Below, one piece after another: positions 1 to 26,892 of a stretch of DNA of 26,892 nucleotides; positions within the stretch are counted from its first letter, which is position 1, and the number at the start of each line of letters is the position of its first letter. The notes beneath the pieces are model-generated. The model had not been told where the DNA came from and searched no databases. It saw only the letters and a list, made by a program, of their open reading frames with translations. Made by a program: the position numbers and the translations under genes. The stretch is taken from the IMG/VR virus record IMGVR_UViG_2534682096_000007; one strand, 5' to 3'. Source of the DNA: a virus. Lineage: Duplodnaviria > Heunggongvirae > Uroviricota > Caudoviricetes.

Positions 1-473
1 ATGTGTTCGCCGGCGTCATTGTGGGCTGGCGGGTCTCATCGTCGATGAAAACGACGTTCGTGCTGGATGCACTGGAGCAGGCGCTGTGGGCCCGTCGCCC
101 GTCGGGCACCATCCATCACTCAGATAAGGGGTCACAATATGTGTCGCTGGCATACACTCAGCGGCTTAAGGATGCAGAGTTGCTGGCGTCAACCGGCAGC
201 ACAGGCGACTCATATGACAACGCGATGGCGGAGAGCATCAACGGACTTTATAAAGCGGAGGTGATACATCGTAAGAGCTGGAAAAACCGCGCCGAAGTGG
301 AACTGGCCACACTGACGTGGGTGGACTGGTACAATAACCGACGGTTGCTGGAACGACTGGGTCATATCCCGCCGGCAGAAGCGGAAAAGGCATATTACGC
401 TTCCATCGGAAATGGTGGTCTGGCAGCCTGAGTTCACAGATAAAACACTCTCCCGGAAAACCGGGGCGGTTCA
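1..473 (+). mobile_element. IS629-like (IS3 family) insertion sequence, 3' portion only; 5' part lies outside the window
   Basis: Holds the C-terminal 142 codons of an IS3-family OrfB transposase (3-431). Immediately after the stop comes an inverted-repeat-like terminus GAGTTCACAGATAAAACACTCTCCCGGAAAACCGGGGCGGTTCA ending in CA at 473, as expected for IS3-family ends (TG...CA). Family assignment (IS629/IS1203) is from memory of the OrfB sequence. Confidence 0.8.
3..431 (+). CDS. IS3-family transposase OrfB, C-terminal fragment (DDE integrase core), truncated by window start
   Basis: Translation HHSDKGSQYVSLAYTQRLKDAELLASTGSTGDSYDNAMAESINGLYKAEVIHRKSWKN...WVDWYNNRRLLERLGHIPPAEAEKAYY is a typical IS3-family integrase-core C-terminus. 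The ORF is open to the window edge, with stop TGA at 429-431. Confidence 0.85.
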   Translation: MFAGVIVGWRVSSSMKTTFVLDALEQALWARRPSGTIHHSDKGSQYVSLAYTQRLKDAELLASTGSTGDSYDNAMAESINGLYKAEVIHRKSWKNRAEVELATLTWVDWYNNRRLLERLGHIPPAEAEKAYYASIGNGGLAA

Positions 474-595
474 AACTTTCCTACTATATTAGGAATAGTC
501 AATAACAGAAAAATTGTCAGTGATGAAGCCAGAAAGGCAATTTAGTCCGTGCACTACAAAGTTTATGTGTTAATGAATTAGTCAAGGGGGAGGAA

Positions 596-1555
596 ATGAT
601 AAAAAAACCTGTGATTGGGATCAGCGGTTGTTTGGGCGGTTCTGCTGTTCGTTTTGATGGTGGTCACAAAAGAGATGACTTTTTAATGGACAAATTAGTG
701 GAATGGGTAACATTCAGACCAGTATGTCCGGAAATGGCTATAGGGCTGCCAGTTCCGCGTCCTGCTCTACGACTTGTGCGCTCGAAGCAAGGAAATATAC
801 GGATGTGTTTCAGCCACGACCAGAATGAGGATGTGACAGAGAGAATGACAGAGTTTAGTCGTTCTTATATGGACAAATTAAAGGATGTATCGGGGTTTGT
901 GGTTTGTGCTAAATCTCCCAGCTGTGGCATGGAGCGCGTGCGTGTCTATGATGAAAATGGTAATCGAGGTCGTAAAGATGGAGTGGGACTATTTACGAGC
1001 ACTTTGATGGAAAAGTTTTCCTGGCTACCGGTTGAAGAGGATGGGCGATTACATGATCCAGTGCTTCGTGAGAATTTTATTGAAAGAGTTTTTGCTTTGC
1101 ATGAGCTCAATCACCTTTACAAGGAGAAATTATCAAGAAGAGAGTTATTAGCTTTTCATAGTCGTTATAAGCTTCAGTTGTTGGCGCATAGCCAGGCAGG
1201 CTATAAAGATATGGGACCATTTGTGGCTGCAATACACGAGTGGGCGGACCTTGAATCATACTTTGAGGTGTATCGTGATAATCTGATGGCGATTCTCAGA
1301 AAACCAGCATCACGTAAAAATCACACGAATGTGCTGATGCATATACAGGGGTATTTTAGTAATTACTTAAGTACACGCCAGCGTAAAGAGTTGAGCGAGG
1401 TTATACTTAACTATCGCTTTGGCACATTGCCTCTTCTTGCGCCGTTGACTCTGCTGAAGCATTATCTGGGTGAGTATCCTAATGATTACTTGCTTACACA
1501 GAATTACTTCGATCCCTATCCGGAAGAACTGGCTCTAAGACTGATGGTGAATTAA
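596..1555 (+). CDS. RudS-like protein: DUF523 (TudS-type Fe-S desulfidase) fused to DUF1722 (YbgA-like); putative tRNA 4-thiouridine desulfidase
   Basis: 319 aa; strong RBS GGGGGAGGAA ends 3 nt before ATG 596. N-terminal half carries the Cys pattern of DUF523/TudS (GISGCLGG..., FRPVCPEM, VVCAKSPSCG). C-terminal half carries YbgA/DUF1722-like motifs (HSRYKLQLLAHSQ, NHTNVLMHIQGYF, LPLLAPLTLLKHYLGEYPNDYL). AT-rich compared with the structural genes. Domain calls are from memory of the families. Confidence 0.6.
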   Translation: MIKKPVIGISGCLGGSAVRFDGGHKRDDFLMDKLVEWVTFRPVCPEMAIGLPVPRPALRLVRSKQGNIRMCFSHDQNEDVTERMTEFSRSYMDKLKDVSGFVVCAKSPSCGMERVRVYDENGNRGRKDGVGLFTSTLMEKFSWLPVEEDGRLHDPVLRENFIERVFALHELNHLYKEKLSRRELLAFHSRYKLQLLAHSQAGYKDMGPFVAAIHEWADLESYFEVYRDNLMAILRKPASRKNHTNVLMHIQGYFSNYLSTRQRKELSEVILNYRFGTLPLLAPLTLLKHYLGEYPNDYLLTQNYFDPYPEELALRLMVN

Positions 1556-1961
1556 CTGTATGCGATATCATCTGAAAGTGATGAGTTCCTGTATGCAGGA
1601 TATTTACAATCGTAAAAACTACGCTATGATGCTCATAGTGTCAGTTTTTATAAAAATCCTGTTCACGCTAAAGAAAACATTGAGATGCAATTTAATGTTG
1701 GTAAATATACCAGCCCCAAAAGATTTTATTCAATCTGTTTTTATATGAAGATATTTCAAGTGAATATAAAGAGCATATAATATTATTATTGCACGCAGCT
1801 ATTATAATATAACAGATTAGTTTAATGATTTGTTTTTTGTGAGTTAAATACATGGTTTTATAGTTGTGATGCAATGAGATTTTCCTTATTGTTGAACTGG
1901 CGAATGTTGATTTTCCACCTATACTTACCTGGTGTAACCCCAATGATATCAGGTGGATAAT

Positions 1962-2675
1962 ATGTCATACATATGTTCTATCATTTTGGTGTTGAACTCG
2001 TTTGGTGTCCGAATTGGTAAAGAAGATATTTTGTTTAAAAAAGGAAATGCTGTCCTCATTGAATACAATTTAAAAGATCTTTTTTCGTCAAATACAGATC
2101 ATCTAATGATCGTAGATGTTGAGGAGAAAACAGTTAATGATTTCTTTAAAAACTACACACTCTCACCTTTTTCTGTAAGAAGGTTTTATCCGTCATACTT
2201 GATAGTAGAATGTGAAGATTTTTCATTGTTAAAGAACTTGGTTGCATGCTTGAATTGTGATAGCAAAACCGTGGATGTAGTTAGAAATCAAATATCACTT
2301 GCATGTCTTGCTGTCTTATCTTCAGAGAAAATAGTGCAAAGTTTTTTGTTCGGAAGTCTTAATAGCTTAGGTTGTAAAGTTAAGGCTATTATTCACTCGG
2401 ATATCTCAGCGTCATGGAGACTTTGTGATATATCTTCAAGATTATATATGAGCGAGAGTTTGTTAAAAAGAAAATTAAAAGACGAAGGATTATCGTTTAG
2501 TAAATTAATTCTTGAAGAACGAATGATGATGGCGCAAAGATTATTAATCTACAGTAACCATACTGTCGGCAAGGTGGCGGGAATATGCGGGTATGACAAT
2601 GCATCATATTTTGTAAGTGTTTTTAGAGGATATTTTTGTGTGCCTCCGCACCAATATTTATCAAGATTTTCTTAG
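1962..2675 (+). CDS. AraC/XylS-family transcriptional regulator (Rns/PerA/ToxT-like, prophage-borne)
   Basis: C-terminal about 100 aa is a classic AraC-type double HTH (SWRLCDISSRLYMSESLLKRKLKDEGLSFSKLILEERMMMAQRLL...GKVAGICGYDNASYFVSVFRGYFCVPPHQY). N-terminal about 130 aa is an uncharacterised sensor/dimerisation domain. Very AT-rich gene. Start set at ATG 1962 (RBS AGGTGGA 1951-1957) rather than the GTG at 1953 used by the ORF track. Confidence 0.8.
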   Translation: MSYICSIILVLNSFGVRIGKEDILFKKGNAVLIEYNLKDLFSSNTDHLMIVDVEEKTVNDFFKNYTLSPFSVRRFYPSYLIVECEDFSLLKNLVACLNCDSKTVDVVRNQISLACLAVLSSEKIVQSFLFGSLNSLGCKVKAIIHSDISASWRLCDISSRLYMSESLLKRKLKDEGLSFSKLILEERMMMAQRLLIYSNHTVGKVAGICGYDNASYFVSVFRGYFCVPPHQYLSRFS

Positions 2676-2743
2676 AAGATATGATGTGATGGCATTTTAT
2701 AAAGTTATTTTTTGAAGTGTAAGATTATACGATATTTTTAGCT

Positions 2744-2777
2744 ACGCCAGAATAATTGCTGGCGTTTTTCTTTTTGA
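2744..2777 (+). terminator. rho-independent terminator after the AraC-family gene
   Basis: Perfect 7-bp stem ACGCCAG (2744-2750) / CTGGCGT (2759-2765), 8-nt loop, followed by TTTTTCTTTTT. Confidence 0.65.
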
Positions 2778-2865
2778 ATAGATGTTCGGGCCTTACGCTA
2801 ATGTAACTTCTTTCCTTCTTCGAACCAAACCGTGTACACCATCCGTTATCTGCGGAGGTGAGGCT

Positions 2866-3081
2866 ATGAAATCCATGGATAAGTTAACAACGGGCATCGC
2901 CTACAGCACCTCTGCAGGCAGTGCTGGCTACTGGTTTTTACAGTTGCTCGATAAAGTCACGCCCTCACAGTGGGCGGCAATAGGTGTATTGGGTAGTCTG
3001 GTATTTGGCATGCTGACGTATCTGACAAATCTTTATTTCAAGATTAAAGAAGACAGGCGTAAGGCTGCGAGAGGAGAGTAA
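2866..3081 (+). CDS. class II holin / pinholin of the phage 21 S21 (EssQ/EssD) type, with dual-start motif
   Basis: 71 aa; RBS GGAGGTGAGG 2854-2863. Starts MKSMDK, i.e. Met1-Lys-x-Met4 dual start as in antiholin/holin pairs. Two hydrophobic segments ([19 protein letters not shown]; [21 protein letters not shown]) and charged C-terminus [13 protein letters not shown]. The ORF-track extension back to 2782 is rejected. Confidence 0.9.
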
Positions 3082-3085
3082 TCCA

Positions 3086-3393
3086 ATGACTCAAGACTAT
3101 GAACTGGTTGTGAAAGGAGTCCGTAATTTTGAGAATAAAGTTACGGTAACTGTAGCCTTACAGGACAAAGAACGCTTTGACGGTGAAATTTTTGGCCTGG
3201 ATGTCGCCATGGACCGTGTTGAAGGAGCTGCGCTGGAGTTTTATGAGGCAGCAGCCAGAATGAGCGTCCGGCAAGTCTTCCTGGAAGTAGCAGAAAAATT
3301 GTCAGAAAAAGTTGAGTCTTATCTGCAGCATCAGTACTCCTTTAAGATTGAAAATCCTGCCAATAAGCACGAGCGTCCTCATCATAAATATCT

Positions 3394-3397
<4 letters not shown>
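3086..3397 (+). CDS. ydfR: DUF1327 family protein (YdfR-like) within the lysis cassette
   Basis: 103 aa, placed between holin and endolysin exactly as ydfR sits between essQ and rrrQ in the K-12 Qin prophage. Its stop overlaps the endolysin start (ATGA at 3394-3397). Function unknown. Family call is by size and synteny from memory. Confidence 0.6.
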
Positions 3398-4421
<1,024 letters not shown>

Positions 4422-4785
4422 ATTAATATTAAATCGGATTATTTTTAGCGCTGAATGTGAAATTTAAATAAAAAGGACTCTTCCATGAGTCAAAATCCTT
4501 GAAATCTTAAGGGTAAGATAAAAGGTCATTAGACAGAATGACACGTTTTATTAATAAATAAAGCTATTGTTTCATTCGTGTGTTTTTCTTTACAAAAGTA
4601 ATCCTTGCTATGGTTGGTTAATCATGCGTTAATGGTGTTCTGGTTTGTTACAAAATTATCTGAAGCAGTCATTGTTATAATTTTATTATTTGTACCTCTT
4701 GAGATTTCCTTGTTGGTTTTTCTCTCTGATATTTTTTTTTCGGACCATTCTGCCCAAGGGCTAACTTCTTCAAAAGGTAATAATG
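4422..4785 (+). promoter_or_regulatory. long AT-rich leader and promoter region of the csp gene (cspA-family style 5' UTR)
   Basis: About 360 nt of AT-rich non-coding DNA directly upstream of a CspA-family gene; cspA-family genes are known to have long structured 5' UTRs. Promoter and cold-box elements are not mapped, so exact boundaries are unknown. Confidence 0.35.
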
Positions 4786-4998
4786 ATGTCTAACAAAATG
4801 ACTGGTTTAGTGAAATGGTTTAACCCTGAAAAAGGTTTTGGTTTCATCACGCCGAAAGATGGTAGCAAAGATGTGTTTGTGCATTTCTCAGCTATTCAGA
4901 GCAACGATTTCAAAACGTTAACTGAGAATCAGGAAGTCGAATTTGGTATTGAGAACGGACCTAAAGGCCCTGCAGCTGTTCATGTAGTGGCACTTTGA
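4786..4998 (+). CDS. CspA-family cold-shock protein (CspB/CspI-like, prophage-borne)
   Basis: 70 aa [42 protein letters not shown]... with RNP1-like KGFGFI and RNP2-like VFVHF motifs. AAGG 4774-4777 upstream. An extra in-frame ATG lies at 4783. Confidence 0.92.
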
Positions 4999-5202
4999 GG
5001 TAGAAAATATTACAAACCATATTCACTTTAGATGCCCGTGTTGCCATGGTTCTCAGTATAGAACATCATCTTTTGATGTTTCTGACAGAAATCCTTTCGG
5101 GGCAAAATGTATCTTTTGTAAATCAATGATGATTACATTTGATAATATTTCACAATACTTAAATGTTAGCCATCTGTCGTTAGATTTAAGAAAGTGAAAA
5201 TG

Positions 5203-5226
5203 AAGGCTCCTTCGGGAGCTTTTTTG
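5203..5226 (+). terminator. rho-independent terminator
   Basis: Stem GGCTCC (5205-5210) / GGAGC (5215-5219) with loop TTCG, followed by TTTTTT (5220-5225). Lies about 200 nt downstream of the csp stop. Confidence 0.55.
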
Positions 5227-5269
5227 CTTAGTGTCTAGTCGATGGATACTCACATATTACGGTAACATT

Positions 5270-5500
5270 ATGAAAAAAATAATAGTTTTTTTTAACTCTG
5301 AACCAGCAATGGTAGTGCCAGTGATGACCGGAGTTAACACCATCATGCGTGAATATCCAAATGGCGAAACAACACACCTCACTGTAATGGCTGCAGGGTT
5401 TCCATCTCTGACCGGAGATCATAAAGTCATTTATGTAGCAGCGGATCGACATGTAACTTCAGAAGAAATTCTGGAAGCAGCAATGAGACTCTTGAATTGA
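5270..5500 (+). CDS. small hypothetical protein, YmcE/YnfN-like by position (between csp and gns genes)
   Basis: 76 aa from ATG 5270 (MKKIIVFFNSEPAMVVPVMTGVNT...). Occupies the slot between a cold-shock gene and a gns gene, as in cspG-ymcE-gnsA and cspI-ynfN-gnsB of K-12. Weak RBS; family assignment by synteny only. Confidence 0.45.
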   Translation: MKKIIVFFNSEPAMVVPVMTGVNTIMREYPNGETTHLTVMAAGFPSLTGDHKVIYVAADRHVTSEEILEAAMRLLN

Positions 5501-5672
5501 TTTGATTCTAATGCATTGATAATAAATGATAATCATCTTTATCTGTTTGTGTGAAATTTAGACCGTCATATGTTGATTATTGCGATGTTTCATCTTATCT
5601 TTTATACGTTTGCTCCATATAATTGACACTACTGTGTACCAGGACAGTCATAACAGACTAAAAGAGGAAATG

Positions 5673-5846
5673 ATGAACATTGAAGAGTTAAAAACAAAAA
5701 CAGAAGCAGATATTTCTGAATATATAACAAAAAAAATCATTGAGCTTAAGAAAAAGACCGGGAAAGAAGTTACCTGTATCCAGTTTACTGCACGGGAAAA
5801 AATGACTGGTCTTGAAAGCTATGATATCAAGATTGATTTAATCTAG
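5673..5846 (+). CDS. gnsB: GnsA/GnsB-family protein
   Basis: 57 aa MNIEELKTKTEADISEYITKKIIELKKKTGKEVTCIQFTAREKMTGLESYDIKIDLI, matching the Gns family in length and sequence as recalled. RBS AAGAGGAAA 5661-5669. The ORF-track start at 5580 is rejected. Whether it is the A or B paralogue is uncertain. Confidence 0.8.
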   Translation: MNIEELKTKTEADISEYITKKIIELKKKTGKEVTCIQFTAREKMTGLESYDIKIDLI

Positions 5847-5908
5847 CATGTTTATAGTATTAGCATCAATTTCTCATCAGATGCTATTCAACAATACAAA
5901 TTACCCAT

Positions 5909-5934
5909 AAACCTCGTTTTTACGGGGTTTTGTT
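5909..5934 (+). terminator. possible rho-independent terminator after gns
   Basis: Stem ACCTCG (5911-5916) / CGGGGT (5923-5928, one G-U pair), loop TTTTTA, then TTTGTT. Weak U-tract. Confidence 0.35.
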
Positions 5935-6141
5935 ATATTTAAACATTACCGAATAGATATAAATCTCGATTGTCGATGGTATTGGTTGTGTGACAATACC
6001 TAGTCTTTCCGGTATGCCTGAAGAGAATACAAACGACAGATTATGTAAGGGAAACGCGCTGAAACTTTCACTCTTTCATGCTGAGTGATTTGACGTTATA
6101 TTTTTAGCCGCAAGTGAAGAGCAAACGAATGGAGCGACAAA

Positions 6142-6348
6142 ATGCATAAAGATCAATACACTGATGCCCCCTCCCAGGAGCAGGTTCGTGTAAAAACTAT
6201 GCTTAATAGCACCATTTCGATGGGTTACCCGGATGTTGTAATTGCATGTATAGAACATCAAGTATCTCTGGAAGCATTCAGGGCAATTGAGGCCGCGTTA
6301 GTAAAGCACGATAAGAATACGAAGGATTATTCCCTGGTGGTTGACTGA
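6142..6348 (+). CDS. hypothetical 68-aa protein
   Basis: GGAG at 6130-6133 sits 8 nt upstream of ATG 6142. Single ORF in an otherwise non-coding stretch between gns and the terminase genes. No family recognised. Confidence 0.4.
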
Positions 6349-6710
6349 TCACCATAACTGCTAACCATTCTGACCATTTCACAAGTGACAGAGTCAATAT
6401 CGTATTCTGTCACTGTAAGGCTAATACAGTACTGCAATTCAACTACAGCAATGCCTCGTATTTAGGTGAATTTACAATATCGTCCAGTTCGGATGCCGGC
6501 TGCATTTCTGAAGATAAGGCATTTCGGTTCGCGTATTTTCCCCTCATGCTCGTCAGTCCTGCGCGTAGTAAGAAACAGGACACTCACACTAATTTGTGTG
6601 GGCATGCTGTGATGTCCTTCTGAATTATCCCCATGCCATTATGTAACGCTCTGTTTCAGATGCTCGTCACGGTTGTCAGGCTGTCGGGTCCTCCCAGTGG
6701 GGGTCCCTGC

Positions 6711-6797
6711 CACGGGGCGGGAGCGTCGCGGAAAAAGGCTAGTTTTTGAAATTTTATTCGTCATCACCACTACTGTAATTGATTGATATTACAGTGG
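6711..6797 (+). other. putative cos site (cosN-like cleavage region plus downstream terminase-binding region) with a flanking inverted repeat
   Basis: CACGGGGCGGGAGCGTCGCGG (about 6711-6731) resembles the lambda cohesive-end region (ACGGGGCGGCGACCTCGCGGG as I recall it). Downstream TTCGTCATCAC resembles lambda TTCGTCATAAC. An 8-bp inverted repeat ACTGTAAT-N8-ATTACAGT lies at about 6766-6796. Located about 100-190 nt upstream of terS, the normal position of cos for a GpA-type terminase. Confidence 0.45.
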
Positions 6798-6900
6798 TTT
6801 TATTTTTATGGTGTCGATTCTGATTGTTTTTTGTTCATCACTAACACCGTTTGCCTAAAGTTGTTCGCAAGATGCATGTTTAAAACATTCTGGAGCGGGT

Positions 6901-7395
6901 ATGGATCGAGAGTTAAAAAATCTGACGCTGAATATCAGTCAACTGGCGGCATTGTCAGGTGTACATCGCCAGACTGCTGCGGCAAGGCTGCAAAATCTAC
7001 CCGTTGCAGGGGGGCATGAAAGCAACCTCAAGCTTTATCGGGTGGTTGATATTGTGTCGGCATTTCTGGCATTACCACCGCCGGTTGCAGAAGGCGAAAT
7101 GGACGCGCATGAGCGCAAAGCCTGGTATCAGTCTGAACGTGAGCGTCTTAAGTTCGAACAGGAAACGGCACAACTCATTCCGGCCAGTGATGTCAGACGG
7201 GAGTTTGCCATCTGGGCAAAAGCGGTCGTGCAGGTGCTGGAGACATTACCGGATATTCTTGAACGTGACTGCGGTCTGCAGCCTGCCGCTGTGAGCCGTG
7301 TTCAGTCCATTATTGATGATCTGCGCGATCAGATAGCCCTGCGGGTGACTGAAGCAGGTGCGGATGATGAGGAGGAATTACAGCAGGAGGAGTAA
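6901..7395 (+). CDS. terminase small subunit (DNA-packaging protein, HTH-containing)
   Basis: 164 aa. Lies immediately upstream of the large terminase, with its stop overlapping the TerL start (TAATG at 7393-7397). N-terminal HTH-like segment NISQLAALSGVHRQTAAARL and acidic C-terminus. GGAG 6892-6895 upstream. Confidence 0.7.
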   Translation: MDRELKNLTLNISQLAALSGVHRQTAAARLQNLPVAGGHESNLKLYRVVDIVSAFLALPPPVAEGEMDAHERKAWYQSERERLKFEQETAQLIPASDVRREFAIWAKAVVQVLETLPDILERDCGLQPAAVSRVQSIIDDLRDQIALRVTEAGADDEEELQQEE

Positions 7396-9497
7396 TGCTG
7401 AATCAGGAAACCGCAAAGGCAGCACGAACCGATTCAGGTTATATCCTTCGCGCACCGAGTCGAATGCGGGTTGCTGATGCCGTTGCTCAGTATATGCGGG
7501 TGCCTATGGGGGCAGGGAACTCAGTCCCGTGGGATCCGCTGGTGGCACCGTATGTTATTGAGCCTATGAACTGCCTGGCCTCGCGTGAATACGACGCAGT
7601 GATATTTGTTGGCCCGGCACGAACCGGCAAGACTATCGGCCTGATTGACGGCTGGGTGATTTACAACGTGATTTGCGATCCTGCTGATATGCTGATCATT
7701 CAGATGACGGAGGAAAAAGCCCGCGAACACTCCAAAAAACGACTCGCCAGAACGTTTCGCGTCAGCCCGGAAGTGGTCAGTCGCCTGAGTCCGAACAAAA
7801 ATGACAACAACGTTTATGACAGAACATTCCTTGCTGGCAACTACCTGAAAATCGGCTGGCCGTCAGTCAATATCATGTCTTCATCAGATTATAAATGCGT
7901 GGCGCTGACGGATTATGACCGTTTTCCGGAAGATATTGATGGTGAGGGGGATGCCTTCTCTCTTGCCTCAAAACGTACCACCACATTTATGTCCAGTGGT
8001 ATGACGCTGGTGGAGAGTTCCCCCGGCAGGGATGTGAAGGATGTGAAATGGCGACGGACTTCACCGCATGAGGCTCCACCAACCACGGGGATCCTGTCGC
8101 TCTATAACCGTGGCGATCGCCGTCGCTGGTACTGGCCCTGTCCACACTGTGGTGAGTATTTTCAGCCCTGCGGCGATGTGGTTGCTGGTTTCCGTGATAT
8201 TGCCGATCCTGTGCTGGCAAGTGAGGCGGCTTATATTCAGTGTCCTTCCTGTTCAGGACGGATTTTGCCTGAACAAAAACGCGAGCTGAACGGACGTGGG
8301 GTCTGGTTACGGGATGGTGAATCCATCAATGCAGATGGCAGTCGTTATGGTGATCCCCGGCGTTCACGTATTGCGTCATTCTGGATGGAGGGTCCGGCAG
8401 CTGCTTATCAGACACTCTCGCAACTCGTTTACAAACTGCTTACTGCAGAACAGGAATACGAGACAACCGGAAGTGAAGAGACACTCAAGACGGTTATCAA
8501 TACCGACTGGGGATTACCTTATCTTCCCCGCGCCAGCATGGAGCAACGAAAAAGTGAATTGCTTGAGCAGCGGGCAGAGCCAGTTCCTTCCCGCAGTGTG
8601 CCGGATGGCGTTAATTTCCTTGTGGCGACAGTGGATGTGCAGGCGGGACGTCATCGCCGTTTTGTGGTTCAGGTAACGGGCTATGGCAGCCGTGGCGAAC
8701 GCTGGATTATTGATCGTTACAACATCACGCAGTCATTGCGCGGTGACAGCGACGGGGAGAGCCAGCGAATTGATCCGGCCAGCTATCCGGAAGACTGGGA
8801 TGTCCTGCTGACGGATGTTTTTCATAAAAGCTGGCCGCTGGCCTCCGATCCTTCTCAACAAATGCGACTGATGGCAATGGCGGTGGACTCCGGCGGTGAA
8901 GACGGGGTCACTGATAATGCCTATAAATTCTGGCGTCGTTGCCGTCGTGATGGCCTTGGTAAACGTATTTACCTGTTTAAGGGTGACAGCATCCGGCGCG
9001 CAAAACTGATCAGCCGTACATTCCCTGATAACACCGGACGAACGGGCCGCCGGGCGCAGGCCGCAGGTGATGTGCCGCTCTGGCTTCTTCAGACGGATGC
9101 CCTGAAAGACCGGGTGAATAACGCGTTATGGCGTGACTCGCCAGGTCCCGGCTATGTGCATTTCCCTGACTGGCTGGGGAGCTGGTTTTACGACGAACTG
9201 ACGTATGAAGAGCGGAGCAGTGACGGGAAATGGAGTAAGCCGGGTCGCGGTGCCAACGAAGCTTTTGACCTGATGGTGTATGCCGAGGCTCTGGTCATTC
9301 TGCATGGATACGAAAAGATCCGCTGGCCGGATGCACCGGAGTGGGCGAGCCGGGAAACCTGGCTGGAGTGTGTCCCGGACAGTACCGAACCGTCACCCAC
9401 ACCGGAACCGGTATCCACGCCTGTTAAAAAACAAAAACGGAAGAAAACAGTAACTGACGATGTTAACCCCTGGCTGACTTCCGGAGGATGGTTATGA
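7395..9497 (+). CDS. terminase large subunit, lambda GpA family
   Basis: 700 aa. Walker A P-loop VGPARTGKT near the N-terminus; size and architecture of GpA-type terminases; followed by gpW-like and portal genes. RBS AGGAGGAG 7385-7391. Confidence 0.9.
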   Translation: MLNQETAKAARTDSGYILRAPSRMRVADAVAQYMRVPMGAGNSVPWDPLVAPYVIEPMNCLASREYDAVIFVGPARTGKTIGLIDGWVIYNVICDPADMLIIQMTEEKAREHSKKRLARTFRVSPEVVSRLSPNKNDNNVYDRTFLAGNYLKIGWPSVNIMSSSDYKCVALTDYDRFPEDIDGEGDAFSLASKRTTTFMSSGMTLVESSPGRDVKDVKWRRTSPHEAPPTTGILSLYNRGDRRRWYWPCPHCGEYFQPCGDVVAGFRDIADPVLASEAAYIQCPSCSGRILPEQKRELNGRGVWLRDGESINADGSRYGDPRRSRIASFWMEGPAAAYQTLSQLVYKLLTAEQEYETTGSEETLKTVINTDWGLPYLPRASMEQRKSELLEQRAEPVPSRSVPDGVNFLVATVDVQAGRHRRFVVQVTGYGSRGERWIIDRYNITQSLRGDSDGESQRIDPASYPEDWDVLLTDVFHKSWPLASDPSQQMRLMAMAVDSGGEDGVTDNAYKFWRRCRRDGLGKRIYLFKGDSIRRAKLISRTFPDNTGRTGRRAQAAGDVPLWLLQTDALKDRVNNALWRDSPGPGYVHFPDWLGSWFYDELTYEERSSDGKWSKPGRGANEAFDLMVYAEALVILHGYEKIRWPDAPEWASRETWLECVPDSTEPSPTPEPVSTPVKKQKRKKTVTDDVNPWLTSGGWL

Positions 9498-9706
9498 ACC
9501 AGAATGATATCGAAGCCATGATTCAGCGTTATACGGAAGCTGAAATGGCGGTGCTGGACGGAAAATCCGTCACCTTTAATGGTCAGCAGATGACCATGGA
9601 AAACTTATCTGAGATCCGGCAGGGACGGCAGGAGTGGGAGCGCCGCCTTGCGGCTCTGATTACACGACGACGGGGGCATCCCGGGTACCGGCTGGCGAGG
9701 TTCTGA
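9494..9706 (+). CDS. head-tail joining protein, gpW-like
   Basis: About 70 aa ending ...ITRRRGHPGYRLARF, resembling the lambda gpW C-terminus (...RRRGPAGFYV as I recall it). GGAGG 9483-9487 precedes ATG 9494; an alternative ATG lies at 9488. Stop overlaps the portal start. Confidence 0.75.
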   Translation: MNQNDIEAMIQRYTEAEMAVLDGKSVTFNGQQMTMENLSEIRQGRQEWERRLAALITRRRGHPGYRLARF

Positions 9707-11214
9707 TGGCAATTCTTGATGATGTGATTGGCGTTTTTTCACCAGGATGGAAAGCGGCAAGGCTGCGTTCCCGTGCGGTGATCCAGGCTTATGAGGCCGT
9801 AAAAACGACACGGACACACAAAGCCCGGCGGGAAAACCGAACTGCCGACCAGTTAAGCCAGTACGGGGCCGTGTCGTTACGTGAGCAGGCCCGTTACCTT
9901 GATAACAACCACGATCTGGTTATTGGTGTATTTGACAAGCTGGAAGAACGGGTGGTGGGGAAAAACGGGATTATTGTCGAGCCACATCCGGTATTACGCA
10001 ATGGGGCCATTGCCCGTGATCTGGCAGCGGAGATACGCACCCGATGGAGTGAATGGTCTGTCAGTCCGGAAGTCACCGGGCAGTTTACCCGTCCGATGCT
10101 GGAACGTCTGATGCTGCGTACCTGGCTGCGCGATGGTGAGGTGTTTGCCCAGATGGTTTCCGGGCGCATAAACAGCCTGACGCCTTCTGCCGGTGTTCAT
10201 TTCTGGCTGGAGGCGCTCGAGCCGGACTTTATTCCCATGACCAGTGATGAGAGCAACAGGCTGAATCAGGGCGTGTTTGTTGATGACTGGGGGCGTCCCG
10301 AAAAATATCTGGTGTATAAAAGCCGTCCCGTATCCGGGCGGCAGATGGAAACCAAAGAAGTGGATGCAGAGCGAATGCTGCATCTTAAATTTGTTCGCCG
10401 TCTGCACCAGATGCGCGGGACGTCTTTGTTGTCCGGTGTGCTGATCCGCCTCAGTGCCCTGAAAGAGTATGAAGATTCTGAGCTGACTGCAGCAAGGATC
10501 GCCGCTGCTCTGGGGATGTACATCCGGAAAGGCGACGGGCAGAGCTATGAACCGGATGGTAATGACAGCAAGGAGAATGAACGCGAGCTTACCATTCAGC
10601 CAGGCATTATTTACGACGATCTGAAACCCGGCGAAGAAATCGGAATGGTGAAGTCGGATCGTCCCAATCCTAACCTTGAAACTTTTCGTAATGGTCAGTT
10701 GCGTGCCGTGGCGGCGGGCAGTCGTCTGAGTTTTTCCAGTACGGCACGCAACTATAACGGCACTTACAGCGCCCAGCGTCAGGAGCTGGTTGAATCCACT
10801 GATGGCTACCTGATCCTGCAGGACTGGTTTATTGGTGCCGTCACCCGCCCGATGTATCGTGCCTGGCTGAAACAGGCTGTGGCATCCGGTGTTATCAGGC
10901 TACCCCGCGATCTTGATCGTTCTTCACTGTATACCGCGGTGTATTCCGGACCGGTGATGCCGTGGATTGACCCTGTTAAGGAGGCTGAGGCCTGGAAAAT
11001 TCAGATTCGTGGTGGAGCGGCGACAGAATCAGACTGGGTACGTGCAGGTGGTCGTAATCCGGATGATGTCAAACGTCGGCGCAAGGCCGAAATTGATGAA
11101 AACCGCAAGCTGGATCTGGTATTTGATACCGATCCGGCCAGTGATAAAGGAGGCAGCAGTGCCGCAACGAAACGACAGGAGCCGCAGCACACCGACGACC
11201 AGTCCGAAGAATAA
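9706..11214 (+). CDS. portal protein (lambda gpB-like)
   Basis: 502 aa starting at ATG 9706, which overlaps the gpW stop (TGATG). Size and position are typical for a portal between gpW and the head protease. The upstream extension to 9634 in the ORF track is rejected. Confidence 0.85.
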   Translation: MAILDDVIGVFSPGWKAARLRSRAVIQAYEAVKTTRTHKARRENRTADQLSQYGAVSLREQARYLDNNHDLVIGVFDKLEERVVGKNGIIVEPHPVLRNGAIARDLAAEIRTRWSEWSVSPEVTGQFTRPMLERLMLRTWLRDGEVFAQMVSGRINSLTPSAGVHFWLEALEPDFIPMTSDESNRLNQGVFVDDWGRPEKYLVYKSRPVSGRQMETKEVDAERMLHLKFVRRLHQMRGTSLLSGVLIRLSALKEYEDSELTAARIAAALGMYIRKGDGQSYEPDGNDSKENERELTIQPGIIYDDLKPGEEIGMVKSDRPNPNLETFRNGQLRAVAAGSRLSFSSTARNYNGTYSAQRQELVESTDGYLILQDWFIGAVTRPMYRAWLKQAVASGVIRLPRDLDRSSLYTAVYSGPVMPWIDPVKEAEAWKIQIRGGAATESDWVRAGGRNPDDVKRRRKAEIDENRKLDLVFDTDPASDKGGSSAATKRQEPQHTDDQSEE

Positions 11215-11227
11215 TTCCTGGTTCAGG

Positions 11228-13186
11228 ATGCAGGCAGGTCACCAGAGTGACGCGGATATTTATATTTATGACGAGATTGGTTTCTGGGGTGTTACAGCGA
11301 AGCAGTTTATCAGTGATCTGAATGCACTGGGCGATATCACCCACATTAATCTCCATATTAATTCACCGGGTGGCGATGTCTTTGAAGGCATCGCCATTTT
11401 TAATGCACTGAAAACACATGGTGCGTCCATTACCGTTTATGTCGACGGTGTGGCGGCGTCAATGGCGTCGGTCATTGCGATGGTGGGAAACCCGGTCATT
11501 ATGCCGGAAAACTCCTTCATGATGATTCATAAACCATTTGGCTTTACGGGCGGTGATGCGGAGGACATGCGCACCTATGCCGACCTGCTCGATAAAGTTG
11601 AGGCGGTTCTGTTACCCGCTTATGCACAGAAAACCGGGAAAACCACCGATGAAATTGCTGCCATGCTGGCGGATGAGACCTGGATGTCCGGTGCCGAATG
11701 TCTGGCACAGGGATTTGCTGATCAGGTGACACCAGCCGTTAAGGCAATGGCATGTATTCAGTCAAAACGTACAGAGGAATTTAAAAAGATGCCGGAATCC
11801 ATTCGAAACATGATTACTCCGCCACGCAACAGTGCTCCACGCGTACAGGATGATGAACCTGCAGCCTCCCGGACGCCAGTGCAGGCAGCAGCACCCGTGG
11901 TGGATGAAAACAGTATCCGTGCGCAGGTACTGGCAGAGCAAAAAGCGCGTGTAAACGGTATTAATGATCTGTTTGCCATGTTTGGCGGGCGTTATCAGAC
12001 GCTGCAGGCCCAGTGTCTTGCCGATCCTGAATGTTCGCTGGAGCAGGCCCGTGAAAAGCTGTTGAACGAGATGGGGCGCGAGTCCACGCCATCCAATAAA
12101 AATACCCCGGCTCATATTTATGCCGGTAACGGTAATTTTGTGGGGGACGGGATTCGCCAGGCGCTGATGGCGCGTGCCGGATTTGAAAAAACCGAACGTG
12201 ATAATGTCTACAACGGGATGACCCTGCGTGAATATGCCCGTATGTCACTAACTGAACGGGGTATTGGGGTTTCCGGTTATAACCCGATGCAGATGGTCGG
12301 TGCGGCGTTCACACACAGTACGTCTGACTTCGGTAATATTCTGCTGGATGTTGCGAACAAAGCCATTCTGCAGGGCTGGGAAGATGCCCCTGAAACCTAT
12401 GAACAGTGGACGCGGAAAGGTCAGTTGTCTGATTTTAAAATTGCCCATCGTGTGGGTATGGGGGGCTTCAGTGCTCTACGTCAGGTGCGTGAAGGGGCGG
12501 AATATAAATACGTCACCACCGGAGATAAACAGGCCACTATTGCACTGGCGACCTATGGCGAGCTGTTCAGTATCACCCGTCAGGCCATTATCAATGATGA
12601 TCTGAATATGCTGACCGATGTCCCGATGAAACTGGGCCGTGCGGCGAAATCCACTATTGCCGATCTGGTTTATGCCATTCTGACGTCTAACCCGAAAATC
12701 TCCACAGATAATGTAAGTCTGTTCGATAAAGCGAAACATGCAAACGTACTGGAGAGCGCTGCAATGGACGTGGCATCGCTGGATAAAGCCCGCCAGTTGA
12801 TGCGCGTTCAGAAAGAGGGGGAGCGTCATCTGAATATTCGTCCTGCGTTCGTACTGGTACCGACGGCGATGGAGTCTGTTGCTAACCAGGTCATTCGCTC
12901 CTCAAGTGTCAAGGGGGCTGACATTAACGCCGGTATTATTAACCCGGTGAAAGATTTTGCGACCGTTATTGCAGAGCCTCGTCTTGATGATAACAGCCAG
13001 ACCACCTTCTACCTGGCTGCGTCAAAAGGCTCCGATACGATTGAAGTGGCTTATCTCAACGGTGTGGATACGCCATATATTGATCAGATGGAGGGCTTCA
13101 GTGTGGATGGCGTGACAACGAAAGTGCGTATTGACGCCGGTGTCGCGCCAGTTGATCACCGCGGTCTGGTGAAATGTACGGCGTAA
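11228..13186 (+). CDS. fused prohead protease (ClpP-like, S14/S49) and major capsid protein
   Basis: 652 aa from ATG 11228, just after the portal stop. N-terminal about 190 aa is ClpP-like with catalytic-serine motif GVAASMASV. Central helical linker. C-terminal about 330 aa is major-capsid-like. The track start at 10967 overlaps the portal gene and is rejected. Confidence 0.8.
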   Translation: MQAGHQSDADIYIYDEIGFWGVTAKQFISDLNALGDITHINLHINSPGGDVFEGIAIFNALKTHGASITVYVDGVAASMASVIAMVGNPVIMPENSFMMIHKPFGFTGGDAEDMRTYADLLDKVEAVLLPAYAQKTGKTTDEIAAMLADETWMSGAECLAQGFADQVTPAVKAMACIQSKRTEEFKKMPESIRNMITPPRNSAPRVQDDEPAASRTPVQAAAPVVDENSIRAQVLAEQKARVNGINDLFAMFGGRYQTLQAQCLADPECSLEQAREKLLNEMGRESTPSNKNTPAHIYAGNGNFVGDGIRQALMARAGFEKTERDNVYNGMTLREYARMSLTERGIGVSGYNPMQMVGAAFTHSTSDFGNILLDVANKAILQGWEDAPETYEQWTRKGQLSDFKIAHRVGMGGFSALRQVREGAEYKYVTTGDKQATIALATYGELFSITRQAIINDDLNMLTDVPMKLGRAAKSTIADLVYAILTSNPKISTDNVSLFDKAKHANVLESAAMDVASLDKARQLMRVQKEGERHLNIRPAFVLVPTAMESVANQVIRSSSVKGADINAGIINPVKDFATVIAEPRLDDNSQTTFYLAASKGSDTIEVAYLNGVDTPYIDQMEGFSVDGVTTKVRIDAGVAPVDHRGLVKCTA

Positions 13187-13272
13187 ACGTCGCAGACAAC
13201 AACTCTGATGGCCCGTAAGGGCTTTTTTTGTACCTGAAATCAGCCCCTGAACGGGGCTGTGCGGAGACAGTT

Positions 13273-13596
13273 ATGGCAAAGAATTTTGTAGAAGAAGGAA
13301 AAACGGTGGCGATTGTTGCCAGTGCAGCCATCAGCAGCGGAGATCTGGTGCAGGTGGGCGATGTTTTTGCGGTGGCGCTGACCGATATTCCACAGGGTGA
13401 AACAGGCGACGGCATGACCGAAGGTGTGTTTATGCTGCCTAAGCTGAAAACGGATGACATGAAAACGGGTAAGAAGGTTTATCTGAAGTCCGGAAAAGTT
13501 CAGCTGACTAACAGCGGCTCTGATCCGCTGGTCGGGGTTGTCTGGGCAGATGCCGGAACCAGTGCAGAAGAAGTGCCGGTAAAACTCAATGTCTGA
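13273..13596 (+). CDS. DUF2190-like small phage head protein (putative decoration/cement protein)
   Basis: 107 aa from ATG 13273 (RBS GGAGACAG upstream), directly after the capsid gene. Gly/Val-rich, predicted beta-rich. Family assignment is tentative. Confidence 0.5.
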   Translation: MAKNFVEEGKTVAIVASAAISSGDLVQVGDVFAVALTDIPQGETGDGMTEGVFMLPKLKTDDMKTGKKVYLKSGKVQLTNSGSDPLVGVVWADAGTSAEEVPVKLNV

Positions 13597-13864
13597 TCCC
13601 TTTTCCCGGCTGGCAGCGCGTATGGATGCTATCACGGTTAGAAAGATGGGAAAGACAGCCTCGATTAATGATGTCGATATGACTGTGATCCCGGGAGAAA
13701 CACTGGCAGAGCTGAATGCTCTGTCCGGACCTGCGGTCTCTCTGGTGGTGTTTTCTTCGGGATACCGCCCACGGCGCGGGGATCGCGTTGTTTATGACGG
13801 ACAACAATGGACGGTCACACGGCATGAACGTTTTAACGGTAAGCCAATGATCTTTATTGAGTAA
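13589..13864 (+). CDS. small head-tail connector / tail attachment protein (in the lambda FII position)
   Basis: 91 aa. Start overlaps the preceding stop (translational coupling). Sits between head genes and tail gene Z. Assignment is positional. Confidence 0.4.
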   Translation: MSDPFSRLAARMDAITVRKMGKTASINDVDMTVIPGETLAELNALSGPAVSLVVFSSGYRPRRGDRVVYDGQQWTVTRHERFNGKPMIFIE

Positions 13865-13875
13865 AGAGGTGTGGG

Positions 13876-14454
13876 ATGAAGGGGCTTGAGAATGCCATCC
13901 GTAATCTGAACAGCCTTGATACCCGTATGGTGCCACAGGCCAGCGCATGGGCGATAAACCGTGTGGCACAGAAAGCGGTCTCGGTCGCCACCCGGCAGGT
14001 TGCCGGGAATACCGTTGCGGGAGATAACCAGGTGAAAGGGATCCCCCTGAAACTGGTACGTCAGCGTGTCCGGGTGTTTAAAGCCAGTCCGTCAGGAAAA
14101 ATGACGGCCAGGATCCGCGTTAACCGGGGCAATCTGCCCGCTATTAAGCTGGGGACAGCCCGGGTCAGACTGGCCCGGCGTGGTGGAAAACAGCAGTACC
14201 GTGGCAGTGTGCTGAAGGTGGGTAAATATCTTTTCCGGGATGCGTTTATTCAGCAACTGGCGAATGGTCGCTGGCATGTGATGCGGCGTATTGATGGCAA
14301 AAATCGTTACCCCATTGATGTGGTGAAAGTCCCGCTGTCCGGACCGCTGACACAGGCATTTGAAGATGCCCGCGACCGCATTATTGCTGCGGAAATGCCG
14401 AAACAGCTGGGGTATGCACTGAAACAACAACTGAGGTTATGGCTGACCCGATGA
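13876..14454 (+). CDS. Z: minor tail protein Z (tail terminator/completion)
   Basis: 192 aa, the same length as lambda gpZ, and first gene of a lambda-order tail cluster. RBS AAAGAGG upstream. Confidence 0.8.
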   Translation: MKGLENAIRNLNSLDTRMVPQASAWAINRVAQKAVSVATRQVAGNTVAGDNQVKGIPLKLVRQRVRVFKASPSGKMTARIRVNRGNLPAIKLGTARVRLARRGGKQQYRGSVLKVGKYLFRDAFIQQLANGRWHVMRRIDGKNRYPIDVVKVPLSGPLTQAFEDARDRIIAAEMPKQLGYALKQQLRLWLTR

Positions 14455-14852
14455 ACCGACATACACAAATCCGCCAGGCCGTACTGGCACGCCTTCGGGA
14501 ACAGTGTGGAGACAGCGCCACGTTTTTTGACGGGCTTCCGGCATTTATTGATGCGCAGGAACTGCCTGCCGTGGCGGTGTGGCTGAGTGATGCTCAGTAC
14601 ACCGGAAAAATGACGGATGAAGATGACTGGCAGGCTGTTCTGCATATTGCTGTCTTCATCCGGGCACAGGCACCGGATTCAGAGCTGGATATGTGGATGG
14701 AGAGCACCATTTTCCCGGCCCTGAATGATATACCGGCACTTTCCGGACTCATCGACACCCTGATCCCTCTCGGTTTTAACTATCAACGTGATAATGAGAT
14801 GGCCACCTGGGCGATGGCGGAAATCACGTACCAGATCACGTACACGAATTAA
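14451..14852 (+). CDS. U: minor tail protein U (tail terminator)
   Basis: 133 aa from ATG 14451; contains ...ATFFDG.P...PAVAV.L....YTG......W.A.LHI.VF..AQ.PDSELD.WMES.I.P...DIPALS.LI... closely matching lambda gpU as recalled. An upstream in-frame ATG at 14439 is an alternative start. Confidence 0.88.
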   Translation: MNRHTQIRQAVLARLREQCGDSATFFDGLPAFIDAQELPAVAVWLSDAQYTGKMTDEDDWQAVLHIAVFIRAQAPDSELDMWMESTIFPALNDIPALSGLIDTLIPLGFNYQRDNEMATWAMAEITYQITYTN

Positions 14853-14863
14853 AGGAGGTGGCA

Positions 14864-15607
14864 ATGACCACACCAAATCCACTGGCAAAAACGAAAGGTG
14901 CGGGAACGACGTTCTGGATGTACACCGGCAAGGGCGATGCGTTTGCGAACCCTTTATCGGACACTGACTGGCTGCGTCTTGCGATGGTGAAGGATCTGCA
15001 ACCTGGCGAAATGACCGCTGATGCAGAAGATGACACTTATCTCGATGATGAAGATGCAGACTGGAAAACGACAACCCAGGGGCAGAAATCCGTCGGTGAT
15101 ACTTCGGCGACGCTGGCCTGGCGTCCGGGTGACAGCGGGCAGAAAAAACTGGTTCAGTTGTTCGACTCCGGTGAAGTCTGCGCGTTTCGTATCAAATATC
15201 CCAACGGCACTGTTGATGTTTTCCGTGGCTGGCTGAGCTCACTGGGTAAAACCATTGCCTCAAAAGACGTGATGACCCGCACAGTGAAAATCAGCGGTGT
15301 GGGGCGTCCGTATCTGGCAGAGGAAGGCACTGAAACAGTGAGCGTTACCGGGCTGACGGTGGCACCGGCATCTGCCAGTGTAAAAGTGGGAGCAACCACC
15401 ACGCTGACCTTTACAGTAAAACCTGACGGAGCCAGTGACAAAGCGATCAGTGTGCATTCGACAGATCCACAGACTGCCACGGTGACCCTGAACGGGCTTG
15501 TGGCCACGGTGAAAGGCGTGAAGCAGGGCAGTGTCAGCATTGTGGGCATGACTTCTGACGGCGATTTTGTGGCAGTGGCTGCGGTGGCTGTCAGCGCCGC
15601 AGGTTAA
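14864..15607 (+). CDS. V: major tail protein V (with C-terminal Ig-like domain)
   Basis: 247 aa from ATG 14864 (RBS AAGGAGG 14852-14858). ...KGAGTT.W.Y.G.GD..ANPLSD.DW.RLA.VKDL.PGE.TA...DD.YLDDEDADW... closely matches lambda gpV as recalled. Confidence 0.92.
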   Translation: MTTPNPLAKTKGAGTTFWMYTGKGDAFANPLSDTDWLRLAMVKDLQPGEMTADAEDDTYLDDEDADWKTTTQGQKSVGDTSATLAWRPGDSGQKKLVQLFDSGEVCAFRIKYPNGTVDVFRGWLSSLGKTIASKDVMTRTVKISGVGRPYLAEEGTETVSVTGLTVAPASASVKVGATTTLTFTVKPDGASDKAISVHSTDPQTATVTLNGLVATVKGVKQGSVSIVGMTSDGDFVAVAAVAVSAAG

Positions 15608-15627
15608 CAGGACGATACTCATCATTT

Positions 15628-15651
15628 GCCCCGGTTATCCGGGGCTTTTTT
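15628..15651 (+). terminator. intrinsic-terminator-like hairpin between V and G
   Basis: Perfect 7-bp stem GCCCCGG (15628-15634) / CCGGGGC (15639-15645), loop TTAT, then TTTTTT. Confidence 0.6.
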
Positions 15652-15667
15652 GCAGGTGGAGAACATG

Positions 15668-16054
15668 ATGTTTCTGAAACAGGGCACGTTTAATTATGAA
15701 AAGCAGTCCGTGGTGCTCAGTGAGCTGTCCGGGCTGCAGAGAATTGAATATCTGGCGTTTGTTCAGCAGCGAACGGCAAAGTTTGATGCCGAAGAGGGAG
15801 AACTGCCGGAGGCTGAACGACAGATTGCTTTTCTGCGGATGGGGATGGATATCAATGCCTGGCTGGTTTCCCGCTCACTGTGGAATGCGGAACAGTCTCA
15901 GGATGTTGAGACGCTTTGCGCATCCGTTATTACAACATGGTCGTATGATGCCCTGGGAGCGGGGGCGGAGATGGTTCTGTCGCTGAGCGGTATGGGAGTC
16001 ATTGAGAATGCCGGGGATTTGGAGCATGAGGTGCTGACGCCGGAAAAGTCCTGA
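15668..16054 (+). CDS. G: tail assembly chaperone G
   Basis: 128 aa from ATG 15668 (MFLKQGTFNYEK...SVVLSELSGLQRIEYLAF...), matching the lambda gpG N-terminus MFLKTESFEHNGVTVTLSELSALQRIEHLA as recalled. RBS GGTGGAG 15655-15661. The track start at 15626 lies inside the terminator hairpin and is rejected. Confidence 0.88.
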   Translation: MFLKQGTFNYEKQSVVLSELSGLQRIEYLAFVQQRTAKFDAEEGELPEAERQIAFLRMGMDINAWLVSRSLWNAEQSQDVETLCASVITTWSYDALGAGAEMVLSLSGMGVIENAGDLEHEVLTPEKS

Positions 16055-16392
16055 CGCGGGAAATGCAGTTTGTCATGCGGCTTGCCCGGGAGTTCCGGCG
16101 GGCAGACTGGCGGCGGATGCTGTCGGAAATGTCGGCCACTGAGCTTGGTGAGTGGGGCGATTATTTCCGGATGCAGAGCTTCAGTGATGTGTGGATGGAT
16201 GCGCAGTTTGCCTCGCTGAAGGCATTGATCGTGAGAATGGTGTCCGGTAGCAGTGATGCTGCGGTGGCTGATTTCAGCCTTTTACCGGAAGAGAACGGGA
16301 TACCGGAGCGAACGGACGAAGAACTGATGCATCTTGGGGAAGGTATTTCCGGAGGTGTGCGTTATGGACCAGATAGCCAACTTGGTCATTGA
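15668..16392 (+). CDS. T: tail assembly chaperone GT, predicted product of a programmed -1 ribosomal frameshift from G into the T frame
   Basis: The T reading frame (stop at 16390-16392) is the -1 frame relative to G and is open from 16030, overlapping the last 8 codons of G. A slippery-like heptamer G_GAA_AAG lies at 16042-16048 (lambda uses G_GGA_AAG). There is no credible independent start/RBS for T; ATG 16063 is internal. Confidence 0.6.
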
Positions 16393-19300
16393 TTTGGGGA
16401 TTGATGCGGCAGAGTTTAAAAATGAAATTCCCCGTATCAAAAACCTTCTGAATGGTGCAGCCAGCGATGCAGAACGGTCTTCTGCCCGTATGCAGCGTTT
16501 TATGGAGCGTCAGACTCAGGCCGCCCGGCAGACAATGCAGGCGGCTTCTTCGGCTGCAACAGCCGCATCCGTCCATGCGCAGACGGTGGAGAAGAGCGCA
16601 CAGGCTCATGAACGCATGGCCCGCGAGGTGGAGCAAACCCGCCAGCGTATGGAGGCACTGAGCCAGAAAATGCGCGAGGAACAGGCGCAGGCCATGGCTC
16701 TGGCGGAGGCTCAGGATAAAGCGGCTGCCGCGTTTTATCGTCAGATTGACAGTGTGAAACAGGCCAGTGCGGGGCTGCAGGAATTACAGCGTATTCAGCA
16801 GCAGATCCGACAGGCCAGAAACAGTGGCGGGATTGGTCAGCAGGATTATCTGGCGCTGATTTCTGAGGTTACGGCGAAAACCCGTGTTCTTACGCAGGCT
16901 GAGGAAGAGGCTACCCGACAGAAAGTGGCGTTTATCCGTCAGCTTAAAGAGCAGGCAACCCGCCAGAATCTTTCTTCTTCTGAGTTGCTTCGTGCTAAGG
17001 CTGCCCAGCTGGGGGTAAGCAGTGCTGCAGAAGTGTATATCCGCAAAATGGAGCAGGCAGGAAAAGCCACGCATTCGCTGGGTCTGAAAAGTGCAGCGGC
17101 CCGCCAGGAGATTGGCGTTCTGATAGGTGAACTGGCCCGCGGCAATTTAGGGGCGCTGAGGGGATCCGGGATAACGCTGGCTAACCGTGCCGGATGGATA
17201 GACACTCTGATGTCACCGAAAGGCATGATGCTTGGCGGGGTTATTGGCGGTATTGCCGCGTCCGTCTATGGTCTGGGTAAAGCCTGGTATGACGGTCAGA
17301 AGGAGGGGGAAGAATTTAACCGCCAGTTGTCGCTGACGGGGCATTATGCCGGAGTCACTGCCGGGCAGCTGTGGACGCTCAGTCGTGCTATTTCCGGGAA
17401 TGGTATCACGCAACATGCTGCAGCCGGTGCGCTGGCTCAGGTGGTGGGGAGTGGTGCATTTCGTGGAAACGATATCGGTATGGTGGCGAGAGCTGCCGCA
17501 CAGATGGAGCGATCGGTTGGCCAGTCGGTCAGCGATACCATAAATCAGTTTAAGCGGCTGAAGGATGATCCTGTAAATGCCGCGAAGGCTCTGGACAATG
17601 AGCTGCATTTTCTTACTGCCACTCAGCTTGAGCAGATACGTGTCCTTGGGGATCAGGGACGGTCCAGTGATGCTGCACGGATAGCCATGTCTGCACTGGC
17701 AGAGGAAACCGGTCGGCGTACTGCGGATATTGATAATAACCTCAATGCGCTTGGCAGTACGCTGAAGTATCTGTCTGATTTGTGGAGTCGTTTCTGGGAT
17801 GCGGCCATGAATATTGGTCGTGAAGACTCGCTGGATGAACAGATTGCCGCTTTACAGGAGAAAGTGTCGCGGGCGAAAAGACTCCCCTGGACGGCATCAT
17901 CTTCTCAGGTTGAATACGATCAGCAGCGTCTTAACGATCTTCAGGAGAAAAAACGCCAGAAGGATTTGCAGGATGCAAAAGAGCAGGCAGAGCGGAATTA
18001 TCAGGAGCAACAGAAACGACGTAATGCTGAAAATGCTGCACTGAACCGGATGAATGAAACGGAAGCAGCACGACATCAGCGTGAAATTGCGCGTATTAAT
18101 TCCATGCAGTACGCCGATCAGGCTGTCAGGGATGCAGCGATACAACGTGAAAATGAACGTTACGAGAAAGCCCTGGCATCCGGTAAGAAAAAAACACGCG
18201 AAACCCGTAATGATGAGGCCACCCGGTTATTGCTGCAGTACAGTCAGCAACAGGCACAGGTGGAAGGACAGATTGCTGCTGCAAGACAGTCAGCAGGCAT
18301 TGCCACTGAAAAGATGACAGAAGCGCATAAACAGCTTCTGGCTCTGCAGCAGCGCATCAGCGATCTGGACGGGAAAAAACTGACGGCAGATGAAAAGAGT
18401 GTGCTGGCCCGTAAAGATGAACTGATTCAGGCACTGACGCTGCTGGATGTAAAACAGCAGGAGCTTCAGAAACAGACGGCACTCAACGATCTGAAGAAAA
18501 AAACAATTCAGCTGACCAGTCAACTGGCTGAAGAAGAGCGCGCTCAGCGTCAGCAACATGACCTGGATATCGCCACGGTGGGTATGGGTGATCAGCAGCG
18601 GCAGCGATATCAGGTACAACTGAGTCTTCGCCAGAAATACCAGCAACAGCTGGAGCAGTTGAGGCGGGATAGTGAGCAGAAAGGGACATATAACACGGAT
18701 GACTACAGAAAGGCCGAGCAGGCGCTGACGGAGAGCCTGAACCGACAACTGAATGAGAATCGCCGTTACTGGCAACAGCTTGAAGTTGTGCAGGGTAACT
18801 GGAAAAACGGAGTCCTGCGTGCATTTCAGGATTTTACCGTGGATGCAGATAATACGGCAGGAACAGCAGAACAGGTGTTCTCGTCAGCCTTCAGCAACAT
18901 GGGAAATGGCCTGGCAACTTTTGTCACTACCGGCAAACTCAATTTCAAATCCTTCACCTCTTCTGTGCTGTCAGATATGGCGAAAATCCTGGCGCAGGCA
19001 ACCATGATGAAATCGATAAAAGGGATTGGCAGTGTACTGGGATTTGATCTCAGCAGCCTTTCCCTGAATGCCAATGGGGGGATTTATCAGTCTGCTGATT
19101 TGAGTCGTTACAGTGGCACGGTGGTTAACCGTCCGACGTTTTTTGCTTTTGCAAAAGGCGCGGGTGTGATGGGTGAAGCGGGACCTGAAGCCATTCTGCC
19201 TCTGCGTCGTGGTGCTGACGGTAAGCTGGGGGTTGTGGCGGATATTGGTGGTTCAGGTATGGCGATGTTTGCCCCGCAGTACAACATCGAGATCAATAAC

Positions 19301-19429
19301 GATGGCACGAACGGGCAGATAGGTCCGGCTGCCCTGAAGGTGGTTTATGACCTTGGGAAAAAAGCGGCAGCGGACTTTATGCAACAGCAGGCCCGTGATG
19401 GTGGTCGGTTAAGTGGAGCATATCGGTAA
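16364..19429 (+). CDS. H: tail tape measure protein (gpH-like)
   Basis: 1021 aa from ATG 16364 (RBS GGAGG 16351-16355). Long, Ala/Gln/Arg-rich coiled-coil protein in the tape-measure position between G/T and M. Confidence 0.9.
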   Translation: MDQIANLVIDLGIDAAEFKNEIPRIKNLLNGAASDAERSSARMQRFMERQTQAARQTMQAASSAATAASVHAQTVEKSAQAHERMAREVEQTRQRMEALSQKMREEQAQAMALAEAQDKAAAAFYRQIDSVKQASAGLQELQRIQQQIRQARNSGGIGQQDYLALISEVTAKTRVLTQAEEEATRQKVAFIRQLKEQATRQNLSSSELLRAKAAQLGVSSAAEVYIRKMEQAGKATHSLGLKSAAARQEIGVLIGELARGNLGALRGSGITLANRAGWIDTLMSPKGMMLGGVIGGIAASVYGLGKAWYDGQKEGEEFNRQLSLTGHYAGVTAGQLWTLSRAISGNGITQHAAAGALAQVVGSGAFRGNDIGMVARAAAQMERSVGQSVSDTINQFKRLKDDPVNAAKALDNELHFLTATQLEQIRVLGDQGRSSDAARIAMSALAEETGRRTADIDNNLNALGSTLKYLSDLWSRFWDAAMNIGREDSLDEQIAALQEKVSRAKRLPWTASSSQVEYDQQRLNDLQEKKRQKDLQDAKEQAERNYQEQQKRRNAENAALNRMNETEAARHQREIARINSMQYADQAVRDAAIQRENERYEKALASGKKKTRETRNDEATRLLLQYSQQQAQVEGQIAAARQSAGIATEKMTEAHKQLLALQQRISDLDGKKLTADEKSVLARKDELIQALTLLDVKQQELQKQTALNDLKKKTIQLTSQLAEEERAQRQQHDLDIATVGMGDQQRQRYQVQLSLRQKYQQQLEQLRRDSEQKGTYNTDDYRKAEQALTESLNRQLNENRRYWQQLEVVQGNWKNGVLRAFQDFTVDADNTAGTAEQVFSSAFSNMGNGLATFVTTGKLNFKSFTSSVLSDMAKILAQATMMKSIKGIGSVLGFDLSSLSLNANGGIYQSADLSRYSGTVVNRPTFFAFAKGAGVMGEAGPEAILPLRRGADGKLGVVADIGGSGMAMFAPQYNIEINNDGTNGQIGPAALKVVYDLGKKAAADFMQQQARDGGRLSGAYR

Positions 19430-19758
19430 TGGAGACGTTTCACTGGAAAGTGCGCCCGGATATGAATGTGGTATCAGAGCCGAAAGTGGTGACAGTGAAG
19501 CTGGGCGATGGTTATGAACAGCGTCGTGCGGCGGGACTGAATAACCAGTTGTCGACTTACAGCGTGACGATACGTGTTCGTAAATGTGAACACCCATCTT
19601 TAAAAGCCTTTCTGGAACGGCACGGTGGCGTCCGCGCATTTCAGTGGACGCCACCTTATGACTGGAAGCCGATCAGGGTGGTTTGTCGTAAATGGTCGGC
19701 AAGCGTAGGGGCGCTGTGGGTAACCATAACGGCAGATTTTGAACAGGTCGTGGCATAG
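19429..19758 (+). CDS. M: minor tail protein M
   Basis: 109 aa METFHWKVRPDMNVVSEPKVVTVKLGDGYEQRRAAGLN..., closely matching lambda gpM (MKTFRWKVKPGMDVASVPSVRKVRFGDGYSQRAPAGLN as recalled). Start overlaps the H stop (TAATG). Confidence 0.92.
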   Translation: METFHWKVRPDMNVVSEPKVVTVKLGDGYEQRRAAGLNNQLSTYSVTIRVRKCEHPSLKAFLERHGGVRAFQWTPPYDWKPIRVVCRKWSASVGALWVTITADFEQVVA

Positions 19759-19767
19759 GAGGCTCTG

Positions 19768-20466
19768 ATGCAGGATATTCCACAGGAAACACATCATGAG
19801 ACGACACGCCTCACTCAGTCAGCCCAGGTGGTGCTCTGGGAAATCGATCTGACAGAGGTCGGTGGTGAACGTTATTTTTTCTGTAATGAGCAGAACGAAA
19901 AAGGTGAGCCGGTCACCTGGCAGGGGTGGCAGTATCAGCCGTATCCCATTCAGGGGACGGGATTTGAACTGAACGGTAAGGGCAGTGCTGCCCGTCCGAC
20001 ACTGACGGTCTCTAACCTGCACGGCATGGTCACCGGGATGGCGGAAGATCTGCAGAGTCTGGTCGGCGGAACGGTGGTCAGGCGTAAGGTTTACGCCCGT
20101 TTTCTGGATGCGGTGAACTTCGTCAACGGAAACAGCGACGCCGATCCGGAGCAGGAGGTGATTAGCCGCTGGCGCATCGAGCAGTGCAGCGAATTGAGCG
20201 CGGTCAGTGCCTCCTTTGTACTGTCCACGCCGACTGAAACGGATGGTGCCGTTTTTCCGGGGCGCATCATGCTGGCTAATACCTGCACCTGGACCTATCG
20301 CGGTGATGAGTGCGGTTATAACGGTCCGGCGGTCGCGGATGAATATGACCAGCCGACGTCCGATATCACGAAGGATAAATGCAGCAAATGCCTGAGTGGC
20401 TGTAAGTTTCGCAATAATGTCGGCAACTTTGGCGGCTTCCTTTCCATTAACAAACTTTCGCAGTAA
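19768..20466 (+). CDS. L: minor tail protein L
   Basis: 232 aa MQDIPQETHHETTRLTQSAQVVLWEIDLTEVGGERYFFCNEQNEKGEPVTWQG...CSKCLSGCKFRNNVGNFGGFLSINKLSQ, near-identical to lambda gpL as recalled, including the Cys cluster. Confidence 0.95.
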   Translation: MQDIPQETHHETTRLTQSAQVVLWEIDLTEVGGERYFFCNEQNEKGEPVTWQGWQYQPYPIQGTGFELNGKGSAARPTLTVSNLHGMVTGMAEDLQSLVGGTVVRRKVYARFLDAVNFVNGNSDADPEQEVISRWRIEQCSELSAVSASFVLSTPTETDGAVFPGRIMLANTCTWTYRGDECGYNGPAVADEYDQPTSDITKDKCSKCLSGCKFRNNVGNFGGFLSINKLSQ

Positions 20467-20471
20467 ATCCC

Positions 20472-21215
20472 ATGACACAGACAGAATCAGCGATTCTGGC
20501 GCACGCCCGGCGATGTGCGCCAGCGGAGTCGTGCGGCTTCGTGGTAAGCACGCCGGAGGGGGAAAGATATTTCCCCTGCGTGAATATCTCCGGTGAGCCG
20601 GAGGCGTATTTCCGTATGTCGCCGGAAGACTGGCTGCAGGCAGAAATGCAGGGTGAGATTGTGGCGCTGGTCCACAGCCACCCCGGTGGTCTGCCCTGGC
20701 TGAGTGAGGCTGACCGGCGGCTGCAGGTGCAGAGTGATTTGCCGTGGTTGCTGGTCTGCCGGGGGGCGATTCATAAGTTCCGCTGTGTGCAGCATCTCAC
20801 CGGGCGGCGCTTTGAGCACGGGGTGACGGACTGTTACACGCTGTTCCGGGATGCTTATCATCTGGCGGGGATTGAGATGCCGAATTTTCATCGCGGGGAT
20901 GACTGGTGGCGTCACGGCCAGAATCTCTATCTGGATAATCTGGAGGCCACAGGGCTGTATCAGGTGCCGTTGTCATCAGCACAACCGGGCGATGTGCTGC
21001 TGTGCTGTTTTGGTTCATCGGTGCCGAATCATGCCGCCATTTACTGTGGTGACGGCGAGCTGCTGCACCATATTCCTGAACAACTGAGCAAACGAGAGAG
21101 GTATACCGACAAATGGCAGCGACGCACACACTCCCTCTGGCGTCACCGGGCATGGCGCGCATCTGCCTTTACGGGGATTTACAACGATTTGGCCGCCGCA
21201 TCGACCTTCGTGTGA
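20472..21215 (+). CDS. K: tail assembly protein K (JAB/MPN plus NlpC/P60-like domains)
   Basis: 247 aa MTQTESAILAHARRCAPAESCGFVV...HSHPGG... (JAMM-like HxH motif) with a C-terminal Cys/His-containing domain. Its 3' end overlaps the start of gene I by 103 nt, an overlap I recall from lambda. Confidence 0.9.
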   Translation: MTQTESAILAHARRCAPAESCGFVVSTPEGERYFPCVNISGEPEAYFRMSPEDWLQAEMQGEIVALVHSHPGGLPWLSEADRRLQVQSDLPWLLVCRGAIHKFRCVQHLTGRRFEHGVTDCYTLFRDAYHLAGIEMPNFHRGDDWWRHGQNLYLDNLEATGLYQVPLSSAQPGDVLLCCFGSSVPNHAAIYCGDGELLHHIPEQLSKRERYTDKWQRRTHSLWRHRAWRASAFTGIYNDLAAASTFV

Positions 21216-21784
21216 AAACGGGGGCTGAAGCCATCCGGGCGCTGGCCACACAGCTCCCGGCGTTTCGTCAGAAACTGAGCGACGGCTGGTATCAGGTACG
21301 GATTTCCGGGCGGGACGTCAGCACGTCCGGATTAACGGCGCAGTTACATGAGACTCTGCCTGACGGCGCTGTGATTCATATTGTTCCCAGAGTCGCCGGG
21401 GCCAAGTCAGGGGGCGTATTCCAGATTGTTCTGGGGGCTGCCGCCATTGCCGGATCATTCTTTACTGCCGGAGCCACCCTTGCAGCATGGGGGGCAGCCA
21501 TTGGGGCCAGTGGTATGACCAGTATCCTGTTTTCTCTCGGTGCCAGTATGGTACTTGGTGGTGTGGCGCAGATGCTGGCACCGAAAGCCAGGACGCCCAC
21601 GGCAGCAAGTACAGATAACGGCAAACAGAACACCTATTTCTCCTCACTGGATAACATGGTTGCCCAGGGCAATGTTCTGCCCGTTCTGTACGGTGAAATG
21701 CGCGTGGGGTCACGCGTGGTTTCTCAGGAGATCAGCACGGCAGACGAAGGGGATGGTGGTCAGGTTGTGGTGATTGGTCGCTGA
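21113..21784 (+). CDS. I: tail assembly protein I
   Basis: 223 aa MAATHTLPLASPGMARICLYGDLQRFGRRIDLRVKTGAEAIRALATQLPAF..., near-identical to lambda gpI as recalled; same length as lambda gpI. Confidence 0.95.
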   Translation: MAATHTLPLASPGMARICLYGDLQRFGRRIDLRVKTGAEAIRALATQLPAFRQKLSDGWYQVRISGRDVSTSGLTAQLHETLPDGAVIHIVPRVAGAKSGGVFQIVLGAAAIAGSFFTAGATLAAWGAAIGASGMTSILFSLGASMVLGGVAQMLAPKARTPTAASTDNGKQNTYFSSLDNMVAQGNVLPVLYGEMRVGSRVVSQEISTADEGDGGQVVVIGR

Positions 21785-21844
21785 TGAAAAACGTTTTATG
21801 TGAAACCGCCTCCGGGCGGTTTTGTCGTTTATGGAGCGTGAGGA

Positions 21845-25328
<3,484 letters not shown>

Positions 25329-25347
25329 ATTTTATAACCCAGATACG

Positions 25348-25371
25348 GGCGCCAGAAATGGCGCCTTTTTT
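25348..25371 (+). terminator. rho-independent terminator after J
   Basis: Stem GGCGCC (25348-25353) / GGCGCC (25360-25365), loop AGAAAT, then TTTTTT (25366-25371). Confidence 0.7.
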
Positions 25372-25395
25372 ATTGCAGAAAAGCGAGAGGTAATT

Positions 25396-25995
25396 ATGCG
25401 TAAATTATGTACTGTTATTTTGTCCGCAGTAGTCTGGCAGGTCGCCGCTGCTACGCCAGCGAGTGCAGCAGAACATCAGTCCACGCTGAGCGCGGGGTAT
25501 CTCCATGCCTCGACGAACGTTCCCGGTAGTGATGATCTGAACGGGATTAACGTGAAATACCGTTATGAGTTTACGGACGCGCTGGGGCTAATTACGTCCT
25601 TCAGTTATGCCAATGCTGAGGATGAGCAAAAAACGCGCTACAGCGATACCCGCTGGCATGAAGATTCCGTGCGTAACCGCTGGTTCAGCGTGATGGCGGG
25701 GCCGTCTGTACGCGTGAATGAATGGTTCAGCGCGTATTCGATGGCGGGTGTGGCTTACAGCCGTGTGTCGACTTTCTCCGGGGATTATCTCCGCGTAACT
25801 GACAACAAGGGGAAAAAGCACGATGTGCTGACCGGAAGTGATGACGGTCGCCACAGCAACACGTCTCTGGCGTGGGGAGCTGGCGTGCAGTTTAACCCGA
25901 CCGAATCCGTGGCCATTGATGTCGCTTATGAAGGCTCCGGCAGTGGTGACTGGCGCACTGACGGGCTCATCGTGGGTGTTGGTTATAAATTCTGA
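25396..25995 (+). CDS. lom: Lom-like outer membrane protein (Ail/Lom/PagC/Rck family beta-barrel)
   Basis: 199 aa with N-terminal signal peptide (MRKLCTVILSAVVWQVAAATPASA), alternating beta-strand pattern and C-terminal aromatic residue (GVGYKF). Lies between J and stf as lom does in lambda. RBS GAGAGG upstream. Confidence 0.9.
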   Translation: MRKLCTVILSAVVWQVAAATPASAAEHQSTLSAGYLHASTNVPGSDDLNGINVKYRYEFTDALGLITSFSYANAEDEQKTRYSDTRWHEDSVRNRWFSVMAGPSVRVNEWFSAYSMAGVAYSRVSTFSGDYLRVTDNKGKKHDVLTGSDDGRHSNTSLAWGAGVQFNPTESVAIDVAYEGSGSGDWRTDGLIVGVGYKF

Positions 25996-26022
25996 TTAGC
26001 CAGGTAACACAGTGTTATGACA

Positions 26023-26048
26023 GCCCGCCGGTTCAGGCGGGCTTTTTT
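26023..26048 (+). terminator. rho-independent terminator after lom
   Basis: Stem GCCCGC (26023-26028) / GCGGGC (26037-26042), loop, then TTTTTT (26043-26048). Confidence 0.7.
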
Positions 26049-26059
26049 GTGGGGTGAAT

Positions 26060-26892
26060 ATGGCAGTAAAAATTTCAGGTGTACTGAAAGACGGCACAGG
26101 AAAACCGGTACAGAACTGCACAATCCAGCTGAAAGCAAAACGTAACAGTACCACGGTGGTGGTGAACACGCTGGCATCTGAAAATCCGGATGAAGCCGGG
26201 CGTTACAGTATGGACGTTGAGTACGGTCAGTACAGCGTTATTCTGTTGGTGGAAGGATTCCCGCCGTCACATGCCGGGACCATCACCGTGTATGAAGATT
26301 CTCAACCCGGTACGCTGAATGATTTTCTCGGTGCCATGACGGAGGATGATGCCCGTCCGGAGGCACTGCGCCGTTTTGAACTGATGGTGGAAGAGGTGGC
26401 GCGTAACGCGTCCGTGGTGGCACAGAACACGGCGGCCGCGAAGAAGTCAGCCAGTGATGCCAGCACATCAGCCCGTGAGGCGGCAACCCATGCGACTGAT
26501 GCTGCAGGCTCAGCACGCGCAGCCAGCACGTCAGCCGGACAGGCCGCTTCGTCGGCTCAGTCAGCGACTTCCAGCGCAGGAACGGCATCAACAAAGGCCA
26601 CTGAAGCATCAAAAAGTGCTGCCGCTGCAGAGTCCTCAAAAAGCGCGGCAGCTACCAGTGCCAGTGCCGCGAAAACGTCAGAAACGAATGCTGCAGCGTC
26701 ACAACAATCAGCAGCCACTTCTGCATCCACCGCGACTACGAAAGCGTCAGAAGCTGCCACCTCAGCCCGGGATGCGGCGGCTTCAAAAGAGGCGGCAAAA
26801 TCATCAGAAACGAACGCATCCTCGAGCGCCAGTAGCGCAGCTTCCTCGGCAACAGCGGCAGGAAATTCCGCGAAGGCGGCAAAAACGTCAGA
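26060..26892 (+). CDS. stf: side tail fiber protein Stf, N-terminal part (3' end beyond window)
   Basis: Open reading frame from ATG 26060 to the window end, with no stop. N-terminus MAVKISGVLKDGTGKPVQNCTIQLKAKRNSTTVVVNT...GQYSVILLVEGFPPSHAGTITVYEDSQPGTLNDF closely matches lambda Stf as recalled, followed by an Ala/Ser/Thr-rich repetitive region. Not in the supplied ORF track because it has no in-window stop. Confidence 0.9.
   Translation, partial: MAVKISGVLKDGTGKPVQNCTIQLKAKRNSTTVVVNTLASENPDEAGRYSMDVEYGQYSVILLVEGFPPSHAGTITVYEDSQPGTLNDFLGAMTEDDARPEALRRFELMVEEVARNASVVAQNTAAAKKSASDASTSAREAATHATDAAGSARAASTSAGQAASSAQSATSSAGTASTKATEASKSAAAAESSKSAAATSASAAKTSETNAAASQQSAATSASTATTKASEAATSARDAAASKEAAKSSETNASSSASSAASSATAAGNSAKAAKTS

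Follow-up and report, generated by a model that had tools for sequence, protein, structure and literature searches.

The stretch of DNA that we analysed (hereafter the window) comprises 26,892 nucleotides of a Caudoviricetes virus (IMG/VR record IMGVR_UViG_2534682096_000007). An original prediction had claimed two AT-rich cargo genes at positions 474–2777, upstream of the lysis genes, and the open reading frames and accompanying features were present there (Table 1). GC content was 43.2% for rudS, 33.1% for araC and 36.8% for the whole block, compared with 54.5 ± 2–3% for the structural region (6400–26892, in windows of matching length), giving z-scores of -4.0, -7.2 and -8.5, respectively. 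The block is therefore far more AT-rich than the structural genes, as predicted, albeit with rudS just slightly below the lysis genes (47.3% GC). A second AT-rich block (4422–6400, 35.7% GC) lies directly past the lysis genes, and the tail-tip gene J is broken into three ORFs within the window.

Table 1. Features at the left end of the window, with coordinates, strand and basis of assignment.
Feature	Position	Strand	Basis
IS3-family right-hand end, IS629/IS1203-related	1..473	+	Pfam rve, rve_3, rve_2; NCBIfam transpos_IS3
Transposase orfB, 3' part (C-terminal portion of protein)	3-431	+	IS3-family profiles
Conserved rudS upstream region	474..595	+	Alignment with three IS-free loci, nearly invariant
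rudS, 319 aa, TudS(DUF523)-DUF1722 fusion, [4Fe-4S] tRNA 4-thiouridine desulfidase by homology	596..1555	+	PF04463, PF08349
Conserved element, promoter-like and terminator-like	1603..1651	+	Promoter scan; comparison of three diverged loci
araC leader	1912..1961	+	Comparison with 1H12 and IdasGreatGrand
araC-family regulator gene, 237 aa, GadW/YdeO/AppY/PatE subfamily	1962..2675	+	Pfam HTH_18, HTH_AraC
Intrinsic terminator closing cassette	2744..2777	+	Scan, fold, conservation
S21-type pinholin, dual Met1/Met4 start	2866-3081	+	Pfam Phage_holin_2_1
YdfR, DUF1327 protein	3086-3397	+	Pfam DUF1327
Lysozyme	3394-3927	+	Pfam Phage_lysozyme
Rz-like DUF2514 protein	3924-4421	+	Pfam DUF2514

The left edge of the block is the end of an insertion sequence (IS), whose terminal inverted repeat finishes ...GGTTCA at 473. 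Positions 1–473 are collinear, end to end, with 838–1310 of the 1310-bp IS629/IS1203 of strain Sakai at 86.0% nucleotide identity. The IS3-family end was thus correctly predicted, but its attribution to IS629 itself was not: 86% over the last 473 bp rules out an IS629 isoform, and the element is IS629-related. Homology to approximately 1000 IS-free Escherichia coli loci starts exactly at position 474. The exact IS junction was found in none of 5426 complete E. coli genomes and was also absent from GTDB representatives; it was present in one IMG/VR contig only, which likewise ends inside the IS. Copies of the IS that are at least 99% identical occurred in only 292 records, at low copy number. 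The window begins inside this element, so that only its right-hand end is seen. The insertion point is 122 bp upstream of rudS, and the lipocalin gene blc, which precedes rudS in relatives, would here lie on the far side of the IS, outside the window.

The rudS product contains a 2-thiour_desulf domain (residues 7–149, 5.8e-40) followed by a DUF1722 domain (residues 192–309, 9.4e-40). Its Cys12, Cys44 and Cys110 align to the [4Fe-4S] ligands of TudS (PDB 6z92; Cys10, Cys43 and Cys104), and the numbering of these cluster cysteines is identical to that listed for RudS_vir and RudS_ST. Moreover, Glu46 (CPE motif) and Ser107 and Ser109 (SPSCG motif) align with catalytic residues of TudS. With reference to the catalytic residues of RudS_KT (Glu51, Ser111, Ser113 and Arg60), Arg55 corresponds to Arg60 by offset and not by alignment; the tRNA-binding residues of RudS_KT, which lie in both domains (Arg24/Tyr25/Asn26 and Ser243/Arg244), correspond, again by offset only, to Arg19/Phe20/Asp21 and Ser239/Arg240. 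Judged from its translation, the window RudS is full-length with catalytic residues intact, and the predicted RudS-like desulfidase was recovered with both domains, the Fe-S cysteines and the catalytic Glu and Ser (Pfam, alignment to 6z92). Over 8–25% protein divergence, dN/dS was 0.11–0.24 for rudS and araC together (0.11–0.24 for rudS, 0.21–0.24 for araC), and both genes are under purifying selection.

Comparison with known proteins places this RudS closest to RudS_vir of phage 1H12 (H3V29_gp66, 91.9% amino acid identity), which has the same length (319 aa), TudS-DUF1722 architecture and cluster cysteines (Cys12/Cys44/Cys110), and whose gene has the same genomic position (Q, blc, rudS, araC, holin). 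The window copy differs from it as an 8% amino acid-divergent allele in a chromosomal Qin-type prophage with an IS upstream. It is also 70–76% identical to the chromosomal 319-aa RudS of Citrobacter, Serratia, Klebsiella and Enterobacter. Substrates of TudS are free thiouracil or s4UMP. This stand-alone DUF523 protein (6z92) has the three cysteines and catalytic Glu/Ser in common with RudS, in a weak match (E = 8e-4), and unlike RudS has no DUF1722. YbgA of K-12 (b0707, encoded upstream of the photolyase gene phr) shares the DUF1722 portion and has no TudS domain, matching RudS residues 164–315 only (49% identity over 152 aa). In published work (Jamontas et al., NAR 2024, PMC11417400), overexpression of RudS_vir in E. 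coli lowered tRNA 4-thiouridine (s4U), although of the RudS proteins assayed it was the one with the lowest activity on tRNA, though well expressed. YbgA left tRNA s4U unchanged, and overexpression of RudS reduced the growth delay induced by UVA (PMC11417400). Given s4U removal by orthologues including RudS_vir, the window RudS is predicted to be a tRNA s4U desulfidase.

Upstream of rudS, positions 474–595 are what remains of a 192-bp divergent blc-rudS intergenic region. They include a palindrome (TTCCTA-N6-TAGGAA, 478–495) and TTTCCTACTATATT at 477–490, 3 bp from the IS end, and the rudS ATG is preceded by a strong Shine-Dalgarno (SD) sequence (GGGGGAGG). A sigma-70 promoter scan of 474–595 called no consensus promoter and none that was convincing. 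An IscR type-2 site at the palindrome was rejected by eye on account of unsuitable spacing. Between rudS and araC, the conserved element begins 48 nt past the rudS stop codon and contains the top promoter-like match in the region (TTTACA-16-TATGAT, 1603–1630, 10/12), overlapped by a terminator-like hairpin with a T-run (1621–1651). Its core, TTTACAATCGTAAAAACT...CTATGAT, is invariant across three diverged loci, and the element may serve rudS as a terminator or attenuator, araC as a distal promoter, or both. The 397-bp spacer also contains small ORFs (1560–1748 on the plus strand and 1692–1943 on the minus strand), which were rejected as conserved genes because of large spacer indels in 1H12 and IdasGreatGrand. 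The araC leader holds TTTCCACCTATACT at 1912–1925, within which TATACT is possibly a -10-like hexamer, and an anti-SD sequence (CCACCT, 1915–1920) able to pair with the araC SD (AGGTGG, 1951–1956). In 1H12 and IdasGreatGrand the loop has changed but neither arm has, which leaves no covariation to draw on; a hairpin that would sequester the SD was predicted in two of three sequences (z = -0.5 to -1.1, not significant against shuffles), and we treat it as a lead only. No ncRNA was matched within the block at Rfam gathering thresholds, the sole match (cspA thermoregulator) being outside it.

The araC ORF spans 1953/1962–2675, and translation probably begins with the ATG at 1962, which the SD precedes by 5 nt; RefSeq/PGAP places the start identically in a near-identical locus whose AraC product is identical. 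HTH_18 covers residues 161–237 of the 240-aa GTG-start ORF at 1953–2675 (approximately 158–234 from the ATG at 1962; 5e-15), and the protein matches phrog_1450. Identity was highest with Sakai ECs_0287 (47% over 237 aa, gap-free), which is presumptively PatE based on island content: it is the only AraC-type gene in Sakai Sp1/OI-8, the island of PatE. No AraC-type gene was found when looked for in Sakai Sp6. Full-length identities to GadW, AppY and YdeO were 33%, 29% and 29%, respectively, and the match to HilD, HilC and GadX was confined to the C-terminal part. In the family alignment, an N-terminal CSVI...SFD motif is common and the HTH1 helix (SESLLKRKLK) is near-identical; the invariant SxSLLKxKL and CGY.S.SYF motifs were found in the HTH region. 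Scores against the NCBIfam YdeO model (full-length match, 110 bits, cut-off 348) and GadX model (86, cut-off 500) rule out either equivalog and leave a distinct member. By homology, which extends across the N-terminal domain, AraC belongs to the GadW/YdeO/AppY/PatE subfamily and is a so far uncharacterised relative of GadW and PatE, which regulate acid resistance. The AraC/XylS assignment of the original prediction therefore stands, although the regulator is of the acid-resistance type rather than the proposed virulence type (HilD/ToxT/Rns). PatE, PsrB and AppY each activate gadE/hdeAB and increase acid resistance (PMC10877973, PMC10057817), and by analogy the most likely targets here would be in the host GadE/HdeAB acid-resistance regulon. 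PatE (Z0321, OI-8/CP-933H), PsrA/PsrB and AppY are also prophage-borne, AT-rich AraC regulators of the GAD system; the window araC differs in its 53% divergence and in its location, which is the Q-S slot and not the distal end of the prophage.

On the right, the terminator has a 7-bp stem (five G-C pairs), an 8-nt loop and the tail TTTTTCTTTTT, and is located 69 nt past the araC stop and 89 nt ahead of the holin start. Three loci share this stem and T-run without any change, although their flanks are just 80–90% identical. It had been described as strong; its presence and conservation were confirmed, but with a free energy of -11.5 kcal/mol (z = -2.1 against shuffles) it is moderately strong and not exceptional. 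The lysis cassette (2866..4421, plus strand) forms the right boundary of the slot, and its genes are named essD, ydfR, rrrQ and rzpQ by RefSeq in a near-identical locus. Reading of the translation suggests a possible SAR signal at the lysozyme N-terminus. A late promoter between terminator and holin (TGAATA-18-TAATGT) was rejected, being weak and partly in a segment deleted in 1H12.

The window itself shows only the holin side of this slot, and the Q side was read from three IS-free relatives. In one E. coli chromosome and two plaque-forming phages, all IS-free, the order Q-blc-rudS-araC-holin was found, with the antiterminator gene Q approximately 870 bp upstream of rudS; in full, intact relatives carry Q, a plus-strand terminator, blc (minus strand), rudS, araC, the terminator and the holin. 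On the basis of this gene order, the block occupies the Q-S cargo slot. The predicted lambdoid Q-to-S position was thereby supported, with Q upstream in IS-free relatives, the holin downstream and alternative cargo in other prophages: cspB/cspF in K-12 Qin, nmpC in DLP12, and tRNAs with stx2 in Sakai Sp5. Such cargo (stx, nmpC, cspB/cspF) resembles the block in insertion point, AT-richness and accessory status, and differs from it in content: a tRNA de-modification enzyme, a regulator and a lipocalin rather than a toxin or porin. The two-gene block proposed originally did contain rudS and araC, but by comparison with these relatives the cassette has three genes, the third being the divergently transcribed blc, previously listed as a lambda moron (PMC6969025).

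We assessed how widely this cassette occurs. Among 5426 complete E. coli genomes, rudS was present in 1064, blc with rudS in 1047, and rudS with araC in one place in 1008, such that the cassette is found in approximately 1000 of these genomes (~20%) and in 12 phage records. Across loci, the pair was thus adjacent in 1008 of the 1064 rudS-bearing genomes. The cassette is accessory: rudS and araC are not conserved core genes of typical phage GC, as only 12 of the 61 phage records matching the holin region carry the block (49 do not) and its GC z-scores range from -4.0 to -8.5. IS elements have also struck the cassette in other strains, IS1 inside rudS and IS3 in or next to araC and blc, and these repeated hits fit weak or conditional selection; BL21-type strains keep only a 147-bp fragment. 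Slots with related cargo also occur in other combinations. AraC relatives occupy Q-S slots without rudS in L015 and in phage phiSTEC1575-Stx2k, where a 37%-identical AraC is in the slot together with stx2, and RudS relatives were found without an AraC neighbour.

Overall, the block probably derives from a lysogenic-conversion ('moron') cassette of linked cargo genes, blc(-)/rudS(+)/araC(+), of which it would form the two thirds on the right. This reading builds on the gene identities, active-site conservation, architecture, distribution, purifying selection and terminator conservation observed here, from which we infer the targets of AraC, the logic of expression and the benefit to the host. 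The cassette would sit in the late-operon leader of a Qin/lambda-like prophage, with Q and the terminator that follows it on one side and the holin on the other. RudS would turn tRNA 4-thiouridine (s4U8) back to uridine, reducing the main near-UV chromophore of the cell and thereby blunting the effects that UVA triggers: tRNA cross-linking, growth delay and the stringent response. This s4U-removing activity would otherwise be missing from most E. coli, because the DUF1722 half is all that is left in their chromosomal ybgA. AraC would plug into the host GadE/HdeAB regulon as an activator, like PatE, PsrB and AppY, and the two genes would be linked cargo, not an obligate two-component system. 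In the lysogen, transcripts from weak or activator-dependent promoters of the cassette would end at the terminator, leaving the lysis genes silent. Upon induction, Q-modified RNA polymerase would transcribe through the cassette and on into the lysis genes, and RudS and AraC would hence also be made late, as for stx. A candidate pR' by Q in relatives (TTGCTG-17-TAACAT) fell below the scan threshold, and the proposal of late read-through hence leans on the precedent of lambda and the Stx phages. The IS629-like insertion in the source strain would sever rudS from blc and from upstream sequence.

The near-constant adjacency of araC and rudS, and their retention together on one strand in diverged phages, could also indicate a self-contained module in which the task of AraC is to control rudS (and blc), a signal turning tRNA de-thiolation on. 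We consider this unlikely, given that AraC relatives occupy Q-S slots without rudS, that the closest characterised AraC relatives control host acid-resistance genes, and that chromosomal RudS genes are reportedly under MerR/LitR-type regulators, not AraC (PMC11417400). GC and synonymous divergence also differ between the genes, the latter approximately two-fold (dS of 0.29 for rudS and 0.57 for araC in one phage pair). The promoter regions of both are without a recognisable -35, like activator-dependent promoters, and TTTCC-N3-TATAYT occurs twice only in 26.9 kb (477–490 by rudS, 1912–1925 by araC; 0.01 expected). However, this statistic is circular, as the pattern was defined post hoc from those two sites, and one motif arm is mutated in IdasGreatGrand. 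A fuller version, in which blc/rudS/araC form a co-regulated, phage-delivered stress module with AraC driving rudS and blc via this motif and araC translation gated by the SD hairpin, seems less likely still.

An improbable explanation, ranking below both, is that RudS serves mainly the lytic cycle, where it would be made late and strip s4U against UVA-induced translation stalls or evade tRNA-directed defence, with conversion secondary. Consistent with this, rudS is co-oriented within the late-operon leader, past the plus-strand terminator beside Q, like stx; plaque-forming phages retain the cassette; and UV is a natural inducer, while RudS overexpression eases UVA growth delay (PMC11417400). 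Yet a late-made protein cannot protect the translation needed for its own synthesis, RudS is unable to repair tRNA already cross-linked, and most lambdoid phages are without the cassette, including K-12 Qin and the 49 holin-region records noted above. We know of no s4U-keyed defence system. Neither RudS nor AraC matched PADLOC models at E <= 0.01, and a defence role was dropped for both, in agreement with the prediction that neither is a known defence component. Decay of passenger DNA in a cryptic prophage, with no present function, would account for the IS 122 bp upstream of rudS, the IS1/IS3 hits in cassettes of other strains, the 147-bp fragment in BL21-type strains and the three ORFs of gene J. 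It is nonetheless very improbable, because both ORFs are intact in the window and in approximately 1000 genomes, dN/dS is 0.11–0.24 over 8–25% protein divergence with catalytic residues intact, regulatory elements and terminator are invariant, and viable phages carry the cassette.

The block is a genuine but fairly ordinary cargo of a lambda-like E. coli prophage and is mostly explained. It had been singled out as the likeliest site in the window for a host-modulating or otherwise unusual function; that function is less unusual than expected, a 92%-identical RudS has already been assayed and a second AT-rich block exists. There is no new kind of system here; RudS_vir activity, prophage-borne GAD-type AraC regulators, Q-S slot cargo and blc as a moron were already known. 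The cassette is among the commonest accessory ones in lambdoid prophages of E. coli, and a function can now be attached to it; within it, rudS is nearly always accompanied by blc (1047 versus 1064 genomes) and a PatE/GadW-like regulator gene (1008 of 1064). The description of E. coli as being without RudS (PMC11417400) is corrected accordingly, given that a prophage copy of full length is present in ~20% of complete genomes, that of HS, a commensal reference strain, among them. If the co-regulated stress module were true, tRNA de-thiolation would become a trait that is conferred by lysogenic conversion and can be switched. It would rewire UVA, stringent and acid responses in roughly one E. coli strain in five, or aid phage late translation or evasion of tRNA-directed defence. 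The prediction for the species is that strains would differ, in ways attributable to their prophages, in tRNA s4U, UVA growth delay and possibly acid resistance.

The AT-rich block at 474-2777 had been predicted to be cargo in the Q-S interval of a lambdoid prophage (from antiterminator Q to the holin), and comparison with relatives bore this out. The closest IS-free match, a Qin-type prophage beside dicB in Escherichia coli WP8-S17-ESBL-05, carries in order Q, a + strand terminator 99 nt past Q, a lipocalin gene (blc, minus strand), rudS, and araC, followed by a terminator, the essD holin, ydfR, rrrQ, rzpQ, cspI to gnsB, and terminase. The order Q-blc(-)-rudS-araC-holin recurs in two plaque-forming phages, 1H12 (genus Jouyvirus, of infant gut origin) and IdasGreatGrand, and the block therefore lies in the Q-S slot. 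While both genes of the predicted two-gene block are real, the natural unit comprises three genes: blc, rudS, and araC. Among 5426 complete E. coli genomes, rudS and araC were found in one place in 1008 (megablast match to at least 80% of the 400-2900 query), blc and rudS together in 1047, and rudS at ≥80% coverage in 1064. Slot content is variable: K-12 Qin holds ynfS/cspF/cspB/ynfU, DLP12 holds nmpC, Sakai Sp5 holds three tRNAs, stx2AB and more, and the block occurs in 12 of the 61 phage records matching the holin region. The slot is a classical moron site, and Mathieu et al. 2020 (PMC6969025) had reported blc among the morons, present in over half of the infant-gut lambda phages that they studied.

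Coordinates of the cassette, the adjoining IS element, and other features of the window
Feature	Position	Description
IS3-family transposase ORF	3-431	rve, rve_3, rve_2 integrase-core domains; NCBIfam transpos_IS3 model match
rudS	596-1555	domains 2-thiour_desulf + DUF1722
araC	1953/1962-2675	domains HTH_18 + HTH_AraC
Terminator	2744-2777	7-bp stem (5 G-C pairs), 8-nt loop, tail TTTTTCTTTTT
DUF1327 (YdfR) gene	3086-3397	between pinholin and lysozyme genes
Second AT-rich block	4422-6400	35.7% GC, directly downstream of lysis genes
cspA-type 5'UTR thermoregulator	4627-5044	Rfam RF01766, full length, 109 bits
GnsA/GnsB-family gene	5580-5846
J ORF, first	21845-23494
J ORF, second	23513-24418	same frame as first (in-frame stop)
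J ORF, third	24378-25328	other frame (frameshift)

Domain matches agreed with the original description of the two ORFs as a RudS-like desulfidase and an AraC regulator. The araC start is likely the ATG at 1962, 5 nt past the Shine-Dalgarno sequence AGGTGG; RefSeq uses the same start in a near-identical locus, whose AraC product is identical to that of the window. The terminator predicted to close the block on the right was also recovered as a hairpin (-11.5 kcal/mol, z = -2.1), with stem and tail invariant across three loci and flanks 80-90% identical. GC content was 43.2% for rudS, 33.1% for araC, and 36.8% for the whole block, against 54.5 ± 2-3% in same-length windows of the structural genes (z = -4.0, -7.2, and -8.5, respectively); the lysis genes (47.3%) already fall below the structural genes. 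The pair does not consist of core genes with typical GC content, and in relatives the locus is a Q-S junction. The block was further proposed as the most likely site of a host-modulating or otherwise unusual function; it is not the sole candidate because of the second AT-rich block, which encodes cspI with its thermoregulator, a GnsA/GnsB-family protein and, by comparison with the near-identical RefSeq locus, ymcF/ynfQ-like and ynfN genes. Elsewhere in the window, the DUF1327 gene is conserved with K-12 Qin, and the tail-tip/host-specificity gene J (21845-25328) is broken into three ORFs that jointly hold the complete set of GpJ domains, which suggests a defective prophage or sequencing errors.

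The window starts within an IS3-family element, as anticipated for the left boundary of the block, and its end is placed at 473 because the match to IS-free loci begins at 474 in all 25 matches listed (megablast of 400-2900, complete E. coli genomes). Positions 1-473 form an ungapped alignment with positions 838-1310 in the 1310-bp IS629/IS1203 of Sakai prophage Sp5 at 86.0% identity only, and the element is best regarded as a relative of IS629 rather than, as first labelled, IS629 itself. It lies inside the 192-bp blc-rudS intergenic region, 122 bp upstream of the rudS ATG and 71 bp from the expected blc start. The exact junction was not found in the 5426 complete E. coli genomes or in GTDB representatives; it is present in a single IMG/VR contig, which likewise ends within the IS. 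Decay is visible around the cassette in other strains, where IS1 interrupts rudS, IS3 lies within or beside araC and blc, and, in EcPF16, the whole left arm has been replaced by an IS629 carrying a group II intron. At the EcPF16 locus (NZ_CP054224.1; locus positions 448-6414), this IS629 (intron gene ltrA) borders the stretch that immediately precedes rudS, the autotransporter pseudogene ycgH lies beyond it, and IS3 sits between rudS and araC, all independent of the IS in the window. IS elements seem to hit the cassette repeatedly, and it looks like a boundary for rearrangements. Despite the surrounding decay, rudS and araC in the window are both intact and under purifying selection (dN/dS 0.11-0.24 against the phage copies).

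The N-terminal domain of the window RudS aligns to TudS (PDB 6z92), with Cys12, Cys44, and Cys110 matching the three cluster cysteines and Glu46 (CPE) and Ser107/Ser109 (SPSCG) matching catalytic residues. RudS proteins are defined by fused TudS and DUF1722 domains and strip s4U from tRNA; overexpression of RudS_vir, the 1H12 protein, lowered tRNA s4U in E. coli, though less than other RudS proteins, and RudS overexpression diminished UVA growth delay (Jamontas et al., NAR 2024, PMC11417400). The window protein shares 91.9% identity with RudS_vir and 97.5% with its IdasGreatGrand counterpart, and this part of the cassette is essentially characterised already, through a 92%-identical orthologue at the same genomic position. 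The chromosomally encoded RudS proteins (319 aa) of Citrobacter, Serratia, Klebsiella, Enterobacter, and Pectobacterium are 70-76% identical to the window protein (in Citrobacter, rudS is the last gene of a chromosomal operon), and K-12 YbgA aligns with the DUF1722 half only (49%). Prophage-borne rudS was detected in 1136 of the 5426 complete E. coli genomes, including strain HS, at several chromosomal positions; in genomes of the BL21(DE3) type, all that remains is a 147-bp 5' fragment, which carries the annotation '2-thiouracil desulfurase family protein'. A RudS of 73% identity in Salmonella enterica (locus positions 3285-6814) lies beside a PF01171 (ATP_bind_3) gene, which we take to be ttcA (tRNA 2-thiocytidine synthetase), followed by a presumably phage-derived DUF1367 gene. 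On these assumptions the site would be the one on the ttcA side into which Rac is integrated in K-12, which would mean that a tRNA de-thiolase lies beside a tRNA thiolase by prophage accident.

For the regulator, AraC-family membership held, whereas the virulence type originally proposed did not: the best NCBIfam model was YdeO (nearly full length, 110 bits, far below cut-off), and HilD and HilC models matched the HTH part only. A word-indexed protein search outlined a narrow, E. coli-centred family including a 247-aa group at 46-47% identity, itself 98% identical to Sakai ECs_0287, the sole AraC-type gene in prophage Sp1. The window AraC shares 47% identity with ECs_0287 across all 237 residues without a gap, and full-length identities of 33% with GadW, 29% with AppY, and 29% with YdeO; matches to GadX and EnvY are more partial, and YbcM is scarcely matched. 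The family alignment shows a shared N-terminal CS(V/I)I...SF(D) motif, a nearly identical first recognition helix (SESLLKRKLK), and CGY.S.SYF in the second. We infer that ECs_0287 is PatE (Z0321), located in CP-933H/OI-8 of EDL933, the counterpart of Sakai Sp1 (PMC10877973). PatE, PsrB, and AppY are all carried by prophages and activate gadE/hdeAB (PMC10877973, PMC10057817). On the strength of the 47% identity, our best functional guess for the window AraC, a so far uncharacterised protein from a known subfamily of prophage regulators, is therefore an input to the acid-resistance network. Upstream of araC, its Shine-Dalgarno sequence (1951-1956) can pair with CCACCT (1915-1920); 1H12 and IdasGreatGrand keep both arms unchanged but differ in the 30-nt loop. 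Folding energies of this leader hairpin were not better than those of shuffles and the invariant arms showed no covariation; the pairing may gate translation, as RNA thermometers do upstream of other AraC regulators. In phage phiSTEC1575-Stx2k (locus positions 985-6316), a 37%-identical subfamily gene immediately precedes the tRNA genes and stx2AB, with an IraM-like anti-adaptor gene further on in the same Q-S slot.

We also considered whether rudS and araC form one co-regulated system. Within E. coli their linkage is tight (~95%), and TTTCC-N3-TATAYT occurs in the whole 26.9-kb window only at 477-490 and 1912-1925, upstream of rudS and araC, although the pattern was defined post hoc from these two sites, so that counting it provides no independent test. 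Upstream of rudS, the copy belongs to a perfect palindrome, TTCCTA-N6-TAGGAA (within 477-495), starting 4 bp from the IS end. Against a single system, GC content differs by 10 points between the genes, one and the same phage pair gives dS values of 0.29 (rudS) and 0.57 (araC), and in a second E. coli allele group identity to the window is ~98% in rudS and ~89% in araC. Each gene also occurs apart from the other: a 59%-identical AraC directly follows Q without rudS, the phiSTEC1575-Stx2k homolog shares its slot with tRNAs and stx2, PatE-like copies are located past the tail genes of mEp332 and ev099, and Citrobacter and Salmonella RudS homologs have no AraC neighbor. These facts favor co-resident cargo over an obligate pair.

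As for expression, the Q and + strand terminator of relatives are arranged as in lambda pR'/tR' and Stx phages. By analogy, polymerase modified by Q would traverse blc (antisense), rudS, and araC, pass the terminator at 2744-2777, and continue into the holin gene, and unmodified polymerase that initiates within the cassette would be halted at that terminator. The pR' step is weak because the candidate (TTGCTG-17-TAACAT) falls below the scan threshold. A conserved promoter-like and hairpin element lies at 1603-1651, between rudS and araC, and comparison of the loci revealed no conserved promoter between the terminator and the holin.

All three cassette proteins belong to PHROGs families of unknown function (phrog_3275, phrog_1450, and phrog_2809), and neither RudS nor AraC matched PADLOC models, in line with the expectation that neither is a known defense component. 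Overall, the original observation is confirmed, and its interpretation supported with the corrections described. Besides offering testable regulatory leads, the finding matters mainly at the population level, with roughly one in five E. coli receiving RudS from a prophage, in contrast to the published statement that E. coli has no RudS (PMC11417400).

Follow-up and report, generated by a model that had tools for sequence, protein, structure and literature searches.

A lambdoid prophage gene for a probable RudS-type tRNA 4-thiouridine desulfidase, carried as cargo between Q and the lysis genes

The locus described here raises the question of why a lambdoid prophage should carry a gene whose product resembles a tRNA de-modification enzyme. 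The gene lies near one end of the IMG/VR virus record IMGVR_UViG_2534682096_000007 (Caudoviricetes), and the window, as used below, is the whole stretch of 26,892 nucleotides that we analysed. A first-pass annotation had read the gene as a prophage-borne, RudS-like fusion of a TudS and a DUF1722 domain and a putative tRNA 4-thiouridine (s4U) desulfidase. We find that the gene, rudS, very probably encodes a RudS-type tRNA 4-thiouridine desulfidase and is cargo of lambdoid phages, placed between Q and the lysis genes. The identification is correct but not new, the enzyme class being already known and including a tested phage ortholog. What the present analysis adds is the cassette in the Q-to-lysis slot, its likely chromosomal origin with loss of a MerR gene, a prevalence of ~20% in E. 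coli, purifying selection and an insertion sequence (IS) specific to the window.

Positions 596-1555 on the plus strand hold an intact, ATG-initiated open reading frame (ORF) in the ORF list of the window, coding for 319 amino acids plus stop, with a putative Shine-Dalgarno sequence, AAGGGGGAGG, and two full-length Pfam domains. The protein is identical in sequence to RefSeq WP_000592549.1, which is annotated as 'YbgA family protein', and the PHROGs entry for the family, phrog_3275, is labelled 'unknown function'. The gene and its immediate surroundings comprise the following features.

1..473, plus strand: right end of an IS3-family insertion sequence, with the OrfB C-terminus at 3-431 (Pfam rve, rve_3, rve_2)
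474..595, plus strand: remaining 122 bp of the lipocalin/rudS intergenic region (homology to uninterrupted prophages begins at 474)
584..593, plus strand: purine-rich, Shine-Dalgarno-like ribosome-binding site, read from the sequence, immediately 5' of the ATG
596..1555, plus strand: rudS coding sequence (ORF call; zero amino acid differences from WP_000592549.1)
614..1042, plus strand: TudS/DUF523 catalytic domain, residues 7-149 (Pfam PF04463)
1169..1522, plus strand: DUF1722 domain, residues 192-309 (Pfam PF08349)
1962..2675, plus strand: AraC-family (YdeO-like) regulator gene, third gene of the cassette, ~32% GC (Pfam HTH_18, HTH_AraC)
2744..2775, plus strand: intrinsic-terminator-like hairpin and T-run, closing the cassette just 5' of the holin gene (scan; same site in the reference prophage)
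2866..3081, plus strand: holin gene (essD-type), downstream edge of the Q-to-lysis slot (Pfam Phage_holin_2_1; collinear reference annotation)

Both Pfam matches are far above chance. PF04463 (2-thiouracil desulfurase/DUF523) is matched over its whole profile (1-141 of 141; E 5.8e-40, 137 bits against a cutoff of 34.7), and so is PF08349 (DUF1722; 1-117 of 117; E 9.4e-40, 136 bits against a cutoff of 22.5). The DUF523 and DUF1722 models, which had been named as the check on the earlier reading, therefore both match at about 1e-40, and the position of PF08349 C-terminal to PF04463 on one polypeptide is the fusion architecture expected of RudS. Two other assignments were tried and rejected. A stand-alone TudS is a single domain of ~150-170 aa, whereas the window protein has 319 aa with a fused DUF1722. 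Filing under YbgA, as in RefSeq, fails on the E. coli YbgA model, NCBIfam NF007549, which matches residues 161-315 (E 4.7e-56) at 189.1 bits against a cutoff of 237, and on the presence of an extra catalytic domain; for these two reasons the RefSeq name is imprecise. E. coli YbgA itself (b0707) is a stand-alone DUF1722 protein encoded upstream of the photolyase gene phr, without a TudS domain.

Alignment with TudS (6Z92) places the expected residues in the catalytic half. The cysteine motifs quoted in the first-pass annotation were all found, as GISGC(12)LGG, VC(44)PEM and VVC(104)AKSPSC(110)G, and Cys12, Cys44 and Cys110 fall on the TudS ligands Cys10, Cys43 and Cys104. The third motif thus stands in part: its second cysteine, Cys110, aligns with a ligand, whereas its first, Cys104 of the window protein, aligns with none. 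Glu46, Ser107 and Ser109 fall on TudS Glu45, Ser101 and Ser103, and a reading of the sequence finds all of the predicted catalytic residues, E46 (in CPE), R55 (in PVPRP) and S107 and S109 (in KSPSC). Mutagenesis of RudS_KT found E51, S111, S113, R60 and the three cysteines to be essential (PMC11417400); when RudS_KT residues are mapped by fixed offsets rather than by direct alignment, E51, R60, S111 and S113 correspond to E46, R55, S107 and S109. We counted conservation in the 114 full-length (319-aa) proteins among the 120 relatives listed. Among these matches C12, C44 and C110 are invariant (114/114), as are E46, R55 and S107, and S109 is present in 112 of 114.

The putative tRNA contacts of the protein were placed in the same way. 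The DUF1722 domain of RudS is the module that binds the anticodon arm of tRNA (PMC11417400), and a constant offset alone takes the RudS_KT tRNA contacts R24, G27, R64, E152, R155, S243 and R244 to R19, G22, R59, E148, R151, S239 and R240, all of them invariant across alignment A1. Two further contacts map to different residues (N26 to D21, T246 to N242), and N202/N203 found no counterpart. By homology, Cys12, Cys44 and Cys110 of the TudS domain would be the ligands of a [4Fe-4S] cluster whose free fourth iron would bind the s4U8 sulfur. Glu46, kept in place by Arg55, Ser107 and Ser109, would activate a water that replaces the sulfur, converting s4U to U, and DUF1722 would hold the tRNA by its anticodon arm.

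A predicted structure agrees with the domain assignment in outline. The AlphaFold2 model, built on 30 sequences, has a mean pLDDT of 74.8 and a pTM of 0.75 and consists of an alpha/beta domain in the N-terminal half and an all-helical C-terminal half. Its only significant PDB matches by Foldseek were five TudS chains (E 1.5e-4 to 1.7e-3, target TM 0.62-0.66), and a PDB search found TudS (6Z92) to be the only solved relative by sequence. The model is moderate overall, with pLDDT below 50 in loops 13-27 and 107-109; poor prediction of the Cys12 and Ser107-Ser109 loops is expected because the model was built without the Fe-S cluster. TudS (DUF523Vcz, PDB 6Z92/6Z93/6Z96) has the catalytic fold, [4Fe-4S] ligands and catalytic residues in common with the window protein at 25-26% identity over ~155 residues, but it has one domain only, its substrates are free 4-thiouracil and 4-thio-UMP, and tRNA s4U is not lowered by it in vivo.

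The functional assignment is supported by RudS_vir, the ortholog from Escherichia phage 1H12 (NC_049947, H3V29_gp66). RudS_vir is also 319 aa long with its ligands at Cys12, Cys44 and Cys110, positions that PMC11417400 gives for RudS_ST as well, and is 91.8% identical to the window protein (293/319 aa), none of the 26 substitutions affecting a catalytic residue. It was synthesised and expressed in E. coli and lowered tRNA s4U (Jamontas et al. 2024, NAR 52:10543, PMC11417400). In the same study five other orthologs also removed s4U from tRNA, so that 6/6 RudS proteins tested lowered it (4.7- to 26-fold), and stand-alone TudS and E. coli YbgA produced no drop (PMC11417400). The RudS-like reading thus holds in its architecture, ligand cysteines and catalytic residues as well as in its identity to a protein known to lower s4U, and homology to RudS_vir supports the prediction that the window allele removes s4U as well. 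Phage IdasGreatGrand encodes a protein with 97.5% identity to the window protein, and an SPI-2 ortholog of Salmonella diarizonae shows 69%. The chromosomal proteins RudS_KT (Pseudomonas putida PP_0741) and RudS_ST (Salmonella ORF319/STM1389) have the TudS-DUF1722 fusion, the three Cys, the Glu, the two Ser and the Arg in common with it.

That the gene is prophage-borne, as first proposed, is confirmed by collinearity with an annotated lambdoid prophage at the rspB/ydfJ (Qin) site of E. coli WP8-S17-ESBL-05. Identity to this reference prophage is 99.9% over window positions 474-6748 and 96-97% over positions 7494-22763, and its annotations include Q, holin, lysozyme, spanin, terminase, portal, a capsid-protease fusion, tail genes and J. 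The J gene of the window's own prophage is broken.

In uninterrupted copies the cassette runs in the order Q antiterminator, lipocalin (minus strand), rudS (plus strand), AraC-like regulator (plus strand) and holin. This full order was found in 72 of the 80 IMG/VR loci, the rest being mostly cut by contig ends, as well as in phages 1H12 and IdasGreatGrand and in three prophages that occupy different chromosomal positions and have different lysis modules. The window copy, for its part, differs from 1H12 in its lysis module (holin, DUF1327, rrrQ-type lysozyme) and in the IS3-family element 122 bp upstream. The third gene of the cassette encodes a protein 76% identical to 1H12 gp67, which scores 110 bits, below the cutoff, against the NCBIfam YdeO model. 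It lies downstream of rudS in at least 72 of 80 viral loci, and none was found at 80 chromosomal rudS loci of other Enterobacterales, with a single exception. That exception is a 3.2-kb MAG contig resembling a phage fragment.

The borders and composition of the cassette fit cargo in a late operon. The reference prophage has a strong terminator-like hairpin ~100 nt past the Q stop codon, placed much as lambda tR' is, and another just 5' of the holin gene, corresponding to window positions 2744-2765. GC content is 43% in rudS and 32% in the AraC-like regulator gene, against 50-60% in the structural genes. rudS recurs across phage backbones as a moron of lambdoid phages, in their Q-to-lysis slot. 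The stx genes of Stx phages are cargo ('morons') of the same slot. They share with rudS the position 3' of Q and a terminator and 5' of the holin, the sense orientation to the late operon and a deviant GC content, but the cargo here is a tRNA de-modification enzyme with a lipocalin and a regulator instead of a toxin, and Q-dependent expression of rudS is predicted from its position. A promoter scan found no sigma-70 promoter above shuffled background upstream of rudS, and Q-dependent late expression is the simplest expectation. A tRNA scan found no tRNA genes in the window, and so no linkage of rudS to phage tRNA genes.

The window's copy of the cassette is interrupted on its upstream side. 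An IS3-family element, 99.8-100% identical in the part inside the window to IS3-family copies elsewhere, is inserted in the lipocalin/rudS intergenic region, 122 bp 5' of the ATG and reading towards rudS; the lipocalin gene and Q lie beyond it, outside the window. The gap is uninterrupted, at 196 bp, in 77 of 79 IMG/VR loci, and the window's exact IS/rudS junction was found in none of 5426 complete E. coli genomes, in which the four matches covering at least 80% of the junction query were different IS insertions (91-93% identity). The insertion may alter the expression of rudS, by silencing, insulating or driving it, and may uncouple the gene from upstream transcription.

We next asked how widely the gene occurs. 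It is present in 1136 of the 5426 complete E. coli genomes, nearly always on the chromosome and with a median of one copy per genome; identity to the window gene is at least 99% in 407 of these carriers, 95-99% in 619 and 90-95% in 110. E. coli has been stated to lack RudS (PMC11417400; also a 2026 review). This is true of laboratory strains and of the chromosomal core, and untrue of about one in five sequenced isolates. Because so many genomes carry a prophage rudS, strains that differ in prophage content may also differ in how long near-UV delays growth, in s4U levels and in the s4U-dependent stability of tRNA.

What the enzyme would do for the phage or its host can be outlined from the known chemistry. 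After induction, Q-modified RNA polymerase would read through into rudS, and RudS would lower s4U in host tRNA. There would then be less near-UV (UVA) crosslinking of s4U8 to C13, which stalls translation and triggers ppGpp, and with less uncharged tRNA and ppGpp the UVA growth delay would be shorter; any basal expression in lysogens would extend UVA tolerance to the host. RudS_KT in E. coli has been shown to shorten the UVA growth delay through less s4U8-C13 photocrosslinking, uncharged tRNA and ppGpp (PMC11417400). Any connection of UVA with the phage life cycle is purely an inference, if an attractive one for a UV-inducible prophage, and a search of the accessible library found no paper on the role of the phage copy, in keeping with the earlier caveat that its function in a prophage is not established. 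We put forward only tentatively, as possible rather than probable, the proposal that prophage rudS is a late-operon or lysogenic-conversion gene that makes about one-fifth of E. coli strains, and the phages induced from them, insensitive to the s4U8-C13 near-UV checkpoint. If true, sunlight would both induce the prophage via SOS and, via s4U crosslinking, stall translation and raise ppGpp; by erasing the sensor RudS would let phage late proteins still be made and lysogens resume growth faster. Such a phage-encoded epitranscriptomic 'eraser' would have an ecological role and would overturn the textbook statement that E. coli lacks RudS. The fixed late-operon position and the purifying selection described below make the gene a concrete, testable case of a virus with a tRNA-modification eraser.

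Other explanations for the gene have to be weighed against a tRNA desulfidase. The main substrates of the phage enzyme might be free thionucleobases or thionucleotides from tRNA turnover (4-thiouracil, 4-thio-UMP), in a TudS-like salvage or detoxification. We consider this improbable, since RudS_vir significantly lowered tRNA s4U where stand-alone TudS did not, no RudS matched TudS in supporting growth (PMC11417400), and the tRNA-binding DUF1722 domain has been kept full-length under purifying selection. There are points in its favour: the catalytic domain is homologous to TudS, a recycler of 4-thio-UMP, and in a uracil auxotroph growing on 4-thiouracil RudS_vir had the shortest lag of all RudS, combining relatively high soluble protein with lower tRNA desulfidation (PMC11417400). 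The substrate range of RudS_vir may thus be broader than tRNA and include small thionucleobases.

It is still less likely that rudS is a silent passenger, without function for phage or host, in a recombination-tolerant slot. The Q-to-lysis slot is a known dumping ground for cargo, the window's cassette is interrupted by an IS element and the J gene of its prophage is broken, but selection on the gene argues otherwise. The window allele and the 1H12-type allele represent the two main classes of phage allele, and dN/dS between them is 0.14; for the window allele against a 98% allele it is 0.24. This indicates purifying selection within phages; against Citrobacter copies synonymous sites are saturated and thus give no dN/dS. 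In addition, no catalytic residue has been lost, 1064 of the 1136 carrier genomes (~94%) retain at least 80% of the gene, and it has been kept in viable phages, namely 1H12 with the related 'Lambda_' records and IdasGreatGrand. The least credible of these explanations, by some way, is an anti-defence or counter-defence factor, which by altering tRNA s4U would shield or hide host tRNAs from a tRNA-targeting immune nuclease. This idea, raised in the first-pass annotation, found no support: PADLOC gave no match for rudS, the AraC-like protein or the lipocalin, there are no tRNA genes in the window, and the chromosomal relatives lie in photolyase- or MerR-linked light-response contexts instead of defence islands. 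To our knowledge, no tRNA-cleaving defence reads position 8. The loss of s4U does change the stability of tRNA-Tyr and tRNA-Ser, and phages manipulating tRNA pools offer a general precedent, and nothing beyond that speaks for it. A RudS-type tRNA desulfidase carried as cargo is therefore the reading we prefer.

A scan of species-representative genomes gave matches only in Enterobacterales. The chromosomal genes form two lineages, with 57-61% and 66-76% identity to the phage gene. In the one locus of the 57-61% lineage that we examined, rudS lies between kdpA and a photolyase gene; in E. coli K-12 the same kdpA/photolyase locus retains only the DUF1722 remnant ybgA. The 66-76% lineage, which is the closest to the phage gene, occurs in several contexts. 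In Citrobacter braakii rudS is the last gene of a cluster coding for SnoaL, SDR, amine-oxidase, DUF1365, CFA-synthase, DUF2878 and DUF3833 proteins, and in the SPI-2 region of Salmonella it follows a MlrA-like MerR regulator gene between ssrB and ttrRS, an arrangement that agrees with ORF242/ORF319 of PMC11417400. In Enterobacter, Leclercia, Buttiauxella, Kosakonia, Lelliottia and Raoultella, a lipocalin gene on the opposite strand, 73-80% identical to the phage lipocalin, lies upstream of rudS, and at the one Enterobacter mori locus examined in detail a MlrA-like MerR gene stands between the two. In Kluyvera the lipocalin gene and rudS are directly adjacent and divergent, as in the phage; aligning the intergenic region of the phage with those of Kluyvera chromosomes revealed no conserved regulatory motif.

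These arrangements are read most economically if a lambdoid phage took up a lipocalin-rudS block from the chromosome of an enterobacterium. On the same reading the phage lineage would have lost MerR-type control, and an unrelated AraC-like regulator gene now adjoins rudS. RudS_KT and RudS_ST are encoded with MerR/LitR-type regulators in light-response or SPI-2 contexts, whereas the phage copy has no nearby MerR gene and the AraC-like neighbour instead. One further copy, in Salmonella Derby, lies beside ttcA and has the remnant of an integrase gene nearby, so that it too looks like what is left of a prophage.

The lipocalin gene upstream of rudS in the phage cassette also neighbours rudS on several enterobacterial chromosomes. 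The elements around rudS, in window coordinates or in those of the uninterrupted cassette at the reference prophage locus (L001), are as follows:

L001 19406-19930, divergent to rudS: Blc-type lipocalin gene (PF08212), a short distance upstream of the window's IS junction and outside the window
Window 1-473, reading towards rudS: right-hand end of an IS3-family insertion element, with the C-terminus of transposase OrfB at 3-431
Window 1962-2675, + strand: AraC-family regulator gene, a phrog_1450 member, very AT-rich (GC about 32%)

Chromosomal rudS in Kluyvera, Enterobacter, Buttiauxella, Kosakonia and others has the same lipocalin as a neighbour, 71-80% identical to the phage protein. Because this lipocalin accompanies rudS both in the phage cassette and on several enterobacterial chromosomes, the conserved gene neighbourhood suggests that the two may be functionally linked. 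Among the genome contigs (loci L012-L091) we identified two RudS lineages in Enterobacterales. Members of one are 66-76% identical to phage RudS and linked to the lipocalin, a MerR regulator or a CFA-synthase cluster, while those of the other are 57-61% identical, with the gene located between kdpA and a photolyase gene at the one locus examined (L081). Both lineages are present in Citrobacter werkmanii (L013 and L081).

The AraC-like gene follows rudS in phage contexts (at least 72 of 80 viral loci) and was not found in the 80 chromosomal rudS loci of other Enterobacterales, the sole exception being contig L047. The regulator is YdeO-like by NCBIfam, at a score far under the cutoff. On L047, a 3.2-kb contig binned with a 'Candidatus Nanosynbacter' MAG, the rudS of E. 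coli phages (92% identical) occurs together with the AraC-like gene (85% identical). The contig is almost certainly a binning contaminant, and its rudS almost certainly does not belong to Saccharibacteria.

On the upstream side of rudS in the window, the IS3-family element ends 122 bp from the rudS start. The exact junction had no match in 5426 complete E. coli genomes, and the intact 196-bp spacing between lipocalin and rudS is found in 77 of the 79 IMG/VR loci compared.

Strong hairpins resembling intrinsic terminators flank the cassette on both sides:

L001 19349-19382: about 100 nt past Q, tR'-like
Window 2744-2775: a short distance upstream of the holin gene

To reach the lysis genes, late transcription has to pass both predicted hairpins. 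Further downstream, the lysis module and the region past it contain the following genes:

Window 3086-3397: DUF1327 (ydfR-type) gene within the lysis cassette, flanked by the holin gene and the lysozyme gene
Window 4783-4998: cspI-type cold-shock protein gene
Window 6901-7395: 164-aa ORF, where the reference prophage has a DUF1441 protein

In contrast to the window, rrrD-type lysis cassettes with the same rudS cassette have no DUF1327 gene. The cold-shock gene lies inside a second AT-rich cargo region past the spanin gene (4400-6750, GC 34-39%), whose small genes are ymcF, ynfN and gnsB by the collinear reference annotation. Within 474-21312, the only stretch without a DNA match to the collinear reference prophage is 6749-7493, and the module adjoining the large terminase has apparently been exchanged relative to that prophage.

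The tail-tip gene J (window 21845-25328) is broken: a TGA stands in frame at 23492-23494, and the reading frame shifts between 24421 and 24447. The prophage may be defective, or the assembly may contain errors. The receptor-binding end of J is mosaic, since its final ~294 aa show just 64% identity to reference J.

Follow-up and report, generated by a model that had tools for sequence, protein, structure and literature searches.

A Qin-type cspI-ynfQ-ynfN-gnsB cassette in a Caudoviricetes sequence, probably a cold-shock moron built of separate expression units

Described counterparts and gene content of the cassette

The closest described counterparts of the locus studied here are the rrrQ-rzpQ-cspI-ynfQ-ynfR-ynfN-gnsB region of the Qin prophage in Escherichia coli K-12 and the cspG-ymcF-ymcE-gnsA locus. 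The 5'-untranslated region (5'UTR) of cspI was shown by experiment to be an RNA thermometer, the K-12 leader switching its structure at 10 °C (PMC13271884), and YnfR is cold induced (PMC6001520). Overexpression of Gns increases the proportion of unsaturated fatty acids (Sugai 2001, as cited in bioRxiv 10.1101/2024.03.27.586906); in the citing preprint, growth defects at low temperature were rescued by pCAgnsA and by pCAgnsB, and gnsA expression restored the 16:1 and 18:1 fatty acids. The cspI thermometer, the cold induction of YnfR, and the fatty-acid effect of Gns give a sound foundation to the role in stress and cold that an earlier note on this DNA, made from the sequence alone, had proposed for the module.

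The window (the whole analyzed stretch, 26,892 nt of IMG/VR virus record IMGVR_UViG_2534682096_000007) contains at positions 4422-5846 the same genes as the Qin segment rzpQ-cspI-ynfQ-ynfR-ynfN-gnsB (b1553-b1550), in the same order, on the same strand and with the same spacing; the flanking lysis genes are also shared, and the DNA is nearly identical. PGAP annotates this gene set and order in a 99.9% identical locus as well. Judged from its sequence, the cassette is the already described Qin-type cold-shock module cspI-ynfQ-(ynfR)-ynfN-gnsB, which is common and ordinary; it is annotated in K-12, and its leader, CspI, and Gns were studied previously. Positions 4422-5846 probably represent the moron for cold shock already known from lambdoid phages of the Qin/mEp460 type, built of separate expression units. 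The two settings differ downstream, where the window continues with a 68-aa phrog_657 ORF, an intact terminase and the head-tail region, whereas K-12 Qin continues with ydfO/ynfO/nohA.

The first gene of the cassette, cspI (4786-4998, plus strand), encodes a cold-shock RNA/ssDNA chaperone of 70 aa that is 100% identical to K-12 CspI and is named cspI by PGAP. Its translation matches the Pfam CSD domain over residues 5-69 (E 1.6e-31) and contains both the RNP1 (KGFGFI) and RNP2 (VFVHF) motifs. The earlier note had listed a CspA-family gene followed by a 76-aa ORF and a 57-aa Gns-family gene, and all three were found where it had placed them; its inventory, however, overlooked a 62-codon ORF at 5009-5197 (plus strand), as well as the strong intrinsic terminator at 5202-5225. 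This ORF starts with an ATT codon 10 nt past the csp stop codon, the latter being overlapped by its Shine-Dalgarno sequence GAGG, and encodes a small zinc-ribbon protein of the YnfQ/YmcF type, 94% identical to YnfQ and 69% to YmcF, with a full-length match to the YmcF-like family (PF23641, E 6.2e-34). The four cysteines of its CxxC...CxxC motifs (C9, C12, C34, and C37) are invariant, and so is the ATT start of ynfQ/ymcF in 21 loci. The gene is annotated in K-12 and by PGAP, whereas phage records often overlook it.

Downstream of ynfQ, a remnant of ynfR (5200-5238, plus strand) overlaps the terminator; it comprises 12 codons followed by TAG, compared with 21 aa in K-12 YnfR, and is treated by PGAP as a pseudogene ("too short"). 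The 76-aa ORF is a full-length ynfN (5270-5500, plus strand), identified by similarity to K-12 YnfN and by its match to phrog_3425 (E 1e-55 over residues 1-76), and PGAP gives the name YnfN to a product of identical length. Residues 26-76 are 94% identical to the 51-aa K-12 YnfN, in which a 1-nt frameshift, due to the loss of one T from the T8 run (5286-5293 in the window), leaves translation to start at Met26. Homologues as distant as 51% identity still share the N-terminus. The intact protein is the 76-aa form and not the 51-aa form of K-12, a correction useful for annotation. The AF2 model of YnfN (pLDDT 88.9) has five predicted strands and a C-terminal helix, and gave no match among solved or viral folds. 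The label "ymcE-like" previously attached to this ORF was not borne out, as BLASTP against YmcE yielded no match even at E <= 10; the proposed alignment with both proteins thus held for YnfN and failed for YmcE.

The last gene (5673-5846, plus strand) encodes a GnsB-type protein of 57 aa, and its alignment to the Gns proteins bore out the family assignment, with 91% identity to GnsB and 63% to GnsA. It covers the entire PF08178 profile (positions 1-54 of 54, E 7.4e-33) and matches the GnsA structures 4XO1/4XO2 at E 2e-19.

Both arrangements had been named as mirrored by the cassette, which is accurate for Qin and partly so for the cspG locus. The latter shares a csp gene with an RF01766 leader, the 10-nt gap, an ATT-initiated ymcF, a terminator, and the same promoter-like block upstream of gns, and its DNA can be aligned with the cassette over csp+ymcF (74%) and over gns (73%). 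In contrast, it lacks ynfN, and the 195 nt between ymcF and gnsA hold the ymcE frame, which has no counterpart or homologue in the cassette; the ymcF-gns intergenic DNA cannot be aligned between the two loci, nor can the 5'UTR by BLASTN.

Predicted expression units

The gap upstream of csp is 364 nt long with a GC content of 30%, in agreement with the AT-rich leader of about 360 nt described in the earlier note; nonetheless, the leader itself would occupy only ~145-160 nt of it, since the match to the cspA thermoregulator family begins only at 4627, and the rest is an AT-rich promoter region. The portion at 4422-4604 (plus strand; 29% GC, ~95% identical to K-12 Qin) lies outside the predicted mRNA leader. 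It includes a small inverted repeat (4476-4491) with a terminator-like score on the minus strand only. An rseX-like match on the minus strand (4468-4557, E 1.1) was below the threshold and was treated as a chance match.

A candidate cspI promoter was located at 4605-4633 (plus strand), with a -35 element TTGCTA (4605-4610), a 17-nt spacer, and an extended -10 element, TGc plus GTTAAT (4625-4633); a second GTTAAT is present at 4617-4622. It resembles the cspA promoter (TTGCAT / TGgCTTAAT). A second promoter-like block precedes gns (5573-5607, plus strand) and consists of the predicted elements TTGATT-N17-TATCTT overlapping with TTGCGA-N17-TATACG. This block is retained in the Escherichia gnsB loci, in most Citrobacter loci, and in the Escherichia gnsA loci, in which it falls within the ymcE ORF. 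The consensus promoter scan listed neither of the two, and it returned fewer sites than in shuffled sequences, none of them where expected; the promoter positions that we infer are based on conservation and on the resemblance to cspA.

The putative 5'UTR of cspI (4627-4785, plus strand) has a predicted transcript start at ~4627-4641; the UTR of cspI is presumably 145 nt long. The Rfam family RF01766 (cspA thermoregulator) matches positions 4627-5044 over model positions 1-428 with 109.2 bits (gathering score 78, E 2e-27), i.e., at full length and above the gathering score, like the published cspI and cspG thermometers. In the minimum free energy fold of 4641-4850 at 37 °C, the Shine-Dalgarno sequence and the AUG are paired within one long stem-loop (-49 kcal/mol, z -2.57). 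The leader is ~97% identical to the K-12 cspI leader, with four differences in 4641-4785. The 109 bits obtained here, compared with 159 bits for cspG-type leaders, agree with a published remark on the divergence of the cspI leader (PMC13271884).

The cspI-ynfQ unit ends in an intrinsic terminator (GAAGGCTCC-TTCG-GGAGCTTTTTT; 5202-5225, plus strand) with a folding energy of -12.4 kcal/mol (z -2.6). A GC-rich hairpin with a T-run occurs at this position in nearly all of 21 aligned loci, the weakest being that of Citrobacter sp. NCU1. A second terminator was found by the terminator scan downstream of gns (5909-5940, plus strand; -11 kcal/mol, z -2.2). Two other RNA candidates were rejected: a 3'-end sRNA like STnc220, whose family matches Salmonella and, weakly, Citrobacter loci and leaves the window unmatched even at E <= 10, and a thermosensor-like structure conserved in the 5'UTR of gns, for which RNAalifold gave next to nothing, with three pairs and no covariation.

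Under the reading that we hold to be the best and fairly probable, the cassette is an autonomously expressed low-GC moron for adaptation to cold and stress, which supplies a thermometer-controlled RNA chaperone together with Gns. Its first unit, cspI-ynfQ, would be transcribed into an mRNA whose leader measures ~145-160 nt, from a sigma-70 promoter preceded by an AT-rich region. The leader stem-loop would conceal the ribosome-binding site and AUG at 37 °C, and in the cold the leader would refold and permit translation of the RNA chaperone CspI. YnfQ would be translated from its ATT codon, and the unit would end at the conserved intrinsic terminator. ynfN, which begins 44 nt past this terminator, is probably expressed by read-through, because ynfN tracks the expression of cspI; given the strong terminator ahead of it, read-through is assumed. 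gnsB would form a unit of its own, with its conserved promoter-like block and terminator, and its product, when overproduced, raises the share of unsaturated fatty acids in the membrane.

Published expression data support this reading. In the Tritos prophage, which carries the module at 93.6% identity, CspI and YnfN were 93-fold and 27-fold above the prophage background (PMC9928086). AZT co-induces cspI, ynfQ, and ynfN 5.8-6.5-fold (PMC11228462). In long-term stationary phase, the profiles of cspI and ynfN match, and a cspI deletion loses in competition (PMC7406224). For gnsB, no evidence of cold induction was found, and the gene is missing from both the Tritos moron list (PMC9928086) and the AZT table (PMC11228462). 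Since stationary phase and DNA damage induce cspI too, the label "cold" may be too narrow.

Hairpins within ynfQ

The imperfect hairpin AGAACATCA-TCTTT-TGATGTTTCT that the earlier note had put in the region 5030-5080 is real, but its repeats lie at 5060-5083, inside the overlooked ynfQ ORF. The whole structure (5059-5084, plus strand) consists of a 7-bp upper stem, a 1-nt bulge, and a 3-bp lower stem, and spans the codons for Y-R-T-S-S-F-D-V-S. Its folding energy is -9.2 kcal/mol (z = -2.2), and 4 of 200 shuffled sequences fold as well. Whether the hairpin is a selected cis-acting RNA element, e.g., a stabilizer or a gate of ynfQ translation, or a by-product of coding, can be weighed from comparisons among loci. 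RNAalifold independently predicts it, and 97.6% of cells are paired across 21 loci, compared with 18-43% in slid controls. The loop-closing pair, formed by two synonymous sites, has changed from A-U to G-C or back on at least three occasions; it ranks first among all 1891 third-position pairs and accounts for two of the ten differences that separate one Escherichia/Shigella cspG locus (L024) from its nearest relatives. The ymcF version of the hairpin folds better (-15.7 kcal/mol, z -3.9).

On the other hand, four pairs of the upper stem are dictated by the conserved T-S and D-V codons regardless of the RNA, and because lineages differ in the GC content of third positions, A-U/G-C covariation comes out inflated. 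Across ten more distant genera, the two free pairs are kept in no more than 10 of 20 cases, the stem being degraded in Kosakonia, Leclercia, Siccibacter, and Yokenella, and Rfam contains no family matching it. IMG/VR was considered as a source of added diversity, and the 80 loci listed are 98-100% identical and therefore uninformative. Selection on the hairpin as an RNA element consequently seems to us doubtful, with the odds leaning toward a coding by-product. What appears mildly new in these alignments is a hairpin with compensatory synonymous changes in Escherichia and Citrobacter that is lost in more distant genera. A smaller hairpin within ynfQ (5036-5049, plus strand; CCNUG-UUGY-CANGG) was obtained in the RNAalifold consensus; its pair 30-39 is AU in 11, GC in 5, and GU in 3 loci, and it is weakly supported because the pair ranks only 42nd of 1891 among third-codon-position pairs.

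A broader proposal joins the ATT start and the covarying hairpin or hairpins, 27-75 nt into ynfQ/ymcF, into one cis-acting device, and is linked to a view of K-12 ymcE as a frame that may have arisen by chance over the terminator and the gns promoter after the loss of ynfN. Taken together, we regard this pair of ideas as unlikely. If true, the device would set the dose of the zinc-ribbon protein made from a very abundant cold-shock csp mRNA, or would stabilize or process that mRNA, and it would constitute an undescribed regulatory layer common to cspI- and cspG-type operons.

Spread of the module and its use to host or phage

Of 5426 complete E. coli genomes, 2151 (~40%) carry the module, as do 288 IMG/VR contigs and seven phage records (e.g., mEp460_ev081, HannyBb, 2H10, Tritos, and PhiR63_1). 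csp and ymcF form the conserved core of all 27 gns loci (27/27) and also occur in Salmonella, Kosakonia, Yokenella, and Siccibacter. The cassette is situated between the Rz lysis gene and cos/terminase, on the same strand as holin-lysozyme-Rz. The features expected of a moron include its deviant GC content (34%, whereas the lysis genes have 47% and the structural genes 55%), its absence from the sister phage PhiR55_1, which has other small ORFs at the same site, and the terminators at 5202-5225 and 5909-5940, together with promoters that are predicted only; expression in lysogens is taken from the literature on Tritos (PMC9928086).

The position right after holin-lysozyme-Rz and ahead of cos, on the strand of these lysis genes, is also what one would expect if the cassette mainly served the phage, being transcribed from the late promoter in lytic growth and keeping late gene expression and lysis going at low temperature. 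CspA-family proteins are transcription antiterminators, and CspI would then act as an RNA chaperone or antiterminator and Gns as a membrane modifier; the retention of the cassette in the plaque-forming or inducible phages mEp460_ev081, HannyBb, 2H10, and PhiR63_1 points the same way. Against such a main function, the cassette has promoter-like elements and terminators of its own and is expressed in uninduced lysogens (PMC9928086), related phages manage without it, and it persists in the defective Qin prophage, while csp-ymcF is found at chromosomal sites in many genera. We therefore consider a mainly phage-serving cassette to be quite unlikely, although benefit to the phage and benefit to the host are compatible and not mutually exclusive. 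With the cassette read as an autonomously expressed moron, a lysogen, and possibly the lytic phage, would have improved RNA function and a more fluid membrane in the cold and under other stresses.

The possibility that GnsB is a toxin checked by the upstream 76-aa protein, serving prophage stabilization or the exclusion of other phages, was raised on the grounds that GnsA/YmcE had been proposed as a toxin-antitoxin pair. Such a proposal does exist: a list of E. coli type II systems includes ymcE-gnsA (Wei 2015, as cited in PMC8484670), and both Pfam and PGAP name the Gns family "GnsA/GnsB toxin / addiction module toxin". The cassette resembles such systems in that two small genes lie side by side on a mobile element, here a prophage, and one of them belongs to a toxin-named family. 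However, the 76-aa protein is YnfN, without similarity to YmcE, and the proposed GnsA/YmcE pair is absent, since the cassette contains no YmcE homologue. ynfN and gns are neither overlapping nor coupled, as would be usual for close partners in one type II operon, and are separated by a 172-nt spacer (5501-5672) holding the conserved promoter-like block. Nor do the partners co-occur consistently: the cspG loci and two Citrobacter loci have gns but no ynfN, Yokenella and Raoultella have ynfN but no gns, and K-12 has a frameshifted ynfN next to an intact gnsB. Six of the nine Escherichia/Shigella cspG loci examined, among them those of E. albertii, E. ruysiae, and E. whittamii, have a ymcE frame that is interrupted or without an ATG start, whereas GnsA is 93-100% identical to that of K-12 in all nine; the decay of ymcE beside a conserved gnsA is hard to reconcile with an obligatory antitoxin. 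In a fadR relA background, expression of gnsA and gnsB from plasmids restores growth and does not kill (bioRxiv 10.1101/2024.03.27.586906). The fold search with the predicted YnfN model, which gave no match at all, turned up no DNA-binding antitoxin fold either. With respect to phage exclusion, ynfQ, ynfN, and gns matched none of the PADLOC defence models; the only PADLOC match in the cassette, to the generic CSD of CspI, was not taken as membership in a defence system. A toxin-antitoxin, abortive-infection, or exclusion function for this module is thus highly improbable.

The label "addiction module toxin" on Gns rests on a partner gene, ymcE, that the cassette lacks and that is poorly conserved in other loci. 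The value of the cassette as a discovery is small, and the check still helps its annotation. As a prophage moron it is a clean case, and one that might help lysogens endure cold outside the host.

Setting and spread of the cspI cassette

Positions 3394-7395 form the right-hand end of the late region in a Qin/mEp460-type, lambda-like siphophage. Genes for lysozyme (3394-3927) and Rz/DUF2514 (3924-4421) precede the cassette at 4422-5846; a 68-aa ORF of phrog_657 (6142-6348) and a gene for a DUF1441 protein (6901-7395) follow it, and then come the large terminase, portal, head, and tail genes. Since mEp460-type phage records have their first base at approximately 6876, cos lies just downstream of the cassette. 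At 34% GC, the cassette is poorer in GC than the lysis genes (47%) and the structural genes (55%), and the same site in the close relative PhiR55_1 holds other, unrelated small ORFs; this deviant composition and different content are a moron signature. The phrog_657 ORF, located between the cassette and cos, has no Pfam match and belongs to a family without assigned function. Loci of E. coli and E. ruysiae keep it together with the module, whereas the K-12 Qin prophage has ydfO/ynfO in its place.

The module is a known feature and has been described before. The 1479-nt region is present in 2151 of 5426 complete E. coli genomes (411 of these at 99% identity or more), its genes being named cspI, ymcF/ynfQ, ynfN, and gnsB by PGAP. 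Seven phage records also carry it (mEp460_ev081, HannyBb, two records of 2H10, PhiR63_1, PhiR42_1, and Tritos), as do 288 IMG/VR contigs, as judged by ynfQ.

The cspI leader, ynfQ, and its internal hairpin

The csp gene (4786-4998) encodes a product 100% identical to K-12 CspI. The gap of 364 nt (30% GC) between Rz and csp, which the earlier note had read entirely as leader, is real, but the match to the Rfam cspA thermoregulator model spans only 4627-5044 (109 bits, gathering score 78), so that the leader measures approximately 145-160 nt and the upstream 200 nt is the promoter region. A candidate cspA-like promoter is readable there, TTGCTA (4605)-N17-TGcGTTAAT (4625-4633), which would place the start near 4641 and yield a 145-nt UTR, the length reportedly found by Wang et al. 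in 1999. In the predicted 37°C fold, the SD and AUG are buried within a single long stem-loop. Such behavior was demonstrated experimentally for the K-12 cspI leader, which is approximately 97% identical and refolds at 10°C (PMC13271884). On the minus strand, a GC-rich inverted repeat (4476-4491) with a T-run after it resembles a terminator that serves no gene, and the stretch 4468-4557, conserved with K-12 Qin, shows weak similarity to rseX, short of significance (E 1.1).

The three genes listed in the earlier note (csp, a 76-aa ORF, and gns) are present, but the list omitted ynfQ at 5009-5197, which begins 10 nt past the csp stop. This ORF is 94% identical to YnfQ, matches the Pfam YmcF-like family (E 6e-34), and was overlooked by ORF listing because its frame lacks an ATG, GTG, or TTG start; its ATT start (5009-5011) is the one annotated for K-12 ynfQ and ymcF. 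Among the compared loci L005-L028 and L112-L121, ymcF/ynfQ placed 10 nt after a csp stop starts with ATT (ATC in one locus) in 26/26 cases, its SD overlapping that stop, and stand-alone ymcF starts with ATG in 5/5 loci (Klebsiella, Leclercia, Raoultella, Enterobacter, and Shimwellia). This context dependence of the start codon suggests that, on the abundant csp mRNA, translation of ymcF/ynfQ is deliberately tuned down. A strong intrinsic terminator (5202-5225, -12.4 kcal/mol) lies 3' of ynfQ and overlaps a 12-codon ynfR remnant. The deposited annotations of HannyBb (L123 3131-3331) and mEp460_ev081 (L004 3201-3335) lack ynfQ; in its place, or across the cspI leader, they contain spurious ORFs on the minus strand. 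The Rfam sRNA STnc220 (RF02077) matches the ymcF 3' end and terminator in Salmonella (L112 1647-1725, 106 bits), is sub-threshold in two Citrobacter loci (L018 3664-3741, L010 3448-3526), and has no match in the window; judging from these matches, the csp-ymcF mRNA may be the source of a 3'-end sRNA in some genera.

The hairpin previously flagged as a possible RNA element exists at 5060-5083 (extended, 5059-5084), within ynfQ codons R-T-S-S-F-D-V-S. It is modest in the window by itself (z -2.2) and matched no Rfam family. The hairpin is kept over 21 distinct Escherichia and Citrobacter loci (97.6% of cells paired vs. 18-43% in slid controls), and RNAalifold predicted 5059-5084 independently. 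Its covariation score, which lineage differences in third-position GC content inflate, was reached by 0 of 500 shuffles. As four upper-stem pairs are forced by conserved codons, the informative part is two pairs of third codon positions. The loop-closing pair (Ser TCR/Phe TTY) occurs as A-U (10 loci), G-C (10 loci), or G-U (one locus), with at least three independent switches, and ranks first among 1891 third-position pairs, the second informative pair ranking 54th. Further afield, in ten other genera, only half of the cases (10 of 20) keep these two pairs, and four of the genera show a degraded stem. A selected RNA element is a possible but rather doubtful reading.

YnfN, gns, and the anatomy of related loci

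The 76-aa ORF (5270-5500), formerly considered ymcE-like, has no similarity to YmcE; over residues 26-76 it shares 94% identity with K-12 YnfN (51 aa). K-12 has one T fewer in the T8 run at 5286-5293 (T7), resulting in the annotated 51-aa protein. Since the N-terminal 25 residues are kept in homologs as low as 51% identity, the 76-aa form is the intact YnfN. The T8 run is a slippage-prone tract, and both the full-length and the truncated (T7) forms are frequent among database clusters. In a Raoultella locus (L117 266-946, 3115-3189), stand-alone ymcF-ynfN adjoins a YnfU-like zinc-binding gene and two YnaE-family genes, relatives of the cold-shock proteins YnaE/YdfK, an arrangement that may point to a larger group of small cold-shock genes that travel together.

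The 57-aa gene at 5673-5846 does belong to the Gns family, being 91% identical to GnsB and 63% to GnsA and matching PF08178 and GnsA crystal-structure sequences. It is followed by a terminator (5909-5940) and preceded by a promoter-like block (TTGATT 5573-N17-TATCTT 5596) that is conserved in nearly all locus types and falls inside the ymcE frame in the cspG locus.

With one genome taken per species, 27 loci with a Gns relative were found in Escherichia, Shigella, and Citrobacter, all of them with csp and then ymcF/ynfQ directly upstream of gns. The ymcF-gns interval is variable: it holds YnfN in the Escherichia prophage type and most Citrobacter, the ymcE frame in the Escherichia cspG locus, and neither in Citrobacter sp. 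Res13. Yokenella and Raoultella have YnfN after ymcF without any gns, and Salmonella, Kosakonia, and Siccibacter have the chromosomal csp-ymcF pair alone. The csp-ymcF pair thus forms a conserved core with which YnfN is associated, gns being an addition of Escherichia/Citrobacter; the proposed parallel with Qin cspI-ynfN-gnsB is correct.

Role of the module

The LF82 prophage Tritos carries the module, and in uninduced cells its CspI and YnfN exceed the prophage background 93-fold and 27-fold, respectively (PMC9928086). cspI, ynfQ, and ynfN respond jointly to AZT (PMC11228462), and cspI and ynfN do so in long-term stationary phase, where a cspI deletion is outcompeted (PMC7406224); given this co-regulation, ynfN would be reached via read-through of the 5202-5225 terminator. 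Cold induces YnfR (PMC6001520). Gns overexpression rescues low-temperature growth defects and increases 16:1 and 18:1 fatty acids (bioRxiv 10.1101/2024.03.27.586906, citing Sugai 2001).

Placement of the module at the end of the late operon would also fit an advantage for the phage in lytic growth at low temperature. A toxin-antitoxin pair, in turn, had been suggested from the GnsA/YmcE proposal, which was indeed made (Wei 2015, as cited in PMC8484670) and is reflected in Pfam and PGAP names. The module contains no YmcE homolog, and a YnfN-gns pair is very improbable, as the two genes are 172 nt apart with the promoter-like block within the gap and are separable across genomes, K-12 has a frameshifted ynfN next to intact gnsB, the predicted YnfN model shows no recognizable DNA-binding fold, and plasmid-borne gnsA and gnsB rescued growth rather than killed (bioRxiv 10.1101/2024.03.27.586906). 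Moreover, the ymcE frame is interrupted or has lost its ATG in six of nine cspG loci (E. albertii, one E. coli, Escherichia sp. E1V33, E. ruysiae, Escherichia sp. MOD1-EC7003, and E. whittamii), whereas GnsA is 93-100% identical to K-12 GnsA in all nine. The K-12 ymcE frame (L002 3848-4078; likewise in L020-L028, the Escherichia/Shigella cspG loci) crosses the cspG-ymcF terminator and the conserved gns promoter-like block, and ymcE may not be a functional gene.

The stress role put forward in the earlier note is borne out by the responses of cspI, ynfQ, and ynfN, the cold induction of YnfR, and the Gns effects in the cited studies, and the module is most likely a moron that the prophage expresses for adaptation to stress and cold.

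Follow-up and report, generated by a model that had tools for sequence, protein, structure and literature searches.

The cos sites of lambda-like phages have been compared in some detail: cosQ is a highly conserved 7-bp site, the CG dinucleotides that flank both nicks are conserved, and natural variation of the cohesive ends falls in bp 7-12, with Gifsy-1, for instance, differing from lambda at positions 8, 9 and 11 (PMC4669245). The order R3-I1-R2-R1 has been reported for cosB of lambda, 21, phi80 and Gifsy-1 (PMC9026076), whereas the "simple" cosB of N15 relies on a single critical R3, at bp 48-59, and a remote rR2 within terS (PMC4669245). For the ybcV/ybcW intergenic region of E. coli K-12, FNR and PdhR sites have been reported.

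Here we examine the DNA between gns and terS (positions 5847-6900) in a stretch of 26,892 nt from an IMG/VR virus record, hereafter the window. A sequence-only reading had described this region as low-coding, with one orphan ORF, and, taking it to lie next to cos, had named cosQ, regulatory RNAs or small genes as its possible contents; its boundaries are correct, gns ending at 5846 and terS beginning at 6901. In this region the right end of a Qin/mEp460-like lambdoid prophage joins its left end, and ybcW is followed by a non-coding spacer of ~340 bp and then by cos. We consider it very probable, judging from sequence, that a complete cos of the lambda type lies at 6686-6845, preceded by ybcW and upstream of the terminase genes (Table 1). 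This combination of cos and ybcW is a textbook phage feature and involves no new mechanism. So why does the region look so poor in genes? The reason is that ybcV has been lost, that ybcW is the sole remaining gene, and that the final ~375 bp (6526-6900) are the packaging region, that is, cos and flanking non-coding DNA. Parts of the region are widespread: when 5847-6900 was compared with 5426 complete E. coli genomes, 3331 had at least a partial match, the commonest being to the ybcW module. E. coli STEC1590, for example, carries this prophage at 99.9% identity.

Table 1. Features in and around the region between gns and terS (positions in the window; +n, distance from the predicted top-strand nick)
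Feature	Position	Strand	Remarks
gns	5673-5846		Pfam GnsAB_toxin, 7e-33
Intrinsic-terminator-like hairpin and T-run	5909-5930	+	just 3' of gns; AAACCTCG-TTTT-...GGGGTTT, then TGTTATATTT
Remnant of the divergent ybcV/ybcW intergenic region	5976-6141		blastn against Tritos and lambda
TTG ORF, 61 aa	6076-6261	-	antisense to ybcW; looks spurious
ybcW homologue, 68 aa	6142-6348	+	GGAG 7 nt before ATG; phrog_657
Non-coding 3' flank travelling with ybcW	6349-6493		~81% identity to lambda 47945-48090 (megablast, blastn; also relatives)
Non-coding block linked to cos, upstream of cosQ	6526-6685		~160 bp
Predicted cosQ, GGGTCCT	6686-6692	+	identical to lambda 48473-48479 (nick-anchored); signal ending packaging
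Predicted cosN nicking site	6710-6731		alignment with lambda and deposited phage termini
Conserved cosN-proximal spacer	6727-6748		CGCGGAAAAAGGCTAGTTTTTG; +13 to +34
Predicted cosB	6749-6845		candidate R3, IHF consensus, inverted R2, R1
Candidate R3	6758-6768	+	putative TerS binding repeat TCGTCATCACC; +44 to +54; analogous to lambda/N15 R3
I1-like IHF site	6776-6788	-	core TATCAATCAATTA; perfect WATCAANNNNTTR match; +62 to +74
TTG ORF, 78 aa	6783-7019		extends out of frame into terS; looks spurious
Candidate R2	6810-6817	-	GGTGTCGA on +, TCGACACC on -; +96; inverted relative to R3 and R1; minus-strand motif match
Candidate R1	6834-6842	+	TTCATCACT; +120 to +128; preceded by conserved T-run GTTTTTTG
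terS, small terminase subunit	6901-7395	+	GGAG 6892-6895; DUF1441/phrog_141
terL	7395-9497		directly after terS; GpA_ATPase 1.6e-71, GpA_nuclease 1.1e-85 (Pfam)

A cos site of the lambda type

The case for cos is made by direct comparison with lambda, the window reading GGGTCCT-N22-ACG/GGGCGGGAGCGT/CGCGG and lambda GGGTCCT-N23-ACG/GGGCGGCGACCT/CGCGG (slashes delimit the cohesive end). The cosQ heptamer, which is invariant across all aligned relatives, starts 29 nt before the predicted top-strand nick, compared with 30 nt in lambda. By this alignment the nicks would fall at 6714/6715 on the top strand and at 6726/6727 on the bottom strand, leaving a 12-nt 5' cohesive end (6715-6726) with CG on both flanks, as in lambda. 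The two ends are identical at 8 of 12 positions, with the first six bases the same and differences at bp 7, 8, 9 and 11; three of these four are the differences from lambda reported for Gifsy-1, a comparison that draws on the literature only (PMC4669245). Taken as one pattern, cosQ and cosN give a single match in the window, compared with zero in 100 shuffles. The cohesive-end identity, the CG at both nicks, the cosQ about 30 bp upstream and the terS-terL pair with a GpA-type TerL are all those of a lambda-like cos. The guess that cosQ might be found here was a good one, whereas "next to cos" understated the case, given that the region contains cos itself, cosN and cosB included.

Deposited genomes point to the same ends. 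The linear record of phage Tritos (OV696610) starts with GGGCGGGAGCGT and ends in ...CCACG, and the record of cdtI (AB285204) likewise starts at the equivalent of 6715 and ends in ...CCACG; lambda may have served as the model for placing these starts, and the papers on Tritos and Ayreon report no experimental mapping of the ends. A literature search with the cohesive-end string returned only one unrelated paper. In the record of mEp460_4F5, 3 nt are missing inside the proposed cohesive end, which reflects either an assembly artefact or an end that is less fixed than assumed. Furthermore, the prophage might be defective, with cos present yet unused.

Downstream of the predicted nicks, the candidate sites of cosB follow the lambda order R3, IHF site, inverted R2, R1, and the distance to terS is ~190 bp, as in lambda (the terS ATG lies 186 nt past the nick, compared with 190 in lambda), but the R sequences are unrelated, of the TCATCAC type here and of the CGTTTCC type in lambda. 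The motif TCRWCAYC is matched twice within candidate R3, at 6758 and at 6761. The R3 core TCATCAC recurs as a direct repeat in candidate R1, which misses the motif by one base. The motif is not enriched window-wide (14 observed, 9 expected), and the R-site calls are those of short degenerate repeats. What argues for them is their recurrence in relatives: the layout of R3, inverted R2 and R1 is common to PhiR47_1, CP-1639, VT1-Sakai, the Stx2 phages and Gifsy-2; related CAYCAYCA repeats occupy the R3-equivalent position in the first four of these; PhiR47_1, CP-1639 and Gifsy-2 all retain the R2-equivalent GTGTCGAA, in a perfect inverted pair with R1 TTCGACAC; and every DUF1441-type relative examined has TTCATCAC or TTCGACA(C/T) at the R1 position. 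In Gifsy-2 the same arrangement of GTGTCGAA ... GTTTTTTG-TTCGACAC is found, but GGGTCCT is not seen and the cosN-like sequence is different, the Gifsy phages and Fels-1 being otherwise diverged. For Gifsy-1, again from the literature only, cosB is reported as R3-I1-R2-R1 (PMC9026076). In place of the simple cosB of N15, the window has a complex three-repeat layout and an IHF site.

The I1-like site is one of just two matches to the IHF consensus in 26.9 kb. An A/T-rich tract (6799-6809) lies 5' of its core on the same strand, and an 11-nt inverted repeat (6769-6779/6788-6798) flanks it. Of 74 distinct downstream sequences, 61 have a perfect consensus at +62 to +64 in the same orientation; they cover two cosB types, including the unrelated one of Tritos and cdtI. 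In its layout the predicted cosB fits the lambda-like type and agrees with the order reported for lambda, 21, phi80 and Gifsy-1; we infer from the repeats that TerS would bind at candidate R3, and IHF binding and the share of each repeat in TerS binding are likewise predicted from sequence.

By homology with lambda, a straightforward scheme of packaging can be proposed. During lytic growth, the late transcript would read through the region and concatemeric DNA would be made; TerS would bind R3, inverted R2 and R1 (6758-6842), aided by an IHF bend at 6776-6788, and the GpA-type TerL would thereby be placed for the staggered nicks in cosN, at the positions given above, that would yield the 12-nt 5' cohesive ends. 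Packaging would then proceed rightward from terS, and once the motor had arrived at the next cos, cosQ would permit the terminating cut. That cutting actually takes place at this cosN is presumed by analogy with lambda.

The ybcW module and the loss of ybcV

The single credible gene of the region is no orphan. Its product belongs to phrog_657, matched over the full length (profile search, 68/68 positions, 4.6e-48), and is homologous to lambdap79 of lambda and to YbcW of the K-12 prophage DLP12, with which it shares the length of 68 aa, the position and the conserved flanks. The gene is syntenic, lying between lysis/accessory genes and cos in lambda, Tritos and DLP12 alike. The protein has equal length in lambda and Tritos and its C-terminal 50 residues are conserved, whereas its first 16 residues have diverged from those of lambdap79 and DLP12 YbcW. 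An AF2 single-sequence model (pLDDT 75; helices 12-26, 30-38 and 43-59) predicts a small three-helix protein. The model has no significant match among PDB folds, so that no function can be proposed; NCBIfam holds no model matching either YbcW or TerS.

Unlike in K-12, the divergent partner of ybcW, ybcV (DUF1398), is absent here, as is the intergenic stretch in which the FNR and PdhR sites are reported. Tritos places ybcV between gnsB and ybcW, and the position is equivalent in lambda (lambdap78) and DLP12. In blastn against Tritos L003, segment 5600-5983, homologous to the gnsB 3' flank, aligns with 671-1015, and 5976-6400 aligns with 1604-2037; ybcV sits within the 588 bp that separate the two matches. 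The joint accordingly maps to about 5976-5983, and the lambda homology of the intergenic remnant begins right past the lambdap78 start codon. Between gns and this joint, the hairpin at 5909-5930 has 9 pairs and a T-rich tail in a consensus scan.

The earlier statement that outside ybcW no ORF reaches 60 aa does not hold to the letter, two listed TTG ORFs being longer, but both look spurious (Table 1).

The 3' flank of ybcW differs from its lambda counterpart by 1-nt indels, among other changes. It contains a perfect 9-bp inverted repeat at 6384-6414, AGTGACAGA-N13-TCTGTCACT; lambda and Tritos have the same 8-bp core of the stems (GTGACAGA/TCTGTCAC) around a different loop. A 9-bp stem of this kind appears in about 7% of shuffles, the fold z-score for 6349-6500 is -1.4, and distant homologues of the hairpin come in only about six haplotypes in the phage collection, too few for judging constraint.

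Non-coding DNA upstream of cosQ

Comparison with related phages, of the sort recommended by the sequence-only reading, delineated a block, 6526-6685, directly upstream of cosQ. It is kept at 76-100% identity in 48 of 66 distinct upstream contexts (120 IMG/VR loci), and so accompanies this cosN in most, not all, phages. It occurs in two main haplotypes separated by 1-, 5- and 8-nt indels, from which we have to conclude that it is non-coding; the ORFs annotated across it vary in identity and strand with the pipeline. The block holds both copies of ATGCTCGTCA (at 6546 and 6660), a GTCCTG...CAGGAC hairpin and the hairpin CACAC-TAATTT-GTGTG (6585-6600). The repeat and the second hairpin had been singled out as notable motifs; both are present as described and both are at chance level, a repeated 10-mer being found in 40% of 1000 dinucleotide shuffles and 5-bp hairpins with 3-8 nt loops numbering 6, compared with 7.4 expected from shuffles. 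In the other natural haplotype, moreover, the two 10-mers read ATGCTCGCCA and ACGTTCGTCA, and hence ATGCTCGTCA is not conserved as a repeat.

Could the block nevertheless be a functional accessory element that lambda lacks, for example a termination enhancer or a discrete late-transcript RNA? We regard this as unlikely. The block moves with the cosQ-cosN core through otherwise unrelated right arms, both hairpins being kept despite ~20% divergence. One version of the idea, to which we assign the same low likelihood, is an accessory packaging signal: a termination enhancer, a TerS "R4-like" site or a site for a host factor acting with cosQ. If so, the functional cos would extend further left than that of lambda. 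The physical linkage to cosQ-cosN in many mosaic contexts speaks for such a role, as do TCGTCAC in the second repeat copy and, in the other haplotype, TTCGTCAT, an 8-mer with which the R3 region ATTCGTCATCACC also begins. Linkage alone, however, is expected for DNA adjoining a strongly selected site. The block is missing from about a quarter of the distinct contexts with identical cosN, and in cdtI and the types of Stx and CP-1639 the DNA immediately 5' of cosQ is of another, lambda-like kind. Furthermore, the block is also found with the Tritos-type TerS and cosB, the R3 region of which is unrelated, and it therefore cannot be a specificity site for the TerS of the window.

Somewhat less likely still is an RNA function for part of the non-coding DNA, with 6526-6685 or the hairpin at 6384-6414 giving rise to a small regulatory RNA or acting in cis within the late transcript. 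This reading appeals to the persistence of the block in its 48 contexts even where the sequence farther upstream differs; to the GTCCTG/CAGGAC stems, which are almost invariant around a loop of varying length, one C-to-T change preserving a G-U pair on the plus strand; and to the unchanged 8-bp stem core at 6384-6414, the loop of which has diverged from lambda. Fold energies, however, lie within about 1 to 1.4 sd of those of shuffles on both strands (z-scores of -1.0 and -0.55 for the two strands of 6526-6714), no convincing pair of promoter and terminator is apparent (a sigma-70 scan gave 6 sites, 4.6 being expected, none of them convincing), and the haplotypes are few. Their divergence, ~20%, is similar to that of ybcW at third codon positions, so there is no measurable constraint. 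An alifold analysis of 45 distinct block sequences recovered only obvious small hairpins, with no compensatory changes or covariation. Rfam 15, scanned permissively over 4400-7600 and at gathering scores over the entire 26.9-kb window, has no match in 5847-6900 at E <= 1 or at the gathering score, the sole match being a cspA thermoregulator at 4627-5044, outside the region; ARAGORN detected no tRNA or tmRNA, and Tandem Repeats Finder found nothing. Taking the fold z-scores of -0.55 to -1.4 together with the lack of compensatory changes, we dropped the suggestion of a regulatory RNA.

The prior expectation of further small genes fares worst, and we consider it highly improbable that any are hidden here. 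Besides ybcW, the only candidates with a Shine-Dalgarno-like sequence are ORFs of 34 aa (6443-6547) and 47 aa (6462-6605), both on the minus strand and with AGGA 9 nt upstream; each is broken by a frameshift in Tritos, the longer being cut to 27 aa. In several phage records the block is annotated with "hypothetical proteins", and in one with a "putative late gene regulator", but the strand and extent of these ORFs depend on the pipeline, and some run through the site of the cos cut. The indels of 1, 5 and 8 nt between natural haplotypes, like the 1-nt indels in the flank shared with lambda, also speak against coding.

Terminase genes and the modularity of cos

The TerS encoded next to this cos belongs to DUF1441 (Pfam, 2.7e-41) and phrog_141, "terminase small subunit" (7e-74), whereas that of lambda belongs to Phage_Nu1/phrog_57; the sequence 5' of cosQ is likewise unrelated to that of lambda. 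The two TerS families cross-match, the window protein with phrog_57 at 8e-10 and, reciprocally, Nu1 with phrog_141 at 5.6e-8, and residues 9-59, in the part of the protein with the HTH-like segment NISQLAALSGVHRQTAAARL, align with residues 2-55 of Nu1 (hhalign, E = 0.009, low probability). Pairwise BLASTP detects no similarity to Nu1 (E = 20), and a search of PDB sequences returns no solved relative. These profile matches suggest that TerS is a distant relative of the Phage_Nu1 family rather than a member. Among Salmonella phages, Gifsy-2 and Fels-1 have a TerS of the same family as the window, with 47.5% and 40.5% identity, respectively.

Isolated phages have a very similar start of the left arm. 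Across mEp460, Ayreon, phi458 and vB_EcoS-569R4, the DNA of cosB and terS is 98.5-99.4% identical and TerS 99-100% identical to those of the window; for segment 6727-7395 the identity with mEp460_4F5, phi458 and 569R4 is 98.5-99.1%, and for 6876-7395 that with Ayreon is 98.8%. The right arm of these phages, in contrast, is without ybcW, consisting of Rz, a short ORF and then the block, and the block they carry, about 80% identical, represents the other haplotype.

In both Tritos and cdtI, the cosQ-to-+34 core is identical or nearly so; ybcW and the block 6526-6685 are common to Tritos and the window, whereas the block is absent from cdtI. The Tritos TerL is 73% identical over the first 134 aa and the C-terminal half of its TerS is conserved, but the N-terminal DNA-binding segment of TerS differs (42% overall identity), and in both phages cosB is different from +35 on (GGCGGCGGCAGC region, TTTTCACCTG repeats). 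HannyBb and several E. coli prophages also match through query position 902, that is, 6748 in the window. Because homology with the other cosB/terS types stops there, 6748 must be a mosaic joint. The comparison shows that, at the level of sequence, the cosQ-to-+34 core, which is common to phages with a 73%-identical TerL and a different TerS N-terminus and cosB, and the cassette of cosB and the TerS N-terminus reassort as separate modules, and this modularity fits function. Such reassortment is relevant for predicting which helpers package which DNA, including cos-bearing satellites.

The practical value of these assignments lies mainly in annotation: they locate cosQ, the predicted nicks and the candidate IHF and TerS sites for widespread DUF1441-type E. 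coli prophages and phages, namely the Qin-like, mEp460, Ayreon and phi458 group. In the records of this group that were examined, cos is unannotated and contradictory "hypothetical proteins" are called across it.

The probable packaging site

By analogy with phage lambda, the right-hand part of the low-coding region between gns and terS (5847-6900) is very probably a standard lambda-type packaging site, that is, an instance of a textbook system that has gone unannotated until now. The coordinates of cosQ and of the cohesive end follow from the match obtained when the alignment is anchored on the lambda ends (lambda, ...GGGTCCTTTCCGGTGATCCGACAGGTTACG/GGGCGGCGACCT/CGCGGG...; window, ...GGGTCCTCCCAGTGGGGGTCCCTGCCACG/GGGCGGGAGCGT/CGCGGA...), and the joint cosQ-cosN pattern has a single match in the window and no match in 100 shuffled sequences. 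The cosQ that the sequence-only reading had guessed for this region is indeed there, as GGGTCCT at 6686-6692. The deposited genomes of phages Tritos and cdtI both have their termini exactly at this cosN (start GGGCGGGAGCGTCGCGGAAAAAGGCTAGTTTTTG and end ...CCACG in Tritos, and likewise in cdtI), and the mEp460_4F5 record opens 5 nt earlier, at CCACG. According to Feiss and co-workers (PMC4669245), bp 7-12 of the cohesive end commonly vary in nature and the variation is tolerated, the end of Gifsy-1 differing at 8, 9 and 11; they describe cosQ and the nick-flanking CG dinucleotides as conserved, and the window keeps both.

Features of the gns-terS region (distances in nt from the predicted top-strand nick, 6714/6715)
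Feature	Position	Sequence	Distance	Remarks
gns	5673-5846
Terminator-like hairpin	5909-5930			3' of gns
ybcV deletion joint	~5976-5983			versus Tritos (L003) 1016-1603, where ybcV lies between gnsB and ybcW
68-aa ORF	6142-6348			ybcW homologue
3' flank of ybcW module	6349-6493			~81% identity to lambda
cosQ	6686-6692	GGGTCCT		alignment anchored on lambda ends
Cohesive-end sequence	6715-6726			12 nt; alignment anchored on lambda ends
Candidate R3	6758-6768	TCGTCATCACC	+44
IHF core	6776-6788	TATCAATCAATTA	+62	minus strand
Candidate R2	6810-6817	TCGACACC	+96	inverted
Candidate R1	6834-6842	TTCATCACT	+120
terS	6901-7395			DUF1441
terL	7395-9497			GpA ATPase and nuclease

From the nick to terS is 186 nt, compared with 190 in lambda, and the layout of this interval follows the 'complex' cosB of lambda, 21, phi80 and Gifsy-1, which reads R3-I1-R2-R1 with R2 inverted (PMC9026076). 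An A/T tract is found on the 5' side of the IHF core, and a conserved GTTTTTTG precedes R1. Only two sites in the entire window (26.9 kb) match the IHF consensus. Of 74 distinct related sequences, 61 have it at +62 to +64 and on the same strand as here, the unrelated cosB type of Tritos and cdtI among them. In diverged phages with the same TerS family (PhiR47_1, CP-1639, VT1-Sakai, the Stx2 phages and Gifsy-2), the arrangement is kept and the repeat sequences co-vary, R2 (GTGTCGAA) and R1 (TTCGACAC) of Gifsy-2 forming a perfect inverted pair. The assignment of the R sites, read from the sequence, is less secure than that of cosQ and cosN because the repeats are short and their binding by TerS is deduced. 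The IHF core within cosB lies between the arms of an AT-rich inverted repeat of 11 nt (6769-6798, plus strand), after which comes TTTATTTTTA; the element has a terminator-like score, and one relative (L017) shows an A-to-G change at matching positions of the two arms. The repeat may contribute to the architecture formed with IHF and TerS, or it may be a weak terminator before terS.

If the analogy holds, TerS and IHF would assemble on cosB, TerL would nick cosN at positions 12 bp apart, packaging would run rightward, and, once the next cos is reached, cosQ would allow the cut that ends packaging. In the accessible literature, we found no experimental dissection of the cosB of the DUF1441 TerS family; the authors of the Ayreon study merely 'expected' cos within ~1 kb upstream of terS. 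The window contains three Chi sites (GCTGGTGG; 3812, 7538 and 8006), all on the plus strand, versus 1.1 expected, a count reached by 11% of shuffles; two of the three lie within 1.3 kb rightward of cos.

Terminase proteins and mosaic structure

The TerS protein matches phrog_141, 'terminase small subunit' (7e-74), a family that takes in the small terminases of Gifsy-2 and Fels-1 and that shows reciprocal, weaker matches with the lambda Nu1 family, phrog_57 (8e-10 and 5.6e-8). Profile alignment places the N-terminal HTH-like segment of TerS on Nu1 residues 2-55; pairwise comparison of TerS with Nu1 gave no similarity and a comparison with solved structures gave no relative. The core from cosQ to +34 (6686-6748) is common to all phages compared, and homology with phages of another cosB/terS type ends exactly at 6748; in 120 IMG/VR loci whose cosN is identical, many different pairings of upstream type with downstream type are seen. 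The pattern of protein divergence agrees with this DNA mosaic: the TerS of Tritos is 42% identical to that of the window, diverging at the N-terminus and remaining conserved in the C-terminal half, and the TerL of Tritos is 73% identical across the first 134 aa. We infer that the core travels with TerL and that cosB travels with the DNA-binding terminus of TerS.

The ybcW module and the remaining non-coding DNA

The window comprises the late and head-tail regions of a lambdoid prophage, and the Qin-like prophage of E. coli STEC1590 is 99.9% identical across 5847-6900, with the order antiterminator, lysis genes, cspI, ymcF, ynfR, ynfN, gnsB, 'hypothetical protein', DUF1441 protein, large terminase, portal and protease/capsid fusion. 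The gns ORF of the window is a full-length Pfam GnsAB match (54 of 54 positions); gnsB of the STEC1590 prophage (L007 6826-7000, versus window 5673-5846) is a frameshifted pseudogene according to PGAP. The sole Rfam match in the entire window is a full-length cspA thermoregulator (RF01766) at 4627-5044 on the plus strand (109 bits versus a gathering score of 78), which extends over the 5' UTR as well as the coding sequence of a cspI-like cold-shock gene (4783-4998).

The 68-aa ORF, previously taken for an orphan, belongs over its full length to phrog_657 (4.6e-48). Positions 6026-6493 share 83% identity with lambda 47629-48090, the stretch that holds lambdap79, and with the DLP12 ybcW locus of K-12; under more sensitive blastn, the homology with lambda and Tritos reaches left to 5976. 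The protein is equal in length in lambda and Tritos, with its C-terminal 50 residues strongly conserved; a single-sequence model predicts a small three-helix protein, and this model matched none of the PDB folds. Complete E. coli genomes carry some part of 5847-6900, mostly the ybcW module, in 3331 of 5426 cases. Absent from the window is ybcV (DUF1398), the divergent neighbour of ybcW in Tritos, lambda (lambdap78) and DLP12: window segments 5600-5983 and 5976-6400 match Tritos segments separated by 588 bp, and this deletion is one reason why the region looks empty. In K-12, binding sites for FNR and PdhR have been reported between ybcV and ybcW (PMC1802558, PMC7660256); these seem to fall within the missing part, in which case ybcW here may be without that host regulation.

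Divergence of the 3' flank of the module from lambda is close to that at third codon positions of ybcW. This flank contains a perfect 9-bp inverted repeat (6384-6414); its stems share an 8-bp core with lambda and Tritos, and its loop differs; ~7% of shuffles yield such a stem, and the haplotypes are too few to judge constraint on it. The ~160-bp block just upstream of cosQ (6526-6685) accompanies this cosN, at 76-100% identity, in 48 of the 66 distinct contexts seen upstream and is missing from cdtI, CP-1639 and the Stx-type phages. Different pipelines annotate contradictory ORFs on this block. Its two main haplotypes differ by indels of 1, 5 and 8 nt and it is therefore not coding. A function of its own is unlikely.

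The sequence-only reading was thus partly right: correct on cosQ, it had also proposed regulatory RNAs and additional small genes, neither of which found support. For 6349-6493 and 6526-6685, there was no Rfam match at E <= 1, fold z-scores were -0.55 to -1.4, and compensatory changes were lacking, so that evidence of structured RNA is absent from both; the remaining two small ORFs that have a Shine-Dalgarno-like motif both carry a frameshift in Tritos. The CACAC hairpin (6585-6600) and the two ATGCTCGTCA copies (6546 and 6660) lie where they had been placed, but as signals both are at the level of shuffled sequence, and ATGCTCGTCA is not retained as a repeat in the other haplotype of the block. 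That the rest holds no ORF of 60 aa or more is true in general, except for two mechanical TTG ORFs, one an antisense overlap of ybcW (6076-6261) and the other an out-of-frame overlap of terS (6783-7019).

The cos region in related records

Phage mEp460_4F5 (L005 1-30) reads GGGCGGGAGCGCGG, with 3 nt missing within the proposed cohesive end, and mEp460 (L008) reads GGGCGGGAGCGG, with G rather than T at bp 12; these differences reflect either errors of assembly at cos or natural variation of the cohesive end. The prophages CP-1639, VT1-Sakai and Stx2_14040 (L012, L014 and L015), whose TerS is of the same family as that of the window, read GGGTCCT-N24-CG/GGGCGGGCGG(G)CGCGGAAAAAGG, a cosN-like segment 1-2 nt shorter than that of the window, which raises the question of a different overhang length or of some defective cos sites. 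Upstream of its DUF1441 terS, Gifsy-2 (L138 500-680) carries an IHF-like site as well as the inverted pair of R2 and R1; no GGGTCCT heptamer was seen there, and its cosN-like sequence, CCACG GGTGGCTTCGGGCT CGCGGG, differs markedly from that of the window. Finally, the cosN core (6711-6748) recurs at 100% identity in NZ_CP174001.1 (617-654), a 43-kb record listed as a plasmid of E. coli strain SZQ1; the record may represent a phage-plasmid or an episomal phage that shares this cosN.

Follow-up and report, generated by a model that had tools for sequence, protein, structure and literature searches.

Does the DNA just upstream of terS, the small terminase gene of this prophage, hold a lambda-type cos site? 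If it does, where would the DNA be cut, and which parts of the site would the terminase read? A preliminary description of the stretch analysed here (26,892 nucleotides, hereafter the window) had proposed a lambda-like cos at this place, and all of the strings that it quoted are found in the window. Our comparative analysis supports the proposal. With a probability of roughly 0.92, positions 6686-6845 are the lambda-type cos site of an mEp460-type lambdoid prophage, arranged in the order cosQ-cosN-cosB, where we infer cutting and binding from sequence comparison. The site is an ordinary, expected DNA-packaging feature of a lambda-like E. coli prophage, and it is well conserved. The proposal is borne out by cosQ, the CG flanks of cosN, the left half of the 12-mer between them and about 28 bp of right flank that align with lambda, and is also backed by the gpA-family terL, the lambda-family portal and the ends of two deposited phage genomes (cdtI and Tritos). 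Table 1 lists the features.

Table 1. Features of the cos region and the terminase genes (window positions; bp are counted from the nick)
Feature	Position	Strand	Sequence or product	Basis
cosQ, packaging-termination signal	6686-6692	+	GGGTCCT	identical to the 7-bp lambda cosQ
cosN	6713-6728	+	CG-GGGCGGGAGCGT-CG	aligns with lambda CG-GGGCGGCGACCT-CG
Conserved right flank of cosN	6727-6754; right end about 6748	+	CGCGGAAAAAGGCTAGTTTTTGAAATTT	spacer from cosN to R3
R3-like TerS site (candidate)	6759-6770 (bp 45-56)	+	CGTCATCACCAC; core TCATCAC at 6761-6767 (bp 47-53)	footprint, position
Inverted repeat	6769-6779 and 6788-6798		ACTACTGTAAT-N8-ATTACAGTGGT	11-nt arms, 91% complementary, 8-nt spacer
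I1-like IHF core (candidate)	6776-6788 (bp 62-74)	-	TATCAATCAATTA; fits WATCAANNNNTTR	perfect consensus match
R2-like TerS site (candidate)	6811-6819 (bp 97-105)	-	plus strand GTGTCGATT; minus-strand core TCGACAC at 6811-6817 (bp 97-103)	footprint
R1-like TerS site (candidate)	6835-6841 (bp 121-127)	+	TCATCAC, same heptamer as R3	footprint
terS	6901-7395	+	small terminase subunit, 164 aa	Pfam DUF1441 2.7e-41; PHROG 141 'terminase small subunit' 7e-74
terL	7395-9497	+	large terminase subunit, cosN-nicking nuclease and packaging ATPase	Pfam GpA_ATPase 1.6e-71, GpA_nuclease 1.1e-85

The prophage and its terminase

Judged by sequence, the window is a prophage of the type represented by the isolated coliphages mEp460, Ayreon and phi458. 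TerS is 99-100%, TerL 99-99.7% (99.7% for mEp460) and the cos-region DNA 86-98% identical between these phages and the window. In the deposited records of these phages the genome is opened a short way upstream of terS, and cos is left unannotated; the Ayreon paper goes no further than to expect cos in the 1 kb or so that precedes terS (PMC5764929).

The Pfam matches place a gpA-type large subunit next to the site, as in lambda, and the portal gene downstream is of the lambda family. Because TerL is gpA-type, HK97-type cos sites (3' overhangs, unrelated terminase) were left out of the alignments. The small subunit is where the two systems differ: lambda TerS belongs to the Nu1 family, whereas the Pfam search of the window TerS matched DUF1441 only, with no match to the Nu1 family. 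A profile comparison aligned residues 10-52 with lambda Nu1 3-47 (E 1.2e-3, at a probability of only 19%), and a profile search of solved structures gave only a marginal helix-turn-helix match (2eby, E 0.026). For an AlphaFold model of the protein (pLDDT 75), Foldseek returned 6hn7_B as the top PDB match followed by MerR-type winged-helix domains, all of them weak (E about 0.1). Taken from sequence and model, these matches hint weakly at a Nu1-like DNA-binding domain. TerS is expected to carry an N-terminal winged helix-turn-helix and to read cosB.

cosQ, cosN and the predicted cohesive ends

Two sets of relatives were compared. The footprint set comprises 74 distinct upstream sequences, all with identical TerS, and the wider set about 35 loci with TerS 31-100% identical, including 20 more distant enterobacterial loci. 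For the comparison with lambda, the ends of linear records were joined and the alignment was anchored on the nick.

The cosQ heptamer is present as a single copy in the whole window (both strands), 22 nt left of the top-strand nick versus 23 nt in lambda. It is kept in 73 of the 74 footprint sequences, and cosQ is described as invariant in nature (PMC4669245). The DNA to its left is hypervariable in the same set, and matches to E. coli genomes break at about 6685.

The cosN-like string quoted in the preliminary description, CACGGGGCGGGAGCGTCGCGG, lies at 6711-6731. The 12-mer within it is related to the cohesive end of lambda, with which it agrees at 8 of 12 positions. It departs from lambda at bp 7, 8, 9 and 11 only; bp 1-6 and the CG on either side are shared. 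A lambda-derived pattern, ACGGGGCGG-N6-CGCGG, has one match on the two strands of the window even when 2 mismatches are allowed. At that tolerance 0.28 matches are expected and at least one turned up in 26 of 100 shuffles, which makes the pattern a weak test alone. The window match is exact, however, and by our own calculation an exact 14-base match in 54 kb is expected about 2e-4 times, so the proposed resemblance to cosN stands far above chance. Among the footprint sequences the CG-12-mer-CG arrangement is conserved in 70 of 74, the other four having a single right-hand CG change or, in one, an insertion. Within cosN, relatives with identical TerS differ at bp 7, 11 and 12 only. Bp 7-12 of cosN are known to be variable and tolerant of mutation, and the CG flanks to be conserved (PMC4669245, PMC9026076).

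We predict a top-strand nick at 6714/6715 and a bottom-strand nick at 6726/6727, which would leave a 12-nt 5' cohesive end (6715-6726). The virion ends would then read 5'-GGGCGGGAGCGTCGCGG... on the left and ...CCTGCCACG on the right. A full-text literature search for GGGCGGGAGCGT had an unrelated mammalian paper as its sole match. One record, mEp460_4F5, has 3 bases missing inside cosN (GGGCGGGAGCG-CGG); this gap is a probable assembly artefact at the cohesive end, and the record was left out of the analysis.

The flank to the right of cosN is near-invariant across the 74 footprint sequences and recognizable in Enterobacterales and Halomonadaceae loci as well as in lambda (CGCGGGTTTTCGCTATTTATGAAAATTT). 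We infer that it is probably the seat of TerL during bottom-strand nicking. In the ungapped, nick-anchored comparison, 26 of the first 40 bases (bp 1-40) are the same in window and lambda, and the flank is homologous to about bp 40. Identity is about 25% further right, with no DNA similarity to lambda detectable past bp 40 by this comparison. When 6680-6760 was the query of a sensitive blastn search of phage records, lambda, N15 and phi80 were not among the matches, because the sequence in common is short and interrupted by the ends of these linear records.

Ends of deposited genomes

The predicted nicks coincide with the edges of several deposited genomes. The GenBank records of cdtI (AB285204) and Tritos (OV696610) both open with GGGCGGGAGCGTCGCGGAAAAAGGCTAGTTTTT, the 33 bases of window 6715-6747, and finish with ...CCACG, at the equivalent of window 6714. 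The paper on Tritos (PMC9928086) is silent on genome ends. The linear record of Hafnia phage yong2 finishes with its 12-mer and starts with CGCGG, a break equivalent to 6726/6727. In LLS, bases 1-12 (GGGCGGCGCGCT, homologous to the window 12-mer) are annotated as the 5' cohesive site. Cr-LKS3, from the same TerS family, is reported to have 5' cohesive ends starting with GGGC (PMC9303873). The shared edges of the cdtI, Tritos, LLS and yong2 records are indirect evidence, read from sequence, for 12-nt 5' ends at the window site.

The cdtI and Tritos genomes also show how far the similarity extends. They share with the window cosQ, the 12-mer and the next 21 bases, and the cdtI TerL is 87.5% identical over residues 21-700. 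They differ in TerS (41.7% identical) and in everything to the right of 6747, where the cosB DNA is unrelated; the first 20 TerL residues lie outside the alignment. About 6748 is a mosaic joint: these two phages diverge from the window there, and many E. coli genome matches end at 6748.

These comparisons bear on packaging specificity. It had been suggested that the departures from the cohesive end of lambda imply a different specificity. That reasoning fails, since the departures sit in the variable, mutation-tolerant half of cosN and the determinants of specificity are TerS and cosB (PMC4669245). For example, cdtI and Tritos have exactly the same cosN as the window, yet their packaging specificity is probably different because TerS and cosB are unlike those of the window. 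The specificity of the window very probably does differ from that of lambda, for the same reason: TerS and cosB differ, rather than cosN.

Candidate TerS and IHF sites in cosB

The cosB of lambda runs R3-I1-R2-R1, its R2 being inverted (PMC4669245, PMC9026076), and the IHF site I1 lies between R3 and R2 (PMC4669245). At the level of sequence the window has the same layout: a direct R3-like element, an IHF site, an inverted R2-like element and a direct R1-like element. The footprint of 74 sequences picks out as conserved exactly cosQ, cosN and its right flank, then R3, those IHF-core positions that the consensus specifies, R2 and R1, whereas the DNA left of cosQ, the spacer between cosQ and cosN and the NNNN positions of the IHF consensus vary freely. 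Across the wider set of about 35 loci, layout and spacings stay the same and the R motif shifts with TerS lineage.

The R3-like candidate sits at the position of lambda R3, which spans bp 50-65 (PMC9026076), and its TCATCAC core is conserved among the identical-TerS sequences. An element that bears a repeat is present at this distance in all related loci, with a sequence that varies by TerS lineage (CATCATCAT, GTGCAGCAGCA and TCGGCAGCAGCACC, with GTCAGCACTGAA in Gifsy-2). Enterobacterial relatives have, at the R2 place, a GTCGA block with a lineage-specific motif before it; in Gifsy-2 the inverted copy at this place, TTCGACACTGAA, matches R1 exactly. At the R1 place relatives carry a direct copy of the R motif of their own lineage, usually abutting the terS start codon. 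The heptamer TCRWCAC covers 3 sites within 81 bp of cosB, as a motif that was defined after seeing these sites. It shows no enrichment over the 26.9 kb of the window (20 found, 16 expected). Between the R1-like site and terS, the 55 bp at 6846-6900 are also conserved.

The putative IHF site has the expected sequence features, including an A/T tract (6798-6808) 5' of the core on the minus strand. Perfect consensus matches number 2 in the whole window against 1.04 expected. The 13-bp core is found in 12 versions among the 74 sequences; the consensus positions are kept in these, and variation is high at the NNNN positions, chiefly 6780-6781. The best consensus match between cosN and terS lies at bp 62-64, in the same orientation, in 15 of the 20 enterobacterial loci.

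The array differs from that of lambda in several ways. The lambda R motif is CGTTTCC(T/G)TTCT, as opposed to the TCRWCAC-like motif of the window. The centres of R3 and R2 are 50 bp apart (56 bp in lambda) and those of R2 and R1 24 bp (46 bp in lambda), which makes the window array more compact. It also differs from N15, whose simple cosB lacks an IHF site and has one critical R3, with a remote rR2 located within terS (PMC4669245); the cosB of the window is complex, with three R sites. In mEp213, mEp043, LLS and Gifsy-2 the TerS proteins are of the DUF1441 family (47-57% identical to the window TerS) and the architecture is that of the window. Gifsy-2 in particular has clear R repeats of the TTCGACACTGAA type in the order R3, IHF site, inverted R2, R1 (PMC12315714). 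LLS has CATCATCAT as its R motif, and Gifsy-2 has CGACACTGAA. In these four, R1 abuts the terS start codon and cosN is about 130 bp from the ATG, versus 186 bp in the window.

A disused relic?

A homologous site could nonetheless be out of use. That is, the window might hold a cos relic in a decaying prophage, which nothing in this genome cuts or packages any longer. The tail-tip J gene (21845-25328) is broken up into three reading frames, and J genes of intact phages align over 3480 nt versus 3484 nt here, which indicates either a defective prophage or sequencing errors. Because J is broken, the prophage may no longer make infectious particles even with cos intact. A broken J would not stop cleavage at cos, however, and O157 prophages that are defective but retain an intact cos and terminase are nonetheless packaged with the aid of co-resident prophages (PMC2669165). 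In the window, terS is 100% and terL 99.7% identical to the genes of plaque-forming phages (mEp460, Ayreon, phi458), and every cos subsite has the majority form among the 74 relatives. We consider a relic improbable, at odds of the order of one in twenty.

The inverted repeat and a chance resemblance

A similarly small probability attaches to the idea that the principal functional element here is the inverted repeat (6769-6798), either as a palindromic operator for a TerS dimer or as a stem-loop terminator of the late transcript before terS. The repeat is slightly longer than the 8-bp version reported earlier, encloses the IHF core and occupies the place where lambda has R3 and I1. In favour of the idea, its arms are long and nearly complementary, most close relatives keep 7 or all 8 of the core pairs, and a terminator scan flags the repeat, which is followed by a T-rich run. 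Its conservation pattern argues otherwise. In the footprint set, the 36-nt repeat stretch has 43 distinct versions, of which about 14 have the 8-bp core altered on one side only, without compensation on the other; arm changes are never compensated. The repeat is lost in one locus whose TerS is 100% identical (L009), and is absent from more distant relatives (L011-L016) and other groups that retain R3, the IHF core and R2. As an operator it was rejected on this lack of conservation, and as an intrinsic terminator on the same losses and on the stem, in which only 3 of 11 pairs are G-C. The T-run is in keeping with the A/T tract that strong IHF cores have on their 5' side. With 19 bp between their centres, the arms fall inside a typical IHF footprint, which is about 35 bp. 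The earlier proposal that the repeat is a TerS or IHF element thus survives in one part, the conserved IHF consensus core inside it, and not in the other; by sequence conservation, the repeat itself is probably not a functional element.

The second string singled out earlier, TTCGTCATCAC at 6757-6767 (bp 43-53), was taken to resemble TTCGTCATAAC of lambda cosB. The lambda string lies at bp 67-77, so the distances from the nick differ, and a 10/11 match is reached in 94 of 300 shuffles. We rejected TTCGTCATCAC as a homologue of lambda cosB, the match being at chance level and not positionally homologous. Coincidentally, the string overlaps the R3-type TerS site that the comparative data mark.

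That chance-level match is a point in favour of a wholly fortuitous resemblance to lambda cos, with packaging by headful (pac) or from some other site; this reading is refuted for practical purposes, given an exact and uniquely placed cosQ and cosN at lambda-like spacing (whose joint occurrence by chance is very unlikely), a gpA-family TerL, deposited phage genome ends that coincide with the site and an architecture conserved across about 35 divergent loci.

Proposed mechanism and modularity

By homology with lambda, a lambda-type cos at this place would work as follows. The winged-helix N-terminal domains of TerS would bind the R3-like and inverted R2-like cores on concatemeric DNA, which an IHF-induced bend at the I1-like core would bring together, with the R1-like site in an accessory role. 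Bound TerS would anchor the gpA-type TerL over cosN, and TerL would nick the two strands at the predicted positions to release the 12-nt 5' ends. Packaging would run rightward through terS, and the next cos would be cut once cosQ is reached. Specificity would reside in the TerS-cosB pair. cosQ, cosN and 22 bp of right flank form a shared module, which is also present in phages with another TerS and cosB (cdtI, Tritos).

These observations can be combined into a broader reading, which we put forward tentatively and rate at somewhat worse than even odds. It holds that 6686-6747 may be a universal module common to phages of differing packaging specificity, and that the DNA from about 6748 through cosB and terS to the first 60 or so nucleotides of terL may be an exchangeable specificity cassette. 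The near-invariant flank of 22-28 bp could then have a dual role, as a docking surface for TerL and as the recombination joint for swaps of TerS-cosB among lambdoid phages. In the same reading, the DUF1441 proteins would form a second major branch among TerS proteins of the Nu1-like kind, reading a compact R3-IHF-R2-R1 array through the heptamer TCRWCAY. The last positions of the heptamer would set specificity, with CAC in the mEp460 type and CAT in the mEp213/LLS type.

Implications for annotation

The main value of the analysis is correct annotation; the understanding of lambda-type packaging is unchanged. Exact predicted nick positions allow genomes of mEp460-type phages to be properly oriented and virion ends to be predicted, and make it possible to assess which prophages could have their DNA packaged by the terminases of others. 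In addition, the comparative data assign a likely Nu1-like small terminase role to Pfam DUF1441 and yield testable TerS recognition motifs for several lineages. Of 5426 complete E. coli genomes, 2113 contain sequence that matches the cos region. The site is unannotated in all E. coli genome rows among the matches listed, and almost all of the matching phage records either leave it unannotated or have a 'hypothetical protein' ORF drawn over it.

A lambda-type cos site upstream of terS

The window comes from a lambdoid E. coli prophage and comprises its late region; the site upstream of its small terminase gene (terS) is a genuine lambda-type cos of a known class, as the preliminary description had proposed. 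For comparison, the right end of the lambda record was joined to its left end and the alignment was anchored on the nick; positions given as bp are counted rightward from the predicted top-strand nick. From left to right, the window reads GTC-GGGTCCT-CCCAGTGGGGGTCCCTGCCACG/GGGCGGGAGCGT/CGCGGAAAAAGGCTAGTTTTTGAAATTTT and lambda reads TAC-GGGTCCT-TTCCGGTGATCCGACAGGTTACG/GGGCGGCGACCT/CGCGGGTTTTCGCTATTTATGAAAATTTT (slashes mark nick positions). The 7-bp cosQ (the packaging-termination signal), the CG dinucleotides at both nick positions and bp 1-6 of the 12-mer at cosN (the nick site) are the same in both, whereas the 12-mers have four differences (bp 7, 8, 9 and 11) and the distance from cosQ to the nick is 22 nt in the window versus 23 nt in lambda. 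GGGTCCT is present in a single copy in the 26.9-kb window, both strands counted, and the lambda-derived pattern ACGGGGCGG-N6-CGCGG also occurs once. Ungapped identity to lambda is 26/40 over bp 1-40 and about 25% further right.

Every string quoted in the preliminary description is found in the window. However, the likeness it saw between TTCGTCATCAC and lambda TTCGTCATAAC does not withstand testing: 94 of 300 shuffles reach a 10-of-11 match of the two cosB regions (the TerS-binding side), and the distances from the nick differ (bp 43-53 in the window, bp 67-77 in lambda).

Features of the window (coordinates are positions in the window)
Feature	Position	Remark
2-thiouracil desulfurase/DUF1722 protein and AraC-type regulator	596-1555 and 1953-2675	cargo, upstream of lysis cassette
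Holin, endolysin, Rz genes	2782-4421
cspA thermoregulator RNA	4627-5044	full-length; Rfam RF01766, 109 bits
Cold-shock protein gene	4783-4998
Small accessory genes		~2.4 kb between lysis genes and terS
cosN-like string of the preliminary description	6711-6731	CACGGGGCGGGAGCGTCGCGG
cosB-side string of the preliminary description	6757-6767	TTCGTCATCAC
Conserved island	6759-6770	CGTCATCAC(CAC)
Inverted repeat, 11-nt arms	6769-6779 and 6788-6798
Conserved island	6776-6788	specified positions of TAAnnnnTTGATA
A/T tract	6798-6808	5' of predicted IHF core, on the minus strand
Conserved island	6811-6819	GTGTCGATT
Conserved island	6834-6841	TTCATCAC
terS	6901-7395	Pfam DUF1441; PHROG 141 'terminase small subunit'
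terL	7395-9497	gpA-type
Portal gene	9634-11214	lambda family
Fused ClpP-protease/capsid gene, then lambda-type tail genes		3' of portal gene
Tail-tip gene J	21845-25328	three frames: 21845-23494, 23513-24418, 24378-25328

Genome ends in deposited records

The cosQ-cosN part of the site is already in GenBank, as the termini of phages cdtI and Tritos. The cdtI record (AB285204) begins at base 1 with GGGCGGGAGCGTCGCGGAAAAAGGCTAGTTTTT, the same as window 6715-6747, and ends in ...GGCCTGCCACG; the linear Tritos record (OV696610) has the same 12-mer at its start and ...CCCCTGCCACG at its end, the latter corresponding to window 6714. In Hafnia phage yong2, whose TerL is 71% identical to that of the window, the linear record ends in CCGAG+GGGGCAGCGACA and starts with CGCGGGAAACGG, so this record opens at the opposite edge of the homologous 12-mer. 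The record ends of these three phages are strong pointers to the nick positions, short of proof. Bases 1-12 of the LLS record (GGGCGGCGCGCT) are annotated as a 5' single-stranded cohesive site, which its authors inferred from TerL type and mEp213 (PMC12315714), and cyanophage Cr-LKS3, with a TerS of the same family, is reported to have 5' cohesive ends starting GGGC and flanked by lambda-like bases (PMC9303873). No cos is annotated in the mEp460-type phage records among the matches listed; the Ayreon authors expected one within ~1 kb upstream of terS and gave no exact position (PMC5764929).

Conservation among relatives with the same TerS

Eighty IMG/VR contigs and three genome contigs with TerS 99-100% identical to the window's gave, together with the window, 74 distinct 260-bp upstream sequences. 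Left of 6686 the DNA is hypervariable, yet GGGTCCT is present in 73/74. The spacer from cosQ to cosN is freely variable, cosN keeps its CG flanks in 70/74 and itself varies at bp 7, 11 and 12 only, and 6727-6754 shows nearly no variation; conserved islands follow (see table). The predicted IHF core (minus strand TATCAATCAATTA, a perfect fit to WATCAANNNNTTR) has 12 versions of its 13 bp, with the middle two N positions (6780-6781) highly variable. Conserved specified positions and variable N positions are the pattern that an IHF site would be expected to leave. Perfect consensus matches number 2 in the window, with 1.04 expected.

Two length variants of cosN were seen: three bases are missing from mEp460_4F5 (GGGCGGGAGCG-CGG; LR595868.1 bases 1-30), and four are duplicated in one IMG/VR contig (GGGCGGGCGGGAGCGG). 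Faulty assembly at cohesive ends is the probable cause of both, though they could be real variants of overhang length.

The preliminary description had also suggested that an inverted repeat here is a binding element. The repeat exists, and the IHF core sits inside it, but the repeat itself is judged not to be the functional unit. The 36-nt stretch containing it has 43 distinct versions among the 74 sequences, and in about 14 of these the 8-bp core is altered on one side with no compensating change on the other; the repeat is lost in one locus (L009) despite an identical TerS, and the next-nearest groups lack it yet retain R3, IHF core and R2. A terminator scan flagged the repeat with its T-run; the stem has just 3 G-C pairs, and the IHF site's A/T tract accounts better for the T-run.

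Layout of cosB across lineages

A TerS-alignment scan with one genome per species gave 42 loci from Enterobacterales, Halomonadaceae, Marinobacter and other Gammaproteobacteria, and ~35 of them share one nick-anchored order. That is, cosQ (GGGTCCT, or GGTACTCC in some loci) is followed by a spacer of ~22 nt, CCACG or CCGAG, the 12-mer, CGCGG, GAAAAnGGCTAGTTTTT, a motif at bp 45-60, the same motif in inverted form once or twice to its right and, in enterobacterial loci, a direct copy right before the terS start codon. The motif varies by TerS lineage. The best IHF-consensus match between cosN and terS lies at bp 62-64, in one orientation, in 15/20 enterobacterial loci.

The bp 45-60 motif by TerS lineage
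Lineage	Motif	Inverted copy
mEp460 type and nearest groups	(T)CATCACCAC	GGTGTCGA
mEp213/LLS/Citrobacter type	CATCATCAT	ATGATGTCGA
Phytobacter/Kosakonia type	GTGCAGCAGCA	GCTG
Halomonadaceae	TCGGCAGCAGCACC	GGTGCCGA
Gifsy-2	TTCGACACTGAA, plus GTCAGCACTGAA	one, matching a direct copy exactly

Lambda cosB has the order R3, I1, inverted R2, R1 (PMC4669245, PMC9026076), where the R sites bind TerS and I1 binds IHF. The predicted cosB of the window follows the same plan, with R3 at bp 47-53 (bp 50-65 in lambda) and an R3-to-R2 spacing of 50 bp rather than 56 bp. By homology, TerS dimers would sit on R3 and R2, on either side of an IHF bend, and place TerL to nick the top strand at 6714/6715 and the bottom strand at 6726/6727. 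This would yield 12-nt 5' ends, GGGCGGGAGCGT, with packaging proceeding rightward and stopping at the next cosQ-cosN. What the data establish directly is homology to lambda, conservation, and agreement with the ends of deposited genomes; nicking, the polarity and length of the overhang, and binding of TerS and IHF are inferred.

The ~55 bp that separate the R1-like site from the terS start codon (6846-6900) are highly conserved, contain an ATGCAT-centred palindrome and are found only in the mEp460-type group and one further locus (L011). In the remaining lineages the ATG comes directly after R1, and cosN-to-ATG is ~130-138 bp versus 186 bp in the window. In addition, each of the CATCATCAT-group prophages of Citrobacter, Enterobacter and Escherichia (L019-L031) has an inverted repeat at ~bp 75-105, in the interval from the IHF core to the R2-like site, which it adjoins. 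Pairing is kept while the sequence varies (TCGTGAA/TTCACGA, CATTGAAA/TTTCAATG, CTTGA/TCAAG), and this repeat may be a structural feature of cosB.

Small terminase

Pfam labels the terS family DUF1441, 'unknown function'. Residues 10-52 of the N-terminus (LNISQLAALSGVHRQTAAARL...GGHESNLKLY) align with residues 3-47 of the lambda Nu1 winged helix-turn-helix (E 1.2e-3, probability 19%). The best PDB match of the AlphaFold model (pLDDT 75) is 6hn7_B, from a study of TerS hijacking in phi80-type phages, followed by MerR-type winged-helix DNA-binding domains, all with E ~0.1. These matches are consistent with a protein working like Nu1, and are too weak to prove Nu1 family membership. Four features indicate that the DUF1441 protein is the small terminase subunit: where its gene lies, its match to PHROG 141, an N-terminal winged helix resembling that of Nu1, and co-variation of the upstream repeats.

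Mosaic structure and packaging specificity

From cosQ to 6747, cdtI and Tritos are the same as the window. Further right their cosB is unrelated to the window's, their TerS is 41.7% identical, and TerL identity is 87.5% from residue 21 on, the alignment leaving out the first 20 residues. Therefore, cosQ, cosN and its right flank form a shared module, and cosB moves as a unit with terS and the 5' end of terL. This agrees with published work, which places specificity in TerS and cosB and describes the right half of cosN as tolerant of change (PMC4669245). Taken together, these points do not support reading the cosN differences as a sign of a new packaging specificity, as had been suggested. The specificity of the window phage very likely differs from lambda's.

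Of 5426 complete E. coli genomes, 2113 contain a match to 6600-6900, with boundaries clustering at ~6685 and ~6748. Both boundaries are sharp; the first falls immediately to the left of cosQ and the second 22 bp to the right of cosN. The phages cdtI, Tritos and HannyBb, as well as many E. coli genomes, have in common with the window only the stretch up to 6748; other genomes match from 6685 rightward only, across cos and cosB.

Prophage setting

Identity to the isolated coliphages mEp460, Ayreon and phi458 is 99-100% for TerS and 99-99.7% for TerL, and the prophage is therefore of the mEp460 type. Gene J is split, with a seemingly out-of-frame stretch at ~23430-23500; the intact J of related phages aligns over 3480 nt versus 3484 nt in the window. 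This points to a defective prophage or to indel errors in the assembly. The cspA thermoregulator RNA, ahead of the cold-shock protein gene, is further cargo, placed between the lysis genes and cos.

Follow-up and report, generated by a model that had tools for sequence, protein, structure and literature searches.

In HK97, gp5 carries a scaffold-like N-terminal extension (the delta domain) fused to the capsid, and this extension is removed by the co-assembled gp4 protease. The Gifsy-2 study (Effantin et al. 2010) reportedly described an inward-facing protease and scaffold, their self-removal, a T=7 shell and trimers of a decoration protein. Gifsy-2 is also listed as a phage whose cement protein sits as a trimer on the 3-fold axes (PMC8538268), and the head proteins of mEp213 and LLS differ strongly from those of lambda (PMC12315714).

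The window, by which we mean the whole stretch of 26,892 nucleotides that was analysed, carries at positions 6715-25995 what are, with a probability of about 93%, the virion (late) genes of a prophage from the lambdoid mEp460/cdtI/Tritos group, with Gifsy-2-type morphogenesis genes. Enterobacteria phage mEp460 (NC_019716) matches window 6876-24421 in one collinear alignment at 97.4% nucleotide identity, and megablast gives 98.6% over 6876-20500. The mEp460 proteins from TerS through L are each 95-100% identical to those of the window, with 99.2% for the 652-aa fusion protein and 98.3% for the 1021-aa tape measure. The sequence-only reading took the block for a mosaic of a non-lambda head module and a lambda-type tail module, and named an even resemblance to one known phage as evidence to the contrary; the 97.4% identity to mEp460 covers head and tail alike. 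The close group comprises mEp460, Ayreon, vB_EcoS-569R4, cdtI and Tritos. Differences from mEp460 are seen in gene I, which is 96% identical to lambda versus 77% to mEp460, in the C-terminal quarter of J, which is another allele (53%), and in lom (85%). Tritos differs from the window in TerS (42%), TerL (87%) and Z (80%). At least 1038 of 5426 complete E. coli genomes contain 80% or more of window 1893-26892 (25 kb tested), and RefSeq annotation in those genomes uses the name 'ClpP-like prohead protease/major capsid protein fusion protein'. In IMG/VR, at least 591 loci encode a relative. The virion block is the standard set of head-and-tail genes found in a prophage type that is very common in E. 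coli (the mEp460/cdtI/Gifsy-2 group) and is already known. No data contradicting the assignment to an mEp460-type block were encountered.

The packaging and head genes, apart from the internal domains of the fusion protein, are as follows:

6715-6726, + strand: putative cohesive-end (cos) sequence GGGCGGGAGCGT, the same as the first 12 bases of the Tritos record
6901-7395, + strand: terminase small subunit (TerS), 164 aa (PHROG 141 'terminase small subunit', E 7e-74; Pfam DUF1441)
7395-9497, + strand: terminase large subunit (TerL), 700 aa (Pfam GpA_ATPase 1.6e-71; GpA_nuclease 1.1e-85)
9488-9706, + strand: small head-tail adaptor in the gpW position, 72 aa (PHROG 118 'head-tail adaptor', 1.4e-37)
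9706-11214, + strand: portal protein, 502 aa (TIGR01539 portal_lambda, 456 bits, cut-off 172.7; Pfam Phage_portal_2)
11159-13186, + strand: protease-scaffold-major capsid protein fusion, 675 aa from GTG 11159 or 652 aa from ATG 11228 (NCBIfam NF045540)
13210-13230, + strand: terminator-like hairpin GGCCC-GUAA-GGGCU followed by U7, directly 3' of the capsid gene (pattern scan and fold)
13273-13596, + strand: head decoration (cement) protein, 107 aa (Pfam Phage_cement_2 9e-21; PHROG 122 'head decoration' 1.8e-47)
13589-13864, + strand: head-completion/head-tail joining protein in the gpFII position, 91 aa (Pfam 'Gifsy-2' PF13856 1.8e-17)

The cdtI and Tritos records both begin at window position 6715, and the candidate GGGCGGGAGCGT resembles lambda GGGCGGCGACCT; we infer cutting at 6715-6726 solely from the start points of other phage records. 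TerS, whose ATG is preceded by GGAG 5 nt upstream, is 99% identical to mEp460 gp01 and 47% to Gifsy-2; it had no blastp match to lambda Nu1, and a PDB relative was not found. TerL (24.5% to lambda A, 70% to Gifsy-2, 99.7% to mEp460) and the portal (21.5% to lambda B, 64% to Gifsy-2, 99% to mEp460) belong, by homology, to the lambda gpA and gpB families, though only distantly. The view that the head is unlike lambda's is therefore only partly right: the GpA_ATPase and GpA_nuclease matches of TerL and the TIGR01539 match of the portal contradict it, while it stands for the protease, scaffold, capsid and decoration types as compared with lambda C, Nu3, D and E. The adaptor is 100% identical to mEp460 gp03 and had no blastp match to lambda W, and the decoration protein is 61% identical to Gifsy-2 STM1034 and had none to lambda D. 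The 91-aa protein shows a weak, below-threshold similarity to Phage_attach, the gpFII family (0.0018). It matches PDB 2pp6, the solved structure of Gifsy-2 STM1035 (E 1e-19), and its Tritos homologue is annotated as head completion protein Hc1. The hairpin probably acts as a terminator; the mEp460 record has a rho-independent terminator annotated at the homologous position.

The sequence-only reading had combined protease and capsid in a single ORF, and this is genuine. NF045540 matches the fusion protein over nearly its full length (986 bits, cut-off 475), both Pfam CLP_protease and Phage_capsid_4 are recognised, and more than 100 diverged cluster representatives, 35-60% identical, align over residues ~7-649 and keep the full-length architecture. 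Identity is 99% to mEp460 gp05, 70% to full-length Gifsy-2 STM1034.3n and 56% to the protein of Pseudomonas phage CF145a. The fusion gene is real, but it has been in the literature since 2010, and routine annotation already gives it a name. ORF 11228-13186 is uninterrupted and counts 652 aa from its first ATG. However, GTG 11159 is the more likely start, giving 675 aa, because of an AAGGAGG 5 nt before it and a conserved N-terminal extension. This extension (...NSWFR) recurs in Gifsy-2, mEp213 and a Pseudomonas phage, and 675 aa is the length of database entry P0004, named by NCBI as fusion protein. With residues numbered from ATG 11228 (the 652-aa form), the parts of the protein are:

11249-11737, + strand: ClpP-like (S14) protease domain, residues 8-170 (Pfam CLP_protease 4.6e-36; NF045542 'head maturation protease, ClpP-related', 217 bits)
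11459-11461, + strand: Ser78 (alignment to ClpP 1y7o and 6hwm)
11528-11530, + strand: His101 (same alignment)
11675-11677, + strand: Glu150 (same alignment)
11822-11896, + strand: hypervariable disordered linker, residues 199-223 (pLDDT below 50)
11906-12079, + strand: three-helix scaffold-like segment, residues 227-284 (helices 227-250, 257-265 and 271-284, high pLDDT)
12134-13183, + strand: HK97-fold major capsid domain, residues ~303-652 (Pfam Phage_capsid_4 1.4e-54 at residues 357-649; Mu-like_gpT 3.7e-8)

The catalytic motif GVAASMASV, already recognised in the sequence-only reading, occupies residues 74-82, in which Ser78 corresponds by alignment to the catalytic ClpP Ser; His101 aligns with the ClpP His, and both residues are invariant across 106 diverged relatives. 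The position of the ClpP Asp is taken by Glu150, not Asp149, and holds Glu in 92 and Asp in 8 of the 106. Ser78, His101 and Glu150 form a putative triad, with Glu as third residue where ClpP has Asp. From the 106-sequence alignment, AlphaFold gave a confident model with a mean pLDDT of 89.8 and disorder limited to residues 199-223 and 299-301. In Foldseek, crystal structures of ClpP match the N-terminal domain with TM(target) values of 0.75-0.83. The linker 199-223 is the least conserved and most indel-rich stretch of the alignment, and residues 227-284 form a conserved, gap-free block, for which position and the Gifsy-2 literature suggest a scaffolding role. For the capsid domain, a PDB profile search gave the Mu GpT-domain capsid 8rkc (E 3e-7). 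Foldseek against BFVD gave major capsid proteins (for example, TM(target) 0.80, rmsd 3.2 over 293 columns), and some of these matches carry HK97 family names.

These parts are consistent with the following course of assembly. The shell would be built from a single polyprotein of ~675 aa, comprising the ClpP-like serine protease, the linker, the three-helix segment and the HK97-fold capsid domain. By analogy with the Gifsy-2 work and with HK97 and lambda assembly, it would form a T=7 procapsid that encloses the protease and scaffold parts. The protease would then excise itself together with the scaffold segment, leaving the C-terminal ~350 residues as the mature shell, which would expand and bind the 107-aa decoration protein as trimeric cement. 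A lambda-family terminase, with a DUF1441-type small and a gpA-family large subunit, would cut at cos near 6715, and DNA packaging would proceed via the lambda-family portal. The gpW-position adaptor and the gpFII-position protein would close the head, which would be joined to a lambda-type tail of Z, U, V, G/G-T, H, M, L, K, I and J.

The tail genes can be listed as follows, with protein identity to lambda:

13876-19758, + strand: lambda-type tail shaft genes (Pfam Minor_tail_Z, TMP_2, Tape_meas_lam_C)
13876-14454, + strand: Z, 50%
14439-14852, + strand: U, 54%
14864-15607, + strand: V, 55%
15665-16054, + strand: G, 33%
16063-16392 (frame open from 16039), + strand: T, 38%
16364-19429, + strand: H, 25%
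19429-19758, + strand: M, 56%
19845-24405, + strand: near-lambda block (blastn and protein identity), comprising all but the 5' tenth of L, followed by K, I and J residues 1-858

The predicted ORFs, including Z from 13876, were all present, and gene order and homology agree that the tail genes are of lambda type. The further claim that they are near-identical to lambda from Z onward holds from ~19845 (in L) to ~24405 (in J) and fails for Z to M, which are 95-100% identical to mEp460. A -1 frame linking G to T can be read from the sequence. DNA similarity to lambda is undetectable over 6600-14100, reaches 59-74% over 14100-15400, is absent across G, T and most of H, and returns at 62-66% over 19200-19800. 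At ~19840-19850, about 80 nt into L, identity in 40-nt windows steps from 62-75% to 92-100%, and blastn to lambda gives one alignment at 19291-24405 (92%). Within the near-lambda block the proteins are 93% (L), 97% (K), 96% (I) and 95-99% (J residues 1-858) identical to lambda's. This L-K-I-J stretch, the only part close to lambda itself, is also carried by mEp460. The tape measure is, as anticipated, longer than lambda gpH (1021 aa versus 853 aa), from which one would expect a tail some 20% longer than that of lambda. J is interrupted, with three bases missing at ~23424 and ~23504, possibly in homopolymer runs, and these deletions are shared by no complete E. coli genome. This copy may be unable to form infectious particles; alternatively, there may be errors in the sequence.

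It could be argued that the block is a recent recombinant with its joint at about 13590-13880, between a non-lambda head and a tail module taken nearly unchanged from lambda. Blast-detectable protein similarity to lambda does begin exactly at Z (13876) and is absent for the fusion, decoration and 91-aa proteins, and lambdoid head and tail genes are known to move as separate modules (PMC9836094). Moreover, the core of portal, fusion and decoration genes also occurs in a Pseudomonas phage, where a homologue of the lambda-type tail was not found in the 12.7 kb examined. However, Z to M are just 25-56% identical to lambda, and the true step to more than 90% lies at ~19845. The FII-like gene adjoins Z, in the same gene order, in Gifsy-2, mEp213, cdtI and mEp460, and the head-tail adjacency is also found in Tritos. 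Identity to Gifsy-2 and mEp213 shows no step at 13590-13880; for Gifsy-2 it is 70% (TerL), 64% (portal), 70% (fusion), 61% (decoration) and 45% (FII-like) on the head side, and 42% (Z), 52% (U), 69-70% (V) and 60-64% (H) on the tail side. A recent joint at the proposed breakpoint is therefore very improbable; judged from these comparisons, the combination of such a head with a lambda-type tail is a long-established architecture common to a large phage clade, with no new joint.

The remaining alternatives concern the fusion gene within this mEp460-type block. That a frameshift or a lost stop artificially joined separate protease and capsid genes gains some plausibility from the private small deletions in J, which make sequence error conceivable. 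Yet relatives retain the single ORF: mEp460 and hundreds of prophages at 99% identity, Gifsy-2 at 70%, a Pseudomonas phage at 56% and the >100 cluster representatives at 35-60%. The fusion has a curated NCBIfam model and is described in the literature; the chance of an artefact is negligible. The in-frame ATG 11789 (Met188), in turn, might yield an additional protease-less scaffold-capsid protein, as lambda Nu3 lies inside C, and most shell subunits would then be without protease. GAGGA lies ~10 nt upstream, Met188 sits between the protease domain and the disordered linker, and Met188 with a (G/C)AGGA(G/A) motif is also present in Gifsy-2, mEp213 and Pseudomonas phage CF145a. Yet only 5 of the 106 diverged fusion proteins have Met at this column, most having Ala, Val, Pro, Ile or Thr. 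The feature conserved nearby is [FY]185-x3-Pro189, a protein-level constraint; the SD-like bases are forced by conserved Glu-Glu/Gln-Glu codons, and the 9-10 nt spacing is long. We consider such nested expression very improbable, and prefer a shell made from the single polyprotein.

Compared with known systems, HK97 offers a working analogy for the scaffold-capsid fusion. Its protease is, however, a separate gene of a different family, whereas that of the window is fused too, and HK97 relies on crosslinking of its shell in place of a decoration protein, whereas the window encodes a cement protein. Lambda (NC_001416) shares with the window the overall order of terminase, adaptor, portal, protease/scaffold/capsid, head completion and Z-U-V-G-T-H-M-L-K-I-J. 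In contrast to the window, its protease is the S49 gpC rather than a ClpP-like (S14) enzyme, and C/Nu3 are nested with a separate E, where the window has protease, scaffold and capsid in one gene. The window's decoration gene lies after the capsid gene, is of Phage_cement_2 type and gave no blastp match to lambda D; a lambda FI homologue is lacking. In Gifsy-2, the 'tripartite capsid gene' STM1034.3n likewise combines protease, a middle part of ~200 residues and capsid in one ORF. Its neighbours are also alike, with the portal before it and a 107-aa decoration gene (61%), an FII-like gene (45%) and a lambda-type tail after it, and the gene order from TerS to J is that of the window. Gifsy-2 differs in its host genus (Salmonella), in 30% sequence divergence and in the morons (lom, sodC) between M and L, which the window lacks. 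Its L-K-I-J are only 59-75% identical to those of the window, because the window has lambda-like versions of these genes.

On nucleotide and protein identity, the window is an mEp460-type prophage. Its virion genes form one continuous block:

Virion genes of the window
6901-25995, + strand: virion gene block, a continuous set of genes
6901-7395, + strand: terminase small subunit (TerS)
7395-9497, + strand: terminase large subunit (TerL)
9488-9706, + strand: adaptor, 72 aa
9706-11214, + strand: portal
end at 13186, + strand: fusion ORF (ClpP-like protease and capsid)
13273-13596, + strand: 107-aa gene (Pfam Phage_cement_2; PHROG 'head decoration')
13589-13864, + strand: 91-aa gene (Pfam PF13856; PDB 2pp6)
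16364-19429, + strand: tape measure (H), 1021 aa
within 13864-25995, + strand: Z, U, V, G and T before the tape measure; M, L, K, I, J and lom after it

By megablast, 16 phage records cover at least 80% of positions 6501-20500, the best matches being vB_EcoS-569R4, mEp460 and Ayreon (98.5-98.8%). The mEp460 genome aligns with the window in one blastn alignment from 6876 to 24421 at 97.4% identity, and blastp identity to mEp460 is 95-100% for all proteins between TerS and L. The sequence-only reading had proposed a recombinant, in which a non-lambda head module is joined to a near-lambda tail; the uniform similarity of a single known phage to the window across head and tail is the very outcome that it had named as its refutation. 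Its description of the ORF layout was accurate, including the motif GVAASMASV (residues 74-82 in the long ORF). In 1038 of 5426 complete E. coli genomes, one place covers at least 80% of window positions 1893-26892, and the RefSeq annotation at these places carries the label 'ClpP-like prohead protease/major capsid protein fusion protein'. At least 591 IMG/VR loci encode a relative of the fusion, of which the best 80 are 99-100% identical. The gene block is ordinary, already described and already annotated. A tRNA scan of the window found none.

The tail is, as judged by gene order and homology, of the long non-contractile lambda type. The order Z-U-V-G-T-H-M-L-K-I-J is kept, each protein has a blastp match to the lambda gene at the same position (25-99%), and tail genes also match the Pfam families Minor_tail_Z, TMP_2 and Tape_meas_lam_C. 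The claim that the tail is near-identical to lambda from Z onward does not hold, however, because protein identity from Z to M is only 25-56% (Z 50%, U 54%, V 55%, G 33%, T 38%, H 25% and M 56%). Near-identity is confined to L (93%), K (97%), I (96%) and the first three quarters of J (99% for residues 1-526 and 95% for residues 558-858), and it is lost in the J C-terminus (54%) and lom (42%). At the DNA level, nothing is alignable to lambda over 6600-14100, nor across G, T and most of H; identity is 59-74% over 14100-15400, 62-66% over 19200-19800 and 87-99% from there to ~24400, with 92-100% over 19845-24405. Followed in 40-nt steps, identity jumps at ~19840-19850, about 80 nt into L. The same lambda-near-identical L-J block is present in mEp460. 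Within gene I, positions 21301-21600 form a 300-nt mosaic patch that is 95% identical to lambda and 62% to mEp460, in surroundings 96-98% identical to both. The sole lambda-like DNA to the left of the tail genes, at 6209-6493, matches with 85% identity a ybcW-like region of lambda (record PV340536) that is located between the lysis genes and cos, ~400-690 nt 5' of nu1.

The head had been called unlike that of lambda, which is true for some of its genes. TerS and the fusion, decoration and 91-aa proteins have no blastp hit in lambda, and no window head protein matches lambda C, D, E, FI or FII by blastp; for protease, capsid and decoration the claim stands. It is overstated for TerL and portal, which are distant members of the gpA and gpB families with 24.5% and 21.5% protein identity to lambda. 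TerL carries both gpA Pfam domains (GpA_ATPase and GpA_nuclease), and the portal scores 456 bits on TIGR01539 portal_lambda, well above the cut-off of 173. Part of the head is therefore related to that of lambda.

Blast similarity to lambda does set in at the proposed breakpoint, 13590-13880, but within this lineage the joint is not a recent one. Gifsy-2, a more distant relative, has the same gene order: TerS, TerL, small adaptor, portal, Clp-capsid, 107-aa gene, FII-like gene, Z-U-V-G-T-H-M and then L-K-I-J. Its identity to the window is similar on the head side (TerL 70, portal 64, fusion 70, decoration 61 and FII-like 45%) and on the tail side (Z 42, U 52, V 69-70, H 60-64 and M 61%) of the boundary. 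The pattern in mEp213 is as in Gifsy-2. In Pseudomonas phage CF145a, the portal, fusion and decoration proteins are 49%, 56% and 41% identical to those of the window, and in the 12.7 kb of the record examined no counterpart of the tail genes Z to M was found. Over a longer time scale, then, module exchange is real. Head/tail modular mosaicism of lambdoid phages is textbook matter. [quoted passage not shown]

Among the small head proteins, the 91-aa protein matches the solved Gifsy-2 protein 2pp6 (E 1e-19), and its match to the gpFII family is sub-threshold (E 0.0018). A gpFII-like role would fit its position and the annotation of its homologue in the close relative Tritos, 'head completion protein Hc1'. 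Sequence searches of the PDB found no relatives of TerS or the decoration protein. No lambda-like cos pattern GGGCGGCGNNCT, with one mismatch allowed, occurs near the terminase; a cos-like site was located through the start points of other phage records. A hairpin followed by seven T lies at 13210-13230, directly 3' of the capsid gene, and the corresponding site of mEp460 carries an annotated terminator. At 15628-15645, directly after the major tail gene V, there is a second, strong hairpin that resembles a terminator, with 7 GC pairs and then a T run; here too, mEp460 has a terminator annotated at the homologous site.

The tape measure is indeed longer than lambda gpH, 1021 versus 853 aa. The extra length is N-terminal, with residues 289-1021 aligning with gpH 110-853. 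Since the Gifsy-2 tape measure is 995 aa as annotated, a long tape measure is normal for the clade. A length-ruler rule is established for lambda gpH; by analogy, the tail should be ~20% longer than that of lambda. A literature search on the related phage cdtI found no measured tail length. Upstream of the tape measure, lambda-type tails have a programmed -1 frameshift (G/G-T) near the end of G. In the window, T can be read in the -1 frame from 16039 onward, overlapping the last part of G. The sole slippery-looking heptamer in 16037-16065 is G GAA AAG (16042-16048), which differs from the lambda G GGA AAG. ATG 16063 is probably not an independent start.

The J gene (21845-25328) reads as interrupted. 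Compared with lambda and mEp460, 2 nt are missing at ~23424 and 1 nt at ~23504, in contexts that may be homopolymer runs; between the two sites, 80 nt are out of frame and include a stop at 23492. None of the 4274 E. coli genomes matching this 161-nt stretch has these deletions (best 98.2%, 164 nt versus 161 nt); they are sequencing errors or private mutations. Further downstream, J stops resembling lambda and mEp460 at ~24405-24411 and continues, out of frame, as another C-terminal (receptor-binding) allele, 99.5% identical to J of prophages in O104:H4 and other strains. The junction at ~24405-24447 is found as one piece in no complete E. coli genome, and it is either a private recombinant or an assembly chimera of two prophages.

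At the other end of the window, non-phage cargo seems to occupy 3-2675, where the late regulator is expected: the 3' end of a putative IS transposase ORF (3-431, judged by eye), a 2-thiouracil desulfurase/DUF1722 gene (596-1555) and an AraC-family regulator of low GC (32-37%; 1953-2675). It is followed by a phage-21-type holin (2782-3081), DUF1327, lysozyme and i-spanin. Additional low-GC cargo lies between the lysis genes and cos. It includes an Rfam cspA thermoregulator (4627-5044; 109 bits against a gathering score of 78), overlapping a 71-aa cold-shock-domain gene (4783-4998), and then a GnsA/GnsB-family gene at 5580-5846.

Protease and capsid do reside in one ORF, as had been read from the sequence. 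With residues numbered from ATG 11228, residues 9-651 of the fusion match positions 2-651 of the 652-position NCBIfam profile NF045540, with a score of 986 bits where 475 would suffice. NF045542, 'head maturation protease, ClpP-related', is also matched, as are Pfam CLP_protease (residues 23-168, 4.6e-36), Phage_capsid_4 (residues 357-649, 1.4e-54) and Mu-like_gpT. Two genes joined artificially by a sequencing frameshift are ruled out, as the single frame is uninterrupted over the full length in mEp460, Tritos, mEp213, Gifsy-2, CF145a and over 100 diverged representatives of protein clusters. When all 1.84 billion cluster representatives were scanned, 6864 proteins matched at E <=1e-30; more than 100 of the best 150 align over residues ~7-649 with 35-60% identity. 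In alignment with ClpP structures, Ser78 (AASM) and His101 (MIHKP/MIHQP) correspond to the catalytic Ser and His, and both are invariant in 106 diverged relatives. Glu150 is aligned with the ClpP Asp; 92 of the 106 have Glu at this position and 8 have Asp. Asp149 is accordingly rejected as the third catalytic residue, with Glu150 as the candidate.

An AlphaFold model from 20 close relatives (75-99% identity) had a mean pLDDT of 35 and was unusable. The model used was built on an alignment of the 106 diverged representatives and has a mean pLDDT of 89.8, with low confidence only at 199-223 and 299-301. It consists of four parts, also seen in the conservation profile: the protease to ~197, a disordered indel-rich linker (199-223), three helices (227-250, 257-265 and 271-284) and the capsid domain from ~303. 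The middle segment between the protease and capsid domains is presumed to be the scaffold. Foldseek matched the N-terminal domain to ClpP crystal structures (TM(target) 0.75-0.83) and, in BFVD, the C-terminal domain to major capsid proteins including HK97-family names (best TM(target) 0.80, rmsd 3.2, 293 columns). The capsid-half profile also matches the Mu GpT-type capsid 8rkc in the PDB (3e-7).

The fusion gene probably starts at GTG 11159 rather than at ATG 11228, judging from conservation and the ribosome-binding context. The stretch ...KNNSWFR just upstream of ATG 11228 is conserved in mEp213, Gifsy-2 and CF145a, and the codon aligned with this ATG is Ile in Gifsy-2 and CF145a, whose proteins must therefore start further upstream. 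GTG 11159 has AAGGAGG 5 nt upstream, and its 675-aa product has the length of the database entry P0004, whose NCBI name is that of the fusion protein. With this start, the gene overlaps the final 56 nt of the portal gene. Another start can be imagined at ATG 11789 (Met188), at which the enterobacterial/pseudomonad branch would make a nested protease-less scaffold-capsid protein and so set the protease-to-shell ratio. GAGGA lies ~10 nt upstream of this ATG, and Met188 is kept in Gifsy-2, mEp213 and CF145a. However, its column is Met in only 5 of the 106 diverged relatives, and what is conserved in this region is [FY]185-x3-Pro189; the best 80 of at least 591 related IMG/VR loci, 99-100% identical to the query, offer no diversity for a DNA-level look at such a start. 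We consider the internal start very improbable. The [FY]-x3-Pro motif itself (11780-11794, residues 185-189), just past the protease, occurs in ~90% of the 106 fusions between variable flanks and could be a processing or docking site.

The fusion would be made and matured as a polyprotein. Effantin and colleagues reportedly characterised the fused protease-scaffold-capsid gene of Gifsy-2 in 2010, and self-processing is said to leave only the C-terminal capsid domain in virions. By analogy with this work and with HK97 and lambda, the polyprotein would build a T=7 procapsid that encloses its protease and scaffold segments, the protease would then cut both segments away, and trimers of the small cement protein would bind the expanded shell. 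We infer cleavage in or near the flexible stretches 199-223 and ~290-301, which would leave a mature capsid protein of ~350 residues. Gifsy-2 is listed among phages with cement-protein trimers in a passage of PMC8538268.

The value of the locus as a discovery is small, the fusion having been known since 2010, having its own NCBI naming model and being present in about one fifth of complete E. coli genomes. The corrections are more useful: the prophage is of the mEp460 type, the stretch shared with lambda is L-K-I-J, the capsid gene has a probable GTG start, and J is interrupted or chimeric. In lambda, the protease is the S49-type gpC with Nu3 nested in its gene, an arrangement that the proposed Met188 product would resemble, and the capsid protein gpE is encoded separately. 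In contrast, the protease of the window is S14/ClpP-like and fused to the capsid, and a Phage_cement_2 protein is found for decoration in place of lambda gpD.

Follow-up and report, generated by a model that had tools for sequence, protein, structure and literature searches.

The window, a stretch of 26,892 nt, covers late genes of a lambdoid phage or prophage of E. coli. Between positions 15600 and 16450, it shares 97.5–99.5% identity with phages Ayreon, mEp460, cdtI, Tritos, HannyBb and others, and it matches a prophage of E. coli B7A at 100%. The same module is found in 1849 of 5426 complete E. coli genomes at 95–100% identity, i.e., in about one third of them. The tail genes are arranged in the order V-G-T-H (Table 1), with two overlapping ORFs between the major tail gene and the tape-measure gene as in lambda-like G/GT pairs. 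According to Pfam, the upstream ORF is a gpG homolog and the downstream frame encodes the T domain. The G start given in Table 1 is favored over an alternative ATG at 15665 based on the RefSeq start and the MFLK N-terminus of homologs. At the other end of the pair, the start of H overlaps the end of T by 29 nt.

Table 1. Coordinates of tail genes and sequence elements at the G/T locus of the window.
Feature	Coordinates	Strand	Basis or remark
Major tail tube protein V homolog	14864..15607	+	Pfam Phage_TTP_12 (6e-67) and Big_2; start according to the annotation of relatives (alternative start 14858)
Intrinsic terminator-like hairpin and T run between V and G	15628..15651	+	Marked as a terminator in the records of mEp460, Ayreon and N15
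Gene G, tail assembly chaperone, 128 aa	15668..16054	+	Pfam PF06894 (Phage_TAC_2), 7e-40
SD-like GAGGTG, putative 5' stimulator	16028..16033	+	Anti-SD duplex of -9.2 kcal/mol
Predicted shift site G_GAA_AAG	16042..16048	+	In the register of G; conserved in relatives
T part of GT, -1 frame from GTC at 16048	16048..16392	+	Pfam PF06223, 5e-15
In-frame ATG of the T frame	16063..16065	+	T start in public annotation
Tape measure protein H homolog	16364..19429	+	Pfam TMP_2, TMP_4 and Tape_meas_lam_C; strong SD GGAGGTG

Two features outside the G/T overlap deserve mention. The hairpin between V and G is strong (GCCCCGG-TTAT-CCGGGGC followed by T6); it resembles a terminator and may reduce transcription of G, T and H relative to V. 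Further downstream, the homolog of J (tail tip, host specificity; 21845–25328) is broken when compared with the intact J of phage vB_EcoS-640R1, with an in-frame TGA at 23492–23494 and a change of frame near 24350–24420. Either this copy of the prophage is defective or there may be sequence errors. Selection may thus no longer act on this particular prophage, its G/T site being intact nonetheless.

At its 3' end, G reads ACG CCG GAA AAG TCC TGA, with the stop codon at 16052–16054. The -1 frame contains a TGA at 16027–16029 and is open from 16030 to 16392. Checking the frames confirms what a preliminary description of this DNA had proposed, namely that the T frame is -1 relative to G, that it overlaps the last eight codons of G (seven sense codons plus the stop) and that G_GAA_AAG lies in register inside this overlap. 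Likewise, the homologous place in lambda is indeed occupied by G_GGA_AAG, and the K-V junction at which the frames would meet forms a single invariant column when lambda and Gifsy-2 are aligned with the window. The heptamer includes an A_AAG tetramer in register (16045–16048). It does not follow the canonical X_XXY_YYZ rule, since XXX is GGA, and the -1 P-site codon GGA would face the anticodon UUC with a G.U pair in the middle position. Throughout the window, GGAAAAG is found eight times where 4.3 copies are expected, so that the motif alone is not rarer than chance; the significance of the heptamer derives from its position, frame and conservation. Within the 25-nt overlap, it is the sole site of the A_AAG or X_XXY_YYZ-like type. 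Other shift sites in the overlap were thus discarded, as was transcriptional slippage, for which the A run comprises four bases only.

Comparison with relatives provides strong support for the interpretation. A scan of one genome per species yielded 69 loci, 66 with a recognizable G, which group into 28 clusters at 85% G identity (termed lineages here) and cover Escherichia, Salmonella, Kosakonia, Kluyvera, Enterobacter, Citrobacter, Phytobacter, Proteus, Xenorhabdus, Serratia, Erwinia and Edwardsiella, among other genera. When the G/T overlap is aligned across these lambdoid relatives, amino acid conservation in the T frame begins exactly at the heptamer (GK[VA]xxxExxF[VA]xxLAREFxRPDWR). 5' of the heptamer, the sequences read in the T frame are unrelated and interrupted by stops; 3' of it, the G frame is short and variable and terminates after 0, 1 or 5 codons. 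The heptamer itself is kept: positions 1, 2, 4, 5, 6 and 7 are invariant in 28/28 lineages, and at position 3, 24 lineages have A and four have G. Third-codon positions nearby carry only 0.06–0.16 bit, i.e., they are nearly random. Position 1 of the heptamer is such a third base, at the fourfold-degenerate site of CCG, GCG, CTG, ACG or GTG; the residue before the heptamer varies (P, A, L, T, V) and the G stays.

The designation of G_GAA_AAG as a variant slippery site, as it had been introduced, has to be reversed. It is the majority form (24 of the 28 lineages) and is already annotated in N15, phi80 and LLS, whereas lambda's G_GGA_AAG is the minority form. The four G_GGA_AAG lineages occupy three separate places in an unbootstrapped NJ tree of GT proteins, and the GGA and GAA forms appear, as judged from this tree, to interchange by a single transition.

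Denser sampling gives the same picture. In the window's own clade, the heptamer is unchanged in 83/83 loci, and it is likewise unchanged in all 120 contigs retrieved with its seven bases set to N. An independent IMG/VR sample of 79 loci comprises 70 GGAAAAG, 7 GGGAAAG, 1 GGGAAAA and 1 AGAAAAG. Plaque-forming or induced phages have the same shift site. In Gifsy-2, G is 55% identical to that of the window, yet an identical stretch of 18 nt (ACGCCGGAAAAGTCCTGA) is retained amid diverged flanks, and there is no ATG at the equivalent of 16063. As far as sequence comparison can tell, this pattern bears the mark of a frame switch right at the heptamer, and it is not explained by independent initiation of T. 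Homology and comparative signatures thus support the programmed -1 frameshift and the resulting G-T fusion postulated at the outset, because the T frame becomes conserved right from the heptamer, synonymous sites within the heptamer do not vary and the ATG is mostly absent.

Several public contigs call for separate comment. Shift-site variants occur in the IMG/VR contigs L321 (A_GAA_AAG, preceded by the codon GCA) and L287 (G_GGA_AAA) and may be tolerated, belong to defective copies or stem from sequencing errors. A set of short low-coverage contigs (L128-L138, L145-L147) carries a lambda-identical G/T in assemblies of Neobacillus, Oceanobacillus, Kitasatospora, Shewanella, Leeuwenhoekiella, Pseudomonas, Chromatium and others, most likely reflecting contamination of these assemblies with lambda DNA. 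Moreover, enterobacterial lambdoid G/T modules appear under MAGs named Bacillota, Proteobacteria and Geobacteraceae (L086, L092 and L121). L086 and L092 are nearly identical to the E. coli module of the window and L121 is of the Enterobacter/phi80 type; these are probably mis-binned contigs.

Taken together, we consider it very probable that a lambda-type -1 frameshift at G_GAA_AAG makes a G-T fusion, by the two-tRNA route and with the yield proposed in the following. A small fraction of the ribosomes translating G would slip back by one base at 16042–16048 and continue in the T frame, giving rise to a 241-aa GT protein, join(15668..16048, 16048..16392), with the sequence LTPEK-VLTREMQF around the junction and the predicted junction peptide HEVLTPEKVLTR. 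The remaining ribosomes would terminate at the G stop codon and release G. If the roles known from lambda apply, the tape-measure protein would be coated by G and by the G part of GT, and the tail tube protein would be recruited by the T part. Re-pairing of both tRNAs is most likely. In the A site, tRNA-Lys would move from AAG to the better-matched AAA, and in the P site, tRNA-Glu would shift from GAA to GGA, with pairs 1 and 3 preserved and the central G.U tolerated. Re-pairing in the P site is supported by the invariance of position 1. The single A_GAA_AAG contig indicates either that the rule of a G at position 1 is not absolute or that this copy is defective.

The yield probably does not exceed a few per cent. 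No tetramer is more shift-prone in E. coli than A_AAG, yet on its own it supports only about 0.15% frameshifting in vivo, rising to 5.6% with a strong pseudoknot (Sharma et al., 2014). For the single tRNA-Lys of E. coli, AAA is a better match than AAG. AUG GAA AAG served as a control "unfavorable for slippage" beside G GGA AAG in a reconstituted E. coli system and gave mainly 0-frame product, even with an SD at permissive spacing (Peng et al., 2019). Thermodynamic analysis of dnaX assigns +5.1 kJ/mol to a change from A.U to G.U at the first P-site position and -2.9 kJ/mol to a change from G.S to A.S, which is a partial offset; second-position changes lie outside its sample (Bock et al., 2019). 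A ratio of only about 1 GT to 30 G is needed in lambda, in which it is the fusion that functions, and hence a low yield could suffice. Among the papers covered by our search, which Xu 2004, Levin 1993, Licznar 2003 and Ravin 2000 fall outside, G_GAA_AAG is not described as a phage slip site and appears solely as the control of Peng et al. (2019).

Both sides of the heptamer were inspected for stimulatory elements. 3' of the site, the folds of 16049–16130 and 16000–16180 are not beyond those of shuffled sequences (z of -0.31 and -1.09, respectively), and the 60 nt after the heptamer give a mean z of -0.17 versus shuffles across the 28 lineages. A stem-loop or pseudoknot of the dnaX type is not found 5–9 nt 3' of the shift site, and Rfam returned chance-level matches only. 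A pairing of the form CGCC(A/G)G...CTGGCG, with a loop of about 22 nt and beginning about 4 nt after the heptamer (region of about 4–40 nt), recurs in other loci, e.g., L093, L099 and L104. It occurs in lineages with a G stop five codons downstream and overlaps conserved T codons; it is not significant versus shuffles and is absent from the window. 5' of the site, GAGGTG makes a six-base match to the 16S 3' end and, among the 8-mers of its own G gene, ranks in the top 0.9%. The GAGG core stops 10 nt 5' of the heptamer, and Gifsy-2 has a GAGG at equal spacing. This is the spacing in dnaX constructs, and the SD range for -1 shifts is 9–14 nt. The mean anti-SD affinity of the family peaks at the SD-like position, with a good match in only about 12 of the 28 lineages, and a conserved Glu codon occupies the same place. 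An SD-like element was therefore ruled out as a family-wide feature, being lineage-specific and confounded by this codon. GAGGTG is a candidate for a lineage-specific stimulator, which may help slippage in the clade of the window.

A different view of the slippage event is that only tRNA-Lys moves, either on the A_AAG tetramer or on a GAA_AAG hexamer sensu Licznar et al., while tRNA-Glu does not re-pair and the first G is irrelevant. Single-tRNA shifting at A_AAG is an established mechanism, of which IS1222 makes use at G_CGA_AAG, and the existence of one contig with A_GAA_AAG is in line with such a scheme. The tetramer model, however, does not predict that position 1 is G in 28/28 lineages and in 78 of 79 independent loci despite five different codons, and the free variation expected 5' of an NNA_AAG hexamer was not observed. 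We regard a shift by tRNA-Lys alone as rather unlikely.

Two further readings dispense with slippage at the heptamer. T might be made alone by re-initiation at ATG 16063, 8 nt downstream of the G stop, so that no fusion would be needed. The T frame had been described as lacking its own start and RBS; the former does not hold, since an in-frame ATG is present close to the G stop and serves as the start of a separate 109-aa T in GenBank and RefSeq, including mEp460, Tritos and cdtI, on at least 986 contigs. As to the latter, the ATG is preceded by a weak GGGAA, and its SD is weak (-4.0 kcal/mol) and mis-spaced, with the SD-like bases abutting the ATG, whereas G, H and L have normally spaced SDs of -7 to -13 kcal/mol. 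Just three lineages have a start codon where the window has ATG 16063 (ATG in two), and ten of the 28 have no ATG, GTG or TTG at all between the heptamer and LAREF. Moreover, GKVLTRE, located between the heptamer and ATG 16063, belongs to the conserved T-frame block. Initiation of T on its own would also leave the invariance of the heptamer unexplained, and in lambda it is the fusion that is functional. ATG 16063 is thus probably not the main route to T, although a free T is possible as a minor by-product; that T is made in this way alone appears very improbable to us. Alternatively, the site could be a decayed and non-functional lambda heptamer in a defective prophage, given that GGAAAAG and GGGAAAG differ by one transition and that J in the window has an in-frame stop and a frame change. 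The same heptamer is, however, present in viable phages, in the 24 lineages across genera, in the module copies of the 1849 E. coli genomes and in all of the contigs retrieved with the seven bases free, and decay is hardly credible as an explanation.

The frameshift favored here is of a known kind, and GGAAAAG has been annotated as a slip site before. For the mEp460/cdtI/Ayreon clade, none of the records examined contains a frameshift annotation, and the exact 241-aa GT fusion has no match in a collection of 15 billion proteins. A tail module that is very common among E. coli prophages is annotated as separate G and 109-aa T, and its likely product is GT. Beyond annotation, the conservation of G_GAA_AAG across the family, first base included, speaks for low-level shifting in vivo at a heptamer that departs from the X_XXY_YYZ rule, and it raises the question of what a middle-position G.U costs in the P site. 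About as likely as not, in our view, is the broader proposal that G_GAA_AAG is a genuine two-tRNA heptamer working via a second-position G.U and the preferred natural G/T site across Enterobacterales, with lambda's G_GGA_AAG as a derived minority. If so, a sequence used as a non-slippery control in mechanistic work would be strongly selected for its slipperiness, perhaps with SD-like elements of individual lineages as a means of tuning, and would provide a natural calibrator for the P2 mismatch penalty.

The closest reference is the -1 frameshift between G and G-T in lambda (Levin, Hendrix and Casjens 1993; Xu, Hendrix and Duda 2004, 2013, 2014, as cited in PMC5009743). Both loci share homologous G and T domains, the V-G-T-H order, the K-V junction, the A-site change from AAG to AAA and the lack of an evident 3' structure. 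In contrast to lambda, where the P-site codon is GGA (Gly), the window has GAA (Glu), whose re-pairing would need the central G.U. Furthermore, the G stop follows five codons after the site in lambda and one codon after it here, the window has an in-frame ATG after the G stop, and lambda has only GAGC upstream as opposed to the strong SD-like GAGGTG.

An identical GGAAAAG in the same register is found in N15 (gene 14/15), phi80 (G/G-T), LLS (genes 11/12) and Gifsy-2 (G+G'). The GenBank record of N15 labels it "slippery sequence for -1 translational frameshift," the phi80 record lists it as a slippery sequence together with a joined gpG-T CDS, the record of phage LLS names a "minus-one programmed translational frameshift site GGAAAAG," and the Gifsy-2 record labels T as part of a frameshift hybrid. 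This group differs from the window in that its G is only distantly related (about 37% identity for the phi80-like G-T of L113), that the preceding codon is GCG or GTG and that the G stop lies five codons downstream.

[quoted passage not shown] Unlike dnaX, it has no 3' stem-loop, it would require non-cognate re-pairing in the P site and its expected efficiency is a few per cent rather than about 50–80%. Finally, heptamers with an imperfect X_XX part are known from T7 gene 10 (G_GUU_UUC), IS3 (C_CAA_AAG) and EAV (G_UUA_AAC; PMC5009743), and PRFect includes a "twofour" motif class (PMC10885494). As in these heptamers, the A-site codon would re-pair perfectly and the P-site tRNA partly, GGAAAAG being a two-plus-four motif, whereas the mismatch of G_GAA_AAG is distinguished by being a G.U in the middle position.
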